From a virus (taxonomy: Duplodnaviria > Caudoviricetes): a stretch of 64,000 nucleotides of DNA. Positions 1 through 64,000 of the stretch are shown piece by piece. Every line of letters begins with the position of its first letter. Positions within the stretch are counted from its first letter, which is position 1. The stretch covers positions 1,338 to 65,337 of the IMG/VR virus record IMGVR_UViG_3300033067_000991; one strand, written 5' to 3'. The notes beneath the pieces were generated by a model, which searched no databases, had not been told where the DNA came from, and saw only the letters and a list, made by a program, of their open reading frames with translations. The position numbers were made by a program, and so were the translations under genes.

Positions 1-209
1 AGGCATCGCACTGCGCGTACTGCTCGCCGCGCATGAATCTTGGTCCGTGGGACCAAGTGGAGGTTGGCTTTCCGTCGGACGTGCCAGACCAAATCATGGA
101 CTATTGCGAAGACCCTGCACAGCCGACCGACTCGGTGTACGGGTATGTGCCGATTGAGCTAGTCGAGGATTTGATCACGGCGCACGGCGGAATGAAGGCT
201 AATGATTAG
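1..209 (+). CDS. Conserved phage hypothetical protein, 5' truncated by window edge
   Basis: Frame 3 is open to TAG at 207-209: HCAYCSPR..GPWDQVEVGFPS..DSVYGYVPIELVEDLITAHGG, a motif string I recognise from phage early proteins. Confidence 0.7.
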   Translation, partial: ASHCAYCSPRMNLGPWDQVEVGFPSDVPDQIMDYCEDPAQPTDSVYGYVPIELVEDLITAHGGMKAND

Positions 210-250
210 GAGGTACGGCCGCGCTAGTGCTCACAAATGACGGCTGACGG

Positions 251-506
251 CTATGACGCCTTGTATGACAACCAGCAAGCCTGATTGCCCGGAGTGCAAA
301 ACGTCTCTAGTGCATGTCCCAGGTATCGGCAGTTGTTGCCCAAACTTTGATTGTCCGGTAACGGACGACTGCGATCTATGGGACGGGCACGGCAACTGTA
401 CTGAGCCTGCTATCTCTACCGATGCAATGATCCACGCAGCCGATGTGATGGAGTTCTTGCGGCTCAAAACAAAGATGGGACTATGACGCCTTGTATGACA
501 ACCAGC
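251..506 (+). repeat. 26-bp perfect direct repeat CTATGACGCCTTGTATGACAACCAGC at 251-276 and 481-506
   Basis: Read directly from the sequence. Confidence 0.95.
253..486 (+). CDS. Small Cys-rich (Zn-ribbon-like) protein
   Basis: CPEC...CCPNFDCP motif; SD-like GGAGG at about 209-213 is distant; bounded by the direct repeats. Confidence 0.55.
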   Translation: MTPCMTTSKPDCPECKTSLVHVPGIGSCCPNFDCPVTDDCDLWDGHGNCTEPAISTDAMIHAADVMEFLRLKTKMGL

Positions 507-846
507 TTTGACAGCCGCAGCAACTCGTTGATTTTGCTATGCCGCTATTTCGCCATTAGCGTCATAGTCGTGGCATACAAGGTGGGCTAAATGCTTGATT
601 TATTGGCGCGCCCGATACGATTTGAACGTACGACCTTCGCCTTCGGAGGGCGAGATACTACACATAAGCGCATGATTCACATAGGAAAATTTGTTGTATG
701 ACGCGGAACTATGACTTTCGCGGTTCGCGCAACAGCGGAAGGGGCGGGAAAATTTTGGTTGATCCATCACCACGGCAAACCATTGGCGGCCCGTTGTCGG
801 GTGCTCTATAGTCCATAGGCCGTCGTCATCCATCGAGGAACCCACC

Positions 847-1122
847 ATGAAAACCATGCTACTCGCCTGCCTGCTGATGCTCCCGGCCACTGGCTTCGGC
901 ATCGCCTACACCCTAGATAACGGCGTCGTCATCGACACGAACACCGGCCGCGTCATCGGCGGGATACCCAATGACAACGACCAGCCGCGCAGCACCCGCC
1001 AAGGCTACCAGGAAAGCTACATCGGCAGGGATGGCTATCGCTACACCGACCCGTCCCAGGCTGGCGACAACTGCCAACTGGTCGATACGCCGAATGGCTG
1101 GCAGTGTCGGTCGGGAAGATGA
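847..1122 (+). CDS. Small secreted protein (moron-like)
   Basis: Signal-peptide-like N-terminus MKTMLLACLLMLPATGFG; GAGGA upstream; two C-terminal Cys. Confidence 0.7.
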   Translation: MKTMLLACLLMLPATGFGIAYTLDNGVVIDTNTGRVIGGIPNDNDQPRSTRQGYQESYIGRDGYRYTDPSQAGDNCQLVDTPNGWQCRSGR

Positions 1123-1164
1123 TTGGTGCGCGTAACAGGGGTAAGCGCGGCGGGGTGGGGGTGG

Positions 1165-1420
1165 GGTCGGTTCCCGCAGGTTCCCTGGGGAATCCCCATG
1201 GTTCCGGGAACCGCGTAGCCCGCGTGGTTGCTGGGTTTTGTGGTGTAAAAATATATAGTTCCCACATACACACACACTCATACACATTTTTTTACTGAAT
1301 TGCGTGTGTATATATAGGCGTTCGGGAACCAGCCCAAAAATATGGCTCAAAGCCGCGCCACGTCTGGGCTTGAGGGTTCCGGAACCCATGCGGGAACCGG
1401 GGGGAACCTTGGGGAACCGG
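1165..1420. repeat. Iteron-like GGTTCC/GGAACC clusters flanking an AT-rich core (relic origin-like)
   Basis: About 10 GGTTCC/GGAACC hexamers in 1169-1418 around the AT-rich tract 1245-1320. Confidence 0.6.
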
Positions 1421-1424
1421 CTCA

Positions 1425-1646
1425 TCATGGAATTGCCAGCCACTTCGGCTCCCTCCAAGTTCCCCCCTCAGGAATGGGGCGCTCTTGGCCACCGCCAACC
1501 TCGATCTCTCCAAGCTCAACAAGATGCTCAACAGCGATTTCCATTTCCCTGGCGCACAACGACTTGCAGGCGCGAAGTACCAGGGTCCAGGGGGCCTTTC
1601 CCTCTTTGATCAGGGCGGGCTCATGGCTCTTGCGTCGCCAACCCAT
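1425..1646 (-). pseudogene. Probable remnant of a primase C-terminal winged helix
   Basis: LVLRACKSLCAREMEIAVEHLVELGEIEVGG resembles the C-terminus of 54082-56379 (LQQVRAYKRLSDDERSQLLQQLVNDGDII); also sits next to iterons. Confidence 0.4.
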
Positions 1647-1707
1647 CTTCCCCTGTTAAGGCAGCCATTGCTACCATCTACCCCTGTTATGCAATGAGAG
1701 GCCCGCA

Positions 1708-2388
1708 ATGAAAGCTCTGTTGATCCTGTTGTTATGTGCCGCTCCGGTTGCCGGAGCCGAACCAGTGCGGCCCAAGGCGCAACCACTCGCCATAGAAATC
1801 GAGGGCAACGACACGGTTGAGCAGGCCAACCCAATCGGCCGGAACAAAACACTGACCGCCCAGTTGAGCGATCTGGAAGACCAGGACTGGTTTGTCTACA
1901 CCGTCAGGCCACACACGCCGCGGCGCATCAAGGCACAGTTATCCTGCAAACAGGCGCAGTTGGCGTTACCGCCCAATGAGCAGGGCCGTGTTCACACCTT
2001 ATATGTGCTGAGCTTCTACAACCCGTCCATGGCGTTACAAAGCCGCTACGCCATCAATGACCGGCAATGTGAGCGCAAGGGGTTGCGCTTTGCTCTTAAC
2101 GTCCCAGTCCCAGGCGATTATTACTTGTCAGTCAGCGGCGGCGATTGGCCAGTCACGACCGACTACAAGCTCAGGCTTGGCGCTCCCATACCAGTCAGCA
2201 GCGTGCCGCCGTGCGCCGACCGGGGCGGACTGGTCAAGTGGCCGTTACAAGTCAGCATCACGCCAGAAAATCGCAACTTCTACTGCGGGCGCGAACCGGT
2301 CATAGCGTTTTGCCATCCCTATGTCTGGGGCTGCCTGTTTGATGGGCCGCCACCAGAAGGCTACACCGGCCCGCCAAGCGGTCATTAG
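1708..2388 (+). CDS. Secreted protein with PPC (pre-peptidase C-terminal)-like beta domain
   Basis: Signal peptide; EIEGNDTVEQANPI...DLEDQDWFVY and PGDYYLSVSG motifs. Confidence 0.7.
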   Translation: MKALLILLLCAAPVAGAEPVRPKAQPLAIEIEGNDTVEQANPIGRNKTLTAQLSDLEDQDWFVYTVRPHTPRRIKAQLSCKQAQLALPPNEQGRVHTLYVLSFYNPSMALQSRYAINDRQCERKGLRFALNVPVPGDYYLSVSGGDWPVTTDYKLRLGAPIPVSSVPPCADRGGLVKWPLQVSITPENRNFYCGREPVIAFCHPYVWGCLFDGPPPEGYTGPPSGH

Positions 2389-2402
2389 ATGAAGCGCATG
2401 AT

Positions 2403-2605
2403 TTGACAACCAGCCGCAGGCTTGGTAGCTTGGCCGCACTGCTTCGATGAGCGGACCCCCGCACCCGATAGCCCTGCGGCTTTTTTACGCCCAAGATTTC
2501 ATCTTCGGGCGGGATGATAGGCCGAAATACAAGACCTTCGGGGAATATGGCCAGCCGCCTCATCGCGGTAGTTGAGTCCCGCCCACCCTCATCTGGTGGG
2601 TGACT
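2403..2605 (+). ncRNA. c4-like antisense RNA / target leader upstream of antirepressor
   Basis: TTGACA at 2403; GCGG..CCCCGCACCCGATAGCCCTGCGGCTTTTTT element; GGCGGGA...ACCTTCGGGGAATA...GTTGAGTCCCGCC stem resembling the P1/P4 c4 family as I recall it; position before a Bro-N gene. Confidence 0.55.
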
Positions 2606-2625
2606 ACTGAAACGATGAGGTTTAT

Positions 2626-3543
2626 ATGACCGCTATCCACACCAGCGCAACCGCGCTGACCACCTACGCATTCAAATCCATCCAGGTGCGTGTTGTCGAG
2701 CTTGACGGCTTGGCCTGGTTCGTTGCCGGCGATGTCGCTAAGGCTTTGGATTACCGCACGGCGTCTGACATGACGCGGATACTGGATGAGGATGAACGGG
2801 GTACGCATATTGTGCGTACCCCCTCCGGCGAACAGGACATGGTAATCATCAATGAGTCCGGCCTGTATCACGCATTGATCAAAAGCCGTAAGCCCGAGGC
2901 GCAACCATTCCGGAAATGGGTGACAGCGGAAGTTCTGCCGTCAATCCGCAAGACCGGCGGATATTCCCAATACGCCCTGCGCGATCTCCGCAGCAAGAAA
3001 GCCCTGCCCGGCGGCCTGACCATCGACCAGCAAGACGCCATCAAGGCGCTGGTCCGGTCCCGCGTCGAAGCGTTGCCGAAGGAACGCCAGGGCGGCGCGG
3101 CTATTACCTGCTGGTCTGCGCTCAAAACCAAGTTCGGATGCACCTACAAGGCCATCGCGCCGGAGCTGTTCGCCGAAGCGCTGTCACTGGTCGCCCGGCT
3201 CGATCTACTGGGCCAGCCCGCCCTACCGGCCCCGGAGCCCATCGAACCGCCGCGCTACAGTTTCCCGCTATCCAACTGGCAACCGGCCACCCGCATCGGC
3301 GCAACGGCCTGGTTCACGTTTCAGGAATGGGTCAGGCTGCGCGAACAGGGTAGTAGCCAACTGGCGGAACTGATCTACACTCTGGGTCGTGACGGCCACG
3401 ATGTCAGCGGCCCACAAACGGAGTTCCGCGGGCTCTCTCACATGGTCGAGAGCATGCACATGCAATGGGAGTCCATGCGGTACATGTTCGACAAAATGGA
3501 AGGCCGCGGGCTGCGCATTCAACTGCAACCCGCCAGCGCTTGA
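2626..3543 (+). CDS. Antirepressor, Bro-N domain plus ORF6C-like domain
   Basis: WFVAGDVAKALDY...INESGLYHALIKSRKPEAQPFRKWVTAEVLPSIRKTGGY. Confidence 0.92.
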   Translation: MTAIHTSATALTTYAFKSIQVRVVELDGLAWFVAGDVAKALDYRTASDMTRILDEDERGTHIVRTPSGEQDMVIINESGLYHALIKSRKPEAQPFRKWVTAEVLPSIRKTGGYSQYALRDLRSKKALPGGLTIDQQDAIKALVRSRVEALPKERQGGAAITCWSALKTKFGCTYKAIAPELFAEALSLVARLDLLGQPALPAPEPIEPPRYSFPLSNWQPATRIGATAWFTFQEWVRLREQGSSQLAELIYTLGRDGHDVSGPQTEFRGLSHMVESMHMQWESMRYMFDKMEGRGLRIQLQPASA

Positions 3544-3585
3544 AGCTGGCCATGGAACCCTAGCCGCAGGGACGCGGCTGCGCCC

Positions 3586-6500
3586 TCACTGCAACATCCG
3601 CCCAAAGCGCCGCTCAATCGTCTCGGTCAACTGGTTCTTGCGGGTCTGTAACCGGTCCAGTTGCGCGCGCTTGGCGGCGCCGTCTTGCGGGCCGACACGA
3701 ATCGCCTGCATGCGCCGGTTGATGTCGCTCAGGTCCGACGCTGCCTTGTTGTAAGCGCCCTTGAGGTTGAGCGGGACGCGCTTGTCCTTCAGCAGGTCCG
3801 CGACTTTCTGTGAGTCGCCCATGCGCCGCGCATGATTCAGGTCGGCCTGCGCCTGCTGTACGACCCTCAAATGATCGTAAAACAGCGAACTGTAGGCCGT
3901 CGAGCGCGGGATATCCGCATCCGAGAACGCCCGCACGAAGTCGCCAACGATGGGTATGGCGCGGATATCGGCCGGCTTGTCCGGAGCGCCGCTCAGGCCG
4001 TCCAGCACCAGATTGGACCCGGCCAGCGCCAGCGCCCCCAGCCAGCCCATGTAGCCTTCGATCAGGCTATCAATCTGCACGGGCGAGAGCGGCGTCTGTT
4101 GCCGGCCAAAGGTCAGCGTGTCGAACACGGCATCCAACCCTTGCGCCATGCCAACGCCGACATAGCTGGAGTCGGGCGTCTTGCGGTCGGCCTTGGAGAG
4201 CCGCTCCATGCCCATGCCCTCGATGGGCCGGCCCGTGAAGCTGTCCCGGTTCGCGTAGACATCGAGCATGGGTTGCATGGCCTGCGGTATCGGGTTGATC
4301 GACAGCGTATCGCCCAGGGCCGCATAGAGCCGGTCCAGCCACAGCGTCTTGGGCACTTCGCCGTAGCGCATGAACTGCTCAAGCGTGCGCTCCGCCATGG
4401 TGGCCAGCACGCCCATCTCGAACGGCCGGGGAATCTTGTACAACTGCCCGCCCACCTTGAAATAGTGGTAGCTGTCACGGCGCCAGTCTTCCAGTTCCTT
4501 GTAATCGTCGTCATCAGCCAGGGCCATGTAAGCCAGCAGCGACAGGCCGATATAGGCGCCCGTGACCGTCACAAACTGCTTGCGGGTGTTCTCATCAATG
4601 GCCGACCGGGCGAGCTTGTCCAGGCCCTGCAACCGCGAATTGAAGAACGGCACCACCCGCGCCATGTTGAACAACAGGTGCGATGTGCCGCGCATCTGGA
4701 ACGGCATCAGGTCGTTTGCCTCAAAGGCCGCGTCCAACAGCGAGCCGGTTTCGGCAAAGGTCTTTCGGAAAGCCGCTGCGCGGTTGACGTTTTCCAGACG
4801 GGCGCCGCCGGCCTGGTACTTGTCCCATAGCGCGGACAGTTGATCCCACGACCGCAACAGGATGGCGCCATCCCGGTCTGGCTTCGAGCCCAGCTTCAGC
4901 AAGGCTTTGGCATTGGCGCTGGCCGGATTGCCCTCGCGCAGATAGCCGGCTTCATGGATGCCAAACAGGGCGCCACTGCTGACCATATCGGCAAAGGCTT
5001 GCAGCTCCTGCATGGTGCGCGGCTGGGTAGCTTTCCAGCCGTCCAGTACCGCCCGTCCCGGGGCTTGGCTCACATTACTGGTCGCCAGCGCCTGAATGGA
5101 ATCCCGAATCAGGTTGCGCGCCCGATAGACCGGACTGGCCGTGACCCCGGCCCGCAGCAGTTGGGAAAACTTGCTCATCAACTGGATGGCCGGCGATTGC
5201 CAGCCGGTGTAGTGCATACCTTCCAGCGCCTCCCAGACCAGCTTGGCGTCGGTGCCCGTGCCGATCTGGTTGTAGTAGACCTTGCGGCCATCCTGCCGGA
5301 CCCACAGCGAACGGTCGGTGGCCTGCGCTTCCGGCACCCGCTCCGCCAGGCCCATGTCCACCGCCAAGTCCAGCGCCTTCACCGCCGCCGCGTTATGGGT
5401 TGCGGTATGCGCCAGGTGGTGCCAGTTGCCCAGCACGTTCGACAGCAGGTCGTTGAGCGGAATCGCTGACCCCTTGTACTGCTTGAACGCGGTTTGGGCG
5501 TCCAGGCTCCCCAGGTCCGGCAGGCCGCGCCGTCGGGCCGTCCCGTCCTCATCCTGCAGGAACCGGTAGAACGGCACGTAGACGCCCTCAGAGCGCCAGC
5601 GTTCGGCGTCCTCGGCGGAAATGGTGCCAGACTCGACATTGAGCGCTACAAAGGCATCGTTCAGCCGGTTGAAGTCCTCAGCCGCCTGCCGGTATACCTG
5701 CGCCCGGTCCCGCCCATCGACCATGGTGCCCTGGTCAAAGGTCAGAGACGCAGCAATCGTGTCCTCATCCAGGAACCGTTCCCGAATCCGCGCCGCACGC
5801 TTGGCGGCCTTCAGGTCACGCTCAGCCTGGGCAATCTTGGCTTGGATGGCGTCCCGATGTTTTTGGGTAGGACGATCCGGTAGTTGTGTCGGCAGGTCTT
5901 CGATTTCCTGCTCCAGAATCTGCACCATATCCGCCGCCGCATCCGCCTTGCGGTTGATACGGTCGGCCCGCTGCGCCGCAACCCAAATCAGGAAGTCGTT
6001 GATCTCGCCGCCCAGCGTCTGATTGAGCTTGTCCAGCGGGGTTGCGCTCAGGTCGGTCTTGATGGCGCCCGAAGCATCCCAGGCCGGCGCCCCGAAGTGC
6101 ATCGCCGCCACCACCGCCCCTTCCGACTGCGCCGCCAAGCGGGCCTGCTTCCACAGCTCCGGGTCTTTCAGCACATCGCGGAACGACCGGTAACGGTCCA
6201 CCACCTTCTGCGCCCAAGCGGTTTGCCAGTGGTCTACCGACTCCTCAACCCGTTGCCGCAGCGTCTTGGTATGCAGCGTCTGTCCTTCGGCGTATTTGTC
6301 CTTAACCGCCTGCTGTTCGGGGGTGTAGGCGCGGGAGAAGCGGATATCCGGGGTGTCTGGCGAGAAGGCGCCGGTGTTGCCGATGGCGGATTTGATTTGG
6401 GTGGGATCGAACGCGACCCAGACATTAGACGGGATGCCTTTCCCTTCGTAATCATCCCGCACATTTTTAAGCAGTACGCCGTCTAATTCGTCATCCTTGG

Positions 6501-9500
6501 CCTCCTCCATGAGTTCCGTGAAGGATTGGTCCTCATAATTGCCGCCCTTAAAGTCGTGCCGCAACGGGTCGGTGATGTTCAGGTAGACAGGATAAACCGT
6601 GGCGCCACCGCTAATAATCTGCTCTTTCACATACCTGTCCAAGTTCGCCTCAGCCGCCGCAAGCTCCTTCTCAGCCTTGGCTATTGCGGTTGGCACAACG
6701 TCAGTGCCGAAGGCCGCAAGCGCTTCCTGCTCCGTGTCAAAGTAAACGCCAACCCCCCATTCGTAGGTATTTTCGTCGCCAAACTGGGTGTACTCGGTAA
6801 TTTGCAGCACGTAACCCTGCTCGTCCTCATCCCATACCGCCTCTCCTAGATTGACGCCATCAAGCCATTTCTCTAGCTCTGCTTGAGCCACATCAACACG
6901 GTGAGCGGGACCGCCCAACGGGGAGTTCAGTACGTCGGCCGAGTTGTACGAATCAGCCACGGCCGCGCTATCCGAGAAAAAGAATCCGTGTTCAGCAGAC
7001 GATGCGCCGGTGCGCCATCCCAGCTTGGCTTTACTGAATGCCTTGATACCTTCCCGCCCATCGGTCAACCTGGTTGGCCCGCCGTGATATACCACCAATG
7101 GCCGCCCCTGGTCGTCCACCACTCTGGAATCCCCAAACCAGCGCCAGAAATTCCGCATCCCCTCCTCGGTCGGGTGAATCGGCTGGCCGTTGCTGTTGGT
7201 CGTCGGCCGCTCCACGCCGTCCACGGTGATGGTGCCTTTGGCGCTCCGGCTGAACTTCGCCGTAATGGTCACATCCGTATCGGAGAAGAGGACATAGTTC
7301 GACTTGCCCTTATTGATGCTGCCTTCCGCCGGGTAGCGGATACCGCGCACGCCGGCCTGATGCAGGGCCGCAGACGCATTGGGCTGGCTTCCGGTGGAGG
7401 CCGCCAACTGGTTGTAGACAGCCTCGCCGGTAGCGCGGGGATCGTCGCCAAAGCCCAGGCTCGCCAGGGCCGCGCGGACCTTCTCGGATTGCTGACTGAG
7501 CGGCTTGAAGTAGTCCATGTACTCATCGGCCTGCGGCGCCAGGTCCACCTGATACAGCCGCCCACCGCCCGGCTTGCCGCCGGTGCCGCGATACAGGTCG
7601 GCAATGAACCGCACATCCGAGAAGTACAGGCCATGCCCAAAGCCCTTGCTCACGCCCACGGACTGCGCCTTGCTCAAGCTGAACCTGTCGAACAAATGGA
7701 TAGACCCATGCCAAGCCTGATGGAACTTCGGCCCCTGCAGCTTGCTCAGCTTGGCCGTCCCGCCCTCGGCATACGCCACCAGCGCCTGCGCCAAGTGTTC
7801 GCGCAGCGTCTCGATATCACGGAAGTAGTCTGATGACCCAAGCCCGCGCTGCATCAACTTGTCGGCGGCTTGCTTCAGCCACTTGATCACGGCATTCAGC
7901 AGTTGCTTGAACTTCGACGGGCTAGCCTCAGCCAGGCGCTGCACGAACGCCGGGTCAGCCAAAAGATCGCCAGTCAGGTCGGCCAATAGTTCCTCCTCGG
8001 CCGCGGCCTTGTTGAAGCGGGTTTCCCCGGCCTGCAACAGGCTGTTCAATCGGTCCTGGTATTCCGCGAAGTTCTGATAGTGGCCGCGCGCCTGCAGGGC
8101 GAACCAGTGGTACAGGTCCGGCCGCTCGCGCTTTAGCTGGTGGAGGATTTCGTGGCCGGTGACGTTGACGAAACCGACGTTGGCGTTGAGGTTGACGAAG
8201 TGGCGTCCACCGACGTTGATGCCGTTGAACTGGTCGAATCGGGGGTTGGTGGCGGTGATTCCAATAACCTCCGCATCAAACGCTGCCTTTGCCGCGGCGG
8301 CAAACTCAGCAAGAGATTCAGGCAAATCCCGTTGGACATAAGCGGTGTTCCAAGCGTTGTTTTTGAATTGCCGTGCCAGCGACCGATTGAGCGCTTCGGC
8401 CTTGGCCTGATTGGCGGCCAGGGGCAAGCGGAGCGGGGGCGACTGGGGGGCATTATCGGTGGCGCGTTTGAAGCGAGTTTTGCCGTCGCGATTCCGCCAT
8501 GTCGTATCAGGAGCATCAACCGGCGAGTCTAATATCTCGCCAAAATACAACGCCCCGCTCTCGCGATGCGCATCCGGCATTGGCGTTGTTGTGTGCGCGG
8601 ATGCTCCGCGCCGCACTACGAGCGTGAGTCCGTGCTGGTCGGCGAATCGTTGGAAGCGCTTGGGTACTTTAACCCTGGCCGGACCGCGCACCACCGCCCG
8701 ACCATCATCCAATATCTGGAAGGTAATGGCGCGCCCAGTATCTTCCAGCCGCACGGCATCACGACGTAATGCGCGCAGGGCGGCTTTGTCGATAGGGGCT
8801 GCCCTGGGGTTATTGGGGGGTACTGCATATTCATAGGTTAGCGCATTGTTGGGCGCAGTGCTGGACCGGCTGAATTGTGGCGCATCAGTCGGTACGCCAT
8901 CCAGCGCCTCCAGCAAGCGATCCACATCACGCATCGCCACATCCAGGGTCATGTGTACCTGCGCCGGCACCGGCCGGATGGCGCCGCTGTCGACGCCTTC
9001 GCGCAAGCGCTGCATGACGGCATCGAAGGCGACATACTGCCCGTTGCCCAGCAACACATCGCCGGGCCGCTCATCCGCATGCGCCAGTTCGCGCAATTCC
9101 TGTTCGGCCTGGCTGAGCGTTGCTACCGCGCCTGAACCGAAGCGGGGGCGGTTGGTGGTTCCGCCGGTCCATTCGCCAGCGGTATCGGCCAGGTCCGCCT
9201 GGCGGTTGTCGAGCGCAAAAATGCCCTCATCGGCAGGCGGCGCCTGCGTGGCGTTGCTCTTCCGCTGTTGCTCCTTCTGCGCCTCGATCAGCGCGAGTCG
9301 GTCGGCTTCGGCTCTGGTGGCGGCGTCTGCGGCGGGGAAGAGGTCGCTGTCAGTTGTTGCAGCGCTTGTTGTGCTTCCGCGGTCAGCGGTTCCTTGCGGA
9401 GCATCGACCGGAACAGGCTCACCCCGCCCGGACTGCGCCATATCTGCTTGGCTGCTGCGTCCATGGTCATTCCTCAGTCGGTTCAACACATCCTGACGGG

Positions 9501-12500
9501 TGGCTCGCGGCACCGCCTCGAACATATCCGCGTCAGGCTTGAAGGCTTCATTGTGGGCAAAGTCCGCGACATTGGCCAGCGCCTCGATCACGGCCTTGTT
9601 GCTGCGCGGGTTTTCCGCGAACAGTCGCAACACTTCGCCCACGTTGGGATCGGTATCCAAGTCGAGCTGTTGGGCTACCTGCTGCACGGTCAGTCCACGG
9701 CGCCGACCATTCACCAGCATCTTGCCGGCTTCCGCCACAATGCTCCGGATATCCAATGCCCCGGCGCCCTCCAGCTTGGCCATCTTGGGCGCTACCTTGG
9801 CCAGGGCCGACATCACCAGCCGCGCTTCAGGATCGACGGCTTGCGCATGCAGCCGCACCAATTCCTCATCACCATACGCCTTGTGGAAGACCGCGGCATT
9901 GAGTCGGTCATAGGCTTGGCGGGTCGGCTGTCCGTTGCTGTCGATCAAGCCGCCTTGTTCAGCGGTCGGCATGGCCCGGACAAACTGCGTGACCGCCTGC
10001 CGATTGATGACGCCATCATCGTCAAAGGCAATGCCGTCCAGCGCAATGCGCGCGGCATCGTTTTGCGCCTGTTCGACCGGCGACAGCGTAAGCGTCCCGG
10101 CGATGTTCGATTCATCACCAATGTTCGGCGTCACGTCGCTTTCCGCCATGACGCGCACCAGCACCGGTTGGCGCAGCATGTTGATCACGCCCGGCTTGAT
10201 GCCATGGCTGGCCGCATCCTTCACCAGTTCGGCGCGGTAGTCCTTGGCCGTACCTTGTACATAGGCTTTCTGCAGGCCCGCCACTCGCCCATTCCCGGCA
10301 ATCGCCCGGGTGGCCGGCGTGGCAGCATCGCCATACGCGGCATTGACGGAACCATCGGCCTGGTTGGACGGCAGCAAGGCGCTGGCCTCAACGACGGCGT
10401 AGCGGGTCGGAATCCGCCGACCGCTGGCCGTAACGGTGGTTTCCTCGCGGCCCATCTGCCGCTCTTGAATCTGCCCGCCCGCCACGACCGGCGCCCCATT
10501 GGCGAAGTCTCGCGAAGGGCCAAGGCGAATGTAATCAGGCTGGGCTGCAATGCTCTGCATTTGCTGAATCGCCGCTGGGGTGGAGCGGTCGCGGTTCTGC
10601 AGGATGGTGGCTGGGGCGGATGGCTGGACCGGCGCCACGTCTGACATAGCGCTGTCCGGGGCCACTGCGGGCTTCTCCAGCACCACCATGCGCGCAGCCG
10701 TACCGGTCGTGTGGGTTTCCGTGCGATCCAGGAACGACCCATCCGGCAGTTTCTCGGCGCTCCCGCCGTGCTCATCGAGCCAGTTGCGGAATTGGGTCGC
10801 CGCCTTGTCCGTTCCGAAAAACACCCCCTCGCCGGCAATCGCCACGAGCTTCCCGCCGGGCTTCAGCAGGTCGTAGGCGCGCATGATATGCGCGGCGTCC
10901 TTGCGGTCGGTGCCCTTGCCAAAGGGCGGGTTCATGATGATGCGGTCGTACTGGGCGCCGGGCTGGTAGTCCTCAAAGTCATGCCCGACCAGCGGATAGC
11001 CCTTCGCCTCCAGTACCTTGCGCAAGGCTTCGGACACTTCCACGGTATCCACTTCGGCGCCTTTCGCCCGCGCCGCGTCGGCCAGGCTGCCCTTGCCGGC
11101 GGACGGTTCCAACACCTTCATGCCCGGCTCGATGCCCGCCACATCCGCCATACGCGCCGCCAATGGCTGGGGCGTGGGGAAGTAGTCAATGCCGACTTTT
11201 TGCCCGGCCAGCGCCATTTCCGCCGCCTTGACTGGATCGATGCTCGCCTTGCCCGCCTTCAGTTGCGCAAACTCGCGCACGGCGGCTTGCAGGTCGTCGG
11301 TGCTCTGGATACCGGCCCGCTGCAACCGGGTGATGTCCTGCATATTGCGCACGGCCAGCCAGCCGACCGCGCTTTCTGTCTCCCGCTTGCCCAGCACCTT
11401 TACCAGGCTGTTGTACAGATCCGGCGTCAACTGCTGACGATTGACCTCGGGGATGAGCTTTTTCCCGCCGCGCACCGCATTCAGCTTGCCCACCAAGCCC
11501 GGCACCCAGTCGCTGCGGATGGTGGTATCGGGCCAGCCTACATGCTGAAACTCAGACTCTGCATAAGGCTCGCTGCGGCGCTGCTTGGATTGCTCATAGG
11601 GCAGCTTCAGGACGCCCTCATACCGAGTGCGCGCATCGCGTAACACCCCGTCCAGCGCCTCAATCGCCGCCTTGCTGTTGATGCCCGCCAAGCGCTGCGC
11701 CTGGCCGTTCTCGATGGCATCCGCCAGGTTGGTCATGGTCTTGGCCAGCGCCTCATCCTGCGCGGCGCTATTCAAGGCGCTGGCGGCCATACTGGCGCGC
11801 CGGGCGGTATTGGTGTTGCGGTCGGCGTCTTGGGCGGCCTGCGCCCGCGTCAACAAAGTACCAGCCGTTTGCCGCAGCTTCGCGGCATTCCGGCGTGGCC
11901 GCTCGTCTGCCCGCGCTTGCAGAACTTCGCCCACGGTTTGGGGGGTGGGCGTAGGCGCCGGCACGGTGGCGCCCGTATCGACGCCGGCAGGGGCCGGCTC
12001 CGCAGCGTTTTGCGCAAACTTCTCCCGAATGAAGAACCCACCGTCCTTCTTGAACATGAACGGGTCAATGCGACGCGCCTCCTGCGCGGTGAGATCATTG
12101 CGCACAACACCGCGCAGCGTTTTGCCCTTTGCGGTGGTGTGCTCAACCCATTGCGGCGATTCGCCGGAATGGGTTGCCGGATCATTGACTGGTGCGGCGC
12201 GCGACTGCGCGGAGAGGGTCTGGGTGGCCTCCCGTTCCTGGCGCATCTTCAGGTAAGTGCCCAACAGCAGCTTCGCTTCCCCTGTCTGCCTCGCACCTTC
12301 GTTGCTCACTGCCGCGCCGGTTCTACGCGAGCCTTGGCCATCAAACTCATCGTCGCGCCACAGGCGGGCAATCTGCGCGTCCATCCTTCTTATTTCCGCC
12401 TCTAGTTCCGGCAAGCTCTTCTTGCCGTACTTGGCGTCCATGTCGGCGTACAGTTCTTCGTTGGCCTGCGTAAAGCGCTGCTCGCGGGTCAGGAGTTGCT

Positions 12501-15336
12501 CGGGCGGGGTCTTGCTCCACACTTCCTTTGCCGACTGCAAGGCACTGTCTTTGCTGTTTGCGATCAGCCAACCCCCGGTTGGGGATGTCTTGTATTGCCA
12601 ACGATCCCTCCATTGACGCAGTAGGCCAACGTCGGTGAGGTCGGACTCGTTGGGTTCGGTTGGCGCAGTTGCCGAGGATTCTTCGGGTGCTACCGTCGGC
12701 TCCTGACCCGCAACCGGCGTTCGGGAATCCGCAACCGGCGCCCCTGGTGCCTGGTCCGATTGCTGGCTATCCTTGACCTCCAGTACCGACATCCGCTCCG
12801 GCGCAACGCGCACCGTGCCGTCTTGACCGTCTAGTTGAACCTCAACCCACGGCCGACCGGACGATGTACGCAAGACGTTGTGAACCGTACCATCGGCGGT
12901 TTGTCCGTTGCCTACATCAACCTGCACGCGCGATTGGAACCAGCGGTGTTCGGGCCAGGCTTCGCCTTTATCAGCGGCCTCAACCCATGGTTGGGTCTGC
13001 GGCTTTTCCGCTAATGACTGTCCAGTGACGCCACCATCACCACCTGGCCCAGCCTGGCCCGGTGTCTCTGCAACAGTTCCAGCAGTTCCTCCGTCAAGAG
13101 ATCCTGAAACTCCCCCCGTAAGCGGTTCTCCAGCGTCTCGTGGTCCGTCAGCAGTTCCTGGTAGCGCTGCCACAGGTCCAGGTACATCTTCTCTAGGGCT
13201 TCCCTCGGGACGTGCGGCATAGTCGGCTCCGGTGGGGTCGGTAATCTCAGGCGCTACCGCTGTGGTTCCGGCGGCGTCCGGCGCACTGGCGACATCGCCC
13301 GGGGCGACGTTGGGGTCCGGCTGTTCCGGCGTGGCGGTGAGCGGTCCAGCGCTTCCGGGTACTGCGTCCGCAGTTTCGCTAAGGGGATTTTGGGCATTCG
13401 GCTGTTCCTGTTCGGGTTGTGGTGTAAGGGCGGCTTGAATCTTGTCGCGCAAGCTGCGGTGAAACCGTAGGGTATTCTCGGTTTCTTGCGTACCAGGCAC
13501 GGCAATGCCGGCCTCGCGCAGCCTTCCACGCACCGCCTCGGCGCCGCCCAGGGCGTCCACATTGGTAATGCGAAAGACGTTGTTCTGATCGTTCTCGGTC
13601 AGGACAGGGGCCGGGACGACCGCCGGAGCTTCCGCCCCGGTGGTCGCGTCGGTCAGCGGCTCAGCACTTCTTGCCGCCGCCGCCTTTTCCGGGCTTTTTG
13701 GACTTAGCCATGAGGGTTCCTCAGTGGGGGTGACAGCGCTTAACGGCGCACTGGGGGCCGGTTCTTCGGTAGTCGGCTCAGGGGCCGGAGCGGTCGGTTG
13801 GGGCGCGGCTTCGGGCGCATCGGTAGCCAAGCCCGGACGGGTGCCCAGCAGTCCAGCGGATGAGGCCAGCCCATCAGCCGGCGGCGTGGCCGGCTTGGGC
13901 GCTGCGGGTTCCGGCGCTACTGCGGCCGGCCCGGCGTCCACCACGGGAAGATTTTCCGGCATCCCGGGCTGGACGTTGGCGAGTCCTGCGGCGACTGCGG
14001 CGCCAGGGTCTGTTGCCCCAGCCGTTCCAACAGGCTGACGATCCCCACCAAGCATTCCAGCGTCACCGCCTGCTGTTGCAGGATCACGCTGTTCTGCTTG
14101 AGGAGTAACGCCAGTTCCTGGTTGCTGGCCGGGGATGAATCCGGTGAGGGGGTCGAAGCCGGGGGCTTGTGGCTGAAATGCTGCTGGATTCGGGAGAGTA
14201 GCGACATCGGGGGCTCCTGCGTAAGAAGATGGCGGAAGCTGCTGCCAGGCCGGCGGCACAAACGGTTGGCCCAGCGTCGGTTGCTCCGGCGCGACGGGCG
14301 GCAGACCAGCGGGAGTCGGCTGCGGACCAGTAACAGTCGGCGTGGGCGGTATGTCTGCGCCTGGCTGCGCGCGCGGTTGCATGGCGCCACCAGCCCCGCC
14401 GACCAGCCCGCCACCGACCGCGCCCATAGCGGCCGAAATGCCGTATTCGTTGAGCGCGTCCGGGGTCGCCAGCGGCATGCCACCGCCCCAGCGCTCCAAG
14501 GCGGTCTGCGGGATTTCCGTGGCGCCCTCCACGATGGCGGCCTGACCTGCTTGCTTGGCGATGTTGCCCAAGCGGCTGGCGCCCTGCGGCAGATATTCGG
14601 TGACGGGCAGCGCCACACCAGCGGCCTTGCCGAATAGAGGCTTCAGCACCTTGCGGGCCGCGAACAATTCGCCAGCCGTATCTAGGGCCGCCGCCGGCAG
14701 CGCCGCCGTCAGCGCCCGGCCCTTGTCATCGAGACCGGTGTCCCGCTGATTCGCCCGCGCCTCGCCATATTCCATCGTCACATTCGGTACGAAGGCGCCG
14801 CCGATACCGCCTAGCACGCCGCCCACGGCGGCACCCGCCGGGCCGGCGAGCCCACCAGCCATCGCCCCCAGTCGGGCGCCCGTGAAGGCGCCCGCCGCCG
14901 ATACTGGCAACTGCGCGGCCAGTTGCCCGGCCGCTTCGCCCAGGAAGGCGCGCGGCTTGGCCACGATATCGCCCATGGTCTGTATGGCGCTGGGATTGGC
15001 TTGCTGGATCGACTCGCCATACTGCCGTACCGGCTGCCCCAGGTCCGGCGCCCCGACATCTTCGAGCACCGTCCCCAGGGAGGCGATACCGGCTCCGGTC
15101 ATGGCCTTGGCCGACCGGCCCAGCGACTCGGCAAAGCCGGGGGCGGGGGGCGGTTGCGTGGGCTGCGGCGCAAAGCCGAAGTGGGCGCGCACGTCTTGCA
15201 CCAAGTCAGCAGCCGGGGCCGTCTGCGCAAAACCGAAATGCGCCCGCGCGTCCTGTATCAGGTCGGGGGCAATGGTCGGCGCCGTTCCGCCTAGCCGGGT
15301 AGCATTGCGTTGCAGGTCATCCGGGTTTGCTGCCAT
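3586..15336 (-). CDS. Giant (3916 aa) polyvalent virion/ejection protein: N6-adenine MTase, ddrB-like ParB, HExxH metallopeptidase, two ART-like domains, LPD38
   Basis: VLEPSAGKG and IIMNPPF; ILQNRDRS..IAGNGR; HEILH..EELLAD; AWHGS..GHGLYFS; NFWRWFGDS.VVD..GRPLVVYHG; DWRRDSY..IPRPFEMG..NRDSFTGRPIE. Confidence 0.92.
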   Translation of the reverse strand: MAANPDDLQRNATRLGGTAPTIAPDLIQDARAHFGFAQTAPAADLVQDVRAHFGFAPQPTQPPPAPGFAESLGRSAKAMTGAGIASLGTVLEDVGAPDLGQPVRQYGESIQQANPSAIQTMGDIVAKPRAFLGEAAGQLAAQLPVSAAGAFTGARLGAMAGGLAGPAGAAVGGVLGGIGGAFVPNVTMEYGEARANQRDTGLDDKGRALTAALPAAALDTAGELFAARKVLKPLFGKAAGVALPVTEYLPQGASRLGNIAKQAGQAAIVEGATEIPQTALERWGGGMPLATPDALNEYGISAAMGAVGGGLVGGAGGAMQPRAQPGADIPPTPTVTGPQPTPAGLPPVAPEQPTLGQPFVPPAWQQLPPSSYAGAPDVATLPNPAAFQPQAPGFDPLTGFIPGQQPGTGVTPQAEQRDPATAGGDAGMLGGDRQPVGTAGATDPGAAVAAGLANVQPGMPENLPVVDAGPAAVAPEPAAPKPATPPADGLASSAGLLGTRPGLATDAPEAAPQPTAPAPEPTTEEPAPSAPLSAVTPTEEPSWLSPKSPEKAAAARSAEPLTDATTGAEAPAVVPAPVLTENDQNNVFRITNVDALGGAEAVRGRLREAGIAVPGTQETENTLRFHRSLRDKIQAALTPQPEQEQPNAQNPLSETADAVPGSAGPLTATPEQPDPNVAPGDVASAPDAAGTTAVAPEITDPTGADYAARPEGSPREDVPGPVAALPGTADGPRDAGEPLTGGVSGSLDGGTAGTVAETPGQAGPGGDGGVTGQSLAEKPQTQPWVEAADKGEAWPEHRWFQSRVQVDVGNGQTADGTVHNVLRTSSGRPWVEVQLDGQDGTVRVAPERMSVLEVKDSQQSDQAPGAPVADSRTPVAGQEPTVAPEESSATAPTEPNESDLTDVGLLRQWRDRWQYKTSPTGGWLIANSKDSALQSAKEVWSKTPPEQLLTREQRFTQANEELYADMDAKYGKKSLPELEAEIRRMDAQIARLWRDDEFDGQGSRRTGAAVSNEGARQTGEAKLLLGTYLKMRQEREATQTLSAQSRAAPVNDPATHSGESPQWVEHTTAKGKTLRGVVRNDLTAQEARRIDPFMFKKDGGFFIREKFAQNAAEPAPAGVDTGATVPAPTPTPQTVGEVLQARADERPRRNAAKLRQTAGTLLTRAQAAQDADRNTNTARRASMAASALNSAAQDEALAKTMTNLADAIENGQAQRLAGINSKAAIEALDGVLRDARTRYEGVLKLPYEQSKQRRSEPYAESEFQHVGWPDTTIRSDWVPGLVGKLNAVRGGKKLIPEVNRQQLTPDLYNSLVKVLGKRETESAVGWLAVRNMQDITRLQRAGIQSTDDLQAAVREFAQLKAGKASIDPVKAAEMALAGQKVGIDYFPTPQPLAARMADVAGIEPGMKVLEPSAGKGSLADAARAKGAEVDTVEVSEALRKVLEAKGYPLVGHDFEDYQPGAQYDRIIMNPPFGKGTDRKDAAHIMRAYDLLKPGGKLVAIAGEGVFFGTDKAATQFRNWLDEHGGSAEKLPDGSFLDRTETHTTGTAARMVVLEKPAVAPDSAMSDVAPVQPSAPATILQNRDRSTPAAIQQMQSIAAQPDYIRLGPSRDFANGAPVVAGGQIQERQMGREETTVTASGRRIPTRYAVVEASALLPSNQADGSVNAAYGDAATPATRAIAGNGRVAGLQKAYVQGTAKDYRAELVKDAASHGIKPGVINMLRQPVLVRVMAESDVTPNIGDESNIAGTLTLSPVEQAQNDAARIALDGIAFDDDGVINRQAVTQFVRAMPTAEQGGLIDSNGQPTRQAYDRLNAAVFHKAYGDEELVRLHAQAVDPEARLVMSALAKVAPKMAKLEGAGALDIRSIVAEAGKMLVNGRRRGLTVQQVAQQLDLDTDPNVGEVLRLFAENPRSNKAVIEALANVADFAHNEAFKPDADMFEAVPRATRQDVLNRLRNDHGRSSQADMAQSGRGEPVPVDAPQGTADRGSTTSAATTDSDLFPAADAATRAEADRLALIEAQKEQQRKSNATQAPPADEGIFALDNRQADLADTAGEWTGGTTNRPRFGSGAVATLSQAEQELRELAHADERPGDVLLGNGQYVAFDAVMQRLREGVDSGAIRPVPAQVHMTLDVAMRDVDRLLEALDGVPTDAPQFSRSSTAPNNALTYEYAVPPNNPRAAPIDKAALRALRRDAVRLEDTGRAITFQILDDGRAVVRGPARVKVPKRFQRFADQHGLTLVVRRGASAHTTTPMPDAHRESGALYFGEILDSPVDAPDTTWRNRDGKTRFKRATDNAPQSPPLRLPLAANQAKAEALNRSLARQFKNNAWNTAYVQRDLPESLAEFAAAAKAAFDAEVIGITATNPRFDQFNGINVGGRHFVNLNANVGFVNVTGHEILHQLKRERPDLYHWFALQARGHYQNFAEYQDRLNSLLQAGETRFNKAAAEEELLADLTGDLLADPAFVQRLAEASPSKFKQLLNAVIKWLKQAADKLMQRGLGSSDYFRDIETLREHLAQALVAYAEGGTAKLSKLQGPKFHQAWHGSIHLFDRFSLSKAQSVGVSKGFGHGLYFSDVRFIADLYRGTGGKPGGGRLYQVDLAPQADEYMDYFKPLSQQSEKVRAALASLGFGDDPRATGEAVYNQLAASTGSQPNASAALHQAGVRGIRYPAEGSINKGKSNYVLFSDTDVTITAKFSRSAKGTITVDGVERPTTNSNGQPIHPTEEGMRNFWRWFGDSRVVDDQGRPLVVYHGGPTRLTDGREGIKAFSKAKLGWRTGASSAEHGFFFSDSAAVADSYNSADVLNSPLGGPAHRVDVAQAELEKWLDGVNLGEAVWDEDEQGYVLQITEYTQFGDENTYEWGVGVYFDTEQEALAAFGTDVVPTAIAKAEKELAAAEANLDRYVKEQIISGGATVYPVYLNITDPLRHDFKGGNYEDQSFTELMEEAKDDELDGVLLKNVRDDYEGKGIPSNVWVAFDPTQIKSAIGNTGAFSPDTPDIRFSRAYTPEQQAVKDKYAEGQTLHTKTLRQRVEESVDHWQTAWAQKVVDRYRSFRDVLKDPELWKQARLAAQSEGAVVAAMHFGAPAWDASGAIKTDLSATPLDKLNQTLGGEINDFLIWVAAQRADRINRKADAAADMVQILEQEIEDLPTQLPDRPTQKHRDAIQAKIAQAERDLKAAKRAARIRERFLDEDTIAASLTFDQGTMVDGRDRAQVYRQAAEDFNRLNDAFVALNVESGTISAEDAERWRSEGVYVPFYRFLQDEDGTARRRGLPDLGSLDAQTAFKQYKGSAIPLNDLLSNVLGNWHHLAHTATHNAAAVKALDLAVDMGLAERVPEAQATDRSLWVRQDGRKVYYNQIGTGTDAKLVWEALEGMHYTGWQSPAIQLMSKFSQLLRAGVTASPVYRARNLIRDSIQALATSNVSQAPGRAVLDGWKATQPRTMQELQAFADMVSSGALFGIHEAGYLREGNPASANAKALLKLGSKPDRDGAILLRSWDQLSALWDKYQAGGARLENVNRAAAFRKTFAETGSLLDAAFEANDLMPFQMRGTSHLLFNMARVVPFFNSRLQGLDKLARSAIDENTRKQFVTVTGAYIGLSLLAYMALADDDDYKELEDWRRDSYHYFKVGGQLYKIPRPFEMGVLATMAERTLEQFMRYGEVPKTLWLDRLYAALGDTLSINPIPQAMQPMLDVYANRDSFTGRPIEGMGMERLSKADRKTPDSSYVGVGMAQGLDAVFDTLTFGRQQTPLSPVQIDSLIEGYMGWLGALALAGSNLVLDGLSGAPDKPADIRAIPIVGDFVRAFSDADIPRSTAYSSLFYDHLRVVQQAQADLNHARRMGDSQKVADLLKDKRVPLNLKGAYNKAASDLSDINRRMQAIRVGPQDGAAKRAQLDRLQTRKNQLTETIERRFGRMLQ
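9288..9464 (-). CDS. Candidate overprinted small protein in the +1 frame of the giant gene
   Basis: GAGGA 6 nt before ATG; MDAAAKQIWRSPGGVSLFRSMLRKEPLTAEAQQALQQL. Confidence 0.4.
   Translation of the reverse strand: MDAAAKQIWRSPGGVSLFRSMLRKEPLTAEAQQALQQLTATSSPPQTPPPEPKPTDSR
13011..13220 (-). CDS. Candidate overprinted acidic helical protein (69 aa) in the +1 frame of the giant gene
   Basis: GGAG 6 nt before ATG; amphipathic L/E/Q-rich sequence unlike a shadow ORF. Confidence 0.55.
   Translation of the reverse strand: MPHVPREALEKMYLDLWQRYQELLTDHETLENRLRGEFQDLLTEELLELLQRHRARLGQVVMVASLDSH
13917..14207 (-). CDS. Candidate overprinted coiled-coil protein (96 aa) in the +1 frame of the giant gene
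   Basis: AGGAG 6 nt before ATG; NQELALLLKQNSVILQQQAVTLECLVGIVSLLERL heptad pattern. Confidence 0.5.
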   Translation of the reverse strand: MSLLSRIQQHFSHKPPASTPSPDSSPASNQELALLLKQNSVILQQQAVTLECLVGIVSLLERLGQQTLAPQSPQDSPTSSPGCRKIFPWWTPGRPQ

Positions 15337-15372
15337 AAGGATAAATCTGTGTCGGTCGTTTCGTTTATGTAC

Positions 15373-15410
15373 TGTCTAGCGGCTAGACGTATCTGTCTAG
15401 CCGCTAGACA
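15373..15410. promoter_or_regulatory. Double palindrome GTCTAGC-n-GCTAGAC x2, 21 bp apart, upstream of the giant gene
   Basis: 15374-15388 and 15395-15409; each is a perfect 7-1-7 palindrome and the two are also mutually inverted. Confidence 0.75.
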
Positions 15411-15431
15411 GACATTTTCAGCCGCAGAACT

Positions 15432-17456
15432 TCAGTTGGTGACACCAAACCCTTGCGCCAGCAGTGCCCTTGCGTCGGCTTCAGTAGCGTCTGGGTTCTT
15501 GGTGTTGCGCAGATACTCCAGCACCTGCGCCACGGTCGGCGGCGCCTTCGGTTGCCCCTGCGCCGGCGCAGTCGGGTTCAGCACCTTGCCTTCGCCAGTC
15601 ACCGTGTTGTACAGCGGGAATCCGGTCTGCCCCTCCGGCGGCAAGTAGTTATCCCCGCCCAGCGGTTTCCACTCGCCGGACTGGCGCGTGCCCAGCAACT
15701 CCGGGTGTTGCAGCTTGTATTGCTCAATGCCGGCCTGGGCCTGCGATAGATTAGCCTGTCCCAGACGCCATTGGTTCTCGGCCGGGTTGCCCTGTTGATT
15801 GGTGAGAGACCCGAAACTGCTGGCCATGGCCCCCGGACTGCCGCCGTAGGAGCCGGCCAACTGGTTGTACATGGCCAAGGCATTCGCCGTGCGCGGCGAA
15901 TCGGATGGGCTGGTCGTGGCCAAGGAATACAGGCTCGCCAACTGCCGTTGCCGCATCTGCTCGCCCTGTAGTTGTTGCTGTAGCAACTGGTCACGCGGCG
16001 AAGCCGGCGGGCGATAGTCGGGGCGCCATTCTGGGACAGCGGAAATGCCTGACTTCATCCTGTCGAAATACTGAGCAAGACTCGCGCTTTCCGCGACCCG
16101 GTTGGCCTCTACGTTTTTGGCGATCTGGGCCTTCTGTTCGGGTGACGCGCCGTGATAATAGACATCCACATACTCATCGACCGGCGCCTGACCTTTCCCG
16201 GCATATTTGGCAATCAAGTCCATCTTGGCTTGTGAGGGCGCGCCATAGTTGCCTCGCGCATGCTCTATCGTGCGGTCCTGGTAATACTCGGGACCAAAGG
16301 CTTGCTCCTTGTTCTGCATCAAGGTCGGCGCCGCGGCTGCCATCATCGCCGGATTGTCAAAGATACGCTGGCGGCCGGCGCGATCCGTGACCGCGATAGG
16401 CTTGGCAAAATTGGCGTCGGGGTTGGTCTGGGGTTGGCCGAGGACGGGTTGTTGTGCGGGCTGTGTGGCAGCAGGGGCCGGCGGCGCATACGGTTTGCCC
16501 ATGACTCCGCGCGCCACATCGGCTATGCCCTGGCCAACAGATTGAGCAGATTTGCTGGCTTGGTTGGATAAGCCGGCTTGAGCGATTTGCGCTCCAGTGC
16601 CTAGCGCATTGAATGGCTCGCTAACCCTGGACGCAGTAGATGCCACATTGCGGCCGAAATTGTATGCGGCACTTGGTTGCGGCGTAGCAGGAGTATCCGC
16701 ATACGGCCTCCCCGTTTTAGGATCGATCATCCCGCCCCCGGCAAAATACAGCGGAGCGCCCAGGCGGCTCACCTGCGCCGTGCCGCTCATGAAGTATTGC
16801 GGCTGCTGATCGTCTGGATTGGGCGGCGTGATGGGCGCCGGGTTCGGTGTCATCCAGCCCTGCGGCGTGTCGATGACCTGCCCCGGCAACGGATTGGCGA
16901 CTTGCCAGCCGCGCCCCGTATCGATGGCTTCGCCGGCCGGGACGGGCGCGTTCGGTGTCTGCCAGCCCTGCGCGGTGTCCACCAATTGCCCCGGCAGCGG
17001 GTTCGGCGTCTGCCAGCCGCGCCCGGTATCGATGGTTTCGCCGGGGGCCGCCACTGGTCCGCGCCCCATCGCGCCAGACGGCTCCGGGCTCAGGGCGTAA
17101 CGGCCAGTCCCGCCCAGTGCGCTGCTGAACGCACCATTGGCGGACGCGACTTGCATCGCCAAGTCCAGCGCCCCGGCTTCGCGCTCCCGGTCCTGCTGGT
17201 ACACGCGCGCCACTTCCTCCTCGCCATCCGCGTAGTAGCGCGGCGTCATGTCGCCCAGGCGCATGCCTTGCTGGTTGAGACGCTGAATGTTGCCGCGCCC
17301 CAGCATTTCGGCGGCCTGCGGCGTCAACACGGCTTCACCCGGCCGCAGCCAGGCGGGCACGACATCCGGGCCCTTCGGCTGGCCGGGCACTTTCGGCAAG
17401 CCCTTGGCGGCGTACCGGACCTTGGGCTTGAGCTTGGCTTTGGCTTTGGTTTTCAT
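15432..17456 (-). CDS. Probable internal virion/ejection protein with four IDTxxGW repeats
   Basis: DVVPAWLRPGEAVL..G..NIQRLN, YYADG and FAGGG motifs typical of phage ejection/tape-measure-like proteins. Confidence 0.75.
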   Translation of the reverse strand: MKTKAKAKLKPKVRYAAKGLPKVPGQPKGPDVVPAWLRPGEAVLTPQAAEMLGRGNIQRLNQQGMRLGDMTPRYYADGEEEVARVYQQDREREAGALDLAMQVASANGAFSSALGGTGRYALSPEPSGAMGRGPVAAPGETIDTGRGWQTPNPLPGQLVDTAQGWQTPNAPVPAGEAIDTGRGWQVANPLPGQVIDTPQGWMTPNPAPITPPNPDDQQPQYFMSGTAQVSRLGAPLYFAGGGMIDPKTGRPYADTPATPQPSAAYNFGRNVASTASRVSEPFNALGTGAQIAQAGLSNQASKSAQSVGQGIADVARGVMGKPYAPPAPAATQPAQQPVLGQPQTNPDANFAKPIAVTDRAGRQRIFDNPAMMAAAAPTLMQNKEQAFGPEYYQDRTIEHARGNYGAPSQAKMDLIAKYAGKGQAPVDEYVDVYYHGASPEQKAQIAKNVEANRVAESASLAQYFDRMKSGISAVPEWRPDYRPPASPRDQLLQQQLQGEQMRQRQLASLYSLATTSPSDSPRTANALAMYNQLAGSYGGSPGAMASSFGSLTNQQGNPAENQWRLGQANLSQAQAGIEQYKLQHPELLGTRQSGEWKPLGGDNYLPPEGQTGFPLYNTVTGEGKVLNPTAPAQGQPKAPPTVAQVLEYLRNTKNPDATEADARALLAQGFGVTN

Positions 17457-17458
17457 GG

Positions 17459-17668
17459 CTAGATATCTGCGTAGTCAGGTACGACGGGGAGTTTCGGCAT
17501 GGGGGGCATGGCCGGCGGCACCATGCCTTCGCCTACCGTCAGGTCGGGCATTTCTGGGTTGTCGCCCATGGTTGGCATGTCCGGAAGGTCCGGAACTACC
17601 GGGTTCGGCGGCGGGTCAAGCTCCAGTTCCGGCGGCAGGTCCGGCATGTCTTGTAGATCAATCGCCAT
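17459..17668 (-). CDS. Small acidic Pro/Met-rich protein
   Basis: GGAG upstream; fills the gap in the late operon. Confidence 0.65.
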   Translation of the reverse strand: MAIDLQDMPDLPPELELDPPPNPVVPDLPDMPTMGDNPEMPDLTVGEGMVPPAMPPMPKLPVVPDYADI

Positions 17669-17678
17669 CCTTCACTCC

Positions 17679-20600
17679 CTAGATTTTGCCGGATACGATG
17701 GTGGAACCGCTGATCGACGCCGAGCGGCTGGTGCTGTTGACCGAGCTGTTCGAGGCCGAGTTGGACGCGGACGAGGAGGCCGACTGCGCAGTAGACCGGC
17801 TGGTGCTGACGCTCTTGCTGGTCGAGGCGCTGGTAGAAGTGGAAGCGCTGCGGCCGAAGGAATCCGACAGGCTGGCGCTCAGGTTGACGCTGCTCATGGC
17901 CGAAGCCGCCAGGTTGCCGGCAATCTTGCCGCTGGCTTCCGCCACACTGGCGAAACTGGTCCACTTGGCCTGCACCACCGCGAGCACGGATTTGGTCGCC
18001 TCAACCTGCGCTTGCAGGGTCTTGATGGCCGAATCAATTTTGTAGCTCTCGATCTTCACATGCCCGTCGATCACCGCCACATCGGCATCGATACTGGTCT
18101 TGAACGCCCCCACTTCGCCCGTGTAGGCATTGATGAGCGCTTGTACCCGCCGGCTTTCGGCCTCGACCATGCCAGTAAAGGCACCCACTTCGGCCTGGAA
18201 TACCTGCACCGGCAGCTTTTTCAAGTCCGCCTTGGTCGAGACGATGGAGGCTTCCGCCTGCGCTTGCGCGGCAAAGCCCTGCACGTTCGACTTGTAGACA
18301 TCCAGGGGTAGGGCGGCTTTGCGTAGGGTCAGGTCCGCTTGCTTGGCGATCCCATCGACTTGCGCCGAGTAGCCGCGCAACTCCGCCTCATAGCCGTCGA
18401 TGGTCAGCTTCTGCTTATCGACTTCGGCGCCGACCTTGGCTTTCTCCGCATCGACCCGGGTGGCATAGCCGCGCACCTGCTTTTCGTAGACCTCGAAGGG
18501 TAGCTTGATATTCTCCGTCTCGATGGCCGCCTTGGTCTTGGCGGCGTCCACCTTGGCGGCAAACGCCCGCACCTGGCTATCGAAGCCATCGAAGCGCAAC
18601 CGTTCAATCGCTACAGCGGCATCCGCCTTGATCTTCACGCCATCGACTTCGCTGGCGTATCCCTTTACCTCGCTGTCGTAAATCTCATACGGCAGTTTGA
18701 CGATAGCTAGGTCCGTATCGGCTTTGATCTTCACTCCGTCAATCTGTGCGGCGTAGCCCTTCACCTGACTGTCGTAGACCGACAATGGCAGCTTGGCGAG
18801 TTCGATTTCCACGTCGGCCTTGACCTTTGCGCCTTCCATCTGCGCCGCAAACCCACGAATCTGCGTCTCGTAGCGCGACAAGGGCAGCTTGGCCAACTCA
18901 ATCTCGGTCTGGGCCTTGGTCTTGGCGCTGTCCACTTGCGCCGCATAGCCGCGTACCTGGGCCTCAAAGGCGTCGTAAGGCAGCTTGACGATGCTGATAT
19001 CCGACTCAACCCGCTTTACGCCGGCATCGACTTGGGCCGTGAAGCCGCGAATGGTGGAGTCGTACACGTCGGCGTCCAGCTTGGCGACCGAGACTTCCGC
19101 ATCCAACTGCGCCTTGACCGCCTCGATGTTCGCGGCGTACCCGCGCACTTTGGTTTCGTACAGGCCGAAGGGCAGCTTGATCACCTGTAAGTCCGCGTCG
19201 ATCTTCGCCTTCGCCCCATCCACCGCCGAGGCATAGCCGCGAATCCGCGACTCGTACACGTCGTAAGGCAGCTTGACCATGGCCAGGTCGATGTCGGCCT
19301 TGATCTTGGCGGCATCCACCTGAATGCCGTAACCGCGCATCTGGGTTTCGTAGAGGGACAGCGGCAACTTCGCCAGGTCGATTTCCGCGCCGGTCTTGGC
19401 CTTGGCCGCGTCCACCTGCGCCGAGTAGCCGCGAATCTGACTGTCGTACAGTTCAAACGGAAGCTTCGTCACCTGGATGTCGGTTTCGACCTTCTTGATG
19501 GCCGCATCGATTTTCGCCGTGTAGGCGCGCAGTTGGCTATCGTAGGTATCGATTCCCAGCTTGGCGACCGACACTTTCGACTCCAGGACCGCCTTGGCGG
19601 CGTCGATCTCGCCCACGTAACCGCGAATCTGCGTCTCGTACAGATCGAAGGGTAGCTTGATCACCGCCAGGTCTACATCGGCTTTCACCTTCGCCGCCTC
19701 AACCGCCGAGGCATAGCCGCGGATGCGGCTGTCGTAGACCTCGAAGGGCAGTTTGACGAGCGCCAATTCCACATCGGCCCGCGCCTTGGCGCCGTCCACC
19801 TGGGCGACGTAGCCACGAATCTCGGCCTCATAGACCGACAGGGGGAGCTTGGCCAATTCAATCTCGGTGGTGGCCTTGGTCCTGGCTGCCTCGACTTGTG
19901 CGGCATACCCGCGAATCTGTGACTCGTACAAGTCAAAGGGCAGTTTGGCAATCTGGATATCGCTCTCCACCTGCTTAACTGCCGCGTCGATTTGCGCGGC
20001 ATAGGCCCGCAGTTGGCTGTCGTACACGTCGATCCCCAGCTTGGCCAGGGTCGTCTTGGCTTCCAATTGGGCTTTGGTCGCGTCGATTTCGCCCAGATAC
20101 CCGCGAATCTGGCTGTCGTACAACTCGAAGGGCAGCCTCATGGTGGCCAGTTCCACATCGGCGCGGACCTTAGTCGCCTCAACGGCGGCCGAATACCCAC
20201 GAATCTGCGTGTCGTACACCTCGAATGGCAGCTTCACCAAAGCCAACTCGATGTCCGCCTTGGCTTTGGCGGCGTCGATTTGAGCGCTGTAGCCGCGTAG
20301 CTGCGTCTCGTACAGCGTCAACGGCAGTTTCGCCAAGTCGATTTCCATGGTGGACTTGGTACGGGCCGCTTCCACTTCGGCCGAGTACCCGCGAATCTGC
20401 GATTCATACAGGTCGAAAGGCAGCTTGGCGATTTGAATGTCACTCTCTACCTGCTTGACCGCGGCATCGATCTTCGCGGTGTAGGCCCGTAACTGGCTGT
20501 CGTAGACATCAATGCCGAGTTTGGCCACGGTGGTTTGCGATTCCAACTGCGCCTTGGTGGCCTCGACGCCGGTGGCATAGCCTTTGATTTGCGTGTCGTA

Positions 20601-23600
20601 CAGCTCGAACGGCAGACGCACCAGCGACAGGTCAACATCGGCGCGCACCTTGGCGGCTTCGACCGAGGCCGAGTAGCCGCGAATCTGCGTGTCGTAAACC
20701 TCATAGGGCAGCTTTACTAGCGCCAGTTCGATATCCGCCTTCGCCTTGGCCGCGTCAATCTGGGCGCTGTAGCCGCGCAACTGGCTGTCATAGAGCGACA
20801 GCGGCAGCTTGGCCAATTCCAGTTCGGTCGTCGCCTTGGTGCGGGCGGCTTCGACCATGGCCGCATAGCCCTGAATCTCGGCTGAATAGACCTCGACCGG
20901 GAACTTCTTGATGCGCAAGTCCACATCCGCCAGTTGCGTCTTGGCTTCCACCAGCGAGCGGAAGGCGTCGATCTTGGCCTTGTAGACATCCGCATCCACC
21001 TTGTAGGCTTCCAGTTCCCACAACGATGCGTTGACCGCCTTGCTCCAGGCGTCCCACTGGTTGGCGTTGGCCTGCGCTTCGGTGCTGTAGGCTTGGATGC
21101 GCGAGCCGAAGATTTCCACCTTGGCGCGCTCGTAATCCAGCTTCATGCGGGCGCCCTCGAACGCCAACTTGTTGGTCGTATCCCACACGCTCGCCTGCGC
21201 TTGCAGGATGGCGATCTCGGCATTGATGCGCGCCACATGCAGGTTGTACACCTGCACCAGCAATTCAATGCTGGCCCGCTGCGCCTCAAACAGCCGTTGC
21301 CGCATCTGGTTGGTGAAGTTCATCAACTGGGTTTCCAGTTGCAGCGCCGTACTGAAGGCAAACTGGCGGTTCTTCTGCTCCAGGTCCGCTTGCGCGATGG
21401 CGATGTTGCGGGATTCCTCGATGTTCTGATTGACCGCCGCTTGTTCGGCCTGCAATAGGGCATTCGCCATCATCGGCGCTGGCATCGTCCAGCCGGCCGC
21501 CGACCAGGCCCGCGTGACTGCTTTTTGCAGGCGGCGCGTCTCGGCATTGGTGCGGGCGCGGGCGCGATCCCACAGCGCTTGCTCGACGGCGGGCGCGATA
21601 CCGGTCGCCTCCTCGCCAGCTATCCAGGCTTGCAGCTTGGCATTGAAGCTCCGCAGCAAGTCGGATTCGTACATGGTTTCATCCCATGTCAGCGTGGGAA
21701 TCTCCAGAGTCGGCAACGGCGTGATGGGCGGCTGATTGAAGATGGTGACTTCCGGCGCCCCGTCGAAGACTGTGACCGGCGCTTCCGGCGCCACACCCGA
21801 GAACATTTGCGGGCGCTCCGGCATGACGATCACTGGCCGGGTGGCTTCCAAGGTCGGCTGGTCCGGCAAGGTTGGCAGCGTCACCGTTTCCGTAGCTGGC
21901 GCGGTCGGTGCGGCCGGCGCGACAAAAGACGCCGTACCAAGTTCCGGCGCGGCCGGCGCATTCGGGTAAGTCACGTCCACCGCCCCCGGCTGGCCCGGCG
22001 CCGCCGGCTGTTCCGGCATGGTGACTGACAGCGTGCCCAGAATTGGCGTTGCGGGCGCGGACGGGAAGCTGCTATCGATAGCCGGGATATTCGGCGCGCT
22101 GGGTTCGGTCGGCGGGTTGTAGCCGGACACGTTCGGCAACGTCGGTGCGGTCGGGGTCTGCGGCGCGACAAAGGCGGCTGAACTCAAGGTCGGCGCGGTC
22201 GGCACCGCCGGATAGGTCACGTCCACGGCGCCGGCCTGGCCCGGCGCGGCAGGCTGCTCCGGCATGGTCACGGATAGCGTGCCCAGTGTTGGCGTCGTCG
22301 GCGCCGCCGGGAAGTTGCTGTCAATCGTCGGCAGATTGGGCGCGGTCGGCGTGGACGGCGGGTTGTACCCAGACACGTTGGGCAGAACCGGCGCGGTCGG
22401 TACGGTGGGCGCGATAAAGCTCGCCGTGCCCACGGTCGGCCGGGTCGGCGCGTCGGGATAGGTCAGCGTGACCGCGCCGGGTTGGCCCGGGTCGTTCGGC
22501 TGCGTGGGCAGCGTGACCGATACCTGGCCCAGTGACGGACTAGCCGGCGCCTGCGGGAACTGGGTATCGACCACAGGGGTAGCCGGGGCCGCCGGTTCGG
22601 TGGGCGGCACATACGGGCTCACCTGCCCCACGGACGGGCTCTGCGGCGTGGTAGGCGCGACAAACGAGGCGGTACTGAGGGTGGGGGCGGTCGGCGGCTG
22701 GAACTCCGTCACAGTCACCGTACCCGGATTGCCGGGCTCGTCGGGCGGGGTCGGGATGTCGGCCGTGTAGCTGTCCAGGGTCGGCGCGGTCGGCGGCTCC
22801 GGAAACTGGTCCAGGCGGGTAATGACCGGCTGGCCCGGCGCCGTCGGCACGGTCGGCGGCGTGAACGCCAGCACTGGCCCCGGCGCGCCCGGGCGGGTCA
22901 GATCAGTTGGCGCGAGGTAGCTGGCGGTAGACAGGGCCGGCGCATCGCCGGGATCGGTCGGATACGTGACATTGATGCTGGTCGTCAGTTCCGGGTTCGG
23001 CGGCGGGTCCGGGATATTGACCGTCACGGACGCATTCAACGGCGGCGCAACTGGCGCGGGGTTTACCGTCACGTCGATGGGATTCGGCGTGGGCGCATCG
23101 CCGGGATCGGTCGGCGCGACAAACGTCGCCACGGCCCCCGAGTAATTCTGCTGGCCGGGCGCATCGCCGGGGTTAAAGGCAATCCCGCTGGCATCTACCT
23201 TCAGGGTCGCGGTCAACGACGGGATGGGGCCAAGCTGCAAGCTCTGGCCGTAATCGCTGGGCAGCGGGTCGGGCGCGTGCAGGTCCGGGAAGGTAATCGC
23301 CGTGTTGTCCGGCGTGTAACTGGGCGCCGGATTGGGAATGTTCAGCTTGAGTTGGTCAGCGGGAATCCGCTCCGGCTTGCCGGACTTGTCGATGGTTTCG
23401 GTGATGGGCGCCGGTTCTGGAATGGTCACGGGCGCAAACGGCGGCAGCACTGGCGGCTCATACGCCTTGATGTCTGTCATGGCATCGCCCAGGCCGGCAA
23501 TGGCGTCCTTGGCTACCTGGATCAGCCCCGTCGGGCCGCTGCCATCAGTCAGCCATTGCAGTGCGGCGGGGATGTAAGTACCGGCTATTTCAGCGGCTTT

Positions 23601-23615
23601 GGATTGGTCGGCCAT
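17679..23615 (-). CDS. 1978-aa virion protein: Pro-rich N-half, conserved hinge, 32-aa helical repeats, Ser-rich tail
   Basis: Long ORF in the late operon; hinge TGIAPAVEQALWDRAR..IAIAQADLEQKNRQFA. Confidence 0.9.
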   Translation of the reverse strand: MADQSKAAEIAGTYIPAALQWLTDGSGPTGLIQVAKDAIAGLGDAMTDIKAYEPPVLPPFAPVTIPEPAPITETIDKSGKPERIPADQLKLNIPNPAPSYTPDNTAITFPDLHAPDPLPSDYGQSLQLGPIPSLTATLKVDASGIAFNPGDAPGQQNYSGAVATFVAPTDPGDAPTPNPIDVTVNPAPVAPPLNASVTVNIPDPPPNPELTTSINVTYPTDPGDAPALSTASYLAPTDLTRPGAPGPVLAFTPPTVPTAPGQPVITRLDQFPEPPTAPTLDSYTADIPTPPDEPGNPGTVTVTEFQPPTAPTLSTASFVAPTTPQSPSVGQVSPYVPPTEPAAPATPVVDTQFPQAPASPSLGQVSVTLPTQPNDPGQPGAVTLTYPDAPTRPTVGTASFIAPTVPTAPVLPNVSGYNPPSTPTAPNLPTIDSNFPAAPTTPTLGTLSVTMPEQPAAPGQAGAVDVTYPAVPTAPTLSSAAFVAPQTPTAPTLPNVSGYNPPTEPSAPNIPAIDSSFPSAPATPILGTLSVTMPEQPAAPGQPGAVDVTYPNAPAAPELGTASFVAPAAPTAPATETVTLPTLPDQPTLEATRPVIVMPERPQMFSGVAPEAPVTVFDGAPEVTIFNQPPITPLPTLEIPTLTWDETMYESDLLRSFNAKLQAWIAGEEATGIAPAVEQALWDRARARTNAETRRLQKAVTRAWSAAGWTMPAPMMANALLQAEQAAVNQNIEESRNIAIAQADLEQKNRQFAFSTALQLETQLMNFTNQMRQRLFEAQRASIELLVQVYNLHVARINAEIAILQAQASVWDTTNKLAFEGARMKLDYERAKVEIFGSRIQAYSTEAQANANQWDAWSKAVNASLWELEAYKVDADVYKAKIDAFRSLVEAKTQLADVDLRIKKFPVEVYSAEIQGYAAMVEAARTKATTELELAKLPLSLYDSQLRGYSAQIDAAKAKADIELALVKLPYEVYDTQIRGYSASVEAAKVRADVDLSLVRLPFELYDTQIKGYATGVEATKAQLESQTTVAKLGIDVYDSQLRAYTAKIDAAVKQVESDIQIAKLPFDLYESQIRGYSAEVEAARTKSTMEIDLAKLPLTLYETQLRGYSAQIDAAKAKADIELALVKLPFEVYDTQIRGYSAAVEATKVRADVELATMRLPFELYDSQIRGYLGEIDATKAQLEAKTTLAKLGIDVYDSQLRAYAAQIDAAVKQVESDIQIAKLPFDLYESQIRGYAAQVEAARTKATTEIELAKLPLSVYEAEIRGYVAQVDGAKARADVELALVKLPFEVYDSRIRGYASAVEAAKVKADVDLAVIKLPFDLYETQIRGYVGEIDAAKAVLESKVSVAKLGIDTYDSQLRAYTAKIDAAIKKVETDIQVTKLPFELYDSQIRGYSAQVDAAKAKTGAEIDLAKLPLSLYETQMRGYGIQVDAAKIKADIDLAMVKLPYDVYESRIRGYASAVDGAKAKIDADLQVIKLPFGLYETKVRGYAANIEAVKAQLDAEVSVAKLDADVYDSTIRGFTAQVDAGVKRVESDISIVKLPYDAFEAQVRGYAAQVDSAKTKAQTEIELAKLPLSRYETQIRGFAAQMEGAKVKADVEIELAKLPLSVYDSQVKGYAAQIDGVKIKADTDLAIVKLPYEIYDSEVKGYASEVDGVKIKADAAVAIERLRFDGFDSQVRAFAAKVDAAKTKAAIETENIKLPFEVYEKQVRGYATRVDAEKAKVGAEVDKQKLTIDGYEAELRGYSAQVDGIAKQADLTLRKAALPLDVYKSNVQGFAAQAQAEASIVSTKADLKKLPVQVFQAEVGAFTGMVEAESRRVQALINAYTGEVGAFKTSIDADVAVIDGHVKIESYKIDSAIKTLQAQVEATKSVLAVVQAKWTSFASVAEASGKIAGNLAASAMSSVNLSASLSDSFGRSASTSTSASTSKSVSTSRSTAQSASSSASNSASNSSVNSTSRSASISGSTIVSGKI
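18180..21000 (-). repeat. 96-bp (32-aa) tandem coding repeats with a 480-bp (5-unit) higher-order period
   Basis: KLG/KLD unit recurs at about 19075, 19555, 20035 and 20515. Confidence 0.92.
21900..22700 (-). repeat. 246-bp (82-aa) Pro-rich coding repeats, each of five ~16-aa subunits
   Basis: F(V/I)AP marker at 21916, 22162, 22408 and 22654. Confidence 0.9.
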
Positions 23616-23624
23616 GACGGGTGC

Positions 23625-23876
23625 CTATTCGTTGACGAGGGTGTAACCGAGATCGTGGATGAGTACCCGGAATTGCGGGTCTTGGTCACGTTGCCAGAGC
23701 AGGTCTTTCAATCCTTCGTCCCACTCTTCCGTGTCGTCTTTGGGGGCCAGGTATTGCACGGCCGCCGCGGTCGGCTCAAAGCCGCCGTCCGGCCCGCCCG
23801 TGCTGTACACGGCAAAGGGCTCGCCCGGCGGGGTGATCTGTTCCGGCAACACGCCGGTGTAATGACGGTTGGCCAT
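23625..23876 (-). CDS. Hypothetical acidic protein
   Basis: ATG ORF packed into the late operon. Confidence 0.7.
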   Translation of the reverse strand: MANRHYTGVLPEQITPPGEPFAVYSTGGPDGGFEPTAAAVQYLAPKDDTEEWDEGLKDLLWQRDQDPQFRVLIHDLGYTLVNE

Positions 23877-23885
23877 GGGCTATAC

Positions 23886-25490
23886 CTATGCGTTGAACCA
23901 GGGGCGGGTCAGGTCTTCGGTTTCATGAATGATCGAGCCGGTTTCCGTGTCGATGAGCCAGTAGCCGGGATACCAGCCAGGTTCGTCAAAAGGAGTTTCG
24001 TAGAAGTCGCGCCACCCTGAAAAATATGATGGTGGAGACTTCACTAATGGCGAAGTCACAACATAGGTTGATGTAGTATTTCCAAGCTGTATTGTAATTT
24101 CAATCTCAGCAGATACATCAGCATCTTGGAAAAGATCTTCATCGCTCCGGTCAAAACCGGTCGCCATGCGTAGCTCATAGATTCCTGCCGGAGCTGATTG
24201 CTTATTATCAAATTCGGAAAAATCCGAGTCTGTCACATTGCCATCAAGAACTGAAGGACCGTAAGTTTTTCCGTATAGTTTTTCATAAACAGTATAGGCG
24301 CCAACGTCATCAGGGAATGGAGTTAATGGTGTAGGGTTAATCAATTGACCTGACAGCGATCTTTCTGTTGTAATCTGAACGCTTTCGGTATGCAAGTCAT
24401 TATATGTTGATGTGTATAAGCTGTGCTTATTTATGTCGTCGCTAGGGTGGTAGAGGTCGGCTTGAGTCTGTGGATATTCATTGTTATATGCGGCAATAAA
24501 CGTATGAACAGGAATCTGCTCTCGTCTATTGTATATGAACGGCCATGTCGTAAACGCCCCAAACTCACTAACGCTATACGTTATTGATGCACCTGAATAT
24601 CCTTGGTTATTATATATGTCTTTGCCAAGAAAGACCATTATATCTGTGGAGCCTTCGTAATTAAAATGGCCAGAGTAAGGGTATTGGTATTCTGTAGAGT
24701 TGTATCCGTATTGGGATTGAATTGTTATAATTTCATTTACTTCGGCTCGCCATTCATCCATGATTGCTGCATGAGTATAACTGTTGGCGTAAGCAATCCA
24801 TCTAATAATGCTTTTTCTTGTCGTATATTCGCCTGAGTCTATTGTGAATAAATTTCTTCCGCCCTTGGCATCCCTGCTATCATGCGGCAGTGACCGATCA
24901 TTTCCTTTCCATCCAGGCGGAAATAGAACAAGCCCTATAATTGGCGGAATATATTCTATATCATACTCATATAATGAGCTTTTGAATGGCGCTTCATTAT
25001 AATCTGGGAATAATTCTTCGTGCCAGTCCGCTCCATATAACCACCATCCACGCTGTAGTCCTTGCTCACGCTGATTGATAACCGTGTTTGTCGATTTGAG
25101 CAGTAATGATCTAGCCCCAATCCACAAATCACCCCCCTCAACCGGCACCAACTCTTCCCGGAAGTCCCGCTGATAACGGGCTGACTTGGGCGCTTCGTCC
25201 AGTTCTGGCGTGGCATCAGCAGTGACTGGCGCGATGTCCAGCGGCACGGGCGCCGGCAACGCCTCGGGCGCATAGATCGCCGCTGCCACCTGATCCCCAA
25301 ACCGCTGCAAGCACATCTGAATGCCGTCCGGCGTGGTCACGTTCCACACCCCGACTTCCCGGCCCATCGCCTCCATGCGCCGGGTCAGTTGCTGCATCAG
25401 CGCACGCGCCTGTGGCACGCACTGCATGGCGCGGGCGGTGTCCCCTTGGTAGGTAAAGCGGATCGCCGGGAATGGGTCGTAGTCGGTCAC
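23886..25490 (-). CDS. Tail-associated protein with conserved N-terminus and AT-rich, Tyr-rich C-terminal module
   Basis: GC drops sharply over about 24000-25110; ATGA overlap with the upstream gene. Confidence 0.75.
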   Translation of the reverse strand: MTDYDPFPAIRFTYQGDTARAMQCVPQARALMQQLTRRMEAMGREVGVWNVTTPDGIQMCLQRFGDQVAAAIYAPEALPAPVPLDIAPVTADATPELDEAPKSARYQRDFREELVPVEGGDLWIGARSLLLKSTNTVINQREQGLQRGWWLYGADWHEELFPDYNEAPFKSSLYEYDIEYIPPIIGLVLFPPGWKGNDRSLPHDSRDAKGGRNLFTIDSGEYTTRKSIIRWIAYANSYTHAAIMDEWRAEVNEIITIQSQYGYNSTEYQYPYSGHFNYEGSTDIMVFLGKDIYNNQGYSGASITYSVSEFGAFTTWPFIYNRREQIPVHTFIAAYNNEYPQTQADLYHPSDDINKHSLYTSTYNDLHTESVQITTERSLSGQLINPTPLTPFPDDVGAYTVYEKLYGKTYGPSVLDGNVTDSDFSEFDNKQSAPAGIYELRMATGFDRSDEDLFQDADVSAEIEITIQLGNTTSTYVVTSPLVKSPPSYFSGWRDFYETPFDEPGWYPGYWLIDTETGSIIHETEDLTRPWFNA

Positions 25491-28282
25491 TGGTGCGGGC
25501 CGGCGCCGCGCCGGGTGAGAATGTCCGGTAGCAGTTCCAGGCTATCCAACTCGAAGGCCGCGCCATTGCCCTTGATCGTCACCCGCACGTAGTTCCCGGA
25601 CTGGCCGCGGCCCATCCGCAGCTTGCGCAGCGCCAGTTGGTCGGCCGCCGTCATGGTGTAGGTGGTCGTGGTACCGTCATCGGTTTCGACGATCACTTGC
25701 ATGTCGTCGGTGTTGTCGAGCCCGAGATAGGCCGCCTCCAGCCGCTTGCGGTAGGGCGTGCCGAAGGTCTGCGGGCCGGTATCGACGAATGCGGCAATCG
25801 CCGCGCCGTGGTTGGTATCGCCTTCCAACAGGTAAATGCCGTCGTCTGCGGTCGCCAGTAGGCGGGTGCCATCGTGCGCGTAGCTGGTAAACGGCCAGGA
25901 TTCGTACTTGGTTGCCGCCCCGGTGGCCAGGTTGATCGACCAGGCGGAAAAGGCTTCGTTGGCGTCCAGTCGATAGGCGCACTCGAAGCGGCCCAGGATG
26001 GCCGTGTCGGTCCACAGCGCATAGTCGCCATGCGCCAGGCCGTACCGAGTGGCATGCACCTGCACGGCATAGCCGGCGTGCGTCTGAGCCTGCGCCGCCG
26101 CCAGGGCCGCTACCGCATAGCCGGTATCCAGAGCGCCAGTCTGTTGTGTCCAGCCGGTGACGGCATAGGCCGTATCCGTCAGGGCGGTCAGGGCTAGTTG
26201 CCCGTGCGCCAGGGTGTAGCGGGAATCGGTCGCCGCCTGCAGGAACTCGAAGCCGGCCGGCAAGCGGTACTGCACCTGCGCCAGGGCGGCCAGGTTGACA
26301 TACAGGCGAATGCCGTACTGCTGGTCGAGGGTCGCACTGTGCTGCGCAAGAGCGCTGACCGCGTAGGTGGTCGCATCCTGCGCCGCCACCGTGCCGCCCA
26401 CCGCAATGCCGTAATCGGCATGCACGGTTGCGCCAATCGCATCGCGGGTGTCCAGCCCATACTGTTGATCGAACAGGCCATAGATGGTCTGTTCCGGGGT
26501 CAGGCCGTACCCGATATCCCAGACGCCGCCCACCGCCTGATACAGCGCCATGCCGTACTGCTGATCCAGCACTGCGCCCACGGGCTCCAGCGCCGCGAGC
26601 GCGTAACGGGTGGTGTCTTGCGCGAGGAGCGTCGCGCCGATGGTCAGCGCATAATCGGCGTGCGCCTGCGCAGCGACTGTTGTTCGCGCCTCAATTCCAT
26701 ATTGCTGATCGAACAGGCCATAAATGGTCTGCTCAGGCGTCAGCGCGTAATGGGTATGCCACGTGCCGCCCAGCCCGCGATACAGGTCGATGCCGTAGCT
26801 TTCCTGTACCAGCGCCGTCGCCGGTTGCAGCGCCGCCAGGGCGTAGCGGGTCGTGTCGTCGGCTGCAATCGTCGTGCCGATGGCCAGCCCATAGGCGGCG
26901 TCCCAGGCCGAACCCAGCGCCGTGAAGCTGTCCAGGCCATAGCGGTTGTCGGTCAGCGCCTGAGCGGCCTGCTCCGGCACCAGCGCATAGCCGGCGTCCA
27001 GCGTTGCCGCCAAGTCGGTATGCAGGCTGATGCCGTACTGATTGGCCCATTCGCCCAGCAGGCTGGTGAAGACCGGCACGGCATAGGCCGTGTCCGCCGC
27101 CCCCTGGACCGCGACATTCCCGGCCAGCGCGTAATAGCTGGCATCGCTCGCCGTCAGCGCGGCATAGGCTGAGACGGCGAAGGTTTCGCTGACCGTCGCC
27201 TGTACCGCCAGGCGCGGGGTAATGCCGTAATGGGCGCTCCACTCGCCTTGCAGCGGCTGGAACACGCCCAGCCCATAGTCGGCCGTCCACTCGCTCGCCA
27301 GCGGAGCCAGCAGGGCAATCGCGTAATCGGCCTGCCAGGTTGCCGCCAGCGCCTGCGGGATGCTGATGCCGTACTGGCTGGCCCACTCGCCTTGCAAGCC
27401 GCCCGGGGGCAGGGCCACGGCGTAGGTCGTGGCGTCTTCGCCAATCAGTACCTGATAGCCATCCAGGGCATAGCCGGCCCACCAGTCAGACTGGCTGGCC
27501 TGATAGGTCGCCAGCGCGTAGTGGGTGGTGATCTCTGCTTGTACCAGCGCCGCGCCAGCGGCCATGGCAAAGTCGGCATGCGCCTGCCCGGTGACAGTCT
27601 GCCAGGCGCCGAGGGTATAGCCCGCATCCGCGCTCGCCGTCAGGGTGGTGTAGGCGTGTGCGGCATAGTGGGTATCCGCGACCGCTGCAACCAGGTTCGG
27701 CGGGCTGATCTGATACCGCGCCTCGAACTGGGCGCTGCGAGCGTCCCAGGCGTCGAGCCGGTAGGTCGTGATGACCGGGGCCGCCAGCGTTTGATAGGCC
27801 GGCAGGGCATAGCGCGTATCCAGCGCCGCCGTGCCGGCCTGATAGGCGTTGAGCGTGAAGTAGCTGTCCGCCTGCGCGCTCAGGGACGCATAGGCGTTGA
27901 GCGTGAAGAAGGTATCGGCCGCGCCGGCCAGCCCGACATAGGCGTTGAGCGCAAAGTGCGTGTCCGCCTGCGCGGCCAGCGGGGCGTAGATGTCCAGCCC
28001 ATACAGATAGGCGTCGGCGCCGGTCTGCGTCGCCGCCAGGCTCCATTGCTGGCCCAGGGTGTACGTGTCGTAGCTGTACCCGGCCAGCGCCCAGGACTGA
28101 TTGAGGGCGTAAGTGTCGTAGGCATAGACCGCCAGCGCCCAGGACTGATTCAGCGCATGGGTGTCATAGCTGTAGGTCGCCAGCGCCCAGGACTGCTGTA
28201 GCCCGTAACTGTCCTGACCGGCATAGGTAGGCGAACGCGCTGGGGTAACGCCGCCACGTTTGAGGGGGCGTTGCATGGCCAT
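25487..28282 (-). CDS. 931-aa tail protein with ~16-aa Tyr-anchored repeats and conserved C-terminal domain
   Basis: Y(G/A)(L/I) every 16 aa; 240-bp repeat at 26471/26711; C-terminal AWSINL..ATKY..FTSYA..DGIYLLEGD. Confidence 0.85.
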   Translation of the reverse strand: MAMQRPLKRGGVTPARSPTYAGQDSYGLQQSWALATYSYDTHALNQSWALAVYAYDTYALNQSWALAGYSYDTYTLGQQWSLAATQTGADAYLYGLDIYAPLAAQADTHFALNAYVGLAGAADTFFTLNAYASLSAQADSYFTLNAYQAGTAALDTRYALPAYQTLAAPVITTYRLDAWDARSAQFEARYQISPPNLVAAVADTHYAAHAYTTLTASADAGYTLGAWQTVTGQAHADFAMAAGAALVQAEITTHYALATYQASQSDWWAGYALDGYQVLIGEDATTYAVALPPGGLQGEWASQYGISIPQALAATWQADYAIALLAPLASEWTADYGLGVFQPLQGEWSAHYGITPRLAVQATVSETFAVSAYAALTASDASYYALAGNVAVQGAADTAYAVPVFTSLLGEWANQYGISLHTDLAATLDAGYALVPEQAAQALTDNRYGLDSFTALGSAWDAAYGLAIGTTIAADDTTRYALAALQPATALVQESYGIDLYRGLGGTWHTHYALTPEQTIYGLFDQQYGIEARTTVAAQAHADYALTIGATLLAQDTTRYALAALEPVGAVLDQQYGMALYQAVGGVWDIGYGLTPEQTIYGLFDQQYGLDTRDAIGATVHADYGIAVGGTVAAQDATTYAVSALAQHSATLDQQYGIRLYVNLAALAQVQYRLPAGFEFLQAATDSRYTLAHGQLALTALTDTAYAVTGWTQQTGALDTGYAVAALAAAQAQTHAGYAVQVHATRYGLAHGDYALWTDTAILGRFECAYRLDANEAFSAWSINLATGAATKYESWPFTSYAHDGTRLLATADDGIYLLEGDTNHGAAIAAFVDTGPQTFGTPYRKRLEAAYLGLDNTDDMQVIVETDDGTTTTYTMTAADQLALRKLRMGRGQSGNYVRVTIKGNGAAFELDSLELLPDILTRRGAGPHQ

Positions 28283-28291
28283 GCGCTGGGC

Positions 28292-28738
28292 TTACTCGAT
28301 GCAGAACAACTTGCTGATGACGTTCACGTTGGCCGGGGCCGTGCAGACGATGCCAATCCGCCCGCCGCCCGGCACGTCGATTTCCTGGCCCAGCGGGAAG
28401 ATGATTTCAAAGCCGGACTGCGGGTGGACGTTCACTCGGTCCAGCACATCGCCACTGGTCGGTTCCGCCGTGGCAGTATGCTGGGCCGTGGTCTGCAAGG
28501 TTTCGCTATGGTTGCTGAGCTTCACGGCCGTAAGCGCCGACATGGTGCCCGCCGTGCTCTGGCGCATCAGCGTCACCACGACCGGTTCGGCGGTAGTCGA
28601 TACACCATCAAACGCCACGCCCCAGCGATAGACCTTAATTGGGTGATTGGAAGCCGCTACCAGTTGCACGGTGGTTTTCGCGGTAGAGGCAGTTAGAGCG
28701 ACTTCGGCGGTGATAGCGCCAACATTGATTCCGGCCAT
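28292..28738 (-). CDS. Virion structural protein (beta-rich)
   Basis: Late operon position; Thr/Val/Ala-rich. Confidence 0.75.
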   Translation of the reverse strand: MAGINVGAITAEVALTASTAKTTVQLVAASNHPIKVYRWGVAFDGVSTTAEPVVVTLMRQSTAGTMSALTAVKLSNHSETLQTTAQHTATAEPTSGDVLDRVNVHPQSGFEIIFPLGQEIDVPGGGRIGIVCTAPANVNVISKLFCIE

Positions 28739-28740
28739 GG

Positions 28741-29499
28741 TTAAAGCCCCTGTCTATGAATGCGGTTGGTAGAATGGATGGACGCCAATTTTGGCAATGT
28801 CTTGACGCGGTAGAAGTCTTGAATGATTGGATATACTGGAGTGTATCCAGAAGATAGTTCTGAAGTGGGCGGTGTAAATGTGCTGGTATACAGCGCTTCA
28901 TCCTTGGTTATTCTGAAGTCATCTATGTATCCGCTGAAGTCACGGCTTCCGTAAACAAGGCTGGTGCCAATGACAAGCTGCCCAGTGCCGTCTGCGAGGG
29001 CGCCAGAGCCAACCCAGTTTTGATTGGCGTAAGAGGCGTCGCCATCAATGAAGAAATTGTAAGACGTTCCGTCCTTAACTATCGCAACATGATGCCAATT
29101 ACCATCGTTATACCCTGAGTTACTGTAACGATAAGGCACTGCCGCATTGTATGGATACCATACCACTCGGCCATCACTGCCAGATAAATTTATAACGAGA
29201 TCATGGCCATTGCCGCCCTCATCGTTAGACCATAACGTAGCAGCAGCTACTGTGGTTGTGGTTTTGAACCATAATTCCCACGTAAACCGCGTGATATTTA
29301 TATCGAAATCATTCGAGTCTGGTATGGTCAAGTAGTCGCCAGTGCCATCGAACGCTGCCGCTGCTGTTCCATATTTTGCGTTTGCCGTGCTGAGTTGCGC
29401 ATTTCCGTGTGCGGTGACGGTATGCGCGGATACAGAAGAATCCGTAAAGACTTGGCTGCCATCCGTGCCATTGCAGTTCAGCATGAGCAAGCAGGTCAT
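28741..29499 (-). CDS. LamG/concanavalin-A-like tail protein
   Basis: AAAFDGTGDYL, FTWELWFK, DGNWHHVAIVK, FSGYIDDFRIT; AT-rich core. Confidence 0.88.
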   Translation of the reverse strand: MTCLLMLNCNGTDGSQVFTDSSVSAHTVTAHGNAQLSTANAKYGTAAAAFDGTGDYLTIPDSNDFDINITRFTWELWFKTTTTVAAATLWSNDEGGNGHDLVINLSGSDGRVVWYPYNAAVPYRYSNSGYNDGNWHHVAIVKDGTSYNFFIDGDASYANQNWVGSGALADGTGQLVIGTSLVYGSRDFSGYIDDFRITKDEALYTSTFTPPTSELSSGYTPVYPIIQDFYRVKTLPKLASIHSTNRIHRQGL

Positions 29500-30281
29500 C
29501 AGTACGCCCCACTGACAATCAGACTCGACGCATCCGCGCTCACGGCCGGCGTGGTTGCCGCCGCGACGGTGCGCCGCTGCCAGACGGCGTAGTAATCACC
29601 CGCGGCCAAAGTGCCGATGACCAGCGCCGCGCCCAGGGTGGTCGGCGCCGTGAAGGTCACGGCCGGACTGGGGGCGGTCGTCTCGTCCACGATGGTGTCC
29701 GCCGTGCCGTTCTTGCCGGCCAGGTCCAGGCCCAGCGCAATCGTGTCATCGCCCCCGGACGGCTGCGCGCCGATGTAAATCTTCACATCGAGCAGGTCTG
29801 CCGAGGCGTGGGCGTTGTAGACGTAGAAGCAGCGGTACTCGGTATCGCCGGCCAGGCTCTCGGCCGGCGTGATGTCGTCGAACAACTTATTGCTGGCCGC
29901 CGACACGGCTACCGTGTCCGAGGTATTGCCGCCCGGCAAGCTGCTGGCAACCACGCTGATATGCAGCCTCCCGCCCGCCGAATCCTGCAGGATGTACCGG
30001 CCATCCGTGCCGATGTTGACCGCCGACCCGGCAGACGCCCCGTTGCCGGCCCAGGTCGCCGTAGTGCCGCTGGCGGTAAAGGCCAGGGTGCCGTTCCCGA
30101 TGGCCGAACCCGGCGCATCCAGAATCGTTACGCCGGTCGTGTTGTTCGGGGTCGTGTCGCCCACCGTCCGCCCGATGATGCGGCCAGCCGGGTCGGTGGA
30201 CATGGCCCCGCCCAGGCTGGCCGTGGGGTCGGTGTTGGTCGCCCCGCCCGACAGGCGGTATTCGAGATACGCCAGGTTCAT
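29499..30281 (-). CDS. Tail structural protein, paralogue of 30285-31274
   Basis: Shared LSGG.TNT.P.AS.GGA.S and DD....ES.AG.TEYRC motifs. Confidence 0.8.
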   Translation of the reverse strand: MNLAYLEYRLSGGATNTDPTASLGGAMSTDPAGRIIGRTVGDTTPNNTTGVTILDAPGSAIGNGTLAFTASGTTATWAGNGASAGSAVNIGTDGRYILQDSAGGRLHISVVASSLPGGNTSDTVAVSAASNKLFDDITPAESLAGDTEYRCFYVYNAHASADLLDVKIYIGAQPSGGDDTIALGLDLAGKNGTADTIVDETTAPSPAVTFTAPTTLGAALVIGTLAAGDYYAVWQRRTVAAATTPAVSADASSLIVSGAY

Positions 30282-30284
30282 GGG

Positions 30285-31274
30285 TTACACCTTGCAGCTA
30301 AAGCCCAGCTTGTAGTAGTTGCTGGCCGTGGCCACAGTCACGCCCGGCGGCACGACGCGCTTGATCCAGACGCCCTGATAAGCGCCCGCGGCCATGTCGC
30401 CAATCGTCAAGGGCGAGGCCGAAGACGGGGTGGTGAAGGTCACGCCAGTAGGCGCAAAGGTTTCGCTCGATACCGTGCCGCCCGAAGTGTAGGAGCCCGG
30501 ATCGCTGACGATGGCCACGCTGAAGGTATTGGTCGCGACTGCAGTAACGACAAACGTAGCGTTGGCGGGCGTGTCGTAGTTGCTAGGGGTAACGCCCGCA
30601 ACCACCACATTCGCGCCGACCGGGATGCCATGCGCGGTACAGGTAAACACGGCGGTGCCGCCGGACCAGGTAGCGCCGGTAATGGATTTGGTCAGCGGCG
30701 TAGCGGTGACGGACATGCCGCCATCGTCGAGGCCAATCGATACCGCATCCTGTCCCGGGGTGTTCTCGGCGATCCAGAGCTTGAAATCCACCAGAGGGTC
30801 GGTGCCGTGCGTGTTCTTGAAGTACTCGCAGCGGTATTCGGTGGTGCCGGCATTGGATTCGGCCTTGCTCACGTCATCCCACAACTGGTTGGCCAGGGCC
30901 GAGATCGTCACCTGATCGCTGACGTTGCCGCCCGGGATGGACGCGGCTACGACCGTCACGGCCAATGCCCCGCCATTGCTCGGTCCCTGAATGGCATAGG
31001 TGCCAGATACCGAGATATCGACGGCGGTTCCGGACGTGCTATTGGGCGGCGCCCAGGTCAGGGTCTTGGCGGTGCCGTTGTAGGACAGGGTGCCGGTCCC
31101 CAGGGCGTTGCCGAAGGCATCGTCGATGGTGACGCCGGTGATGAGTGACGTGACGCGGGTAGCGGTCTGGTTCTTGATTTGCGTCGAGGAAATGGCCCCG
31201 CCAATGCTCGCGGCCGGCGCGGTATTGGTCGAGCCACCCGACAGGTAGCGTTTGATATCAGCGAGATTAGCCAT
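30285..31274 (-). CDS. Tail structural protein, paralogue of 29499-30281 with a ~70-aa inserted beta module
   Basis: Same motifs plus ITGATWSGGTAVFTCTAHGIPVGANVVVAGV insert. Confidence 0.8.
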   Translation of the reverse strand: MANLADIKRYLSGGSTNTAPAASIGGAISSTQIKNQTATRVTSLITGVTIDDAFGNALGTGTLSYNGTAKTLTWAPPNSTSGTAVDISVSGTYAIQGPSNGGALAVTVVAASIPGGNVSDQVTISALANQLWDDVSKAESNAGTTEYRCEYFKNTHGTDPLVDFKLWIAENTPGQDAVSIGLDDGGMSVTATPLTKSITGATWSGGTAVFTCTAHGIPVGANVVVAGVTPSNYDTPANATFVVTAVATNTFSVAIVSDPGSYTSGGTVSSETFAPTGVTFTTPSSASPLTIGDMAAGAYQGVWIKRVVPPGVTVATASNYYKLGFSCKV

Positions 31275-31344
31275 GGTAATGTCCTGCTGGTTGGGAGTGG
31301 GCTGCCATCACGGCAGGCCGGAAAAGTCCGCCGAAGCGGGGTAC

Positions 31345-32583
31345 TTAGAAAGGCTGGCCCTTGCGCGCAATCTCGCGGGCAACCCATTCGGTATTCATCA
31401 GGGGATTGTTGGTGCAGCCCCACAGCGACAGCACTAAATGCCGTTCGCCGTTGGTTTCACGCACCACCGCGGCGCCCTGTGCGGCCTGCGGTAACGCCAA
31501 GTTGGCATCAGTCAGATTCTCGGCCTGGCCGCTGGGCAAGCCGCGCATCAAGCCGCGCGTGCCCAGCCAGAAGCCGCCCGGCCACAGCGGGTCATTCACC
31601 ACAGTGCCGGGCACCCCGCCATGGTAGGCAATGCCCCGCCGCGCCGGCGGCCCATCGCCATCCGGCGGCGTCATGAACCAGGTTGCGGTACTGGTCGCCA
31701 CGTACACGCCATCCGTCACGGGTAGCAGGCCGGTAATCGGCGCCTCGAACAACAAGCCGTCCAGGCTCTCCATCAAGTGCGGGTTGAACGGGCTGGTGCA
31801 ATACACCACCTGCTCACGCGCCCCGTACAAGCGCCCGCCCTGGCTGGCCAGGCGCGTCACCGGCGGCATGGCGGCCATGAATTGTGTCGCCAGTGGCACC
31901 GTGCGCTGACCGGCTTCGAGGATGACCGCCGTGGTGTAGGCCGGATAATCATCATCCCAATACAACTCGGTCCCGTCCGCCGCAGACAGGTACACGCTGA
32001 CCGTATCCACGCCAGCCGGCGGGGCCGGAAACTCACTGAGCATAATGCCGCCGCCCTCGGGGACCGTGACACTGGCCGCCAAGGGCGTTCCGGATTCGAT
32101 GCCTTGACTGCTCCAGGTCAGCGCCACTTGATACACGCCCGCCGCCAGCCCCCCCGTCGGCAGCGCCAATAGGTCAGGCTGTTGGGGCGGAGTCGGCGTA
32201 CCCCACGGCCGCAGAGCGCCAGCCGCCCACGCGGCAGAGCGCAGGCCGTTGGACAGAAACACCGCATCGCCATGCCGAACGTAGACTGTTGGCGCATCGC
32301 CCCAGCCCGCATCGAGCACGGTTGCCGTCGAGCCGGTCAGTTGCTTGAGTTGGCCCTGCGCCACATACAGCGTTACTTCGGCATCGGCATGCAGCGAATG
32401 CGCTCCCGCATCGCTCACCAGCCGGGTATAGCCGGGCCGCCGCACCAGCTTGCCGGACTGCCGAACATCGACATTGACCGCCTGCCGACACGCGCCGGCC
32501 GGCAAGGCGAACGGCGCCGCCCGGTTGTTGACCCCGGCGGGCCAGCCGTCAAGCCGCAGGCTGGGCGGGGGCTTGCTGGCCAT
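31345..32583 (-). CDS. Probable tail/nozzle protein
   Basis: Start re-called to ATG 32583 (MASKPP..WPAGVNNR); conserved-looking NVD....GKL.RRPGY. Confidence 0.75.
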   Translation of the reverse strand: MASKPPPSLRLDGWPAGVNNRAAPFALPAGACRQAVNVDVRQSGKLVRRPGYTRLVSDAGAHSLHADAEVTLYVAQGQLKQLTGSTATVLDAGWGDAPTVYVRHGDAVFLSNGLRSAAWAAGALRPWGTPTPPQQPDLLALPTGGLAAGVYQVALTWSSQGIESGTPLAASVTVPEGGGIMLSEFPAPPAGVDTVSVYLSAADGTELYWDDDYPAYTTAVILEAGQRTVPLATQFMAAMPPVTRLASQGGRLYGAREQVVYCTSPFNPHLMESLDGLLFEAPITGLLPVTDGVYVATSTATWFMTPPDGDGPPARRGIAYHGGVPGTVVNDPLWPGGFWLGTRGLMRGLPSGQAENLTDANLALPQAAQGAAVVRETNGERHLVLSLWGCTNNPLMNTEWVAREIARKGQPF

Positions 32584-32809
32584 TGGCTTGCTGCTGCGCC
32601 AGGCTCTCGGCACTCAGATTGGCTGCGCGGATTTGGTCGGCCACCATCATCTTGGTTGCCTCCAGCAGGCCCATCACCTTCAACCGACTCAACGGCTGCT
32701 CGGTGCCAGCGCCGATAAAATGCGCCCCACCGTCATTGTCCAGCCAGCACACCAGTGCCACTTGCGCGGCATTGATCTGGGCGGTCAGTTCGTCATTCAT
32801 CAAACTCAT
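32549..32809 (-). CDS. Hypothetical protein
   Basis: ATGA overlap with the upstream gene. Confidence 0.55.
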   Translation of the reverse strand: MSLMNDELTAQINAAQVALVCWLDNDGGAHFIGAGTEQPLSRLKVMGLLEATKMMVADQIRAANLSAESLAQQQANGQQAPAQPAA

Positions 32810-32997
32810 GCGTCGTGGTTCCTCTGTTGCGATTCATACTGGCATTGACAAGGCAGACAACGGACGGCATACGGCACGGCCTGCAACCGCTCCACCGCTA
32901 TCAACGCTCCACACACGCGGCAGGCCCGGAGCCGGATGGTCGGGCGGGGGCGGGTTGCGGGCGCGCTGTTCGGGGGGGGGCGGGTCGTAGTTGTCAT
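32806..32997 (-). CDS. TraR/DksA-type C4 zinc-finger protein
   Basis: CRVCGALIAVERLQAVPYAVRCLPCQ. Confidence 0.85.
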   Translation of the reverse strand: MTTTTRPPPNSAPATRPRPTIRLRACRVCGALIAVERLQAVPYAVRCLPCQCQYESQQRNHDA

Positions 32998-33120
32998 AGA
33001 TCGCTTCCAGTTGCCGGATTTCCTGAGCTAGGAACCGTCCATCGCCGACGACCCGATTAACCGCCACAATCACCAGCAGGCCCATGCCCACGCCGACCAC
33101 GGCCAGCGCGAGATAGTCGA

Positions 33121-33354
33121 TCAGCGCCAGTGCTCGCGCGCCCAGTCGATGGCCTGAGCGATCACGCCCACGCCAGCGATAGTCACGGCCGCGGCCCAGC
33201 GTAAAACCATCAGAGCGGTATCCCATTTGTCTGCCGACCTCTCCAGTTTTTCGACACGTTCCACGAGCGGCTGCACGGTGTATCTCATTTCCTCCCGTAG
33301 CAGCTCGCGGATTTCCAGTTGAGCCTGACGGCGCTCTTGCCCATCCCAAGACAT
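33121..33354 (-). CDS. Small membrane protein (holin/antiholin-like)
   Basis: WDGQERR N-terminus, coiled segment, one C-terminal hydrophobic helix. Confidence 0.65.
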   Translation of the reverse strand: MSWDGQERRQAQLEIRELLREEMRYTVQPLVERVEKLERSADKWDTALMVLRWAAAVTIAGVGVIAQAIDWAREHWR

Positions 33355-33469
33355 TCACCCTCCCATCCATAAGCGCAGTCCAGTCCGGCCCCTATCTCTA
33401 GCCCCTTCTGCAGGTCGCCTACCGTCTCCGGCCGTTCCGGCAGACTCAGCCGGGCGACCGGCTGGCAGC

Positions 33470-33748
33470 TTAGTGAGCATCCCGCAAGCAGGAGCGCGTA
33501 TCCGCATACGCTTGCAAAAATTCCAACCCATCCATGGCCGCGTACTGGTCTGCGCCGTTGATGTAGATCAACATGCGCTGGGGAATCGGCATGGGCGGCG
33601 CGCATGGCTTTCCGGATGTGGGAGGCGGGGCAACCTTAACTTTCCGGATTTGCTCAAACAGCGGAGTAAGCTGCGGCGCGGTGACTTGGTGCTCGACAGT
33701 CGGTGTGCATGACGCCAGAGCCAATAGCCCGATAAAAACCAGATTCAT
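33470..33748 (-). CDS. Lipoprotein (possible o-spanin-like)
   Basis: Lipobox LASC at residues 11-14; Pro-rich; lysis region. Confidence 0.6.
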   Translation of the reverse strand: MNLVFIGLLALASCTPTVEHQVTAPQLTPLFEQIRKVKVAPPPTSGKPCAPPMPIPQRMLIYINGADQYAAMDGLEFLQAYADTRSCLRDAH

Positions 33749-34485
33749 GCCGCGACCTCACTGAGCAAGTCCGGTTGCTCAGGCCGGGCGGGCGCCTGGA
33801 CCGGCGTTACGAACATATCCGCCTGTTGCTGCGCCTGCTCGATGCGGCGGCAAGCGATGTCGAAATACTTCGGCTCCTTCTCGACGCCGATGAACTGCCG
33901 CCCCATCTGCATGGCGGCCACGCCGGTTGTGCCAGAGCCCATGAAGGGGTCGAGGATGGTGAGCGGATAGCCGGCCTGGTCGATGCACCAGCGCATGAGG
34001 GCTACAGGCTTTTGTGTGGGGTGATATCTTATAACCCGGTCTGCAAACAGCTTATTATTTGATAATACAAATTTTTTTGGGGTCTTTTGGGGTAGGTTTG
34101 TCCACGCCAATTCGCCGTCGCCATACGACGGCATGGTCTGGCATTTATCCCACCAAAGCCATCGACCGCTAACAGGTAAGTAGTCTGAAAAGTAATTTCC
34201 GCCCCACAAAATAACGATACGGCCTGCTGCAATGCTGGCGTTGATTATCTCTCGGCTAGGACGATTTTTATCCCATACACTATCTGGGAAATATGCCCTC
34301 TCGTATGATCTGCCGCCCTTAAACGGAATTGCGCCTTTTTTGCCTCTATCCGCGCCAATCCCATACGGTGGGTCAGCAATCACCGCATCCACCTTGGGTA
34401 GGGTCGGCAATATCTCCAGGCAGTCGCCCAGGTACAGCGTGGCATTGCCGATGATGACGGGCGCTACCACGGCACCACCCGCCAA
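33745..34485 (-). CDS. DNA N6A/N4C methyltransferase (beta class) no. 1
   Basis: GDCLE, DPPYG, HPTQKP, LDPFMGSGTTG; exact start uncertain. Confidence 0.95.
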   Translation of the reverse strand: MAGGAVVAPVIIGNATLYLGDCLEILPTLPKVDAVIADPPYGIGADRGKKGAIPFKGGRSYERAYFPDSVWDKNRPSREIINASIAAGRIVILWGGNYFSDYLPVSGRWLWWDKCQTMPSYGDGELAWTNLPQKTPKKFVLSNNKLFADRVIRYHPTQKPVALMRWCIDQAGYPLTILDPFMGSGTTGVAAMQMGRQFIGVEKEPKYFDIACRRIEQAQQQADMFVTPVQAPARPEQPDLLSEVAA

Positions 34486-34560
34486 AACACCATCGCGAAT
34501 TCGACCGCCAGCGCCACGAGCAACACCACCACCGTCGGCGTGGTCGGGTCGGGCGGGTCG

Positions 34561-34995
34561 TCAGGTTCCCGTCGCATACAACTTCCGCTCTGAGTTACGA
34601 CGCCGCACCAGTCCGCGCAGGGTCTTGCCGCCGGCCTTGACCCACAACATGAACGCGGCACCTGCCAGGCGATAGCGGCCTTTCTTGTGCTCGCGGAGCA
34701 CCGTGGACCGCGCGAAGGCGCCTAACCCAATGTTGTAGGCCAGTGAGACCATCGCGCTGAACTGGTTTTCGGTTGTCTGGGCGCCGCCTAGCCGCGCCAC
34801 AACGCCCTCCTCGAACTCTGCAATATCGAGGTCGAAGAGCCTGTCAGCCTGCGCCTGGGTAATCACCAGCCCGGGCCGGACCCCGATGGTGTGCCCCCAG
34901 CCTATAGTCCAGATGCCGACAGCGTCCCGGTAGGCGTGTAAGCGGCAAGATTCAAAGCTCTTGATCAGCGCCTTGCCGGCCTCGTTCGTTTTCAC
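34561..34995 (-). CDS. Endolysin, GH24 phage lysozyme
   Basis: ESCRLHAYRDAVGIWTIGWGHT catalytic motif; GLVRRRNSER. Confidence 0.96.
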   Translation of the reverse strand: MKTNEAGKALIKSFESCRLHAYRDAVGIWTIGWGHTIGVRPGLVITQAQADRLFDLDIAEFEEGVVARLGGAQTTENQFSAMVSLAYNIGLGAFARSTVLREHKKGRYRLAGAAFMLWVKAGGKTLRGLVRRRNSERKLYATGT

Positions 34996-35276
34996 CGCCG
35001 TCCCTCATCGAGCACTTGGGACAGCGTGTCGAGTTTTTCCTTGATCTCTTGACCCTCTTCCGGGGCCAGCCCGCTGCCCTTGGTGCGCCAGTTGATGACC
35101 GCCATGACGATGCAGAACACGACGAAAGCACCCAGTCGGTATTCCTCGCTCTCAAACCCTGAGATAACCGGGACAATGACAGCGAACAGGCCCCACATGG
35201 CGGCCTGCGCATTCCCCGCAGAATTCGAGGAAATGCCCGTCATCAGTTTGGCCAACAACGCCTTGATCATGTCCAT
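34992..35276 (-). CDS. Holin-like membrane protein
   Basis: Two hydrophobic helices and a charged C-terminus, directly upstream of the lysozyme. Confidence 0.7.
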   Translation of the reverse strand: MDMIKALLAKLMTGISSNSAGNAQAAMWGLFAVIVPVISGFESEEYRLGAFVVFCIVMAVINWRTKGSGLAPEEGQEIKEKLDTLSQVLDEGRR

Positions 35277-35346
35277 CCGTGCAATCTCCGAAATGTTTGC
35301 TTCAACAGTTTACGGCTCATTCGCTGCAGGGCTGCTCGCGAACAAC

Positions 35347-35673
35347 TCATTCCAACGGCAACGTGCAAGTCACGTCCAGCATCCAATTCGGTGGGTACAC
35401 AGGATTAAAACCAAGATCGAGCTTCATGTTCGGCACCCCGTCAATATCGAATATCCAAAAGTTGCCGCGCCGTACCCCGGAACCAATGACCGGCTGCACG
35501 GTATGCCCGTGCCGCGCAGAGAGCGCCCCGACCAGATAGACGGTCGCCAGCGGCTCAACCGTCGCCGTCTGCTTGTCCACGGTCAGGAAGAGGGTCTGAT
35601 TGCGGAAGCATAGTTGCTCCGCCTGAGTGGTCATGCTGAGCGTCACCAGCATCAATATCAGGATCGCTTTCAT
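35347..35673 (-). CDS. Secreted protein inserted in the lysis region
   Basis: Signal peptide MKAILILMLVTLSMTTQA; GAGG upstream; two Cys. Confidence 0.65.
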   Translation of the reverse strand: MKAILILMLVTLSMTTQAEQLCFRNQTLFLTVDKQTATVEPLATVYLVGALSARHGHTVQPVIGSGVRRGNFWIFDIDGVPNMKLDLGFNPVYPPNWMLDVTCTLPLE

Positions 35674-35751
35674 CGTTGTTCACCTCTTCAAGTTGACAAT
35701 GCCCGGTCACGCTCCAGCAGCATTCTTTACCGGGCGTGCTGTGGCAGTCAT

Positions 35752-36021
35752 TCACTGAGTCTTTGCAGGGGCTGGCGCCTTCTGCGCCTTCTCCTGCTCG
35801 ATAATCACCAGGGCCATCTCAACAGCCCGGTTGAACTGACGTTTTCCGAACTTCCAGCCAGCGCCAGCTAGCTCGTCAAAGATGCGCTCCTTCTTGCCGT
35901 CGCCATCGAGGTCAACTGTGCCGTCTAACACAGAGGCGGCCTCGTAGACAGCATTGAAGAACGGTACTCCGACCACCCAGGCCATAAGCCGCCGCACCAG
36001 GGCGATGATGATGAGTTTCAT
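35752..36021 (-). CDS. Holin-like protein
   Basis: Hydrophobic N-terminus, DGDGKKERIF, charged tail. Confidence 0.55.
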   Translation of the reverse strand: MKLIIIALVRRLMAWVVGVPFFNAVYEAASVLDGTVDLDGDGKKERIFDELAGAGWKFGKRQFNRAVEMALVIIEQEKAQKAPAPAKTQ

Positions 36022-36452
36022 AAGGCAGTCTCCGGCGGATAAGTGATCTGCACGCCAAGCCGCGCCATGGCGACGAAGGGGTCTTCCGTGGTGATGTCGG
36101 CGGCATCGAACAGCGCTTGAACCTGCGCCAGCGGGACCGACTGCCCGGCCTGTTCGGCAAGCTGGGCGACCAGTCCCGGCTGGCCGGGGCTCAGAGTGGA
36201 TCGGGTGTAGGTGCCAAGAGGCTCGCCATTGGCGTCGAGGTCAGGCAGCCACTCATAGAGTGGCATCAGAGCGGCATACTCAGGCGCGATATGCCCGCTG
36301 CTGATCCAGTGCGTAGGCGGCCACGCTCCACCTGGAGATAACCCCGTCTCGTACATCTGCGCCCCGCCGACCGGAGAGAGGCCAGCGGACAGCCCTCGAG
36401 CTAATGGGGCGTAGGCGTCGGGCACGATCATCGTGCGAAATACATCGCTCAT
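36018..36452 (-). CDS. Protein downstream of tail fibre (possible fibre chaperone)
   Basis: ATGA overlap; TH.ISSG.I motif. Confidence 0.65.
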   Translation of the reverse strand: MSDVFRTMIVPDAYAPLARGLSAGLSPVGGAQMYETGLSPGGAWPPTHWISSGHIAPEYAALMPLYEWLPDLDANGEPLGTYTRSTLSPGQPGLVAQLAEQAGQSVPLAQVQALFDAADITTEDPFVAMARLGVQITYPPETAL

Positions 36453-37589
36453 AGCGTGATCAATCCACGCTGCGCTAAATAGCGCTGTAAATGGGCGCGT
36501 GCACCGTCTGCATGGATCACATTCTTGATCTGCACAAGCCCAATGATGCCGCCCTTGAAGTAACTGCTGGATGCGCCGTTATCTTGCCCGATGGTAAAGC
36601 CATTCGTGCCAGCGCTGGCCGTGGCAAAGGCCGTTGATGTGATAGCGCCCTGATCGATTTGCGCGTAGATAACCGCGCCGTCATGCCAGCAGGTGATGAT
36701 GGCCCGCTGGCCAAGCGCCAGGGTGGCCGAAGTATTGACGGTGGTGTAGGCCGAGCCGTTGCCGACCGCCATCTCCAGTTGGTTGCTGGAGTTAATGCGT
36801 ACTCGATATCCGGTATTGGTGCCGGTATCGGACCAAATAGTTTGGGTGGCTCCAGTATTATCCAAGCGGATGGCCGCGCAGAAGAAAAATGCCGTGGTGC
36901 TACCGCCGCCAGTCATGGCGGTCAGCGAATCGTCTACGCCATCACAGTATAGATCGTAGCCGGTACTTAGCTTGTACGTCAGCCGCTTGGAAGCGGTGGC
37001 CTGGGTAGCGTGGTTGCCGGATATGGCCCGAACCACGACATTATCGATTGATCCAACGAAAGAGCCACTATTTGGCAAAAAGTATATTCTGCCGTTAGAA
37101 CCGGTTACGTGCATGTATACAGTTTTCGAGCCGCTAGTGGTCATAGCCCCATGTACCGCAAAACCTGCCGTCGAACCGCCAGCTCGGATATCAATAAGAC
37201 CACCAGAGGTCACGATTATATCGAAAGTCAATATATAGGTCGTGTTTATCTGTAAGCCCACATTTTGACTTAGAAAATTAAAGCCTGCGGTATTATTATA
37301 ATTTGCGGAGCCCCCACTGATTGTCCAGCCTGTGCCTTTTGTCCAATTAGCATCAGCGTTAAAACCCCCATTAGTAACCAAGTCTGGGCCTCGCCAGCCC
37401 TTTGCTCTTATCCAACACCAGCCCCACCGGCTGCTCGACGGCAGTAACCGGGGCGGTGCCGGCTCTGTCTTGGAATAGGGTGCTGATCTCGGACGGGTCG
37501 TACCACGCGCCTTGTGCGCCAGCCAGGAACAGGCGCAGCGGGTCGAATACAAACCCGCTAGACCGGCGACGCTGGAATGGCAGGCCCAT
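36449..37589 (-). pseudogene. Tail fibre/spike gene (carbohydrate-binding plus LamG-like) split by a frameshift near 37390
   Basis: N-terminal GAWYDPSEISTLFQDRAGTAPVTAVEQPVGLVLDKS (37589-37371) continues as GPDLVTNGGF only in another frame. Confidence 0.75.
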
Positions 37590-37592
37590 CGC

Positions 37593-38162
37593 TTACTCCA
37601 TCTCCAGCTCAATGAAATAGTTCTGCGCCGAGGCCGGAGTGAAAACGCTCAGCGTCTCCAGGATGCCGTGCAGAGACGTGCTGCCCGTCGCGCACTTGAA
37701 CGCCAGATTCGGCGGTAGGCTATTGCCATCCGACGACGGGCGCATAGCCGCCGCTGCGGTGCTGCCCGTCCCCTCCGTCGCGCAGGCGGGGAAATCGATC
37801 ATCCCCACCCGGTTGCCCGCGTTGCTGTAGAGCATGGTGTAGGGGGCGTTGTCGGCAATCGCCGTTGGCGCGGTGTGGAACAGGTGCAAGCGATACTGCG
37901 CCGTGTTGGTGCTCTGGTCCGTCATCAGCCGCGCCTTGACGATAGTGCCCGAGCCGCCGGCAGTCGCGACCACATTGGCAAAGGTCAGCAGCGCCCCCGC
38001 GCCGGTTGATACGACATCCTTGGCCGCGTAGGCGGTAGTGTCGGCGGGGCGGGTGATGGTGGCCGAGGCCAGACGACCGGTAACGGCGACCGGAATCGCG
38101 CTACCCGAATCGTTCGTGACCTTGGCCGCAATCGGCTTGTCGAAAATCATATCTAGGGCCAT
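37593..38162 (-). CDS. Virion structural protein
   Basis: TRPADTTAYAAKDVV..LFHTAPT motif; late operon. Confidence 0.75.
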   Translation of the reverse strand: MALDMIFDKPIAAKVTNDSGSAIPVAVTGRLASATITRPADTTAYAAKDVVSTGAGALLTFANVVATAGGSGTIVKARLMTDQSTNTAQYRLHLFHTAPTAIADNAPYTMLYSNAGNRVGMIDFPACATEGTGSTAAAAMRPSSDGNSLPPNLAFKCATGSTSLHGILETLSVFTPASAQNYFIELEME

Positions 38163-38860
38163 TACCAGTCCTCGCTATCGCGGGTAATTCGGGAGCGCCC
38201 ATAGGGACGGCCCGTGAGTGAAAGGGTTTTGGGGGACCGGCGCTGATGCAGTTGCACGCGCCAACTGACCACCGGACCAAAGACTTGCTCGAACTGCGCA
38301 AGATGCGGCATGGCCATGTCGGCGCGGGCGTTGTCGGCGTCGATGACTTGCAGCGCCTCGTAGCAGGCCCAGTGGATCAGGGCTCGATGCTGATAGGCAT
38401 CGATCTCGGGGCTGGTGAGCGTGGTGAAGGCTTGCGCCGGCTGGCGGTACACGCTCAGATAAATTTTGTCCCCGGCGACTGTGCTATCTGGAAGCGGGTA
38501 CAGGGTCAGCCGACTCCCATTGCTGAACCAATGGGTCGGCACGCCAGTATGGGTGGCCCATTCGGCGCCAACCAAGCGCGGCAGGTCGTCGGGGTCTACC
38601 TGCGTCAACAGCTTCCCATTCAGGTGAATGCCTTCTATCCGCAGCACCCGCGCGTCCTGTGCGTAGTCAGCCGTGCCATTGGCCAGGGTGATCTGGGTAA
38701 TGGCCGCCGTGCTATCGTCGAACAAGCAGAGTGTGCGGGTGGCTGCTTCCTGTTCGGCGCGGTTCAGCGCCCCGACTAGGAAATCGTCAGGCCAGAGATA
38801 GGGCGCGACCGCATCACCGAGATACTGCCGCGCCAGGGCCAGCAACTGCGCGCCAGTCAT
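38162..38860 (-). CDS. Head-tail adaptor-like protein
   Basis: LARQYLGD...YLWPDD.L...LNRAEQEAATRT; LTLYPLP; ALIHWA. Confidence 0.75.
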   Translation of the reverse strand: MTGAQLLALARQYLGDAVAPYLWPDDFLVGALNRAEQEAATRTLCLFDDSTAAITQITLANGTADYAQDARVLRIEGIHLNGKLLTQVDPDDLPRLVGAEWATHTGVPTHWFSNGSRLTLYPLPDSTVAGDKIYLSVYRQPAQAFTTLTSPEIDAYQHRALIHWACYEALQVIDADNARADMAMPHLAQFEQVFGPVVSWRVQLHQRRSPKTLSLTGRPYGRSRITRDSEDW

Positions 38861-39654
38861 CAGCCGGCGAACTGGTCAATGCCGTAGAGGCTTTCTTTGC
38901 TGGACGGGTCAGGCCGCAGGTAGACCACCACCGCGCTACCATCGGCGGCGCTGTTGGTGTCCACCGTGCCGCGCACATCGCCCGTGATGGCGCTGACCGT
39001 AGTGGTATCAGCCTTGACGACCGTCGCCGAAGTGTCCTGGGTATCGTTAAACCAAACCTGCAGCACGTCCGACTTGTTGGCGGCGGCCAACGGCAGGCCC
39101 AGCACATCGGCCCAGCCAACATCGAGCGTGTTGGTCGTGGCGTTCCCGGCTGAAGTGATGGCAATCGACAGGATCGAGGCGAACGCCTTCTTACCCGCAG
39201 CGGTCTTGCTGGTGCCGGTAGCGGTAACGCTCAGGGTTTCCACCAAGCGCTGGCCGTAGACATCGAAGCCAGTAAACGTGACCGACATGGCGACAATGCT
39301 GCTGCCGTGGGTCACGGCAATCGTCACGTTGCGCGGCACATCCAGCGCCCACACCGAGCGCGAGGCGCCGGTGGAGTCGATGATGGTGGAAGGGGCCGGC
39401 GTGGCCACGTTGTCGAACGGCGACGTGCCGTCGTTGGCGGTGGTGTAAGTGGTCGTGGCGGCATTCGGCAACTCGGTAGACGTGGCTGCAGCCACCAGTC
39501 CGTCCGCGTCCGTGGCGATGGGCGAACCCAGAGACAATCGGACAATCGGGGTGATCAGCGTGCCGCGGCGCTTCTCGGCGGTCTGCGCCGGCGGAAAATA
39601 GGCATCGCCCCAGTACAGTTCCTGGGCGTGCGAGATATGGTGACGAGTAGGCAT
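38860..39654 (-). CDS. Head-associated/decoration-like protein
   Basis: LDVPRNVT..TGFDVYGQ..GKKAF; follows the capsid gene. Confidence 0.7.
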   Translation of the reverse strand: MPTRHHISHAQELYWGDAYFPPAQTAEKRRGTLITPIVRLSLGSPIATDADGLVAAATSTELPNAATTTYTTANDGTSPFDNVATPAPSTIIDSTGASRSVWALDVPRNVTIAVTHGSSIVAMSVTFTGFDVYGQRLVETLSVTATGTSKTAAGKKAFASILSIAITSAGNATTNTLDVGWADVLGLPLAAANKSDVLQVWFNDTQDTSATVVKADTTTVSAITGDVRGTVDTNSAADGSAVVVYLRPDPSSKESLYGIDQFAG

Positions 39655-39710
39655 GTCAGCGCTCCTATGCAGTCATTCAATAAGGAAAACGGCGTCCTTG
39701 CCGCGACTTG

Positions 39711-39736
39711 AAAAGGCGGGGCGACTTACGCCCCGC
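39711..39736 (-). terminator. Intrinsic terminator after the major capsid gene
   Basis: Minus strand GCGGGGCG-taagt-CGCCCCGC then CTTTT. Confidence 0.75.
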
Positions 39737-39747
39737 ATGGATCAGGC

Positions 39748-40659
39748 TCAGGCGCCAGCGGAACCGTAGACTGCGCGCCAGTCGGTGAAGCCAATGGAAT
39801 AGCGCTCCCGCACCTTGTAGCGGGCATTGCCGCTGTTGAAGTCGGTTTCCATGCCGCGCTGCACGCTGGTGCGCTGCATCACCTTCAGCCCGTCCGGGCA
39901 GTCGGTGGTGACGAACCAGGCGTCCGCATCGGTCAGGCGCGTCAACACGACCGGATCACTGGCGAAGATGCCCAGCGACTTAACCGCGTTGATGTCGTTG
40001 TCCGCCGTCCCGGTACGGCTCGGGGTCCGCAGCAGCCGCACGGCGGTGTATTGCAACTCCGGCGGCACGACCAAGTTCTTGACGTTGAGGGCAATCGGAA
40101 TGCCCCGGTCGTCCTTGGCCTTGCGAATCTGAATCAGCAGGTCTTCCAGGGCCGATTCCGACAGGTCGGCCGGAGTGCCCAGGAGGTTGCTCGCCGTGCC
40201 ACCACCCCAGAGCGGGTGACTGGCTGACAGCATGGCCACGCCATCGCCCCCGACAAAGTTGGAGTCGAAGCCGTTGTTGAAGACTGCAGCCGCCTTGATT
40301 TCCTTGGTCTGCTTCAAGGCCCGCGCGAGCGACCGGGCATACTTCGGCCCCAGGCTCTCGTACAGGTTGTCCTCGATGGCTTCCTCGGTGATGGCAAAGG
40401 CCAGGGCGATGGTTTCGTGGGTATACCGTGCGGTCCACCCTTGGCCACCGGCGTCATAGCTGACGCTCTCGCCCTCACCCTTGACCGGAGCGATGCCCAG
40501 GCCAACGGTCAGCACGTCCTCCTCAAAAGCCTTCTTGGAAGTCGTTACCTCGAACACACTGCGCCATTCCTCGGGCAGTTCCTTGTAGGCCATGCCGAAA
40601 TGGGCATTCAAGCCTTCCTGTAGATCAGCAGGAAATGTCGATCTATTCATAACGGCCAT
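39748..40659 (-). CDS. Major capsid protein (Mu gpT-like family)
   Basis: Start re-called to ATG 40659; L.EGLNA.FG..Y, YTHETIALAFAITEEAIEDNLY, RERYS.GFTDWR. Confidence 0.9.
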   Translation of the reverse strand: MAVMNRSTFPADLQEGLNAHFGMAYKELPEEWRSVFEVTTSKKAFEEDVLTVGLGIAPVKGEGESVSYDAGGQGWTARYTHETIALAFAITEEAIEDNLYESLGPKYARSLARALKQTKEIKAAAVFNNGFDSNFVGGDGVAMLSASHPLWGGGTASNLLGTPADLSESALEDLLIQIRKAKDDRGIPIALNVKNLVVPPELQYTAVRLLRTPSRTGTADNDINAVKSLGIFASDPVVLTRLTDADAWFVTTDCPDGLKVMQRTSVQRGMETDFNSGNARYKVRERYSIGFTDWRAVYGSAGA

Positions 40660-41228
40660 CAGATACCCCCTACGCCGGCAACGACGCCTTTCAGTACGTG
40701 CTCGATGAACATGCACTCAACGCGCGCATACGCACCATATTCATTGTCGGCACGATTGACCAAACGCAGGATGCGCATGGATTTATCCGTCGTGCCCCCC
40801 GTGGAGGCAGCCAGGTAGGCGCCGGACATGCCGGTAGCCGTGCTGCCAGTGCCAGCCGCCCAATCGGCCAACGTGCCGATATCGGCCGCCGCGACCGTAT
40901 CGGTCTGCGCCTCAAACACGATGTCGGGGTTGTCCCAGACCAGCGCGACGATGTTGGTCGCCGTAGTGCTGGCCGGCCAATGCTTGCTGAAAATCTGCTT
41001 GCCTTGGCTGTTGACGTAGCGACAACCGGCGAACACGCCGATGTTGTCCACGTTGCCAGCCTCAGCAAGCGCGATGTTTTTTCCGGTCCCGGTCATCTGG
41101 ACCGGATCGCCGAAGAAGATATTGGTGCCGTAGGCCGACGCAATGCTGTACTCGGTCGTCCGAATATCAGCGCCACCGCCCAGCAATCGCACCGGCTTGA
41201 ACCCGTTAGGGCCGTTGACGTTAGCCAT
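40659..41228 (-). CDS. Capsid-associated (cement/decoration) protein
   Basis: MANVNGPNGFKPV..NIFFGDPV..DNPDIVFEAQ, typical of the gene before this capsid type. Confidence 0.75.
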   Translation of the reverse strand: MANVNGPNGFKPVRLLGGGADIRTTEYSIASAYGTNIFFGDPVQMTGTGKNIALAEAGNVDNIGVFAGCRYVNSQGKQIFSKHWPASTTATNIVALVWDNPDIVFEAQTDTVAAADIGTLADWAAGTGSTATGMSGAYLAASTGGTTDKSMRILRLVNRADNEYGAYARVECMFIEHVLKGVVAGVGGI

Positions 41229-41256
41229 GGTGTATTACCTCAAGAATGAATCGAAA

Positions 41257-41838
41257 TCAGTCGTCAGCGACCGGGGCCGCACGGCCTCGGCTGACACGCG
41301 AGCGGGCACTGACCGTAGGCCGGCCGAAGCCGTCGCCGGGCTCATGCACGCGGAACAAGGATTCAGAGATAGCGGTACTCTGTGCGTCGGTCATCGCGCG
41401 GATATGCGCGCGATGTTTGGCATTGATCGATTCGGGGCGCTCCATCAGCACCATGCCGTAGATGCCCACGACAGAACTGCCCTGGTGCATCACGGTCGGC
41501 ACATACGCGCCCTCCGGCACGGTATCGGCCGGTCGTGGTCGCCAGCCTTGGTTATAGCGGCGGCCCACGTTGTTGGGGTCTTCCACACCGTTCAGGTGGG
41601 TGCGGACCCAGCGTTGTACATAGCCAGGACGGGCGGGAATATGCCGGTCATCCAGCAATCCCCGCGGCTCCCAGTCCACATCATCAGTCACTTCATGCAG
41701 GGCTTCGGCGGCCCGTGATTCCTGCGTCCGCGATGGCCGGCGAATCGGCTCGCGGCGATTACGGGTCCGGGGCACGTCCAGGGCCACAGGTTCAGCCCCA
41801 TCCAAGTCGGTCAGGTCAGCGGTCATCAACTCGTTCAT
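41257..41838 (-). CDS. Conserved head-morphogenesis protein
   Basis: PARPGYVQRWVR..GWRPR..GMVLME motif. Confidence 0.75.
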   Translation of the reverse strand: MNELMTADLTDLDGAEPVALDVPRTRNRREPIRRPSRTQESRAAEALHEVTDDVDWEPRGLLDDRHIPARPGYVQRWVRTHLNGVEDPNNVGRRYNQGWRPRPADTVPEGAYVPTVMHQGSSVVGIYGMVLMERPESINAKHRAHIRAMTDAQSTAISESLFRVHEPGDGFGRPTVSARSRVSRGRAAPVADD

Positions 41839-42755
41839 AGCGGGGCATTCCGGTTCAGGTACGCAGCACGGTGCGCGGGGTTGTTCGGGTCCATGCCGTA
41901 CTTGCGCATCGTCGCCATGTCGGCCTGGGTGAAGCCCTTGCGCGGGCTGGTTTCGCTGGCCCCGGCGTAGCGCGTCGGGGCTACCGTCGTGGGTTGCGCC
42001 TTACGGGGTGCGGGCTTGATGCCAGCCGCCACCAGGCGCTTATCCAGTTCGGCGTACAGGTCCGGGTCGGTTTCCTCGAAGCCTTCCGCCTTCATAGCGT
42101 TGAACAAGCCATTCGCCACGCTGACCTTGGCGGAGTTCGCGGGATCGCCGTTGAACCACTTCTTGTTGGTCACCATCCAGGTCTGCATCGGCTCCGGCAG
42201 CGCGGCAGGCTGTTGGGGTTGGGCAACTGGCTGGGCGACTGGCGGCGCTTGGCGAGTCCCGGGAGCGCCCTGAGTCTGGCGTTGCACCGCCATGCGGGCA
42301 TCCAGATACTCATCCTCCAGGGCGTGGTAAGCATCGATATCGCCGTCATCCCAAGCGGTCTTGCGGCGAGCCTTGATGTCCGCCAGCTGGGCTTCCAGTT
42401 CGGTTGCGCTCTGCTTGGCATCCTCGGCGCTGAAGCGCTGCTCGACCGACTCTAGCCGCTGGTGCAGATTGGCAATGTACTGCTCGTATTGCGCCTGCCG
42501 GGTAGCAAACTCGGTCTCGATGCGCTTGCGCTTGCTGACCTCCTTGGCAATGCGCTTTTGCACCTTGCGGCCATACTCGGCGTCCTCATCCGCGTCGTCA
42601 GCGTCGGTCGCCGGGTGGTCGTCGTGGTCCGCCTCGTCGTCGTCCTGGTCGGCGGCGGGTAACTCGGGCTCCTCTAGGGGCGCCGGGTCGGAGTCGTCCG
42701 GCGGCGCGCCGGGCAAATCCTCGAATTCGGTGTCATCGTCATGGGGTGTGGCCAT
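41835..42755 (-). CDS. Scaffolding protein
   Basis: Acidic N-terminus, coiled coil, W...NKKWF, C-terminal LT..D.ATMRKYGM; between portal and capsid. Confidence 0.8.
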   Translation of the reverse strand: MATPHDDDTEFEDLPGAPPDDSDPAPLEEPELPAADQDDDEADHDDHPATDADDADEDAEYGRKVQKRIAKEVSKRKRIETEFATRQAQYEQYIANLHQRLESVEQRFSAEDAKQSATELEAQLADIKARRKTAWDDGDIDAYHALEDEYLDARMAVQRQTQGAPGTRQAPPVAQPVAQPQQPAALPEPMQTWMVTNKKWFNGDPANSAKVSVANGLFNAMKAEGFEETDPDLYAELDKRLVAAGIKPAPRKAQPTTVAPTRYAGASETSPRKGFTQADMATMRKYGMDPNNPAHRAAYLNRNAPL

Positions 42756-42800
42756 GTAAAAATCCTGCTGCGGGAACGTGGCGCCTCACGGCGCGGGCAC

Positions 42801-42822
42801 AAAAAAACCGCCTTACGGCGGC
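42801..42822 (-). terminator. Intrinsic terminator downstream of groES
   Basis: Minus strand CCGCC-gtaa-GGCGG then T7. Confidence 0.65.
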
Positions 42823-42847
42823 TGCTTGTGTGGTGGGTGGCTACTGG

Positions 42848-43186
42848 CTACAGGTCATAGACCATCATCGCGTTTGGGTCTACCACCGCCAGTACCTCAT
42901 CATCGTTGATGAGACGGTATTGCACCGGGCCATCCGGCCCGCGCACGGTCAGGGTCTGCCCGGCGTACTGGCCGTAGGCGATCCAATCGCCAGGCCGGCA
43001 CCATGGGCCAGTAAATTTCTCATGGGCGTAGGCTTCCGGCCCCATCGCGGCCACTTGGCCGATGTGCCGCAAGTGCTCTTGCGCCTTCTGCGCCATTTCC
43101 GGGAGGGCGATACCGCCCGCGGAATGCTGCTTGATTTCCACCGGCTTGATCAGGAGCCGGTAGCCTGTGGGCTGGGGTAGGGTCAT
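42848..43186 (-). CDS. groES: Phage co-chaperonin GroES (Cpn10)
   Basis: PTGYRLLIKP..SAGGIALP..GQVAAMGP..GD.I.YGQYAG..LINDDEVLAVV. Confidence 0.93.
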   Translation of the reverse strand: MTLPQPTGYRLLIKPVEIKQHSAGGIALPEMAQKAQEHLRHIGQVAAMGPEAYAHEKFTGPWCRPGDWIAYGQYAGQTLTVRGPDGPVQYRLINDDEVLAVVDPNAMMVYDL

Positions 43187-43201
43187 GGTGTGTCCATGTG
43201 G

Positions 43202-43405
43202 TTAAGAATCATCATCATCCTGGCGATACGCTTGCCAGGCATCGTCGAAAATCAATCGCGCCCGCTTCAGCCCGGCAATCCGGCCCACCGCGCGAGCGTA
43301 GGCGGCGAAATCGGGGGCGCCGCCTCCCCCTAACTGCTCTTCCTCTTTGCGGATTTCTTGCGTCAGGGCATGGCGGAAATCGGCAATCAGTCCGCCGTCG
43401 CTCAT
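43202..43405 (-). CDS. Small helical protein
   Basis: Start re-called to ATG 43405; APDFAAY...VG.I.GL motif often found between portal and GroES. Confidence 0.7.
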   Translation of the reverse strand: MSDGGLIADFRHALTQEIRKEEEQLGGGGAPDFAAYARAVGRIAGLKRARLIFDDAWQAYRQDDDDS

Positions 43406-44199
43406 GCCGCTTGCATGTCTTCTATGGTGGTCTGTTGCGGAGTCGGCGCCTGGACCGGCGCTACGCACATATCCGCCTGTTGCTGCGCTTCCTCGATGCG
43501 CCGGCAGGCGATATCGAAATACTTCGGCTCCTTCTCGACGCCGATGAACTGCCGGCCTAGCTGCATGGCGGCCACGCCGGTCGTGCCAGAACCCATGAAG
43601 GGGTCGAGCGCGGTTGCGTCCGAACGCACTACTGCGGATAGAAGCCTGCCGACTAAGCTGAGTGGCTTCTGTGTTGGATGGTCAACCTTCCCAGGTTGGC
43701 CATTACGATAACTATCGGATATCCAGACGTTTGAGCGCTTTGTGTCAGTATCGCCAAACCATGCACCTTGGCGATACGCATACACTATATGCTCAAACCC
43801 ACTTGGCCACCAATTCCCAAATCCCGCCGGTGGAGGGCATTTTTTTACCCAGGCGCCGGGTTTTGGCTTCATCCCGTGATCCAGCAGAATGTCGGCAATA
43901 TAGGAAACTTGATGTAAGCCGCAAAACCATATATGTGCGTCCGCCAGTGGCGCAGACAGGGCGCATGCACTTAATACCGCGCTGGTTATATCTGAACCGT
44001 CCCACGAGAATTGCAGGGTTCTAAAACCACTCTTACATCCGCTGCCTGACCAGGTCTTTTGTTTGCCGAATTTGTGAGGTATCCCATACGGCGGATCAGT
44101 AATCACCGCATCCACCTTGGGCAAGGTCGGCAATATCTCCAGGCAGTCGCCTAGGTAGAGCGTCGCGTTGCCGATGATGACGGGTTCCGGCCTGCTCAC
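43402..44199 (-). CDS. DNA N6A/N4C methyltransferase (beta class) no. 2
   Basis: DPPYG, HPTQKP, LDPFMGSGTTG; termini near-identical to MTase 1. Confidence 0.95.
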   Translation of the reverse strand: MSRPEPVIIGNATLYLGDCLEILPTLPKVDAVITDPPYGIPHKFGKQKTWSGSGCKSGFRTLQFSWDGSDITSAVLSACALSAPLADAHIWFCGLHQVSYIADILLDHGMKPKPGAWVKKCPPPAGFGNWWPSGFEHIVYAYRQGAWFGDTDTKRSNVWISDSYRNGQPGKVDHPTQKPLSLVGRLLSAVVRSDATALDPFMGSGTTGVAAMQLGRQFIGVEKEPKYFDIACRRIEEAQQQADMCVAPVQAPTPQQTTIEDMQAA

Positions 44200-46679
44200 C
44201 CCTGATACTCCTTGCCCTTCACGAGCCGATCACTCTCGGCCTGGATGCGCTCGCCGGGCGAATGTTGAGCACGCGCGGCAATCTCGGCGCGGGCCATGGC
44301 GTCCTGGCGCATGATGTCGGCGCGGGCCTTGGCGTCCTCACGGGCTTGCTTGGCCTGCGCCTCCGAGTCCTTGCGGGCTTGCTCACGCTCTTGCTGTTGC
44401 GCGGCCAGGGTGATATCCATCCGGTCCCGCTGCGCTTGCTGGTCGGCCTGCATGGCTTGCCCCTGAGCTTCGGCTTGCAGCGCCTGTTGCGCTTGCATGG
44501 CCTGGAGGGCTTGTTGCTGGGCCTGCATGACTTGGGCGGATTGGGCCGCCATCACGCTAATCTGGTAGTCCATTTCCGGCGGCAACTCGGGCTGCTCGTC
44601 GGCTTCGCGTTCGGCACTAGTCTGGTCCAGCGTCAACGGCGGGGGCAGGGCCAATCCCATCGCCTGCTGCATTTGCAGTCGATAGGTCCAGGCCAGGTGC
44701 TCACCGACATGCGCCATGTGCGCGGCCTGGAGCATTTGCTGATACTCGGGCGGCAGGCCGGCAAACCATTGTTGATGCACGAGGATGTGCGCCTGGTGCT
44801 CTTGGTCGGGGTAAACCTTGATGGGCTTGCCCAGCAGTAGCGCCATGTTCTCTTCGATGGGCTCGCGGCGCGGCACATCGTCAATGTCCGGCATCAGCGC
44901 GTCGATATCCGCCACGCGCAGGGCTTCCAGGAGCGTCTTATGCACCAGCTTGCGGTCGTACAGGTCCGGCGCTTGCTGGCTCAGTTGCAGTACCGCTTGG
45001 GCCTGGGCGATCCTCTGCACGTTGCTGACAATGTTGGGATCACTGACCGGCAGCACATCTACCCGCCCGTCGAAGTCTTCGCGCAGCGTGAAGGCGTCGT
45101 CGCCTTCGATGGCGTAGGGATAGCGCTCCGGCATCCACTCGTGGTTCAGGTCATGAACCAAGCGGAACTCTTGCGAATTGGCCTGGTGCAAGCGCTTGTG
45201 GATGGCGCTAAAAATCTTGCTGCCCTGCTCGATCAGAGCCAGGGTCGTACCGACCGGGCCGGTATTGTTGCTCTCGCCCACCATGGCTTCGGTCGTGCTG
45301 GCGAAACGCTGGCCGGCATCGGTCAGGACGCCAAGCAGTTCCAGCAGGGTTTTGCTTGGCTCCTTATAGGGTAGGGGATAGAAGGCTTTGGCTAACTCCT
45401 CGGCCGTGCTGTCCACCTCGATCCAGTCGCCCGGTCCCGGCGTCTTGGTCCCGCCCGGTATGCGCGAGTCGCGGGAGCGATAGCCGGCTGGCAAATTGGC
45501 GAAGTTCGCCGCGTCCAGCAGCGCCCGGAGCGCCCCAGTAGCGGCATCGGACAGCGAGCCTATCGCATGCAGGAAGCCCAAGCCATAGAAGCCCAGGCCC
45601 GGCAGGAAGCGCTTATGGACAAAGTGTTGGCGCGGCTTCCGGTCCCCGTCATCCTCATGCCAGTTGCGTCGAATAGCGTGGACATGCAGCGTGTCCCGGT
45701 CCACGGTGATGATATAAGGCAGGGGAATGCCGTCGTCGCTCTCGAAGCCAGGGATGTCCAGCCGGCAGTAGCACTCCAGGGTGGTATGCCGGTCGTCGTC
45801 GATGGCCACGCTCACCCGCTGGCGGCCCTCGACGCTCTCAATCTCCTCGCGCACCGCCGGATAGTCCAGGTTCTCATTGACACGCGTCAGCGGATAGTCG
45901 GAATCCCTGTATAAGCCAGTCGCCATCTTGCGCTTGACCACCGCGGGCTCCTCGAACTGCCTGTGGGTGTAGCGTACCGCCGTCCGCAAGTCGGTGGCCG
46001 AGTAGGGCACGATGAAGTCACTGGGCTCGACCATCGTGCTCACAACCTGCTTTTCCAGCGGGTCATAGGCCACTTTTTTGAACACGCTGCCGGACAGCGG
46101 CAGGCGGAACAGCAGCCGGTCCTCTTCCTCGAATGCCGAAGGCATCAGGGCCGTGTACTGATAGTTCATGTACGATTCGACCCGCTGCGCCTGGGCGAGC
46201 TTGTCTTCGTCGGGCTTGCCGAGCACCGCCGTGCGCACTGGTCCGGTCGCCGGCCACAGCTCCGCGATAGCGCGGGCCGCGAATTGTGCGCAAGCCTCCA
46301 TCAATAAGGGGTGCGTGACGCGCGAAGCCCCCTTGAAATCCGCGCCGCCGTAGGTCTTTTCCGATATCCCCAGCGCCTGGATACCCATCACCTCACGGTC
46401 TGACCAGTCCTGTCGGGCCTCCTCGTCCCACTCGACCCAGCGTACTACGTCCTGGGCTATTTTGAGCAGGTGCCGGTCCTTTAGGTGTTCGGCCAGATTG
46501 GCGTAGTGGTCCGATTTGTCGCCCTTGGCCTGCTGGTAGCGGTTGAGCGCCGATGATTCGTCTTCGGTCAGCCCGTCCGGGCCTACCGCTTCCACCATCG
46601 CCAGAATGGCGTCGATGGGCTGACCATCCTGCTCGTCAGCGCCATCAATCAGCATGTCGTCGTCAGCGGGTGCGAGCAT
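44196..46679 (-). CDS. Portal protein
   Basis: 827 aa after terL; GAS.VTHPLL.EA, LPLSGS.FKKV, GFYGLG, PVGTTLALIEQG. Confidence 0.9.
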   Translation of the reverse strand: MLAPADDDMLIDGADEQDGQPIDAILAMVEAVGPDGLTEDESSALNRYQQAKGDKSDHYANLAEHLKDRHLLKIAQDVVRWVEWDEEARQDWSDREVMGIQALGISEKTYGGADFKGASRVTHPLLMEACAQFAARAIAELWPATGPVRTAVLGKPDEDKLAQAQRVESYMNYQYTALMPSAFEEEDRLLFRLPLSGSVFKKVAYDPLEKQVVSTMVEPSDFIVPYSATDLRTAVRYTHRQFEEPAVVKRKMATGLYRDSDYPLTRVNENLDYPAVREEIESVEGRQRVSVAIDDDRHTTLECYCRLDIPGFESDDGIPLPYIITVDRDTLHVHAIRRNWHEDDGDRKPRQHFVHKRFLPGLGFYGLGFLHAIGSLSDAATGALRALLDAANFANLPAGYRSRDSRIPGGTKTPGPGDWIEVDSTAEELAKAFYPLPYKEPSKTLLELLGVLTDAGQRFASTTEAMVGESNNTGPVGTTLALIEQGSKIFSAIHKRLHQANSQEFRLVHDLNHEWMPERYPYAIEGDDAFTLREDFDGRVDVLPVSDPNIVSNVQRIAQAQAVLQLSQQAPDLYDRKLVHKTLLEALRVADIDALMPDIDDVPRREPIEENMALLLGKPIKVYPDQEHQAHILVHQQWFAGLPPEYQQMLQAAHMAHVGEHLAWTYRLQMQQAMGLALPPPLTLDQTSAEREADEQPELPPEMDYQISVMAAQSAQVMQAQQQALQAMQAQQALQAEAQGQAMQADQQAQRDRMDITLAAQQQEREQARKDSEAQAKQAREDAKARADIMRQDAMARAEIAARAQHSPGERIQAESDRLVKGKEYQG

Positions 46680-46681
46680 GG

Positions 46682-48181
46682 TTATCCGTACAGTTTTCTG
46701 CGTGGCGCGGGTTGGTCGTCTGAATCTTCGGCTGGTGCATCAGGGAAATAGATCACTTTGTCGTCCGGGTGTTCGACCCACCAGCTGTTGCGTAGGTACA
46801 AGAGCGCTTGGGTCACGGTATCGGTGTAATCCGAAGATGGCGGGGCGCCAGAAGGAAACTGCGCAACCGACTCAATCAGTTGCTCCGCCCAGCGCCGGTC
46901 GGGCGCCCAGACTTGCCCGGCCTCCAGCATCGCCTGCACGCTGTAGGCGCGGGTGATCTTGTCCTTGTCCGGGTTGTAGGTGCGGACCCGGACGCTCGGG
47001 ATGCGCCGCAGGTCTTGTATTAGAGACTGGCCGCTGGCCTTCTTTTCGATCAAGTGGCAGTCCGGCTGTAGCTCTTTGTCCAAGTCCCGCGCCTTGCGCC
47101 GCAGGTCCGGATAGTCGATCTGGCCATGCCAGGCGCGGAGTAGCAGCAGCGCGTGCCGGGCCTCTTGCTCGTCGTACCAGACGCCCCAAGCGGTCATCGC
47201 CGAATAGCTGTTGTCGCGATAGCCCTTGTCGCTGTAGGCCGTATCCCACGATAGAAATACATGCTCGCACTTGGGTAGCGGCTTGCCCTCGGGCCAGATG
47301 CGCCACCAATCCCGCTTGAGGATGTTGCCGCCATCGACAGTGGGCGATTGCTGGTACAGCGCCGCCCAGTTGCGCGAATCGCGCCGGGCCTGCTGGATCA
47401 TGTCGGGAGTGAACCACTCCGGCCAGAGCTGTTCGCCTTTCGCCCTGCCAAGGGGGTCGTTATCGCCCGCAATCATCGGCAGCGAGACGATTTCCCATTG
47501 CTCGCCCCCGTGCCGCTGGTCTTCCAGGAGCCGCCCGGCCAGGTCGTCGACGTGCCAGCGGGTCATGATCAGGACTATCGCCCCGTGCGGCTTGAGGCGG
47601 GTCTTAAGGTCCGCTACATACCAATCCCAGGTCTTTTGTCTAACCCGCTCCGAGTCCGCGTCCTCACGGGAGCGCACCACGTCATCCAGGATCACGATAT
47701 CAGCACGGCGACCGGTTACTGAGCCGCCCACGCCCGCCGCGAAATAGCCACCACCAGCGGCTGTATCCCAGCGGCCGGCGGCCTGGCTGTCGTCTGAGAG
47801 CGTCGCGCCGGGGAATAGGCGCCCATACTCGGGTGACTTGCAGAGATTGCGCACCCGGCGACCAAAGCTCTCGGCCAGCTCCGCGGTATGTGAGGCCGCG
47901 ATGATTTGCTTGCTGGGATTGCGCCCGAGATACCACGAGGGGTAAAGCACTGAAGCATAACTCGATTTTGCTGCCCCTGGCGGCATAAAAAGCATCAAGC
48001 GCTTGATGTCGCCCCGCTCGACCGCCTCCAGCTTGTCGATGATTAGGTGGTGATGGCGGGCCGGGACAAAGCCGAGGTCAAGATATTCAGTGTACGACGC
48101 CAGCTTCCCGCGAGCTTGGCGCCTGGCTAATAGCTCCTGCGCGGCTGAGAATGGCGATGAGTTCGTCGTCTGAGAGTTCAC
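46682..48181 (-). CDS. terL: Terminase large subunit
   Basis: MPPGAAKS Walker A, GRRADIVILDD, IMTRWH.DDL, SWDTAY, DYTDTVTQAL. Confidence 0.96.
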   Translation of the reverse strand: MNSQTTNSSPFSAAQELLARRQARGKLASYTEYLDLGFVPARHHHLIIDKLEAVERGDIKRLMLFMPPGAAKSSYASVLYPSWYLGRNPSKQIIAASHTAELAESFGRRVRNLCKSPEYGRLFPGATLSDDSQAAGRWDTAAGGGYFAAGVGGSVTGRRADIVILDDVVRSREDADSERVRQKTWDWYVADLKTRLKPHGAIVLIMTRWHVDDLAGRLLEDQRHGGEQWEIVSLPMIAGDNDPLGRAKGEQLWPEWFTPDMIQQARRDSRNWAALYQQSPTVDGGNILKRDWWRIWPEGKPLPKCEHVFLSWDTAYSDKGYRDNSYSAMTAWGVWYDEQEARHALLLLRAWHGQIDYPDLRRKARDLDKELQPDCHLIEKKASGQSLIQDLRRIPSVRVRTYNPDKDKITRAYSVQAMLEAGQVWAPDRRWAEQLIESVAQFPSGAPPSSDYTDTVTQALLYLRNSWWVEHPDDKVIYFPDAPAEDSDDQPAPRRKLYG

Positions 48182-48422
48182 GGTGGTTGTAGGTGTGCGA
48201 CTCTACCTTCACATCGCGCGGCAATAGCTTGCTCACCAGTCCCAAAAAGGCGGTGGGATTTTCTCTTGCTTGTTCAACGAGATACGCTTGACCGCCGACA
48301 TCGCCAAGCGCCCCGAGAATCATTTCCTTCAGCTCTTTATGGAGCGTGTTGCCGCTCCCCTTCTGCCTCCCACCGGTTTTGGGCAGACCCTTCGGCCTAC
48401 CCGGTTGCCCAGGTCCAGCCAT
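48087..48422 (-). CDS. terS: Terminase small subunit
   Basis: KTGGRQKGS.N..LKEMILGAL; ELSDDEL. Confidence 0.85.
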   Translation of the reverse strand: MAGPGQPGRPKGLPKTGGRQKGSGNTLHKELKEMILGALGDVGGQAYLVEQARENPTAFLGLVSKLLPRDVKVESHTYNHRELSDDELIAILSRAGAISQAPSSREAGVVH

Positions 48423-48457
48423 TTTCTTTGATTTCCGTAACAGATTTCATAAAGCAC

Positions 48458-48492
48458 AAAAAAATCCCGCCGAAACAATCGCTTGGGCGGGA
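48458..48492 (-). terminator. tR'-like terminator between late promoter and terS
   Basis: Minus strand TCCCGCC-14 nt-GGCGGGA then T7. Confidence 0.75.
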
Positions 48493-48511
48493 CTCACCTA
48501 GTTTGGGAAAA

Positions 48512-48540
48512 AGCGTACAGAAATCTGTAAGTTGTGTCAA
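48512..48540 (-). promoter_or_regulatory. Late (pR'-like) sigma70 promoter
   Basis: Minus strand TTGACA-17-TACGCT pointing into the terminator and terS. Confidence 0.7.
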
Positions 48541-48583
48541 GCGTGTGCCGAAGATTTTTTCAAGCATATGGGCCAAAAAACGC

Positions 48584-48612
48584 TTGACAAGTAGGCGCAT
48601 TCCGCCTACTAT
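48584..48612 (+). promoter_or_regulatory. Strong sigma70 promoter with overlapping inverted-repeat operator
   Basis: TTGACA(48584)-17-TACTAT(48607); AGTAGGCG-cattc-CGCCTACT at 48590-48610. Confidence 0.88.
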
Positions 48613-48669
48613 ACTAACCAAGCCAGCCAATTCACGGCGAGGCGCAAACCACCGAAACGGGAGGACGAA

Positions 48670-49080
48670 ATGAACACATTCGACAAATACCCAACCCTGC
48701 AAGCCATTGCCAGCACCGGACTCGCCACGGTCCAGGCTATGCCTGCAGGTTCCTTGCGGGGCTGGCTATTTTCGCCCAGGCTGCCACATGCAGCAGACGA
48801 TTTCAAAGCTCGGGATTTTGCGGCCCGCGCAGAGCTGGAGAAGTTTCTCGCGGAGTGCGTTCGGCTGCGCGATAAGGGCGGCGACTACGACTGCCTGTTG
48901 GGCGGCTATCTTAGAAATGCAATCGCCTGCCGCGCTGAATATGGCGACGAGCCTGAAATAGTGGACTACGACGAGCCCACCCTGGCCGATACGGCTGAGT
49001 ATGTGCGGGCGCTCGAACCAGGAACGGCGGAGCTTGAGTTGCGCGGAATCTTCCGCGTTTGGTCTGAAGACCGGTCCTAA
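48670..49080 (+). CDS. Candidate anti-CRISPR/anti-defence protein 1 (136 aa, acidic)
   Basis: GGAGG SD; first gene of an aca1-terminated operon; no family recognised. Confidence 0.7.
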   Translation: MNTFDKYPTLQAIASTGLATVQAMPAGSLRGWLFSPRLPHAADDFKARDFAARAELEKFLAECVRLRDKGGDYDCLLGGYLRNAIACRAEYGDEPEIVDYDEPTLADTAEYVRALEPGTAELELRGIFRVWSEDRS

Positions 49081-49109
49081 TGCCAAGGCACAATAAGGAG
49101 GAACTTAAA

Positions 49110-49349
49110 ATGAAAACCTACACCATCACCAGCGATTTCATTACCCCCCCTATAAATCATGGGCAGACAGTCACGGTCAGCTACGGTCTAGCCGCCGATG
49201 ACGAGGCGATCATCAGGCGCACGCACGACGCCAGCGACGGCACGGTAATCTTCGAGGCGTTCGGGTATCCGCGCGGAGAACAGGACTGGGCGCCTTGGAA
49301 CGGTGAGCCTACCCTGGGCCGGAAGCTCGGGAAATGCCTGGTCGAATGA
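49110..49349 (+). CDS. Candidate anti-CRISPR/anti-defence protein 2 (79 aa)
   Basis: Start re-called after AAGGAGGAACTTAAA. Confidence 0.7.
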   Translation: MKTYTITSDFITPPINHGQTVTVSYGLAADDEAIIRRTHDASDGTVIFEAFGYPRGEQDWAPWNGEPTLGRKLGKCLVE

Positions 49350-49371
49350 CCGCCAGCAGGAGGAACCCAAA

Positions 49372-49602
49372 ATGAGCATGACAAGAGACGAAGCCATTCG
49401 TCATTTTGGCGTACGAAAGTACGCCGGAGTGACAGTCTGTGAGGCGCTTGCCCTAGCGCCATCCGCCGTCCGCAACGGGCTGCACCCAGCGGATATCACG
49501 TGGGTATCCAAATACAAGGATGTGGACTCTAACAGTGCTGTTGCGAGGCTGATGGCTCGCCATCTCGGGAATCCAGATGGCCTGATCGCCACAAGCCACT
49601 GA
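49372..49602 (+). CDS. Candidate anti-CRISPR/anti-defence protein 3 (76 aa)
   Basis: Start re-called after CAGGAGGAACCCAAA; TGATG-coupled to aca1. Confidence 0.7.
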   Translation: MSMTRDEAIRHFGVRKYAGVTVCEALALAPSAVRNGLHPADITWVSKYKDVDSNSAVARLMARHLGNPDGLIATSH

Positions 49603-49835
49603 TGACCGCCCCCGACACCCGCCACCACAACCCCGACCCCGCCTATCTCCGGGGTCTGATCGCCCGGGCCGGCCTTTCGCAACGGGAGGCGGCCCGGCGC
49701 ATCGGCGTCAGCGAGCGCGTCATGCGCCAGTATCTCGCCGACCGTGAGGCGTCTTCGGCGCTGGCGGCGCCGTATCCAGTCCAATACGCGCTGGAGCATC
49801 TAGCCCTCACTGCCCCCGCAACCCCGTCCAGATAG
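49602..49835 (+). CDS. aca1: Anti-CRISPR-associated HTH repressor, Aca1 homologue
   Basis: H.PDP.YLRGL...AG.SQR.AA...G.S.RVMR.YL and APY.VQ.ALE.LA match Pseudomonas phage Aca1 as I recall it. Confidence 0.9.
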   Translation: MTAPDTRHHNPDPAYLRGLIARAGLSQREAARRIGVSERVMRQYLADREASSALAAPYPVQYALEHLALTAPATPSR

Positions 49836-50352
49836 CGCAATCCAGCGTTGCCAGCCAGCCCCCGACATGCCGCAACACCAGGCGGTAGCGGGGGCGCCAT
49901 GTGGCGATCCACGTGGAATACTTCATGTCCACCGCTCGCGCCCGTACCGCATCCGGTACATCCCGCTCGTAGCCAGTACCCCCGCAGCGCTCACACCAGC
50001 CCCCTGCTGGGGCGTAGCGCGTACCACCGCAGTCGTGGCACGGCTCCCGGTGCAACGACTCCCACAACGCCAGCAGGGCCAGCTTACGGCACATAGGGCC
50101 ATGCTGTTGCCGGTAGTCGCGCCAGCGCTCGTGAGCGAACACCCCGGCCACTTCGACGATAGCCATGTACTGCAGCTTGTGCAGAACCGACTCATCGCCC
50201 ACGTACCGATACAGCGCCAGATATTGCGCCTCGGTCGGCAACACCGCCAGGGTGCCAGCGATTTCCGCCGGGGTCAGGTCCGGCAGTCCACCCGTCCCGC
50301 GACTGAGCGGGCAGGCTTGCGCGGTCAGCTTAGCCAGTGCGGCAGGGGTCAT
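49807..50352 (-). CDS. Late-gene antiterminator Q-like protein
   Basis: LTPAEIAGTL, C..CGG...C..CGGTG Zn finger, RARAV; last gene of the early-right operon. Confidence 0.75.
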   Translation of the reverse strand: MTPAALAKLTAQACPLSRGTGGLPDLTPAEIAGTLAVLPTEAQYLALYRYVGDESVLHKLQYMAIVEVAGVFAHERWRDYRQQHGPMCRKLALLALWESLHREPCHDCGGTRYAPAGGWCERCGGTGYERDVPDAVRARAVDMKYSTWIATWRPRYRLVLRHVGGWLATLDCAIWTGLRGQ

Positions 50353-50591
50353 ACGCTCTCATCCTCATCCCGACACTCCCCCACCATCAGCTCAATCGCC
50401 TCCCGCAGGGTCGGCCACTCGGCCGGCTCGATGCGCAGTTCGCCCGCGGCGTCTTCCCTTAACTGCCGCACGCTGACGAACTCGCCGCACGACTCATCCA
50501 TGATTCTGATCTCGGTCGCCATGGCGTGGTATATCGGCGTGCCCTCTGGCGCCACGATCAGCCCGGTAGTGCGGATTTCGTATTTCTGCAT
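50349..50591 (-). CDS. Hypothetical (nin-region) protein
   Basis: GGAG SD; ATEIRI.DE..GEFV.V.Q..I.P.EWP. Confidence 0.7.
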   Translation of the reverse strand: MQKYEIRTTGLIVAPEGTPIYHAMATEIRIMDESCGEFVSVRQLREDAAGELRIEPAEWPTLREAIELMVGECRDEDESV

Positions 50592-50794
50592 GTTTGCTCC
50601 TGTTGCGCGGACTCGATAGTATCGGCCCAGCCCCGCGCGATGTGGGCAGCGCCGGCCAATTCCCAGCCGTGCTGGGGCCATCCGTTCAGCCCGCCGTAGT
50701 AATTCATCAGCGTTGCCACTTCAGTCATGTCATCAGCCAGACGGCGTAGGCGCTGCGCGATTTCCAGGCGGCCTACGATGTGCTGCTTGCTCAT
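50558..50794 (-). CDS. Hypothetical protein
   Basis: ATGA overlap; start re-called. Confidence 0.6.
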   Translation of the reverse strand: MSKQHIVGRLEIAQRLRRLADDMTEVATLMNYYGGLNGWPQHGWELAGAAHIARGWADTIESAQQEQTCRNTKSALPG

Positions 50795-51000
50795 GACGTC
50801 GCCATTGGCTCGCACCGGCAGGCATCGACCGTCACGCCCCATGTCCCTGCAAATATCGGCTGTACTGTGCAGCCGTCATGCAGCCACTTGCCTAGCATCT
50901 GTCCGGATTCTCGGCGGTCTGTGCGCGTGTAATCCATCGCGCCCACAATCACGCCGCATCGGCACGTCGCCACAAATCCTGTTGGTTTTCTCTTCGTCAT
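50791..51000 (-). CDS. Small Cys-containing protein
   Basis: CRCG..VGA; C.C at the C-terminus. Confidence 0.6.
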   Translation of the reverse strand: MTKRKPTGFVATCRCGVIVGAMDYTRTDRRESGQMLGKWLHDGCTVQPIFAGTWGVTVDACRCEPMATS

Positions 51001-51011
51001 TGCCTTCTAGC

Positions 51012-51224
51012 TCATCGCGTCATCACGTCGTAGCGCTCGGTATTCGGATCGAGCGAGTTGTACATCACTCTCGACACGGCATACGAATAGCACTCCGCCG
51101 CCTCCTTGCGCGCCTCACCGATTTGCAGCGCCTGGGTAAAGCTCTCAGCGGTCACGATGCGCACCCTCGCGCCAAGGCAGTCGAACAGGGTAATCCGATA
51201 CTGGCCGGTCAGGTGGGCGCTCAC
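51012..51224 (-). CDS. Hypothetical protein
   Basis: Overlap-coupled in the operon. Confidence 0.55.
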   Translation of the reverse strand: MSAHLTGQYRITLFDCLGARVRIVTAESFTQALQIGEARKEAAECYSYAVSRVMYNSLDPNTERYDVMTR

Positions 51225-51448
51225 TGCTGCAATGTCTCCAGCAGCTTTTGCCGGTAGTGCCGGGCCTTGGCCTCGTCATCGCTATCCGCCTTGCGCCCGG
51301 CCCGCAGGGTGTACTTGATGAGATTGCCCTTGAGAAATCCAATCCACTCCTCCCGGGTCAGGACCGACTCCATAAGCTCCCACGGCTGCATGGGCATGCT
51401 GGTGTAGTGGTCGCCGCCGACTTGGTAGCTGTTCGCTGGTTCAGTCAT
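51221..51448 (-). CDS. DUF3310-family protein
   Basis: QVGGDHY..QPWE..GFLKGNLIKY..RAGRK. Confidence 0.9.
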   Translation of the reverse strand: MTEPANSYQVGGDHYTSMPMQPWELMESVLTREEWIGFLKGNLIKYTLRAGRKADSDDEAKARHYRQKLLETLQQ

Positions 51449-51575
51449 CGTCACGCACCCAATCCACAAACGCCGCCACCGACTGCGCCAGGCACCAGGT
51501 CATGTACAGAACGGCGCCGATGGCGAGCATGGCAATACCGATAGGCCAGATGATGAGCCGCTCCGCGTTATTCAT
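51441..51575 (-). CDS. Small membrane protein
   Basis: Single hydrophobic helix; GGAGG SD. Confidence 0.5.
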   Translation of the reverse strand: MNNAERLIIWPIGIAMLAIGAVLYMTWCLAQSVAAFVDWVRDDD

Positions 51576-51777
51576 CGCCATCCTCCACCAGTCGGACCCG
51601 CTTGGCCGTATCCATCGCGTAGCCGGCAGCCACCAGCGCCGCCCTGACCGTATCGAGCCAGTGCTCGATACCGCCGTCGCCATGCGCCGTGATGCGCACG
51701 CGCGGGACGGGATCGCCGTGGATGTAATGGCCGGATGCCTCGATAGTGAGGATGTGCGTGTTGAGTGCGGTGTTCAT
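51568..51777 (-). CDS. Hypothetical protein
   Basis: Start re-called; coupled overlap. Confidence 0.55.
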   Translation of the reverse strand: MNTALNTHILTIEASGHYIHGDPVPRVRITAHGDGGIEHWLDTVRAALVAAGYAMDTAKRVRLVEDGDE

Positions 51778-51787
51778 GGTTTGCACT

Positions 51788-52030
51788 TCAGTCCTGTTGT
51801 TGTTGGATTGAAATGTGTTGCTCGGCGCGCTGCCGGTAGGCGGCAAACGCAGCGGAACGCTGCTCATGCCCAGGCCGGCACCAGCCGCGCAGCTTCTGCG
51901 CCCAGCCGTCTTGCAGCATGGCGGCCGGCGAAAGGCAGGGGCGGCGCGTACCGGGCTTTCCCGGGCGGTGGGCGTCAAAATCCGTCATACCGGCAAACTC
52001 GTGTCCACATTGCGTGCATCCGCATTTCAT
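51788..52030 (-). CDS. Zn-finger protein (FDxHR type)
   Basis: C.C..C...F.G...FDAHR..C. Confidence 0.7.
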   Translation of the reverse strand: MKCGCTQCGHEFAGMTDFDAHRPGKPGTRRPCLSPAAMLQDGWAQKLRGWCRPGHEQRSAAFAAYRQRAEQHISIQQQQD

Positions 52031-52078
52031 ACGGCACTCCTCATGTCGAAAAACAGTGATTCGTACAGCTGGACGACA

Positions 52079-52447
52079 TCAGCGCGCCTCCCAGGTCACG
52101 ACCAGTTGCCCGCCCGGCACGGGGTCGGCCAGGTGGGCGGCGACTTCGACAACCTGGTAATCGTCCAAGTACGCCACCCCTTGCAGGGCATCCAGAGTCG
52201 GCTTGATGTGGGCATCCACGTCGGTCCTCCTCAGCGGCTTGTCAGACGCTTTTTTTCTGGCCTTGGGGTGATACGCCATGCTGACCGCAATTTCGCCATG
52301 GTGCGGCCGACAGGCGCCCGCTTGCGCGGCCAGCGCCGCAACAACTTGCTTGAACTGCCGCGCCTCTGGCGATAGCACGGTGACGTTGCGATAGGTCCGC
52401 CACATACGATTGGCGCCGGGCGAGAGGGGGAGTGTCAGGGTGGGCAT
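52079..52447 (-). CDS. rusA: RusA-like Holliday junction resolvase
   Basis: P.S.GANRMWR, RRTDVDAHIKPTLDAL.G.AYLDDYQV. Confidence 0.88.
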   Translation of the reverse strand: MPTLTLPLSPGANRMWRTYRNVTVLSPEARQFKQVVAALAAQAGACRPHHGEIAVSMAYHPKARKKASDKPLRRTDVDAHIKPTLDALQGVAYLDDYQVVEVAAHLADPVPGGQLVVTWEAR

Positions 52448-52449
52448 GG

Positions 52450-53826
52450 TTAGGCGCCTCTACCGATATTGATGATGACATTGCGAGTGGCCCGAGAGCA
52501 GGCCACATATAAGATTTGCATGGCTTCCTGGCGGTTTGGGTTGCGCAATATGTCGAACGCATCGACAAAGACATTCTCGAACGTATTGCCTTGGCTCTTG
52601 TGCGCGGTCATGGCGTATGACGGCCGCAGCACCGCGAAAGCGTCATGCAATTTCCAGAAGTCTTTCCAGGCCACTGTTGGCGTTTCTGAGCACGCCTTGC
52701 CAGCCTCCTGCAGCGCCTTGGCAACTTTAATTTCGCTCGCCAAGGCGTTTAGCGCCTGGCGATGTTGTTGCCAGCCGGCGTCGTCCAGCGTCCACGCGGA
52801 ATAGGTCGTGTTGTTGGTTGTGAGGGTCACACACCAAGCGGACAGGTGCGGATAGAGTGGGTGCGCGGCCCGGCTAGGCGAGCCGTCGAATTTGGCTAGG
52901 GTTTCCGTGTTTTCCAATAATTCATCTTCGGTAGTGCCTTCCGCATCGACCAGCATGGTTGGCTTGAGTGGCTTGGCGATATAGGCGAGTTCGCCATCTG
53001 CAAACGGCGCGGCTCCGATCATGGGGTAGCGCAGTAGCTGTACCTGCCGGTTGTAGGCACACACTTGCGCATTGCGGTACGCAATGACGCGAAAACGATT
53101 GGGGTATTGGTCGTAATCGCCATGCACGAAGGCGTCCTGCAAAAATTGCGTGAAGGCCGCCCCTGGCATGACCTTGATACCCTGGCCGATGATGGGGTTA
53201 TGTTGATCTACTGGGGTGGGCGGAACCGTGTCGCCGCGTTCAATTCCGTGTCGGATATCTGTGCAATACGCCAGGATTGGATTATCCATGGCCTGCCGCA
53301 TGATTTCGGTAAGTCGCGGCCCCGGCAGGAGAAAGGTAGGCGACTGACCATCATGATTGACTGGTGGGATTTGCGCGGGGTCGCCAGTAAAGATGATTTT
53401 TACCCGAGTGGTTTGGGCGGCGCGCTTGGTATAGTCGAACAGGTCATGATCGATCATTGAGCACTCATCGACAATCACGACATCGTATTTGTCCAGATGA
53501 TTTTTGCTGCCTGCTCTCACCAGGACTTCTTTCCCGTTTTCGCGGGTAATTTTCAGGCTCAGCAAGCTATGCAGTGTCAGGCAATCTACGGCATAGATGC
53601 TGGCATTGCTCAGCATGCTTTGAATCACGCGCACGGCTTGATGGGTAGGCGCCGTTACCGCCACGCGATAGCCATCGGTGGCTAGCTGCTTGATGAGTTT
53701 TGCGAGCGTAAAGGTTTTGCCAGTGCCGGCGTATCCGCTGAGGGTATAGGCCCAGCTCTCTGGGCTACATACGAACCGATGCAAGGCGGCATAGGCGGCG
53801 GACTGGGCAGCGGTCAGGTCGGCCAT
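52450..53826 (-). CDS. SF1B (Dda/RecD-like) DNA helicase
   Basis: GYAGTGKT, APTHQA, IVDECSM, GDPAQIPPV, YAMTAHKSQG, YVACSRA; start re-called. Confidence 0.93.
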   Translation of the reverse strand: MADLTAAQSAAYAALHRFVCSPESWAYTLSGYAGTGKTFTLAKLIKQLATDGYRVAVTAPTHQAVRVIQSMLSNASIYAVDCLTLHSLLSLKITRENGKEVLVRAGSKNHLDKYDVVIVDECSMIDHDLFDYTKRAAQTTRVKIIFTGDPAQIPPVNHDGQSPTFLLPGPRLTEIMRQAMDNPILAYCTDIRHGIERGDTVPPTPVDQHNPIIGQGIKVMPGAAFTQFLQDAFVHGDYDQYPNRFRVIAYRNAQVCAYNRQVQLLRYPMIGAAPFADGELAYIAKPLKPTMLVDAEGTTEDELLENTETLAKFDGSPSRAAHPLYPHLSAWCVTLTTNNTTYSAWTLDDAGWQQHRQALNALASEIKVAKALQEAGKACSETPTVAWKDFWKLHDAFAVLRPSYAMTAHKSQGNTFENVFVDAFDILRNPNRQEAMQILYVACSRATRNVIINIGRGA

Positions 53827-53840
53827 GGCTAATCCGCTGA

Positions 53841-54072
53841 GTTTGTAGACGCTGTAGACGTTTGTAGACAAACAGCGTCTACAGCCCTAAGCCGCGACTG
53901 GCGCGGTCTACAGCGGTTTGTAGACTTGTAGACGCTTAAATAAGATTTTTCATCTATAAGTAAAATTCTTGCATAGGCGTCTACATGTCTACCATTAGCG
54001 GGAAGCCGCGCCGGTCGTGGCTGGCGACTGTAGACGCCACTGTCTACAAACGTCCACAAACCGTCTACAAAC
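53841..54072. promoter_or_regulatory. Probable replication origin: 12 GTAGAC/GTCTAC iterons around an AT-rich core
   Basis: 6 GTAGAC plus 6 GTCTAC; AT-rich tract 53936-53972; directly after the primase gene. Confidence 0.75.
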
Positions 54073-54081
54073 ACCATAGCG

Positions 54082-56379
54082 TTAAGCATGAGCGGCCTCC
54101 GGCTGGGCGAACTGCGGGGCGAAATAGCGTAGGGAACGCTTCATGCCGGTGGGTGAACCAGTGATGATGTCGCCGTCATTGACGAGTTGTTGTAGAAGTT
54201 GCGAGCGCTCATCGTCGGACAGGCGTTTGTAGGCGCGTACTTGTTGTAGCAGTTCCCGGTGACTCATGCCGGCTGCGCCGGTCTCGATGATCTTGAGCAC
54301 GACTTTTTGCCCAACATCAACGTTGCCATCGTTCAGTAGCGAACTGGTACGGGCGATTGATGACTGACTGTGATGCAGCATATAGCCGGCGGCCCATTCG
54401 GCAATCGGCCGTGTAATCAGTGGATGTGCGGGGTTGTTCCATGCGGCTAGGGCGATGCACAGCCGGCGAAAATTGTTTTTAGCGCCACGAATGATGGGCA
54501 ACATCCGGCGATCCGAAGACAGTGCGTTAAATTCGGCATCGTATTTTTCGCACTGGGTGCTGCCACTCACTTCTATAAGGCGCGGCGTCATTACTGAGCA
54601 GTTGTCACCAAAGATGCGCGCCAAGTCGGTATCCAGTTCTTGCTCTTCCATGGTGGGCAGGTCGCGCACTTGCCTAATCCGGCTAATCAGTTCAACCGGT
54701 GTTGGCGCGTCTGCGTGATGTTGGGAAATTTCGCGCAAGGCGTCAGGATGGCAAATAACCGTGTGCATCAGTTCGGACGCGCCCCGGCCGATTTCGCTGG
54801 TTTTGCTCAATAGCTCGAACGCGCTATCGGACAGCAGTGCCAGCATTGATAGGGATGGATGGCGAATAACGGGCTGTTCATCATGGGTCAGCTTGGTCAG
54901 TCCAAATTCTTCAGCGCTATCGATTTGCAGCAATTTGCGGCCATGTAGATCGGCCAGCATGTTTAGCACTTGGTCGATGGTCCCGGACGGTTGCCGTTTG
55001 GCGAATTTCAGCAAAGTTTCCCATTCCGCCGTCAGGTACAAGGCGGCCGGTGAGCGCAACAGGGTTCGGTATAGGGCGCTGATGCCGCCGAAGCGACTAG
55101 ACCGCACTATTCTGCGCAGGCCAGCGCTCGCCATGGCGGTTTCCACGCCATTGAGCACATAGCGCAATTCATTGATGGTCTGCGCGGACAGCCCGCAATA
55201 CATGAACGCCGGCATACCATCCTGGCCAACATAGCGCCTAGCTGAACTGGCGGAACACAGCACCAAAGCGCCGAGCATAGAAGCGTCGTGATACGCATAG
55301 CTTGTGCGGCTGGACAGCCAAGCGGCGGTTTCCTCGATCAAGGGCACTGGACAGGTAGCGGTATAGCTGAGCGCAGCATGGGTGAGAGTCAGGGTTGGGC
55401 CATGCCGCAGCATATCGAGCGTAGCTTTTACGGCGGATTCGGCAGCCTGCTGCCCATGACTTTGCCAGCCGTGCTGGTTGGCCCAGTAATAGATGGAATC
55501 CAGGGTCAGGCAAGTTTCCTTGTGACGACTGAAAGAGCGCCAGATATACGCCTGGTCTTTGGCGTTGTATTTGTGATTGCCTGGGGCCAGGTTGGACCAG
55601 CGCTCCCACAGTGCAAACCCCTGGCCATCCATAGGGGGGTCGGTATAGTGCAGCGCCATGCCGACTTGGACCCACATGGATCGCTCAAAGTTAGGGATGA
55701 CGCTCAGCGCTGACCACAGCTCGGCCATGCCGTCCTGGCCCAGCCAATCAAAGCCAATAGCGCCACCTTTAGGGATCGGCGCATGCTGGGGTTGCAAGAT
55801 CGCGCGAGATAGGTTTACCAACCAATCGGGCGCGCTAGGTGGGGCGCTACCTTCCAGCGGCCCTTCGTCATCGACGTAATTGTATTGTCCGTTAGTTTTT
55901 GACGGCTCGGTCAGCACATAGCCGTCGTGCTTGATATCGACGCCAGCGCCTAGGCCGCCAGGGTACGCCTGGTTTTGCGGAGCTCGATAAATTAGGTGGA
56001 AGCCGCCGTTGCCGGTGCGCTGATGCCAGCTTGATTGGATGGGACCATGTTGCGATTCTAGCTGCTCGAAGGTCACATCGCCGCCATTGCGCGGATCAAC
56101 ATCGATGGCGACCAAGCCATTGGCCTTCATGGGCAGGCCCCAATTCGCCTGGGGGCATTGCTGATGCCAGGCAGTCAGGGTCCCAATATCAGCGGAAGCG
56201 TCATGTTGGCCATGGCGTACCAGATGGCTGATGGGGTGTTTGCCGGCGTTGCGTCTTGGGCATTGCGGATTGCCGCACGCGCATGCCCCATCTGCTTTGA
56301 TCCACCACAAGGGCAGCAGTCGATAGCCCTGTTCGGCATAACGCAATAGCAAGGCAAGTTTGTCGGTGGCCATCATCAC
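54082..56379 (-). CDS. Bifunctional primase-polymerase with PriCT-2 and DUF3987-like domains
   Basis: CACG..C...GKHP, NWG, IDVD, TGNGGFH, W.QVGMAL, W..WS..K. Confidence 0.9.
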   Translation of the reverse strand: MMMATDKLALLLRYAEQGYRLLPLWWIKADGACACGNPQCPRRNAGKHPISHLVRHGQHDASADIGTLTAWHQQCPQANWGLPMKANGLVAIDVDPRNGGDVTFEQLESQHGPIQSSWHQRTGNGGFHLIYRAPQNQAYPGGLGAGVDIKHDGYVLTEPSKTNGQYNYVDDEGPLEGSAPPSAPDWLVNLSRAILQPQHAPIPKGGAIGFDWLGQDGMAELWSALSVIPNFERSMWVQVGMALHYTDPPMDGQGFALWERWSNLAPGNHKYNAKDQAYIWRSFSRHKETCLTLDSIYYWANQHGWQSHGQQAAESAVKATLDMLRHGPTLTLTHAALSYTATCPVPLIEETAAWLSSRTSYAYHDASMLGALVLCSASSARRYVGQDGMPAFMYCGLSAQTINELRYVLNGVETAMASAGLRRIVRSSRFGGISALYRTLLRSPAALYLTAEWETLLKFAKRQPSGTIDQVLNMLADLHGRKLLQIDSAEEFGLTKLTHDEQPVIRHPSLSMLALLSDSAFELLSKTSEIGRGASELMHTVICHPDALREISQHHADAPTPVELISRIRQVRDLPTMEEQELDTDLARIFGDNCSVMTPRLIEVSGSTQCEKYDAEFNALSSDRRMLPIIRGAKNNFRRLCIALAAWNNPAHPLITRPIAEWAAGYMLHHSQSSIARTSSLLNDGNVDVGQKVVLKIIETGAAGMSHRELLQQVRAYKRLSDDERSQLLQQLVNDGDIITGSPTGMKRSLRYFAPQFAQPEAAHA

Positions 56380-56621
56380 ACCATCGGCCTCCGCGCCCCG
56401 CTCCGCCCCTCTTTCACCGGCGCTCCGACTTCCATGCCGAACTGGTAGCGCCGCAGGGTCTTATCCCGCGCGCACAGCTCCGCGACGGCGTTGAGTTCGG
56501 ATTGCCGCTCCAGCCCCAGCCGCGCACAGATATCCAGCGCCGTCCAGCCGTGGCGGCGCAGCGACACTACTTGCGCACGAGTGGCCAGGTCGAGCTTGGC
56601 CAGGCGGCCGTGGCGGTTCAT
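56376..56621 (-). CDS. Small HTH protein
   Basis: QVVSLRRHGWTALDICARLGL. Confidence 0.65.
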   Translation of the reverse strand: MNRHGRLAKLDLATRAQVVSLRRHGWTALDICARLGLERQSELNAVAELCARDKTLRRYQFGMEVGAPVKEGRSGARRPMV

Positions 56622-57043
56622 GCCACCACCCGCCAGGTTTTTCCGCTGGCGATCTTCTCGATTGCGCTGGTGGACACATCGAATTTCTCCGCCAGCGCCC
56701 GGTTACTGATCGCCCGGGCGCGGGCCAGCAACTCGTCACGCTCATTGATCAGCGACTGAATCAACCGCACATCGCTGGCCGTCAGCTTGGCGTAGTAATG
56801 GTTTTCGCCGCGCATCAGGCGCGAGTAATCCGGTTCGCCGTCCTTGCGCCGGGCGGTACTGCGGCAGGCTTTGCAGTGCGATGAATACCCCCTAACGCCG
56901 GCTCGGTGAAATTCAGTCAGCGGCAAGTCCTGACGGCAGGCCGTACAGGTTTTGGCATTGGTATGTGCCGCCCGACCGCGTTGGTTGTAAAACCGGGTCT
57001 TAGGGGCTTTCTCCCACCAGTCATCCCAGGTTTGCGCACTCAC
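56618..57043 (-). CDS. Zn-finger plus HTH protein (HNH-associated modules, no nuclease core seen)
   Basis: KTCTAC..LPLTEFH..CKAC; GENH..AKLT..V..I..LAEKFDVS. Confidence 0.7.
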   Translation of the reverse strand: MSAQTWDDWWEKAPKTRFYNQRGRAAHTNAKTCTACRQDLPLTEFHRAGVRGYSSHCKACRSTARRKDGEPDYSRLMRGENHYYAKLTASDVRLIQSLINERDELLARARAISNRALAEKFDVSTSAIEKIASGKTWRVVA

Positions 57044-57630
57044 AGCCCAAGCTCCGTCAGAAACGCCCGAACCGGCTGGTTGACGAACGGCACCCACCAG
57101 ATATCCGGTTTCCGCCGAAGCTCTTGCAAGCGGGCCTTGATTTCATCCATCTTGCGAATCTCGATACTGTCGCGGGCAACGATATGCGCGATGGCCTCAT
57201 CCACCAGCCAGCCCTTGTAGCGGGCCATTTCGGCGGTCGATACCGCTTCGTCGGTCCCCTCCCTCGCCAGCCGGCGCAGCATGGCCAGCCGTTGCCCGGT
57301 CGCGTCCTTGGAGCGGCCCAGGGCTTGGGCTATGACTTTGCAGCTCTGCTTGTAGGGCGGGGCGCTGCGCTTCAATAGGAAATCGTCCTCGTCCCGGGTC
57401 CAGTCGGCGGCCCGTTGCCGGCCACTGGCGGCCACCAGGTTTTGATGTTTGAGCTTGAGCAAAAACTGGGGCGACTTCCGAATCCCCAGCGCCTGCGCCT
57501 TGAGCCGCACCGCGCCATGGGTCCGGCCCAGTGACTCGGCCATTTCTTGCGTGCAGGTATCGGGAAAATGGCGGACCAGGTAATCCAATTCCGCGTCGGA
57601 CCAGGTGTGGTATTTGCCTGCTGCTGCCAT
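57040..57630 (-). CDS. Protein with Myb/SANT-like repeats
   Basis: WSDAELDYL..LGRT..AV..KA and WTRDEDDFL..LGRS. Confidence 0.75.
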   Translation of the reverse strand: MAAAGKYHTWSDAELDYLVRHFPDTCTQEMAESLGRTHGAVRLKAQALGIRKSPQFLLKLKHQNLVAASGRQRAADWTRDEDDFLLKRSAPPYKQSCKVIAQALGRSKDATGQRLAMLRRLAREGTDEAVSTAEMARYKGWLVDEAIAHIVARDSIEIRKMDEIKARLQELRRKPDIWWVPFVNQPVRAFLTELGL

Positions 57631-57637
57631 GGCGGGC

Positions 57638-57841
57638 CTACTCCGTGTCCGCTCTGGCCGTGGTTTTCAGGCCGATTGCTTGCAAAGATGTGTTCTGGTG
57701 ATGGTCGCGGAGGAATTGCAGGATCAAGGCCCGCTGTACATCGGCCTGTTTGATGCCCAAGTCATTGCAGGCCGACTTGAAGGCCAGGTGCTGGCTGATG
57801 GTCAGCCGAGTTTTTTGCTCGATATCTAGGCTCTCGTGCAT
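57638..57841 (-). CDS. Small DNA-binding (CII-position) protein
   Basis: Start re-called; ribbon-helix-helix-like pattern. Confidence 0.5.
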   Translation of the reverse strand: MHESLDIEQKTRLTISQHLAFKSACNDLGIKQADVQRALILQFLRDHHQNTSLQAIGLKTTARADTE

Positions 57842-58034
57842 GTCCAGGTACACCGTTGCGCCCTCACGTGGCTGTTCTTGTTGCAAAAAAAAGCCAGTCC
57901 AGCGGAATCCCCCGCGATGGACTGGCGAGCTGAGAAGCGCCGTTACTAAGCCGCCACGGGCGCGGGCGGGAAAGAAAAAAGCCGCCCCCGCGCAAAGCAC
58001 AGACAGGGCGGCAGGTGAGGAATGGGGTGGCATG

Positions 58035-58229
58035 TCAGGCGGCCTGTTGGCAACGTTCCGCATGCAGCGCAACCAGCTTGGAGCCCAGGACAAAGCCAAT
58101 GGAAATGCCGCGCCGGCCGTGCAGTAGGTCGCTGATGTACCCCTGGCTTGTACCAACTTTTTCAGCAAGCTCGACCTGGGTAAGACCGGAATTCAGCAGG
58201 GCCTGGATGAGTTCTGCAAAGTTTTCCAT
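58035..58229 (-). CDS. Second Cro-like XRE HTH protein
   Basis: GLTQVELAEKVGTSQGYISDL. Confidence 0.85.
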   Translation of the reverse strand: MENFAELIQALLNSGLTQVELAEKVGTSQGYISDLLHGRRGISIGFVLGSKLVALHAERCQQAA

Positions 58230-58253
58230 TGATTAGTCCAGATAGGAATTGGA

Positions 58254-58466
58254 TCACGCGGCCTGTTGCGGCCCGCAAAAAACGTCTGGGCACAACTGTT
58301 CCGCTGTGACCCGGCCAGCGGTGGCCGCCTCAATGGGCTTGGCCCACAGCGGCGGAACTCGGCCCCGCAGCGCCCAGTTATTGACGACCTGCGGAGTGGT
58401 ATTCAGCGCCCTGGCAAGAGCGGCTTTACCGCCGGTAAGTTTGATGGCTTCGGAGAGTGCGTCCAT
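58254..58466 (-). CDS. cro: Cro-like (YdaS family) regulator
   Basis: GGKAALARAL..TPQVVNNW..VP..IE.AT.G.VT..L.PDVF; divergent from cI. Confidence 0.9.
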   Translation of the reverse strand: MDALSEAIKLTGGKAALARALNTTPQVVNNWALRGRVPPLWAKPIEAATAGRVTAEQLCPDVFCGPQQAA

Positions 58467-58477
58467 GGGATCAATAC

Positions 58478-58527
58478 TACACGCCATGTTTTTAGATTGC
58501 AATCGCCATGTGTATCAACGTGGCGTG
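58478..58527. promoter_or_regulatory. oR: three operator-like sites, consensus TACAC-N3-RYGTK
   Basis: 58478-90, 58502-14 (reverse) and 58515-27. Confidence 0.6.
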
Positions 58528-58548
58528 CGCAAGCGGCAGAATGTCGCT

Positions 58549-59232
58549 ATGAAAGACGATTACCGCCGGCTGCTCGCGGCCGCCCGCACGCTACGCAACT
58601 GGATGACCCCTTCAGAAGTGGCCGCCGGTCTGGCCACTGGCGGTTATGCCGTGTCTGAGCAGACCATGACTAACTGGAAAACGCGCGGAGTTTCCAAGGA
58701 GGGGCGACTAAACGCTTCACGGATCATTGGTTGTCGCCCCCACTGGCTGGAATCTGGCCAGGGTCCCATGACCGAAACGCTGCAAGCCACCACGGACACG
58801 ACCTACGGCATACGCCTCGGCGGCCCGCGCGCCTTGCCCATCATCAGCTATGTCCAGGCCGGCGCCTGGCGCGAGATCGTTGATACTTTCCCTCCCGGCG
58901 GGGCGGATGAGTACGTCAAGCCGCGCAACGAACACGGCCGGCATTCATTTGCCCTGTACGTCGAGGGTGACTCGATGACGCCCGAGTTTACCGCCGGGGA
59001 CATCATCATCGTAGACCCTGATATAGCGCCAAATCCGGGCAACTATGTCATCGCCCGCAACCACCATGCCGAAGCCACTTTCAAGAAATACCGCCCGCGC
59101 GGCCGAGACGCAGACGGGCGGGAAGTGTTTGAGCTGGTTCCGCTCAACGACAACTACGCCACGCTGCGATCAGACCAGGATGGCGCGGTCATCATTGGAA
59201 CGGTGGTCGAGCACATTCGGATTCTGCGCTAG
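58549..59232 (+). CDS. cI: CI-like repressor with S24 autopeptidase
   Basis: N-terminal HTH; VQAG cleavage site; VEGDSM, ATFKKY; start re-called. Confidence 0.95.
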   Translation: MKDDYRRLLAAARTLRNWMTPSEVAAGLATGGYAVSEQTMTNWKTRGVSKEGRLNASRIIGCRPHWLESGQGPMTETLQATTDTTYGIRLGGPRALPIISYVQAGAWREIVDTFPPGGADEYVKPRNEHGRHSFALYVEGDSMTPEFTAGDIIIVDPDIAPNPGNYVIARNHHAEATFKKYRPRGRDADGREVFELVPLNDNYATLRSDQDGAVIIGTVVEHIRILR

Positions 59233-59238
59233 GCCGTG

Positions 59239-60300
59239 CTAAGCCGCCTGGATCAACGCCTGTTGATTGCGCTGCATCTCAACCAGTCGTTGCAAGCGCT
59301 CAGACAATTCCAAAAACGCCCCCAATGTGGCTTGGTCAAGCAGTAGATTGCCGTCCGTAATCAATGCCGCTATGGGTTGCGCCATGGCGCGGAGGTCCAT
59401 TACCTGCTGAACGAATACCTCCATGACAGCGCCGGCGCTTTCTATGGTCGTCAAAGACTTCTCCAGTCGGTGCGCCTTCGCCGCAGACTCCAAGGAAGCT
59501 CTGTGCATGTCCTCCATGTTCTTGTCGGCCAGCGCGCGCATGCGATTGGCTTCGGCCAGTGCTGCTTCCAATTCGGCAATGCGCCGTTGTGCTGCGGGGT
59601 CTTCTTGGATCACCACCTTCGGTTGCAGAAGCTCAGCCACCCCTAGCCCACCTTCGGCCTGCGCCTTGGCGGCTGCCAACTCCGACTCCAGACGCTCGAC
59701 ACGAGCATCCGCTTCGGCTTTTTGGCGCGCCATGACCCGCTCCCGATCCGACGCCTTGCCTAGCGCCTCGGCGTCTTCGCGGCGCTTTTTCTCCCGATCA
59801 CGCTGCTTGATGAGTGCGCTCACGGTGTCCTGCTGCTCCTGGAACAGTTGTTCCTGAGATTGCCGCAGGCGGGCGATTTCCGCATCCTTGGCAGCGGCTT
59901 GCCGCTTGAGTTCTTCGATTTCTCGCACGGTCACCGACTCGCCATCATCGAGCTTGGCTTGTACGAGGGCTTTGGTGTCTTCATCGGCGGTGATGAGGGC
60001 AAGGGCTTGCTTGATGCCCGGCAAATTTCCCCCCGGGGGGAAATTTGAATCGAGCAATTCCGGATACTCTTTCGCCAGCTTCATATAGCGACCCGCTTGT
60101 TGATGCCCTACTCGGCAATTCGCCCGCAGCCACGGCAGCCACTGCCCATGGTCAAGGCTGGCCTTGACCTCCAACAGCTTGGCTCCGCACCGGGCTGCGT
60201 ACACCACTGCCATGTTCGCGTGACGCTCGGCTTCCTCGTGCAGGAAATTGATTTCCGCAGCCAGGGCGGGAAAGGCGATTTCAAATTGATCAGCGCTCAT
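59239..60300 (-). CDS. DUF3102 domain plus long coiled-coil protein
   Basis: GAKLLEVKASL.HGQWLPWL..RYMKLA. Confidence 0.85.
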   Translation of the reverse strand: MSADQFEIAFPALAAEINFLHEEAERHANMAVVYAARCGAKLLEVKASLDHGQWLPWLRANCRVGHQQAGRYMKLAKEYPELLDSNFPPGGNLPGIKQALALITADEDTKALVQAKLDDGESVTVREIEELKRQAAAKDAEIARLRQSQEQLFQEQQDTVSALIKQRDREKKRREDAEALGKASDRERVMARQKAEADARVERLESELAAAKAQAEGGLGVAELLQPKVVIQEDPAAQRRIAELEAALAEANRMRALADKNMEDMHRASLESAAKAHRLEKSLTTIESAGAVMEVFVQQVMDLRAMAQPIAALITDGNLLLDQATLGAFLELSERLQRLVEMQRNQQALIQAA

Positions 60301-60557
60301 AAAGCCTCTTGTTGACGTTGAAAATTCACGACGCGCCGAATGGCGTCATCCAATTTTTGCAGGGCGTAATCCAACTCTTGCTGCGCCTCGCTGGCGCGCA
60401 ATAGCGCGGCGTCCCGTTCAGCGCACAGCCGGTTGAACTGCGCTCGCTCGGCGTTCTGCTGCAACCCCATCTCTAGATTCTGGGCCACCAGCGCTTCCCA
60501 CAAGTCCTTGTGGTAATAGGTCACGCCGTCCACGATGACGGCGCCCTTACGGTTCAT
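60297..60557 (-). CDS. Coiled-coil hypothetical protein
   Basis: ATGA overlaps on both sides. Confidence 0.7.
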   Translation of the reverse strand: MNRKGAVIVDGVTYYHKDLWEALVAQNLEMGLQQNAERAQFNRLCAERDAALLRASEAQQELDYALQKLDDAIRRVVNFQRQQEAL

Positions 60558-61003
60558 GGCAACCGCTCAAGCAGATCAACCTGTAAGGATTCAGGGTCCG
60601 CCAGCAGCGCCATTCGCGCGGCGGTTAAATCCCGCTTGGCAATCACCCGGGCCTGCTTGTAGCCTTTCACGGGATCGATGCGCTGGGCCTGCTCAATCCA
60701 TGTCGGCATGCGCAGCGCGGCAATACCCTCCAAGTACACCAAGGCTCGAAAATCAGCGGGGTTGCCATGCCGGGCCACCTCCTTGCTAGAGCCCTTGCCA
60801 TAGATCAACCCCCTAATCAGGTCCGCCCAATGGCGGTACACCATGTGCGCAGCGGCCGAATGGCGCTCAGCCCAAGGCGCCACATAGTCGCGGATCGCAT
60901 CAGTCTGCCGCTCATGGATGATGGCGGGTAGACCGGTAGCCTCCAAGTCATTGATGGTGGCGGCCTCCAGGTAGGCGCGCTTTACAGACGGTTCAAGGTT
61001 CAT
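60554..61003 (-). CDS. Hypothetical protein resembling C-terminal module of Rha/antirepressor proteins
   Basis: AGGAG SD; RQTDAIRDYV..Y..LI motif. Confidence 0.6.
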   Translation of the reverse strand: MNLEPSVKRAYLEAATINDLEATGLPAIIHERQTDAIRDYVAPWAERHSAAAHMVYRHWADLIRGLIYGKGSSKEVARHGNPADFRALVYLEGIAALRMPTWIEQAQRIDPVKGYKQARVIAKRDLTAARMALLADPESLQVDLLERLP

Positions 61004-61041
61004 GCTGTTCTCCTGTCGCCGGAATTGGCGTGGAAAAATTC

Positions 61042-61081
61042 TACACAAGGTGTTGACTTCTGTCTACACGTGGCGTTTAAT
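61042..61081 (+). promoter_or_regulatory. pL/oL: promoter TTGACT-17-TTTAAT with two operator sites
   Basis: TACAC-AAG-GTGTT at 61042-54 and TACAC-GTG-GCGTT at 61065-77 match the oR sites. Confidence 0.65.
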
Positions 61082-61124
61082 ACTCGCCAACCCGCCACCC
61101 CGGCGGGCACCACTGGAAAGAGCA

Positions 61125-61316
61125 ATGAACGAGCAACTGACCAAAGCGCTGCATGCAGCGCAATTGCTAAGCGAATACCTGCAAGAAGCAGCCGTCACCG
61201 CAGACCCGGTAGCGATCCTGCTGCTGGAGCAGTTCATCAGTGACGCCGTGAGCCTGGAATTTCGTATCAAAGCCCTGGCCGAACGCCTCGCCATACGCGA
61301 CGGAGGCCAGCAATGA
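61125..61316 (+). CDS. First pL operon protein, hypothetical
   Basis: Helical; ATGA overlap with the next gene. Confidence 0.65.
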   Translation: MNEQLTKALHAAQLLSEYLQEAAVTADPVAILLLEQFISDAVSLEFRIKALAERLAIRDGGQQ

Positions 61317-61474
61317 TTCACACCAACTACGAACCGCGGGTGAACTTCATCCGCGCCAAAGCCCAAGCCCGCGCCGCTGGCCGCCTGGCCTTCGATGCGT
61401 TCTTGTTCTCGATCACCGTGGGCATTTGGGGCGCCGTGTTGAGCCTCATGGTGCTCAAGTGGGTGATGCCATGA
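61313..61474 (+). CDS. Small membrane protein (53 aa)
   Basis: GGAGG SD; C-terminal hydrophobic helix. Confidence 0.6.
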   Translation: MIHTNYEPRVNFIRAKAQARAAGRLAFDAFLFSITVGIWGAVLSLMVLKWVMP

Positions 61475-61719
61475 AGCACACCGTCTATTACGGCCCTGGC
61501 GACGCCATCATCTGGGCGCCCTGCGATGGCCATCCGTGTGACCCGCGCACGGATGACGAGGCTTTCATAGCCTGGGAGGAGTCCGTGACCTACGCGGATG
61601 TGATCTCAACCGCTGTCATCGACAGCGTGTTGTTCCAGCTCAGGCACGGCAACCCCGACGACGCCAAAACGGCGCTCGAAGTCGGCCTGCGGGCCGCCTA
61701 TGCGAAGGAGTCGGAATGA
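61471..61719 (+). CDS. Hypothetical acidic protein
   Basis: ATGA coupling. Confidence 0.6.
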   Translation: MKHTVYYGPGDAIIWAPCDGHPCDPRTDDEAFIAWEESVTYADVISTAVIDSVLFQLRHGNPDDAKTALEVGLRAAYAKESE

Positions 61720-61919
61720 GCCAGCCAGCCCACACGTGGACAACTCAGGCGCCTGGGCCAGCACCGCCGCGCATCCCGATATCCGCCGCAAAACTGCTGA
61801 GCCTGGCCTCATTCGAGGGCGTGATGGAGGCTGAATCCAAGTGGACGCCGTTCGAGGCGTTCGTGGCCGGAGTCGCCGCCGCCGAGAAACATCACGGAAT
61901 TGCCGGGGGTGAGTCATGA
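61716..61919 (+). CDS. Hypothetical protein
   Basis: GGAG SD; ATGA coupling. Confidence 0.6.
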   Translation: MSQPAHTWTTQAPGPAPPRIPISAAKLLSLASFEGVMEAESKWTPFEAFVAGVAAAEKHHGIAGGES

Positions 61920-62076
61920 GATACGCGCCACCAGACTACTGCCGAGTGCATATCACCCGACAGCGCCTGACCCCAGGGCAAATCATCCAGCCACGGCGCG
62001 GATATTGGTTCCGAGTCGTCGAACGAGCCCTGCCGTTCGTCTGGATCGTCAACGATTACAAACCCTGGAGCACCCG

Positions 62077-62271
62077 ATGATTACCCCGCTCGAAACCCTA
62101 AAACACTGGCGCCGGCAAGCCCGCCTGCGCCGCATCGAGGTAGATATCGACCTATTGGAAGCCGATATCGAAGACTGCCGGCGAATGATCGCCGTACTGC
62201 TCGCACAAAAGGAACGGATTGAGCGCGAGCAGGAAGTATCTGTGATGACTTGCGAAGTGTCGGGAGGTTGA
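62077..62271 (+). CDS. Coiled-coil hypothetical protein
   Basis: GGAG SD; start re-called. Confidence 0.6.
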   Translation: MITPLETLKHWRRQARLRRIEVDIDLLEADIEDCRRMIAVLLAQKERIEREQEVSVMTCEVSGG

Positions 62272-62272
62272 A

Positions 62273-62707
62273 ATGGATCAGTATAGATTAGAGCCGTTTG
62301 ATCTTGAGCGAGCCTTGGCGGGAGAGCCGGTATGCGATTGTCACGGGAATGATATTGATGAGCTTACGCATTTCAAGACCGTTGATCCTGATGGCTTCTG
62401 CATCGCCGCAGTATTGGGTGTGGGCGAGAATGCGCGCCTGCTGGTGTATTCGCTTTATCAGGCCCGCAGGGATATGCGAATCAAAACCACCATCAAGGCG
62501 CACCCGTTCGACCCTGAGAAATTATCAGAGGGCTGGATTGTGCGCACCGATGACGGACGGGCAGTTACGCAACTCACCGTGTTTGATATAGATGCCCCAT
62601 ACAGAGTCTACGGAGTCGTAGGCGGACAGTTGGCGTACTGGGATATCAAGGGGGCATGGTACTACTCTGGTGTGCCGCAAAACCTAGTTATGTACCCACC
62701 CGAATGA
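62273..62707 (+). CDS. Protein with two internal repeats (PFDLE.AL.G..V..DG..V.QLT.F)
   Basis: GGAGG SD; visible internal duplication. Confidence 0.75.
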   Translation: MDQYRLEPFDLERALAGEPVCDCHGNDIDELTHFKTVDPDGFCIAAVLGVGENARLLVYSLYQARRDMRIKTTIKAHPFDPEKLSEGWIVRTDDGRAVTQLTVFDIDAPYRVYGVVGGQLAYWDIKGAWYYSGVPQNLVMYPPE

Positions 62708-62853
62708 TGAGCAGCGCCCAGCCGGCCTGGCGCCAGTAAAGCCGGACGCGGGACGGGTGGCCTGCTCGGTTGATAAACCCTCCCAGGAATCTGCGAGCCC
62801 GCGCGGCCCGGCGGCCGACTCCGCCGGCATTATTTCAATCCATAGGAAAAACC

Positions 62854-63627
62854 ATGGCCATATCACTACAAAGCCTGCAAAAACACACCGCCAAACCCCC
62901 GCGCATCATCGTGTACGGGGATGCCGGACTGGGCAAGACCACCTTTGCCGTATCGGCGCCGAAACCGGTTGTCATCCAGACCGAAGACGGCCTGGGCACG
63001 CTCGACGCTACGGCCTTTCCGCTCGCCGTATCGTTTGACGATGTAATGGACGCGCTGACCGCGCTCTATACCGAGGACCACGACTATCAAACCCTGGTGC
63101 TCGATTCGCTGGACTGGCTGGAACCGCTGATTTGGCAGCGGGTGTGCCTCGATAACAAGCTGGAAACGATAGAAAAGCTGCCTTATGGGCGCGGATATGT
63201 CGAAGCCGTCTATCACTGGCGCGCGTTTTTCGATGGCATTACCGCGCTGCGCGACTCGAAGAACATGGCCGTCATCATGACTGCCCACAACGAAATTCGG
63301 CGCGTGGAAGATCCCACCTTGCCGGCCTATGACCGGCACGACCTGAAGCTGCATAAGCGGGCCGCCGCGGTCGCCGAAGAGTTTGCCGACATCATCCTGT
63401 TCGCCGCGATGCAAACCAACCTGGTCAGTGAGGACGTCGGCTTCAACCAGAAGCGCATCCGCACCACCACGACCGGTCAGCGCGTGATGCACACCACCGG
63501 CCAGCCGGCGTTTCTCGCCAAAACGCGATTTCCCCTGCCCCCCGTACTGCCGCTGGCCTGGGAGGCATTATCCGAAGCTATGACAGCGGCCATACCTCAA
63601 CCCACCACTACCACCAAAGGCAAATAA
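62854..63627 (+). CDS. AAA_24 / Sak4-like recombination ATPase
   Basis: IIVYGDAGLGKTTFA, TLVLDSLDWLE, AKTRF. Confidence 0.9.
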   Translation: MAISLQSLQKHTAKPPRIIVYGDAGLGKTTFAVSAPKPVVIQTEDGLGTLDATAFPLAVSFDDVMDALTALYTEDHDYQTLVLDSLDWLEPLIWQRVCLDNKLETIEKLPYGRGYVEAVYHWRAFFDGITALRDSKNMAVIMTAHNEIRRVEDPTLPAYDRHDLKLHKRAAAVAEEFADIILFAAMQTNLVSEDVGFNQKRIRTTTTGQRVMHTTGQPAFLAKTRFPLPPVLPLAWEALSEAMTAAIPQPTTTTKGK

Positions 63628-63629
63628 CC

Positions 63630-64000
63630 ATGAGCACTTTTTTGAACTTTGACGCCACTCAAGTAGACCCGCGCGATGAGTTCCAGCCGATCCCGGCCGG
63701 CAGCTATCACGTCATCATCACCGAGAGCGAAATCCGCGACACCAAGAACGGTGCCGGCAACTACCTGCGCCTCACGTTGGAAATCCAGGACGGCGAGTAT
63801 CAGGGCCGCAAGCTCTGGCACAACGTCACCCTGCAGAACCAGAACGCCACCGCCGTCAGCATCGGCCAGCGCCACTTGAGCCAGATTTGTCATGCCGTGA
63901 ATGTACTGCAGGTAGGCGACTCGCAAGACCTGCACTACAAGCCGCTGATTGCCGTGGTCAAGGTCCGCAAGGGTGACGGCCAGTATGGCGACAGCAACGA
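63630..64000 (+). CDS. DUF669-family ssDNA-binding protein, 3' truncated
   Basis: FQPIPAG.Y..I..SE..TK.G.G.YL.L..EI.DGEYQGRK. Confidence 0.88.
   Translation, partial: MSTFLNFDATQVDPRDEFQPIPAGSYHVIITESEIRDTKNGAGNYLRLTLEIQDGEYQGRKLWHNVTLQNQNATAVSIGQRHLSQICHAVNVLQVGDSQDLHYKPLIAVVKVRKGDGQYGDSN

Follow-up and report, generated by a model that had tools for sequence, protein, structure and literature searches.

In this study, we revisited a giant gene in a window of viral DNA, the window being the whole 64,000-nucleotide stretch analysed, which is similar at the DNA level to F116-like phages. The gene is 11.7 kb long, and its product carries MTase, ddrB-ParB, ART-PolyVal and LPD38 domains, with Pfam E-values of 2.5e-32 for LPD38, 6.8e-20 for ART-PolyVal and 1.8e-18 for ddrB-ParB, the MTase domain being recognized too. 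With several conflict-related enzymatic domains combined with LPD domains in a phage record, it is a typical polyvalent protein of the kind described in phages and conjugative elements (Iyer et al., 2017; PMC5512222). A homologue, gp60 of Pseudomonas phage H66, is annotated as a virion protein on mass-spectrometric evidence. No close homologue was found for the N-terminal 900 aa of the giant protein; P0001 is a singleton, distant giant proteins cover only 5–13 %, and a search with a 327-aa main-frame piece among proteins of similar length returned nothing. Three short ORFs, here called A, B and C, lie within this gene:

3586..15336, minus strand: gene for the giant polyvalent virion protein, 3916 aa, main frame open throughout
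14214..14218, minus strand: Shine–Dalgarno (SD) motif AGGAG of ORF A, ATG 6 nt downstream
13917..14207 (stop included), minus strand, +1 frame of the giant gene: nested ORF A, 96 aa
14012..14120, minus strand: helical core of ORF A, about residues 30–65, with a +1 coding signature and apparent purifying selection on the +1 frame
13227..13230, minus strand: SD motif GGAG of ORF B, ATG 6 nt downstream
13011..13220 (stop included), minus strand, +1 frame of the giant gene: ORF B, putative nested gene, 69 aa
9288..9464 (stop included), minus strand, +1 frame of the giant gene: ORF C, candidate, 58 aa, GAGGA 6 nt ahead of its ATG

An earlier sequence-only reading of this DNA had drawn attention to the shared strand and +1 frame of the three ORFs, to an SD-like motif exactly 6 nt from each ATG and to a low-complexity main frame above them, and all of this is borne out by the coordinates (14207–13917, 13220–13011 and 9464–9288), by the sequences ahead of the start codons (AGGAG-cccccg-ATG for A, GGAG-ccgact-ATG for B and GAGGA-atgacc-ATG for C) and by the main frame, which is rich in Gly, Pro, Ala, Thr and Asp over all three. 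Each ORF is open in an alternative frame, has its own start codon and ribosome-binding site and lies fully within another ORF; ORF C has an additional in-frame ATG at 9470, which would give a product of 60 aa. The T of each ATG is the third base of a main-frame codon, GAT for A, TAT for B and CAT for C. The lengths of these ORFs are compatible with chance. When synonymous codons were shuffled with the codon-junction context kept, 13.2±2.2 +1 ORFs of at least 58 aa were expected in the giant gene and 13 are observed, and the A, B and C regions remained open in 11 %, 18 % and 84 % of the shuffles, respectively. A naive synonymous shuffle that ignores this context had made A and B seem unusually open (P ~0.04), an effect that is gone under the better null. 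The SD motifs, if taken alone, are also compatible with chance, as an SD 4-mer at a spacing of 4–9 nt precedes 8 of the 121 +1-frame ATGs and 3 of the 13 long ORFs (P ~0.05).

Codon usage sets the three ORFs apart. It was scored as the log-likelihood ratio, in bits per codon, of coding sequence versus +1 shadow sequence, trained on the 26 other genes of the window, whose own +1 frames score −1.01±0.29 with a maximum of −0.11 (n=1614 windows of 69 codons each). ORF B scores +1.10 in the +1 frame, with −0.05 for the main frame there, and the core of ORF A about +1.05. For ORF C, the score is 0.38 overall and 0.43–0.69 in 30-codon windows, against a null maximum of 0.09, and its intrinsic signal is the weakest of the three. 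Within the whole 11.7-kb gene, the only +1 windows above 0.2 are those of A, B and C, and the remaining 17 +1 ORFs of at least 40 aa all have negative scores. Native-like +1 codon usage at A, B and C is far beyond chance, and these are the sole such places in the giant gene, in agreement with the sequence-only reading that they differ from the shadow ORFs found elsewhere. Furthermore, the three codon-signal peaks each begin at an SD-ATG, which would happen by chance with a probability of ~2e-4. The main frame is correspondingly odd, with a GC3 of 0.29 over B and 0.27–0.30 over the A core versus 0.74 gene-wide. No comparable +1 codon signal was detected in the other spacers of the giant gene or in its Pro-rich 1978-aa neighbour, and in the gene for H66 gp60 (3787 aa), used as a negative control from a cultured phage, no +1 window rises above −0.20 and there is no GC3 dip. 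A GTG-extended form of ORF A, 233 aa in length, was considered and rejected, the extension scoring like a shadow frame (−0.12 overall).

All comparative tests given here are one pairwise comparison, with the sole diverged relative that was available, the Logan contig L003 (an independent assembly of ~75 % nucleotide identity, to which L004 is identical), plus a few variants of a closer one. Loss of the frames in close homologues, together with a lack of peptides or ribosome initiation, had been named by the sequence-only reading as the result that would speak against nested genes; in L003 the main frame is open and ORFs A and B are both retained, their start (ATG) and stop (TAG) unchanged. The counterpart of B lies at 1102–1311 and has 65 % amino acid identity, and that of A lies at 19–333 and encodes the 104-aa protein P0008 (E 6.5e-18). 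At the SD position of B, L003 reads AGGAGCCGACCATG, and at that of A it reads AGGTGATC; the latter also matches the complement of the 16S rRNA 3′ end. The conserved block of ORF B is free of gaps from SD to stop and is flanked by indels on both sides, with unalignable spacer and an indel of 33 nt just upstream and another indel, of 6 nt, right after the stop. An ordinary 102-aa shadow ORF at 13562–13254 is broken in L003. When the observed substitutions were permuted, the probability that the frame stayed open with its ATG kept was 0.04 for B and 0.058 for A. L003 has a main-frame GC3 of 0.20 over B, with 0.69–0.86 in the flanks, which indicates that there has been no relaxation towards GC. 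An antisense gene opposite ORF B was also considered and rejected, since the antisense ORFs of the window (12908–13222) and of L003 (1024–1317) do not share a frame relative to B and codon usage scores lower in antisense than in the +1 frame.

The placement of the substitutions spares the +1 protein over B (permutation P 0.0008/0.004) and over the A core (P <0.0002/0.0004). For the main-frame protein, the same test detected no sparing over either region (P 0.22/0.09 for B and 0.90/0.30 for the A core), and folded-domain controls gave the opposite pattern. In the A core, 8 of 16 changed codons are synonymous in the +1 frame versus 2 of 15 in the main frame, and for B the counts are 10 of 34 and 6 of 33. 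In the synonymous-site check that had been proposed for the giant gene, main-frame third-position divergence over the nested ORFs was halved relative to the flanks (15/69 and 26/94 versus 139/305; P 2e-4 and 3e-3). A contrast of the OLGenie type, calculated for the same regions on one diverged pair, gave dNN/dNS values of 0.93 (B) and 0.66 (A core), which are not significant. Outside its helix, ORF A evolves like main-frame sequence, both in the first 28 residues and in the P/S-rich tail, and hence only the helix looks selected. Codon usage, the conserved ATG, SD and stop and the sparing of the +1 protein support the proposal of real nested genes for B and, within A, for the helical core only.

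Sludge contigs of 95–97 % identity provided a few further variants, and partial matches hint at sludge or wastewater as the origin. In ORF A, four of five are synonymous in the main frame and alter the +1 protein, three of these four falling in the tail; in ORF B, three of five are synonymous in the +1 frame, a share no different from that in the spacer next to it. The main-frame peptide over the B region matches the 5051-aa polyvalent proteins P0003, P0005 and P0006 (53 % over 49 aa, E 2e-5), which suggests that the main-frame reading may itself be old and selected. The A, B and C peptides were sought in frame in the large polyvalent proteins P0002–P0007 and were found in none. Assembly error was rejected as a source of the frame structure, which is common to three independent assemblies.

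The sequence-only reading had proposed amphipathic helices for two of the products. AlphaFold2 (AF2) predicts single long heptad-patterned helices, at residues 27–68 of product A (pLDDT 90–96, with disordered tails) and at residues 6–68 of product B (pLDDT 87.6). Ten heptad a/d positions per product are conserved between the window and L003; in the A core none of six substitutions falls on them, and in A and B together one of 19 amino acid changes falls on the 20 positions (P 0.005, the positions having been defined post hoc). The predicted products have the long helix with hydrophobic a/d residues in 3–4 spacing that is typical of coiled-coil proteins, and on these models they most likely assemble into a coiled coil.

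Database searches gave no homologue of known function for the products among profiles, proteins or phage records. In Pfam the best E-values for the three products were 0.014–0.06, none past the cut-offs, and in PHROGs 0.12 or worse. Among 1.8 billion representative proteins there was no stand-alone homologue besides the L003 copy, and the proposed tblastn check for such homologues came back negative as well, with no match for product A and a match at E=7 only for product B among 50,697 phage records. Searches for related loci and for degenerate DNA patterns over genome, viral and metagenome contigs yielded no further relatives and none that covers ORF C. Look-alikes of the products in the ESM Atlas had scores below 0.9 and were uninformative. 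Insertion of out-of-frame copies of another phage gene was considered as well and rejected, the window being without a paralogue.

Taken together, it seems fairly probable from these sequence patterns that ORF B and the core of ORF A are real nested genes, and the explanation that we favour as a whole, with similar reserve, is that both are genuine same-strand genes placed in unconstrained spacer DNA. We regard the +1 coding signature, the conserved start, SD and stop codon and the +1-specific purifying selection as apparent for A and B from the sequence comparisons, and we infer the translation, oligomerisation and role of the small products. ORF C is a possible but less likely candidate for a nested gene, which would then be a third and weaker case of this kind. 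According to this model, A and B would lie where the giant gene joins its folded modules by Gly/Pro/Ala spacers free of sequence constraint, ribosomes would initiate internally on the late mRNA at the SD-ATG of each ORF, and each product would be a small protein consisting mostly of one long amphipathic helix with a 3–4 heptad pattern. Dual coding would be cheap for the giant protein, because the host frame need only remain open and flexible there.

What the small proteins might do is a matter for tentative suggestion. They could be accessories made together with the giant protein, either escorting it during assembly or packaging or neutralizing its enzyme domains in the producing cell, a role that is weakly indicated and rather doubtful; an accessory or anti-defence function directed at the host is about equally likely. 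The idea that small genes were absorbed as the giant gene grew fits the asymmetry in codon usage, and gene birth inside an unconstrained spacer fits it indistinguishably. A broader version appears unlikely to us, namely that polyvalent-gene spacers in general harbour small genes, that their coiled-coil products are escorts or antidotes encoded in cis on the same mRNA, keeping the toxin-like ART, MTase or peptidase modules silenced or competent for packaging in the producing cell, and that the spacers arose by read-through fusions of adjacent module genes that swallowed the small genes between them.

An alternative that we consider improbable is that the helices are fossils, formerly read in their own frame in an ancestral protein or a separate gene and now part of the main-frame spacer through compensating indels or a read-through fusion, so that the +1 ORFs would retain an old codon signature without being expressed any longer. 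This would account for codon usage that is native-like in the +1 frame and shadow-like in the main frame, for the lack of a stand-alone homologue and for a main-frame reading of the B segment that is common to the distant P0003, P0005 and P0006, and out-of-frame gene remodelling in bacteria is documented (PMC8788219). However, substitutions have gone on sparing the +1 protein, but not the main-frame one, since the lineage parted from that of L003, and the main-frame GC3 over B is low in both lineages (0.29 and 0.20), with no drift to 0.7–0.86. In addition, ATG, SD and stop have been retained in A and B while a true shadow ORF has been broken, and the peptides are in frame in none of P0002–P0007.

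Chance shadow ORFs would be expected if a Gly/Ala/Pro/Thr spacer written in odd A/T-ending codons, for example rare ones that slow translation between domains, happened to be L/E/Q-rich and stop-poor in the +1 frame. The number and length of the ORFs equal the junction-preserving null, GGAGCC (Gly-Ala) would supply accidental SD motifs, and main-frame codons that begin with G make +1 codons end in G; the non-significant OLGenie-like test and the mostly main-frame-synonymous variants of ORF A in the close relative point the same way. We nevertheless hold this to be quite improbable, as the signal is absent from the giant gene's other spacers, from the Pro-rich neighbour and from the whole H66 homologue, and as chance gives no reason to expect that substitutions spare the +1 protein in particular, that the heptad core is conserved or that conserved blocks run from an SD to a stop. 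Very unlikely is a nucleic-acid element, in which the block of the ORF A core would act in regulation or processing as an RNA (or DNA) hairpin: the window at 14135–14010 folds to −67.3 kcal/mol (z = −5.97, 0 of 200 shuffles as good) and divergence is alike across the three codon positions, but the L003 counterpart has z = −0.01, compensatory change is seen in only 1 of 32 consensus pairs, there is no long DNA inverted repeat, the ORF B and C regions have z = +1.16 and −0.66, and the three-base-periodic, genome-like codon signature is left unexplained.

If the nested genes are real, gene callers would miss A and B by design, because both lie wholly inside a longer ORF, and the spacers of giant genes could hide small phage proteins, some of them possibly partners or regulators of injected multi-enzyme effectors. 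The locus would also be a clean natural case of tolerated dual coding, in which the spacer of the host frame need only stay open, and one in which the usual asymmetry is reversed, the short nested frame being the native-looking and ordered one. The ORFs are found objectively by a simple scan that pairs a dip in main-frame GC3 with genome-like codons in another reading frame, and other giant phage and plasmid genes could be scanned likewise.

Embedded same-strand genes are known in phages, for example Rz1 inside Rz of lambda in the +1 frame, and B inside A and E inside D of phiX174; such genes have their own SD-ATG, lie in a shifted frame and are translated from a shared mRNA. The ORFs described here resemble them in being short, with an SD-ATG of their own, and wholly within a larger same-strand gene in a shifted frame. 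They differ in that a polyvalent virion-protein gene of 11.7 kb is the host, with the putative nested genes confined to its spacer-coding parts, in that the host frame is without detectable amino acid constraint over them and in that the predicted products are long helices that look soluble, unlike a lipoprotein spanin or a lysis or scaffold protein, and there is no sequence similarity between the two sets. The phiX174 genes are among those cited in PMC8227390, which also describes the polymerase of hepatitis B virus (HBV), where a disordered spacer between folded domains overlaps preS/S in a shifted frame and where the overlap has been proposed to stem from a short gene between two genes that later fused. 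This proposed origin parallels the absorbed-gene idea of the sequence-only reading, although HBV belongs to a different virus world without homology, and its overlap is much longer, with both products experimentally established, while the present one is known from sequence alone.

Overprinted de novo viral genes (Rancurel et al., 2009; Sabath et al., 2012; Pavesi et al., 2013; Willis & Masel, 2018), as reviewed in PMC8227390, share with the present case a +1 internal overlap, which is the commonest geometry, one disordered partner that relieves the dual-coding conflict, a restricted phylogenetic range and an overlap detectable via codon usage. The usual picture of overprinting is turned around in that it is here the nested frame that is genome-like in codon usage, with a product predicted to be helical and ordered, and the long host frame that is disordered and oddly coded. 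In the survey of polyvalent proteins (PMC5512222), the words ‘overlapping’, ‘linker’ and ‘frameshift’ are absent and ‘nested’ describes a hairpin fold only. The host gene has the ART-PolyVal, ddrB-ParB, MTase and LPD38 domains of the proteins surveyed by Iyer et al., and its cultured homologue H66 gp60 differs from it in lacking the +1 signal. From the sequence evidence, the nested genes in this giant gene appear to be a new example of an already known gene-within-gene arrangement.

The window belongs to a 65-kb IMG/VR phage record, and F116/H66-like Pseudomonas phages carry a giant virion gene, PLxRFG, with which its giant gene shares a distant DNA-level kinship. It had been proposed from the sequence that this gene carries three nested genes, and we recovered all three ORFs, here called A, B and C, at the coordinates first reported, on the strand of the giant gene and in the +1 frame relative to its own reading (the main frame), each with an SD motif exactly 6 nt 5' of the ATG.

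Giant gene, nested ORFs and late gene starts
3586..15336, minus strand: giant gene, 3916 aa, with Pfam LPD38, ART-PolyVal, ddrB-ParB and methyltransferase domains
14207-13917, minus strand: ORF A, 96 aa, SD AGGAG; its helical core (A core) at 14120-14012
13220-13011, minus strand: ORF B, 69 aa, SD GGAG
9464-9288, minus strand: ORF C, 58 aa, SD GAGGA
23615, 23876 and 28282, minus strand: late structural gene starts with TAGG or TAAG (taggcacccgtcATG, taggtatagcccATG, taagcccagcgcATG)

A second in-frame ATG of ORF C at 9470 abuts the SD motif, which makes 9464 the sensible start. At several late structural genes no canonical SD is present; TAGG or TAAG stands about 8-12 nt 5' of the ATG instead. 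The giant gene itself is without an SD 4-mer, and the nested ORFs surpass this host gene in SD strength.

The length of the ORFs is not beyond chance, and the SD motifs alone reach only P ~0.05 (SD-like 4-mers precede 6.6% of +1-frame ATGs, and 3 of 13 long ORFs). Thirteen ATG-ORFs of at least 58 aa occur in the giant gene's +1 frame, and A, B and C come 7th, 12th and 13th among them. A deficit of +1 stops (97 observed vs 119±6 expected from a plain synonymous-codon shuffle) was rejected as a signal, since it is a codon-junction effect that disappears once the base after each codon is preserved; in this genome, naive shuffles therefore make alternative-frame ORFs look more significant than they are. 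The improved, base-preserving shuffle gave 13.2±2.2 long +1 ORFs, matching the observed number; under it, region A stayed open in 11% of trials, region B in 18% and region C in 84%.

The composition of the three ORFs, however, is strongly beyond chance. A codon model contrasting the coding frame with the +1 shadow frame was trained on 26 other genes of the window, the +1 frames of which score -1.01±0.29 bits per codon with a maximum of -0.11 (69-codon windows, n=1614). ORF B scores +1.10 (the main frame of the giant gene 0.885), the A core about +1.05 and ORF C +0.4 to +0.7; all lie outside the range of this null, which bears out the proposal that they are unlike ordinary shadow ORFs. The other 17 +1 ORFs of at least 40 aa in the giant gene are all negative, and elsewhere in the gene no +1 window rises above 0.2. 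Main-frame GC3 is 0.74 gene-wide but 0.27-0.30 over B and the A core, where +1-frame GC3 is 0.82-0.83. Such a GC3 collapse is absent from the other Pro/Ala-rich spacers of the giant gene, and the negative control, the homologous gp60 of the cultured Pseudomonas phage H66 (3787 aa), shows neither a +1 window above -0.20 nor a dip in GC3. The three codon-signal peaks, located without using start codons, each begin at an SD-ATG (chance ~2e-4).

No close homologue of the N-terminal 900 aa of the giant protein was found in a large protein collection, nor were relatives found by DNA scan of three collections. The ORF A product matches P0008 (104 aa, 57% identity, E 6.5e-18), a protein called on the 1.6-kb Logan contig L003, and in a full HMMER search the ORF B product matches P0009 (69 aa, 65% identity, E 2.3e-19), likewise from L003, with no other credible match to B among 1.8 billion representatives. 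The gene calls on L003 in the Logan collection comprise the nested ORFs (19-333 and 1102-1311) and a 42-aa shadow ORF (880-1008), not the open main frame; the nested products are thus in the protein database because the gene caller picked them over the main frame on this short contig. L003 aligns to window 14250-12700 with about 75-80% nucleotide identity, and the sister contig L004 has the same sequence throughout their overlap. The main frame of L003 is open end to end, and both ORFs are present with ATG and TAG at aligned positions, preceded by AGGAGCCGACCATG for B and by AGGTGATC for A, where the window reads AGGAG. An ordinary 102-aa shadow ORF (13562-13254) is interrupted by a stop in L003, and when the observed substitutions were re-dealt among comparable sites, ORF and ATG survived together in 4% of trials for B and in 5.8% for A. 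The conserved gap-free block of B spans SD to stop codon, bordered by a 33-nt indel and unalignable spacer upstream and by a 6-nt indel right after the TAG. No relative of ORF C was found. An antisense gene opposite B was rejected: the ORFs at window 12908-13222 (plus strand) and L003 1024-1317 (minus strand) are in different frames relative to B, and these two long antisense ORFs merely mirror CTG/CAG/GAG-rich sequence and do not represent a conserved gene.

All comparative tests use one diverged pair, the window and L003. In the folded flanking domains, divergence is 0.42-0.53 at main-frame third positions and 0.12-0.25 at first and second positions. This excess is gone over A and B, where third-position divergence is 0.28 and 0.22 (Fisher vs flanks, P 3e-3 and 2e-4). 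Main-frame GC3 of L003 over B is 0.20 despite GC-rich flanks (0.69-0.86), which argues that A/T there is held as second positions of +1 Leu, Glu, Gln, Asp and Tyr codons. A placement-permutation test asked whether substitutions are more conservative for the protein of a given frame than under random placement, either free or with main-frame codon position kept.

Permutation P values (free / position kept)
ORF B: +1 frame 0.0008 / 0.004; main frame 0.22 / 0.09
A core: +1 frame <0.0002 / 0.0004; main frame 0.90 / 0.30
Two control segments: +1 frame 0.87 to 1.0 / 0.21 to 0.88; main frame <0.0002 / <0.0002 and 0.41

Synonymous changes make up 8/16 changed codons of the A core in +1 vs 2/15 in the main frame, and 10/34 vs 6/33 for B (controls, main frame, 37/60 and 24/51). 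Within ORF A, apparent selection is confined to the helix, since the 28 N-terminal residues and the tail change like main-frame sequence. An OLGenie-style contrast did not reach significance (dNN/dNS 0.93 in B and 0.66 in the A core), probably because each ORF combines a nearly invariant part with a freely evolving one. Among sludge-metagenome contigs 95-97% identical to the window, 3/5 variants in B are silent in +1, and 4/5 in A are main-frame-silent, with three of these four located in the P/S-rich tail. A third block, at 13620-13679 on the minus strand, diverges little between window and L003 (0.15), with the differences distributed across the three codon positions; its main frame reads ...KAAAARSAEPL..., similar to PKKAKAKA..AGSAEPL in the distant giant proteins P0003 and P0004, and it has no coinciding +1 codon-usage peak.

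AlphaFold2 predicts the ORF B product as a single helix (residues 6-68, pLDDT 87.6) and that of ORF A as a helix at 27-68 (pLDDT 90-96) with disordered ends. Hydrophobic residues follow a strict 3-4 spacing along both, and the 20 a/d positions carry just 1 of the 19 amino-acid differences between window and L003 helices, a Phe-to-Tyr change (pooled P 0.005, positions defined post hoc). Family, structure-based and language-model searches gave no leads to function.

We lean towards the view that the spacer-coding DNA harbours at least two real nested genes, B and the A core, as had been proposed; this does not extend to the N-terminus and tail of ORF A, and ORF C, with the weakest signal, is a possible third. 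Translation of B and the A core would start at internal SD-ATG sites and yield small, putatively coiled-coil-type proteins. A fossil of a frame shift would account for the codon signature, but leaves unexplained why constraint specific to +1 has continued, why A/T has been maintained at main-frame third positions and why start, SD and stop are conserved. The A core RNA (14010-14135, minus strand) takes the form of a long imperfect hairpin (-67.3 kcal/mol, z = -5.97, 0/200 shuffles as stable); against a hairpin element, however, its L003 counterpart has ordinary stability (z = -0.01) and covariation is lacking, with only one compensatory pair. The controls contradict an artefact of composition alone.

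The main-frame peptide over B resembles a segment of the 5051-aa polyvalent proteins P0003, P0005 and P0006 (E 2e-5), suggesting either that this reading is itself old or that the nested gene may also be present there. Giant ENA polyvalent proteins (5046-6046 aa) share with the window a small module, QPW...WF.SRV.V...RTSSGRPWVEV, and P0002 a VFRITN module; different domains are inserted between the common modules, an example of module shuffling around the spacers.

Segments of giant ENA proteins matching the window
P0003, P0005 and P0006: residues 796-870
P0003-P0006: residues about 1000-1107
P0002: residues 827-894 and 1188-1287

By the usual rule that the ancestral frame is the one nearer to genome codon usage (PMC8227390), the small genes would predate a derived spacer reading, an order that would fit the origin by absorption suggested in the sequence-only reading and parallels the history proposed for the HBV polymerase spacer over preS/S (PMC8227390). 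Genome-like usage is, however, also acquired by old de novo genes, according to the passage of PMC8227390 that reviews Sabath et al. This would be especially easy where the partner frame is unconstrained. Same-strand nested genes are well known in phages, as in Rz/Rz1 and phiX174, and A and B would be a new instance of such genes in a new setting rather than a new principle.

Follow-up and report, generated by a model that had tools for sequence, protein, structure and literature searches.

A predicted phage tail tube protein with matched proline-rich and alpha-helical repeat arrays that may act as its own ruler

Introduction

What does a phage build from a 1978-aa protein in which a proline-rich array and an alpha-helical array, lying on either side of a non-repetitive segment, differ about twofold in both period and total length? 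Such a protein is encoded by an intact open reading frame at 17679..23615 (minus strand) of a 64,000-nucleotide stretch of Caudoviricetes DNA, the window analysed here (positions 1,338 to 65,337 of IMG/VR record IMGVR_UViG_3300033067_000991). The original prediction was that the chain folds back so that its proline-rich and helical parts lie side by side at matching length, that both arrays grew together, and that the product is a stalk resembling that of streptococcal antigen I/II. Antigen I/II is a single-chain bacterial surface adhesin in which A-repeats are intertwined with P-repeats in a long stalk.

Results

Architecture of the repeats

All features described here lie on the minus strand. 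The protein begins with a low-proline, alanine-rich segment (aa 1-50, 23466..23615) that corresponds to helix 14-55 in an AF2 model of the homologue P0051. A proline-rich extended region follows (aa 51-640, 21696..23465), with a proline content of 16-28% per 50-aa block; this is the predicted outer layer of the tube proposed below. Its clearly periodic core (aa 260-600, 21816..22838) comprises about 4 copies of an 82-aa (246-bp) unit made of sub-units of ~16.4 aa. The region matches itself best at a lag of 82 aa (49% identity over aa 230-600), and the secondary lags of 33, 49, 115 and 131 aa are consistent with the ~16.4-aa sub-period. Tandem Repeats Finder places a 246-bp period at 21898-22490 (score 633). 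Local identity reaches 0.78 at aa 441-563 and is at most 0.2 N-terminal of aa 240.

The next segment is a conserved non-repetitive domain (aa 641-868, 21012..21695), called a hinge in the original prediction, whose core is the counterpart of the nozzle-dock domain of A1002 gp37. Beyond it come 31 helical units of 32 aa (aa 869-1860, 18036..21011), the predicted inner channel helix, all in a single register with zero indels; their super-period is 160 aa (480 bp), identity being 57% at lag 160 vs 42% at lag 32. The hydrophobic periods of the helical part, 3.56 and 2.29 residues, match those of coiled coils, and each 32-aa unit contains prolines and glycines (KLP, RGY) that could kink the predicted long helix. 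The chain ends in a helical cap carrying a family motif, ..GKIAGNLAASA.. (aa 1861-1915, 17871..18035, identified with jackhmmer), and a serine-rich tail (aa 1916-1978, 42% Ser; 17679..17870 with the stop codon), similar to tails found in family members.

The 82-aa and 160-aa periods of the original prediction are thus both borne out by the self-match lags, with clear proline periodicity limited to aa 260-600; their ratio is 1.95. Its estimate of about 1190 aa for the helical region was close, the distance from the conserved domain to the C-terminal motif being 1275 aa. The identity gradients of the two arrays mirror each other, both being youngest beside the conserved domain and most decayed at their far ends. 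Identity between DNA copies does not exceed 78%, which rules out an assembly artefact as the source of the arrays.

The longest member of a large phage family

The protein matches phrog_10969 (E 1.5e-119), and its conserved domain is matched by 1764 cluster representatives at E<=1e-3. Searches with tblastn identified gp58 of H66, LKA5 and phiC725A, among others. Members of this gp58 family share an order of parts (N-terminal helix, proline-rich part, conserved domain, helical part, C-terminal motif and serine-rich tail), and the C-terminal motif was recovered at full length by an iterated jackhmmer profile in 184 of the 194 gathered proteins. The typical gp58 protein of F116-like phages (Hollowayvirus H66, LKA5, phiC725A) has ~620-660 aa, with an N-part of ~185 and a helical part of ~423, whereas the protein studied here has an N-part of 640 and a helical part of 1275 and is the longest among the proteins examined. 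Each of its arrays has ~5 units more than those of its nearest relatives. A word-index search over the 1087-3462 aa length range returned P0004 as its sole match, and a pattern scan of viral contigs found no close relatives.

In sequence records the family is annotated as hypothetical, 'LigA' or structural protein, and as far as we found, the literature searched holds no earlier assignment of its function. A Pfam scan of the 1978-aa protein gave no specific family match; matches to Peptidase_M66 and IRX15 were set aside as repeat or coiled-coil noise, insofar as no stretch passes alone and no catalytic region is covered.

The AF2 model of P0051, a typical member, has a helix at 14-55, coil at 56-202 and one helix at 263-609. 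The pLDDT of the coil is mostly 75-89, and the packing of the N- and C-terminal parts was judged from pLDDT alone. Foldseek comparison of this model with the PDB (to April 2026, without the A1002 entries, and with long single helices aligning poorly) gave no match at E<=0.001. A model of fragment aa 395-1190 of the long protein, made from a 40-row alignment, has a mean pLDDT of 52 and is uninformative on the packing of the proline-rich strand against the helix, since the conserved domain (pLDDT 66-84) is its sole confident part.

The two parts change length together

If the two arrays face each other in a folded-back chain, their lengths should vary together across homologues. For this analysis, with the best 150 of the 1764 representatives as the sample, the N-part was bounded by the start of the conserved domain; a heuristic for the start of the proline-rich region was dropped as it excluded too many sequences. 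Across 174 homologues, ranging from (98, 255) to (640, 1275) aa, the lengths of the N-part and the helical part correlate with r 0.97, and independent contrasts give r 0.98 with a slope of 1.81. Sister contrasts have the same sign in 61 of the 78 sizeable cases, and the ratios of the large ones are mostly 1.6-2.1. These paired changes include contractions as well as expansions, and some relatives have 20-70 aa of slack in the N-part without a change in the helix.

The same ratio holds at the level of the repeat unit: four independently expanded arrays, with proline-rich and helical units of 82/160, 55/103, 26/50 and 23/42 aa, give 1.95, 1.87, 1.92 and 1.83. It also holds for the position of indels. 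When distances are measured from the conserved domain, the helix gap equals 141 + 1.78 x the N-part gap (r 0.94, 16 pairs); the tandem-repeat expansions P0053/P0065 and Y11/H66 were left out of this test because gap placement within repeats is arbitrary. The slope corresponds to ~2.7-2.8 A per residue for the proline-rich strand, somewhat below ideal PPII. We found no report of such a family-wide length law in the literature searched. The lengths, the period ratios of 1.83-1.95 and the matched indels support the predicted fold-back, length for length, of the proline-rich part beside the helical part, and with the length co-variation they also support expansion of the arrays in concert.

Homology to a dodecameric tail tube protein

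Family profiles match PDB 26la_X/44nx with E 6.4e-15 (profile A1) and 1.5e-15 (profile A2, in which the 1978-aa protein is the first row). The matched chain has 318 residues, the same length as gp37 in the A1002 paper (PMC13730344), where gp37 (entry 44NX) is the tail tube protein and forms a dodecameric double-layered tube of 24 nm. The profile alignment covers gp37 residues 91-209, so that significant homology extends over ~100-120 residues only; the N- and C-terminal matches are collinear and insignificant. As a lone query against the PDB the conserved domain gave chance NusA matches only, gp37 being reached by profile only. In gp37 an N-terminal outer wall is followed by the nozzle-dock domain and a C-terminal helical inner channel, and the outer wall consists of helices and loops without a proline-rich strand (PMC13730344). 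That paper makes no mention of length variation or of an F116-like family.

The gene neighbourhood resembles that of A1002

The surrounding genes, all on the same strand, include homologues of further A1002 tail components. A 931-aa protein (25487..28282; phrog_26502) matches nozzle-rope gp39 (PDB 26gp_Q, E 2e-15, aa 774-925), and its N-terminal ~750 aa have a 16-aa period and an 80-aa super-period. A 422-aa protein (31345..32613; phrog_8040) matches, over nearly its full length, a 398-aa chain in the A1002 portal-adaptor-nozzle entry 26FB (26fb_K, E 2.9e-36); PHROGs names it 'head closure Hc3', and we read it, from the chain lengths in PMC13730344, as the probable nozzle-base protein gp42. 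An SU10-type adaptor of 232 aa is encoded at 38162..38860 (PF24175, E 4.7e-25).

Between the rope and tube genes lies a gene for a 534-aa protein (23886..25490) for which Pfam, PHROG and the PDB gave no match; relatives carry a counterpart in synteny. Downstream of the tube gene are a 674-aa protein (15432..17456), syntenic with H66 gp59 and with a weak tape-measure PHROG match (E 4e-4), and, at the end of the module, a giant protein of 3916 aa (3586..15336), the counterpart of H66 virion protein gp60 (PLxRFG and methyltransferase domains). The gene order is the same in Hollowayvirus H66, Shewanella phage Y11 and metagenomic relatives, the kept neighbourhood being nozzle-base, rope, the upstream protein (X), tube gene, the downstream protein (Y) and giant protein. 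Neighbour lengths do not scale with tube length: while helical parts range from 422 to 1275 aa, the rope proteins have 865, 863 and 931 aa and the upstream proteins 387, 461, 449, 598 and 534 aa. No other candidate tube gene was found in the module by PHROG or Pfam.

Published tail lengths are available for three relatives: 40 nm for A1002, 66 nm for the 'short thin tail' of the F116-like phage phiC725A, and 72 nm for the 'long noncontractile tail' of Shewanella phage Y11, which is described as siphoviral. This is also the order of their helical lengths (~200, 422 and 590 aa), with the negative-stain lengths rising less steeply than 1.5 A per residue.

Discussion

A probable two-layered tube that would set its own length

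We consider this gene likely to code for the tail tube protein of a podophage with a 65-kb genome and F116/A1002-type architecture, and the protein likely to be dodecameric, two-layered and self-ruling. By homology with A1002 gp37, the conserved domain (aa 641-868) would anchor each of twelve chains to the nozzle. From there each chain would send one very long amphipathic helix, extending to aa 1915, away from the head, with each 32-aa repeat making 9 helical turns, and the helices of the twelve chains together would line the DNA channel. The outer layer would be the N-terminal part of the same chain: the N-terminal helix would sit at the distal tip, clamping onto the far end of the long helix, a pairing that we infer from length closure, and the proline-rich strand (aa 51-640) would lead back to the nozzle along the outside, extended and PPII-like, at ~2.7-2.8 A per residue. 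The dodecamer, the inside and outside assignment in the gp58 family, the PPII-like conformation and the tail length are likewise what we infer from these comparisons.

With inner helix and outer strand side by side, both must lengthen or shorten together, and since one extended residue would span ~1.8-1.9 helical residues, only indels paired at facing positions could alter the length of the tube. The 82-aa and 160-aa units (~24 nm each) and the ~1:2 total lengths would be explained in this way. The ~5 extra units per array relative to the nearest relatives lead to a predicted thin tail of ~170-200 nm. As the tube subunit would be its own ruler, no tape measure protein would be needed. Tape measure proteins of siphophages and myophages set tail length at ~1.5 A per residue. 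Like them, the protein studied here would be a long helical protein whose repeat indels alter tail length; unlike them, the ruler would be the tube wall itself rather than a separate protein within stacked tube rings, and PHROG and Pfam gave no tape measure profile match for the 1978-aa protein and no sequence relation.

The comparison with gp37 of Pseudomonas podophage A1002 (Kochitakasuvirus; PDB 44NX/26LA) has two sides. The proteins share a homologous conserved domain (profile E ~1e-15), the part order of N-terminal outer part, docking domain and C-terminal long helices, and tail gene neighbours (nozzle-base, nozzle-rope and SU10-type adaptor); the fold-back layout of gp37, with the N-terminal part outside and the helices inside, is predicted for the 1978-aa protein too. 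They differ in that the 1978-aa protein is six times longer than the 318-aa gp37, it has a proline-rich extended array of repeats where the outer part of gp37 has three helices with loops, 31 repeat units make up its helical part, and its predicted tube of ~170-200 nm compares with one of 24 nm. The tail tubes of the N4-like phages N4, DEV, Moo19 and B2 are likewise 12-fold alpha-helical tubes that lengthen a podophage tail, but they are described as single-layered (PMC13730344), unlike the tube predicted here; the profile search, at E<=1, brought up no PDB chain under the name of an N4-like tube protein. The double-layered fold-back tube is already known from A1002 gp37 (PMC13730344), and the protein studied here would be a repeat-expanded form of it. 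The original prediction's statement that no phage protein of such architecture was known has been overtaken by that description of an inner helix folded back against an outer N-terminal domain (PMC13730344, Nov 2026).

Alternative explanations

The co-variation data fit any side-by-side packing, and the stalk first proposed, or more generally a single-chain, dimeric or trimeric PPII/alpha-helix hairpin forming a fibre or whisker rather than a hollow tube, would also suit the hydrophobic periods of 3.56 and 2.29, which are those of ordinary coiled coils. The phiC725A paper, moreover, describes F116-like phages as podoviruses with tightly packed long fibres. We nevertheless regard this as unlikely, and a single-chain stalk as probably wrong: homology links the conserved domain to the nozzle-dock domain of a tube protein whose dodecameric structure is solved, so that the hairpin would be one stave of a hollow tube; the gene stands in the same order relative to the nozzle-base and nozzle-rope homologues as in A1002; and a fibre would leave the phage with no other candidate tube gene in the module. 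The likeness to antigen I/II holds as an analogy, insofar as both would pair an alpha helix with a proline-rich strand of equal length in one folded-back chain at a residue ratio of ~2:1. It does not extend to sequence, as the Pfam scan found no match to antigen I/II repeat or domain families, nor to setting, since a predicted virion tube is unlike the single-chain stalk of a bacterial adhesin.

Slightly less probable again is an internal protein, stored in the head or tail lumen and ejected to bridge the envelope at infection, or a tape measure, with the arrays needed for the stored or extended form. The gene lies just before those for the 674-aa protein, with its weak tape-measure match, and the giant protein, whose counterpart is likened in the phiC725A paper to injected proteins such as N4 gp50. 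In the H66 record, gp48, gp52, gp54 and gp60 carry a mark as virion proteins by mass spectrometry and gp58 does not; a gp58 homologue is labelled structural protein in other records. Against an ejected protein, the homologue of solved structure forms a tail tube on the outside of mature virions, the tail length of relatives tracks the length of the tube protein, a rod of ~190 nm would be too long for a 70-nm head unless unfolded, and again no other tube-like gene was found. That the arrays are structurally independent and slippage-prone, their 1:2 ratio being a coincidence, is strongly disfavoured and very improbable. Both regions are low-complexity, repetitive and able to expand singly, and the slack in some N-parts would fit; yet independent contrasts with r 0.98, a ratio kept within 1.83-1.95 in arrays of four different unit sizes, paired indels at matched positions and the pairing of contractions as well as expansions all argue against it.

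Implications

If the tail tube reading is correct, it gives a function to a large 'hypothetical' family (1764 cluster representatives), to which gp58 of the F116-like phages that transduce Pseudomonas aeruginosa belongs, and explains the long-tailed look of some phages with podovirus-type genomes, such as Shewanella phage Y11. It would also add a third means of setting tail length, with the subunit of the tube serving as the ruler. The length law, supported by the slope of ~1.8, by the ratio kept at the level of the repeat unit and by paired indels that face each other, is a rare natural case in which sequence evolution directly reveals how two secondary structures compare in rise per residue.

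The fullest form of this picture is one we hold tentatively, at a little under even chances: a phage of podovirus lineage may build a tail of siphovirus length (~0.17-0.2 micrometre) from a single ring of twelve chains that each span the whole tail, its length written in one gene as matched arrays (82 extended aa facing 160 helical aa, ~24 nm each) that evolved repeatedly across the family by paired indels at facing positions, and the nozzle-rope protein holds a third array (16 and 80 aa) whose super-period is physically equal and which may keep fibres in register along the tube. The system is a ready-made experiment on the co-evolution of distant repeat arrays and offers a scaffold for building protein nanotubes whose length can be programmed.

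Repeat arrays of the probable tube protein

The ORF at 17679-23615 on the minus strand is intact and encodes a 1978-aa protein. It begins with an Ala-rich N-terminal helix (aa 1-50) and continues with a Pro-rich region containing 16-28% Pro (aa 51-640), the non-repetitive region (aa 641-868), helical repeats from aa 869 to 1860, a short cap that is also helical, and a C-terminal tail that is 42% Ser (17679-17870, minus strand). The original prediction described an 82-aa period in the Pro-rich part and a 160-aa period in the helical part; both were confirmed, but clear Pro periodicity is limited to aa 260-600. In the Pro-rich region 82 aa is the best self-match lag (49% identity between aa 230 and 600; harmonics appear at 164 and 246), Tandem Repeats Finder gave a 246-bp period in the DNA, and secondary lags of 33, 49, 115 and 131 aa are consistent with a finer period near 16.4 aa. 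The helical region consists of 31 rows of 32 aa with zero indels, and because identity is higher at lag 160 (57%) than at lag 32 (42%) it is best described as a 160-aa super-unit of five distinct 32-aa units. Its hydrophobic signal peaks at 3.56 residues (32/9) and 2.29, which is coiled-coil-like, and the helix may be kinked by the Pro and the Gly present in every 32-aa unit. In both arrays similarity is highest beside the conserved domain and decays toward the far ends, as mirror images. At the DNA level no copies exceed 78% identity, so the arrays are not an assembly artefact.

Paired lengths across the family

The window protein belongs to phrog_10969 (E 1.5e-119), and 1764 cluster representatives matched the non-repetitive region in a full HMMER search. 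Family members are usually 620-660 aa long. The closest relatives, with 44-52% identity over the non-repetitive region in the HMMER search and 57-62% by BLASTP, reach just 675-835 aa and carry about four of the 32-aa units; the gain of the window phage over its nearest relatives is about 436 aa (5.3 x 82) for the N-part and about 800 aa (5.0 x 160) for the helix. Every family member has a Ser-rich C-terminal tail, often ending YNYNY-like, of 5 to 170 aa; the longest is the Ser/Thr/Asn tail of the homologue P0007.

In 194 proteins we mapped where the conserved domain begins and where the C-terminal motif lies, and surveyed the lengths of the N-part (before the conserved domain) and the helical part (from there to the motif). 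These are paired and quantised: (98,255), (130,297), (137,332), (156,358), (185,423), which is the mode, (243,525), (286,590), (372,775), (418,836) and (640,1275) aa. Among 148 sequences selected by a Pro-start filter, which was over-strict and later abandoned, the correlation was r = 0.97. Concerted expansion of the two arrays, as originally proposed, was borne out in homologues by phylogenetically independent contrasts on a conserved-domain tree of 174 sequences, after N-truncated sequences and mislocated motifs were taken out (r = 0.98, slope 1.81); the tree rests on about 200 residues, and some events may be shared rather than independent. Sizeable sister contrasts had the same sign in 61 of 78, and nearly all of those with a helix change of at least 60 aa, contractions as well as expansions, had a ratio of 1.6-2.1.

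The ratio also holds in other long members despite quite different repeat unit sizes: N-part and helix periods are 82/160 (1.95) in the window protein, 55/103 (1.87) in P0053, 26/50 (1.92) in P0129 and 23/42 (1.83) in the Shewanella phage Y11 homologue. In 16 related pairs differing by non-repeat indels, the helix gap position equals 141 + 1.78 x the distance of the N-part gap from the conserved domain (r = 0.94), which is what antiparallel side-by-side packing predicts. These family constants would place aa 50 opposite about aa 1874, and the 45-residue N-terminal helix would then extend to about aa 1915, where the helical part ends, which would close the geometry.

Relationship to a solved tail tube protein

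A profile of 120 typical members matched one solved chain, PDB 26la_X/44nx (E 6.4e-15, or 1.5e-15 with the window protein included). At 318 residues this chain has the length stated for A1002 gp37, which entry 44NX models as the tail tube protein of that Pseudomonas podophage (PMC13730344; PLoS Biol, Nov 2026). The double-layered tube, 24 nm long, is built from twelve gp37 chains, with residues 4-105 in the outer wall, 106-186 in nozzle docking and 187-305 as extended helices in a left-handed 12-fold inner channel (PMC13730344). Significance is confined to the docking domain; the matches of the N- and C-terminal parts are collinear but weak, and the gp37 outer wall, unlike the corresponding region here, is not Pro-rich. 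An AF2 model of P0051, a typical member of 639 aa, from a 120-row alignment has a helix at 14-55, coil at 56-202, a helical hairpin and one continuous helix at 263-609. The pLDDT of the coil is mostly 75-89, unusual for free coil. AF2 performed poorly on a fragment of the window protein. The family member of the F116-like phage H66, gp58, is not among the mass-spectrometry-verified proteins in the H66 record.

The fold-back and two-layer tube are already known from A1002. The link to the F116-like family, a Pro-rich outer layer, an expansion this extreme and the family-wide length law were not found in the literature searched or the A1002 paper. The earlier comparison with streptococcal antigen I/II is useful as an analogy, not as a relationship.

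Tail gene neighbourhood

The window (61% G+C) is nearly the entire 65,337-bp single-contig genome and encodes terminase, portal, capsid protein, an SU10-type adaptor, a 422-aa 'Hc3' protein and three small proteins, with a 931-aa and a 534-aa protein listed before the tube gene and, after it, a 674-aa protein and a giant one of 3916 aa that contains a methyltransferase domain. This order agrees with Y11 and with F116-like Pseudomonas phages (in H66: Hc3, gp55, gp56 of 865 aa, gp57 of 387 aa, gp58 of 630 aa, gp59 and giant gp60). The 422-aa protein matches, near full length (E 2.9e-36), a chain of 398 aa in entry 26FB (portal-adaptor-nozzle); by the chain lengths that PMC13730344 gives, we read this chain as the nozzle base. 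In A1002, gp42 down to gp37 run nozzle base, fibres, rope, one gene, tube (PMC13730344), an order also present in metagenomic relatives.

The nozzle-rope homologue (931 aa, 25487-28282, minus strand) shows, in its first ~750 aa, a Tyr-anchored 16-aa period and a super-period of 80 aa (5 x 16). In an extended chain this would be about the same physical period (24 nm) as that of the 82- and 160-aa tube units. Such periodicity is absent from H66 gp56, and in relatives the length of the rope does not follow that of the tube. Three small genes (28741-31274, minus strand; 329, 260 and 252 aa) occupy the position of the two fibre-dimer genes of A1002; two match phrog_13135, one contains Laminin_G_3, and the 260-aa protein had no PDB sequence match. 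The giant protein (3586-15336, minus strand) has methyltransferase-type PHROG matches and its counterpart is the virion protein H66 gp60 (PLxRFG); in relatives, versions of ~2800 to 4700 aa immediately follow this tail module. An 83-aa ORF (23625-23876, minus strand) that separates the 534-aa gene from the tube gene had no family match; P0053 contigs have an 82-aa gene just after the tube gene. Y11 (vB_SbaS_Y11, OQ927986.1) was published as a siphovirus and put forward as a new family; it has a tail module of the F116/A1002 podophage type, and its 901-aa homologue is annotated 'Rho guanine nucleotide exchange factor 11'.

A proposed stave model for tail length

Each chain is probably one stave of a two-layered tube, in which the long helix would lie inside and the Pro-rich strand outside, antiparallel to it. 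Both chain ends, and with them twelve Ser-rich tails, would then sit at the distal tip. Given about 1.5 Å per helical residue, the slope of 1.8-1.9 corresponds to about 2.7-2.8 Å per outer-strand residue, which would mean an extended, PPII-like strand short of ideal.

Tail-length rank in published micrographs of relatives agrees with helical-part length: the A1002 tail is 40 nm (helical part ~200 aa), the 'short thin tail' of phiC725A 66 nm (~422 aa) and the noncontractile tail of Y11, called siphoviral, 72 nm (~590 aa). Extrapolated at 1.2-1.5 Å per residue, the tail of the window phage would be roughly 170-200 nm. Under the stave geometry, tube length would thus be encoded in the subunit itself and would change only via paired indels.

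What the first reader, a model, noticed from the sequence alone, without database searches (positions are those of the whole stretch)
48584..49835. Candidate anti-CRISPR operon: three unrecognised small genes ahead of an Aca1 homologue, with an Aca1-type operator
Seen: a TTGACA-17-TACTAT promoter with the inverted repeat AGTAGGCG-cattc-CGCCTACT covering the spacer and -10. It drives ORFs of 136 aa (24 D/E vs 16 K/R), 79 aa (11 vs 7) and 76 aa, each with a strong SD, then a 77-aa HTH. The cassette is inserted against the direction of the flanking Q and terS genes. Known: Aca1 represses acr promoters through inverted repeats, and genes upstream of aca genes are enriched in Acrs. From memory, the HTH matches Aca1 motif by motif and the operator core TAGGC-N7-GCCTA has the form of the phage JBD30 Aca1 site. 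Inference: the three ORFs are anti-CRISPR or other anti-defence proteins. I could not match them to any AcrIE/IF/IC sequence I remember, so they may be new families.
Basis: partly seen in the sequence, partly recalled or inferred. Interest (0 to 1): 0.95.

Follow-up and report, generated by a model that had tools for sequence, protein, structure and literature searches.

The report
Aca1-controlled phage operon with orphan cargo
An uncultured 65-kb phage carries a textbook self-repressing anti-CRISPR-type control cassette (Aca1 repressor, its DNA operator and its RNA hairpin) driving three small proteins with almost no relatives in any database, so they are good but untested candidates for new inhibitors of bacterial immunity.

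Summary
The 77-aa HTH protein is a true Aca1 homologue: full-length match to the solved JBD30 Aca1 structures, E about 3e-19, 54-58% identity. The promoter, the operator between -35 and -10, and the 5' leader are homologous to the acr promoter of Pseudomonas phages JBD24/JBD30. The leader also holds the Aca1-binding RNA hairpin described in 2026 (PMC13551039). The window's Aca1 belongs to a minority subclass (Q and L in place of JBD30 Y48 and R59). Its operator differs from JBD30's at half-site position 7, a base that Y48 helps read (GGCGC instead of GGCAC). Across independent loci, Q48 pairs with G at that position in 3 of 3 and Y48 in 0 of 14. The three cargo ORFs look like real genes but are orphans. 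ORF1 found only itself among 1.84 billion representatives, and ORF3 only itself in a word-indexed search. ORF2 has one relative (56% identity, dN/dS 0.24). No Pfam, PHROG, NCBIfam, PADLOC or PDB match was found, and the folds were unusable. Control is therefore a known kind. The anti-defence role of the cargo rests only on association with Aca1. The host is unknown. This scan has met the same kind of cassette many times on other DNA. Interest is moderate, not 0.95.

The parts
48584..48612 (+). Sigma-70 promoter of the cassette: -35 TTGACA, 17-nt spacer, -10 TACTAT
   Evidence: 10 of 12 matches. It aligns position for position with the JBD24 acr promoter.
48590..48610 (.). Single 21-bp Aca1 operator (8-nt perfect arms, 5-nt centre) with GGCGC-type half-sites. 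It covers the spacer and the first four bases of the -10.
   Evidence: It has the same frame as JBD30 IR2 (PMC8633003), and the same motif lies upstream of most related aca1 loci.
48622..48643 (+). Leader RNA hairpin of the Aca1 type: 3-bp lower stem, 1-nt and 2-nt bulges, 3-bp upper stem, 7-nt loop. It starts just after the predicted transcription start and ends 26 nt before the ORF1 ATG.
   Evidence: It is the minimum-energy fold, as in 13 of 16 related leaders. It matches the motif described in PMC13551039.
48670..49080 (+). ORF1: 136 aa, acidic (net -8), predicted all-helical. An orphan cargo gene.
   Evidence: It found only itself among 5.8 billion clusters and in an exhaustive HMMER read of 1.84 billion representatives. 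There is no family or PDB match and the AF2 model has pLDDT 40.
49110..49349 (+). ORF2: 79 aa, acidic. A cargo gene with one known relative.
   Evidence: Its relative P0003 is 56% identical with dN/dS 0.24. There is no family or PDB match, even with a profile.
49372..49602 (+). ORF3: 76 aa, five short predicted helices. An orphan cargo gene.
   Evidence: only itself. There is no family or PDB match and the AF2 model has pLDDT 44.
49602..49835 (+). aca1 homologue: 77 aa, of the Q43/L54 subclass. Its start codon overlaps the ORF3 stop codon.
49807..50352 (-). Context: a Zn-finger, weakly Q-like late-regulator candidate. Its 3' end overlaps the aca1 3' end by 29 bp in convergent orientation.
   Evidence: phrog_127, E 1.4e-4, partial match.
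48451..48495 (-). Context: an intrinsic terminator on the - strand (GC stem plus a run of seven U), lying between the cassette and the terS-position gene.
   Evidence: z -2.5; 2 of 200 shuffles fold as well; I7.
48563..48590 (-). Context: a weak divergent promoter-like site (9 of 12) whose -35 overlaps the -35 of the cassette promoter. It is a possible late promoter.
   Evidence: This is a consensus match only.
48087..48422 (-). Context: a 111-aa gene in the small-terminase position, just upstream of the large terminase (46682-48181).

Best explanation
This is an Aca1-autorepressed accessory operon of the acr-aca1 type, set in reverse orientation between a phage's late-regulator candidate and its packaging genes. 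Proposed mechanism: on DNA entry, the near-consensus promoter fires without any phage factor and produces a burst of ORF1, ORF2, ORF3 and Aca1, with aca1 translationally coupled to ORF3. Aca1 accumulates and, as a dimer, binds the single palindromic operator that covers the spacer and the -10, shutting the promoter off. It probably also binds the hairpin at the 5' end of the mRNA. The three cargo proteins are early-acting inhibitors of host immunity, most likely of a CRISPR-Cas system of the unknown host, and belong to families not yet described. Shown here: the promoter, operator and hairpin anatomy; Aca1 homology; homology of the whole regulatory module to JBD-type acr promoters; the match between this Aca1 subclass and its operator variant; and the coding status and orphan status of the cargo. 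Inferred: binding, repression, expression timing and the anti-defence activity of the cargo. I put the regulatory part at about 0.9 and 'at least one cargo gene is an immune inhibitor' at about 0.6. Specifically anti-CRISPR is about 0.4.
For: Aca1 homology is full length: E 2.5e-19 and 3.7e-19 to 7VJN and 7C0G, phrog_3865 at E 5e-26, and 131 Pseudomonas phage records at 54-58% identity, many next to annotated AcrIF or AcrIE genes. The promoter, operator and leader align with the JBD24 acr promoter: about 45 of 66 columns are identical from the -35 to the end of the hairpin, and the operator lies in the same place as IR2, the site responsible for repression in JBD30 (PMC8633003). The residues that contact the DNA backbone (R22, S31, Q32, R33, S42, Y49) and the two guanines (R44, R47) are conserved. 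Y48 and R59 are replaced by Q and L. Half-site position 7, which Y48 helps read, is G in both halves instead of A, and position 8, which R59 reads, differs in one half. Across independent loci, Q48 goes with G at position 7 in 3 of 3 and Y48 in 0 of 14 (Fisher p 0.0015, not corrected for phylogeny). The leader hairpin is the minimum-energy fold, recurs in 13 of 16 related leaders with a compensated upper stem in L004, and fits the Aca1-bound RNA motif reported for 207 operons. Cargo genes beside Aca1 relatives are small, hypervariable and mostly unannotated, as in acr loci. ORF1-3 have strong ribosome-binding sites, short gaps and a coding-type GC1/2/3 pattern, and ORF2 is under purifying selection. 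No defence-system model matches them.
Against: There is no functional evidence for the cargo. None of the three resembles any known Acr or anti-defence protein by sequence, and no usable structure could be predicted. Aca-regulated operons also carry genes that are not Acrs, and more than half of Aca1/Aca2-regulated genes are unassigned (PMC13551039). The host, and therefore whether it has CRISPR-Cas at all, is unknown. ORF1 and ORF3 have no relatives, so their coding status rests on signals within this one sequence. ORF3's five short helices leave open a DNA-binding role rather than an inhibitor role. Aca1 binding to this operator variant has not been measured, and R59, which is needed for binding in JBD30 Aca1, is absent.
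Confidence: 0.6

Rival explanations
1. The control module is an Aca1 cassette, but the cargo has nothing to do with host immunity. The three genes would be other accessory ('moron') functions that need a short early pulse, such as host takeover, superinfection exclusion against other phages, or regulators of the phage's own development.
For: The 2026 survey lists many Aca-regulated genes that are not Acrs and many with no assignable function. One related locus (L012) carries an RNA-polymerase alpha C-terminal-domain-like protein as its Aca1-regulated cargo, which looks more like transcription takeover than immune inhibition. No similarity ties ORF1-3 to any anti-defence family.
Against: Wherever they have been tested, genes directly upstream of aca1 in Pseudomonas phages have repeatedly proved to be Acrs; this is established knowledge from guilt-by-association screens, and annotated examples appear. 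The small size, the acidity of ORF1 and ORF2, the hypervariable cargo across related loci and the lack of any family are the usual signature of immune inhibitors.
Confidence: 0.3
2. ORF3 is not an inhibitor but a second small DNA-binding (HTH-like) regulator, so the operon has two cargo genes and two regulators.
For: The low-confidence model gives five short helices in 76 residues, the usual count for an XRE or Cro-type fold. ORF3 is slightly basic, unlike ORF1 and ORF2, and is translationally coupled to aca1.
Against: No HTH model in Pfam, PHROGs or NCBIfam matches it, even at E up to 1. The model is unreliable at pLDDT 44. No second palindrome suited to another regulator lies in the promoter region. 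Some true Acrs are themselves helical bundles or HTH proteins, so this fold would not exclude an inhibitor role.
Confidence: 0.15
3. One or more of the orphan ORFs (ORF1 or ORF3) is not a real gene, and the cassette is a partly decayed remnant.
For: Neither ORF has a single relative in billions of proteins, and both fold predictions are poor.
Against: Each has a strong ribosome-binding site at the right distance, the genes are packed with gaps of 29 and 22 nt followed by a 1-nt overlap, and GC1/2/3 follows the pattern of the phage's known genes. The regulatory module in front is intact. Orphan status is normal for Acr-type genes.
Confidence: 0.05

Closest known systems
acrIF1-aca1 operon of Pseudomonas phage JBD30 and the acrIE/acrIF-aca1 operon of JBD24 (Aca1 structures 7C0G, 7VJM/7VJN, 7FA3)
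   Same: Both have a strong sigma-70 promoter with the Aca1 palindrome between -35 and -10 and a homologous leader with the two-tier hairpin. Small cargo genes come first and aca1 comes last, overlapping the preceding gene. Aca1 is 54-58% identical over its full length.
   Different: The window has one operator and no counterpart of IR1. Half-sites are GGCGC or GGCGG instead of GGCAC, with Q and L in place of Y48 and R59. It carries three cargo genes, none related to any AcrIE or AcrIF. It sits in reverse orientation between a Q-like gene and the packaging genes of an unrelated 65-kb phage, not among the head genes of a Mu-like phage.
The catalogue of Aca1-regulated operons from RefSeq and IMG/VR in Feussner et al., NAR 2026 (PMC13551039)
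   Same: The definition is the same: a DNA motif in the promoter, a transcription start about 10 nt downstream, a roughly 20-nt RNA hairpin ending about 20 nt before the first start codon, and cargo that is often unannotated. About 60% of those operons have a single DNA motif, as here.
   Different: I could not check whether this contig is in their set, because no supplements are held. The paper, as far as I read it, does not describe the Q48/L59 subclass with a G at half-site position 7.
Cassettes on IMG/VR contigs L004/L005 and metagenome contig L042 (Aca1 relatives with Q at position 48)
   Same: They share the Aca1 subclass and a GGCGC half-site in an operator that overlaps the -10. L004 also has a leader hairpin.
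   Different: Their cargo is unrelated and shorter (a single 44-aa ORF in L004). The upper stem of the L004 hairpin has compensatory changes. L042 has only one GGCGC half-site and no recognisable hairpin.

Membership tests
Aca1 (anti-CRISPR-associated protein 1) | Full-length sequence homology to JBD30 Aca1 | tested here: met
   E 2.5e-19 and 3.7e-19 over residues 3-73 with no gaps; phrog_3865 at E 5e-26; 131 phage records at 54-58% identity. The next best PDB hit is unrelated, at E 4.5e-5.
Aca1 (anti-CRISPR-associated protein 1) | Conserved residues for backbone contacts and guanine reading (R22, S31, Q32, R33, S42, R44, V45, R47, Y49 in JBD30 numbering) | tested here: met
   All nine are identical in the window's protein (R17, S26, Q27, R28, S37, R39, V40, R42, Y44), by the alignments. 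Their roles come from PMC8633003.
Aca1 (anti-CRISPR-associated protein 1) | Y48 and R59, which read half-site positions 6-7 and 8 (R59 was reported as strictly conserved and needed for binding) | tested here: not met
   The window has Q43 and L54 instead. The same pair occurs in L004, L005 and L006, and Q48 also in L042. It goes with a changed base at position 7, so I read this as a specificity subclass and not as loss of function.
Aca1 (anti-CRISPR-associated protein 1) | Palindromic operator of the form TAGGC-N7-GCCTA inside the operon's own promoter | tested here: met
   It lies in the same position as JBD IR2.
Aca1 (anti-CRISPR-associated protein 1) | Two-tier RNA hairpin at the start of the 5' UTR | tested here: met
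   compared with the description in PMC13551039.
Aca1 (anti-CRISPR-associated protein 1) | Dimer binds the operator and represses the promoter | not testable with these tools
   This needs EMSA or ITC and a reporter assay.
Anti-CRISPR (Acr) proteins, any described family | Sequence or profile similarity to a described Acr | tested here: not met
   ORF1-3 have no match in Pfam, PHROGs, NCBIfam or PDB, or by tblastn against 50,697 phage records. dbAPIS and Anti-CRISPRdb were not available.
Anti-CRISPR (Acr) proteins, any described family | Encoded directly upstream of an aca gene in the same operon | tested here: met
   one promoter, short gaps and coupling to aca1.
Anti-CRISPR (Acr) proteins, any described family | Inhibits a CRISPR-Cas system | not testable with these tools
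   The host and its CRISPR types are unknown, and this needs plaque or transformation assays.
Known anti-phage defence systems (PADLOC) | Match to a defence-system protein model | tested here: not met
   no match for ORF1-3.

The most novel reading that the evidence does not exclude
At least one of the three orphan proteins founds a new family of anti-CRISPR or other immune inhibitors from an uncultured host. In addition, the Q48/L59 Aca1 subclass is a natural change of specificity, reading G instead of A at half-site position 7. That would give Aca1-operator pairs that do not cross-talk with the JBD type and a simple recognition rule that can be tested by swapping two residues and one base pair.
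Probability: 0.35. Interest if true: 0.6.

Novelty: new member of a known kind. Interest (0 to 1): 0.4.

Why it matters
Aca1-linked genes have been the most productive route to new anti-CRISPR families. Here the regulatory module is complete and unambiguous, which makes the three cargo genes well-founded candidates even though they have essentially no relatives. If any of them is active, it would be a new inhibitor family, usable as a CRISPR off-switch or as a probe of a defence system. The protein-operator covariation also offers a small, cleanly testable example of how an HTH repressor family changes specificity. Against this, hundreds of such unannotated Aca-regulated genes are already catalogued, and the unknown host makes it hard to choose targets.

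Tried and rejected
- Fold searches were not run. The AF2 models of ORF1 (pLDDT 39.9) and ORF3 (43.6) are too poor, and the Atlas models of ORF2 (0.42) and ORF1 (0.57) gave no match above chance.
- A two-sequence profile of ORF2 against the PDB found nothing.
- ORF1-3 were searched by tblastn against 40-odd fetched loci carrying Aca1 or terminase relatives. Only the known L001 relative of ORF2 appeared.
- Host inference failed. The large terminase is at most 42% identical to any cultured phage, and those phages have very mixed hosts. The three genomes with Aca1 relatives carry no related prophage. One of 400 sampled class-level genomes has a portal at 37% identity.
- The empty-slot test was not possible. 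No close relatives of the phage were found through the terS-position gene or the large terminase (at most 41% identity).
- Rfam has no family for the leader; it gave only chance-level hits.
- A second exact match to the leader-hairpin pattern at 54005-54025 (-) was considered as a second Aca1 target. I set it aside because there is no operator beside it, it is not the favoured fold, and it lies in an iteron array.
- No operator was found upstream of the Q48/L59 relative L006, or of L007 and L011. Their promoters may lie beyond larger upstream genes.
- Complex prediction was not used. With no known host target, any pairing would have been a blind guess.
- The supplements of PMC13551039 are not held, so I could not check whether this contig has already been listed.

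Full report
**Observation**

- TTGACA (48584-48589), a 17-nt spacer and TACTAT (48607-48612) form the best sigma-70-type match on the + strand of the region, at 10 of 12.
- A perfect inverted repeat, with arms at 48590-48597 and 48603-48610 and 5 nt between, covers the spacer and the first four bases of the -10.
- It is the only exact TAGGC-N7-GCCTA site in the window. Looser matches are no more frequent than chance.
- Four + strand ORFs follow: 48670-49080 (136 aa), 49110-49349 (79 aa), 49372-49602 (76 aa) and 49602-49835 (77 aa).
- ORF1-3 each have a GGAGG-type ribosome-binding site. The fourth gene has none, but its ATG overlaps the ORF3 stop codon.

**The fourth gene is Aca1**

It matches the solved JBD30 Aca1 chains over residues 3-73 without a gap (E 2.5e-19 for 7VJN, 3.7e-19 for 7C0G), and the next PDB hit is unrelated. 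It also matches phrog_3865 end to end (E 5e-26). By tblastn it hits 131 phage records, 130 of them Pseudomonas phages, at 54-58% identity. In many of those records the neighbouring gene is annotated as an AcrIF or AcrIE (JBD24 layout). Generic HTH families in Pfam score below their cut-offs, as expected for so small a protein.

**The regulatory module is homologous, not just similar in form**

Aligned with the JBD24 acr promoter, the window matches in about 45 of 66 columns from the -35 through the end of the leader hairpin. The palindrome lies in the same place as IR2, the site responsible for repression in JBD30 (PMC8633003). The 21-bp site shares the TAGGC-N7-GCCTA frame with IR2 and, by my count, 15 of 21 bases. 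The window has no counterpart of the upstream IR1. According to PMC13551039, about 60% of acr-aca1 operons likewise have a single DNA motif.

**Protein and operator co-vary**

The crystal-structure paper assigns these contacts:
- R47 reads G4 and R44 reads G5.
- Y48 reads C6 and, together with V45, the thymine methyl of the A7:T pair.
- R59 reads the guanine of the C8:G pair.
- R22, S31, Q32, R33, S42 and Y49 hold the backbone.

In the window's protein all of these are identical except Y48, which is Q43, and R59, which is L54. The operator differs from IR2 at position 7 in both halves (G instead of A), and at position 8 in one half (half-sites GGCGC and GGCGG against GGCAC).

I fetched 19 loci with Aca1 relatives from the IMG/VR and genome collections and 11 closer ones from metagenomes. 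After collapsing duplicates, every locus with Y at position 48 and a recognisable operator has A at position 7 (14 loci). All three with Q there (the window, L004/L005 and L042) have G in at least one half-site. Fisher's p is 0.0015, not corrected for relatedness. Two loci with other residues at that position (K in L017, S in L033) have other half-sites again.

I read the window's repeat as the cognate site of a distinct Aca1 specificity subclass. This is inference; binding was not measured.

**The leader hairpin**

A 2026 survey (PMC13551039) reports the following for 207 acr-aca1 operons from RefSeq and IMG/VR:
- The transcription start lies about 10 nt after the DNA motif.
- A roughly 20-nt hairpin with a 3-bp lower stem, up to two unpaired bases and a co-varying 3-bp upper stem follows directly, and ends about 20 nt before the start codon.
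- JBD30 Aca1 binds this RNA with a KD of about 61 nM.

The window has this motif at 48622-48643, ending 26 nt before the ORF1 ATG. It is the minimum-energy fold of the leader. The same fold is the minimum-energy structure in 13 of 16 related leaders, and L004 keeps it through compensatory changes in the upper stem. Rfam has no model for it.

**The cargo**

ORF1-3 have ribosome-binding sites, gaps of 29 and 22 nt followed by a 1-nt overlap, and a GC1/2/3 pattern like that of the phage's known genes. At 57-60% GC they are less GC-rich than aca1 (71%), which suggests the cargo and the regulator have separate histories.

None matches anything in Pfam, PHROGs, NCBIfam, PADLOC, the PDB sequences or the six-frame translation of 50,697 phage records.

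| ORF | Relatives found | Basis |
|---|---|---|
| ORF1 | only itself | word-indexed search of 5.8 billion clusters; exhaustive HMMER read of 1.84 billion representatives |
| ORF2 | one, P0003 (84 aa, 56% identical) | word-indexed search; |
| ORF3 | only itself | word-indexed search only, which is less sensitive, so 'no relatives' is a weaker statement |

- ORF2 and P0003 share a conserved C-terminal motif, and dN/dS is 0.24, so ORF2 is a real gene under selection.
- The relative lies on a 3.6-kb Logan contig. It is the first gene of a small unit that diverges from an XRE-type HTH gene, and it is followed by another unknown gene and by a gene cut off at the contig end.
- None of the three ORFs recurs beside any other Aca1 relative.
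- The cargo of those relatives is itself small (44-307 aa), almost all mutually unrelated and unannotated. That is the pattern known for acr loci.
- Structure prediction without alignments failed (pLDDT 40 and 44), and the language-model atlas gave nothing above chance.
- Only secondary-structure hints remain: ORF1 is all-helical and ORF3 has five short helices.

**Context**

The window is most of a 65,337-bp IMG/VR virus record rated about 90% complete. Its genes run on the - strand: primase, Dda-like helicase, RusA, a weakly Q-like Zn-finger protein (49807-50352), then the cassette on the opposite strand, then a gene in the small-terminase position, the large terminase and the portal.

Between the cassette and the terS-position gene, the - strand carries two features:
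- A weak promoter-like site whose -35 overlaps the -35 of the cassette promoter.
- A strong intrinsic terminator at about 48451-48495.

This resembles the lambdoid late promoter and terminator that a Q protein reads through.

The 3' end of aca1 overlaps the 3' end of the Q-like gene by 29 bp, and no intrinsic terminator follows aca1. Unrepressed transcription of the cassette would therefore run antisense into the late-regulator gene. That gives a plausible reason why tight Aca1 control would matter here. This point is inference, and it is the subject of the sister note e1-5901423.

**Mechanism proposed**

1. The promoter fires early, without any phage factor.
2. The three cargo proteins and Aca1 are made together.
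3. The Aca1 dimer then occupies the operator over the -10, and probably also the leader hairpin, and shuts expression down.
4. The cargo acts on the host in the first minutes of infection.

The regulatory steps follow from homology to a system that has been characterised experimentally. The role of the cargo follows only from association.

**Comparison and novelty**

In architecture, regulator, operator and RNA motif, this is a member of the known acr-aca1 class, and this scan has already met the class many times on other DNA. Three things are new:
- Three cargo proteins with essentially no relatives.
- Membership of a minority Aca1 subclass whose two changed reading residues go with a changed half-site.
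- The reverse placement next to the late control region of a phage unrelated to the Pseudomonas Mu-like phages.

I could not name the host, which limits the choice of CRISPR types to test.

**Verdict**

Control is of a known kind, and the cargo's function is untested. I rate it a new member of a known kind, with interest about 0.4.

Noticed in passing
window 53840-54080: The gap between the primase and helicase genes holds 11 of the window's 18 TGTAGAC copies, on both strands, around an AT-rich core (chance gives 2.6 per window). This is a candidate iteron-type replication origin. It also contains a second exact match to the Aca1 leader-hairpin pattern at 54005-54025 (-). That match has no operator beside it and is not the favoured fold.
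   Followed up: partly
window 48451-48590, - strand: A strong intrinsic terminator (48451-48495, z -2.5) follows a weak promoter-like site (48563-48590) just ahead of the terS-position gene. This is a lambdoid late-promoter and terminator layout. The -35 hexamers of this site and of the cassette promoter overlap back to back, so the two promoters may compete for RNA polymerase.
   Followed up: partly
window 49807-49835: aca1 and the Q-like gene converge and overlap by 29 bp, and no intrinsic terminator follows aca1. Transcription of the cassette would therefore run antisense into the late-regulator candidate.
   Followed up: partly
window 48670-49835: aca1 is 71% GC, but the three cargo genes are 57-60% (the phage is about 62%). 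The cassette looks mosaic, with regulator and cargo of different origin.
   Followed up: partly
L012:2394-3029: In one related locus, the Aca1-regulated cargo is a 212-aa protein with an RNA polymerase alpha C-terminal domain (Pfam E 8e-8). It may be a transcription-takeover factor under Aca1 control.
   Followed up: no
L001:2717-3608: The only relative of ORF2 is the first gene of a small unit that diverges from an XRE-type HTH gene. A 70-aa unknown and a gene cut by the contig end follow it. A palindrome (GGAAT-N5-ATTCC) lies in the shared intergenic region.
   Followed up: partly
L004:2414-2455 (and its duplicate L005): The leader hairpin keeps its shape with a different, 4-bp upper stem (compensatory changes). 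This is the closest relative of the window's Aca1, and it has the same GGCGC operator.
   Followed up: partly
L017:1977-3423: This locus has an Aca1 relative of about 143 aa, with K and L at the two variable reading positions. Its operator half-site is different (TAGGACT), it has no leader hairpin, and its cargo gene is 307 aa. It may be a further specificity class.
   Followed up: no
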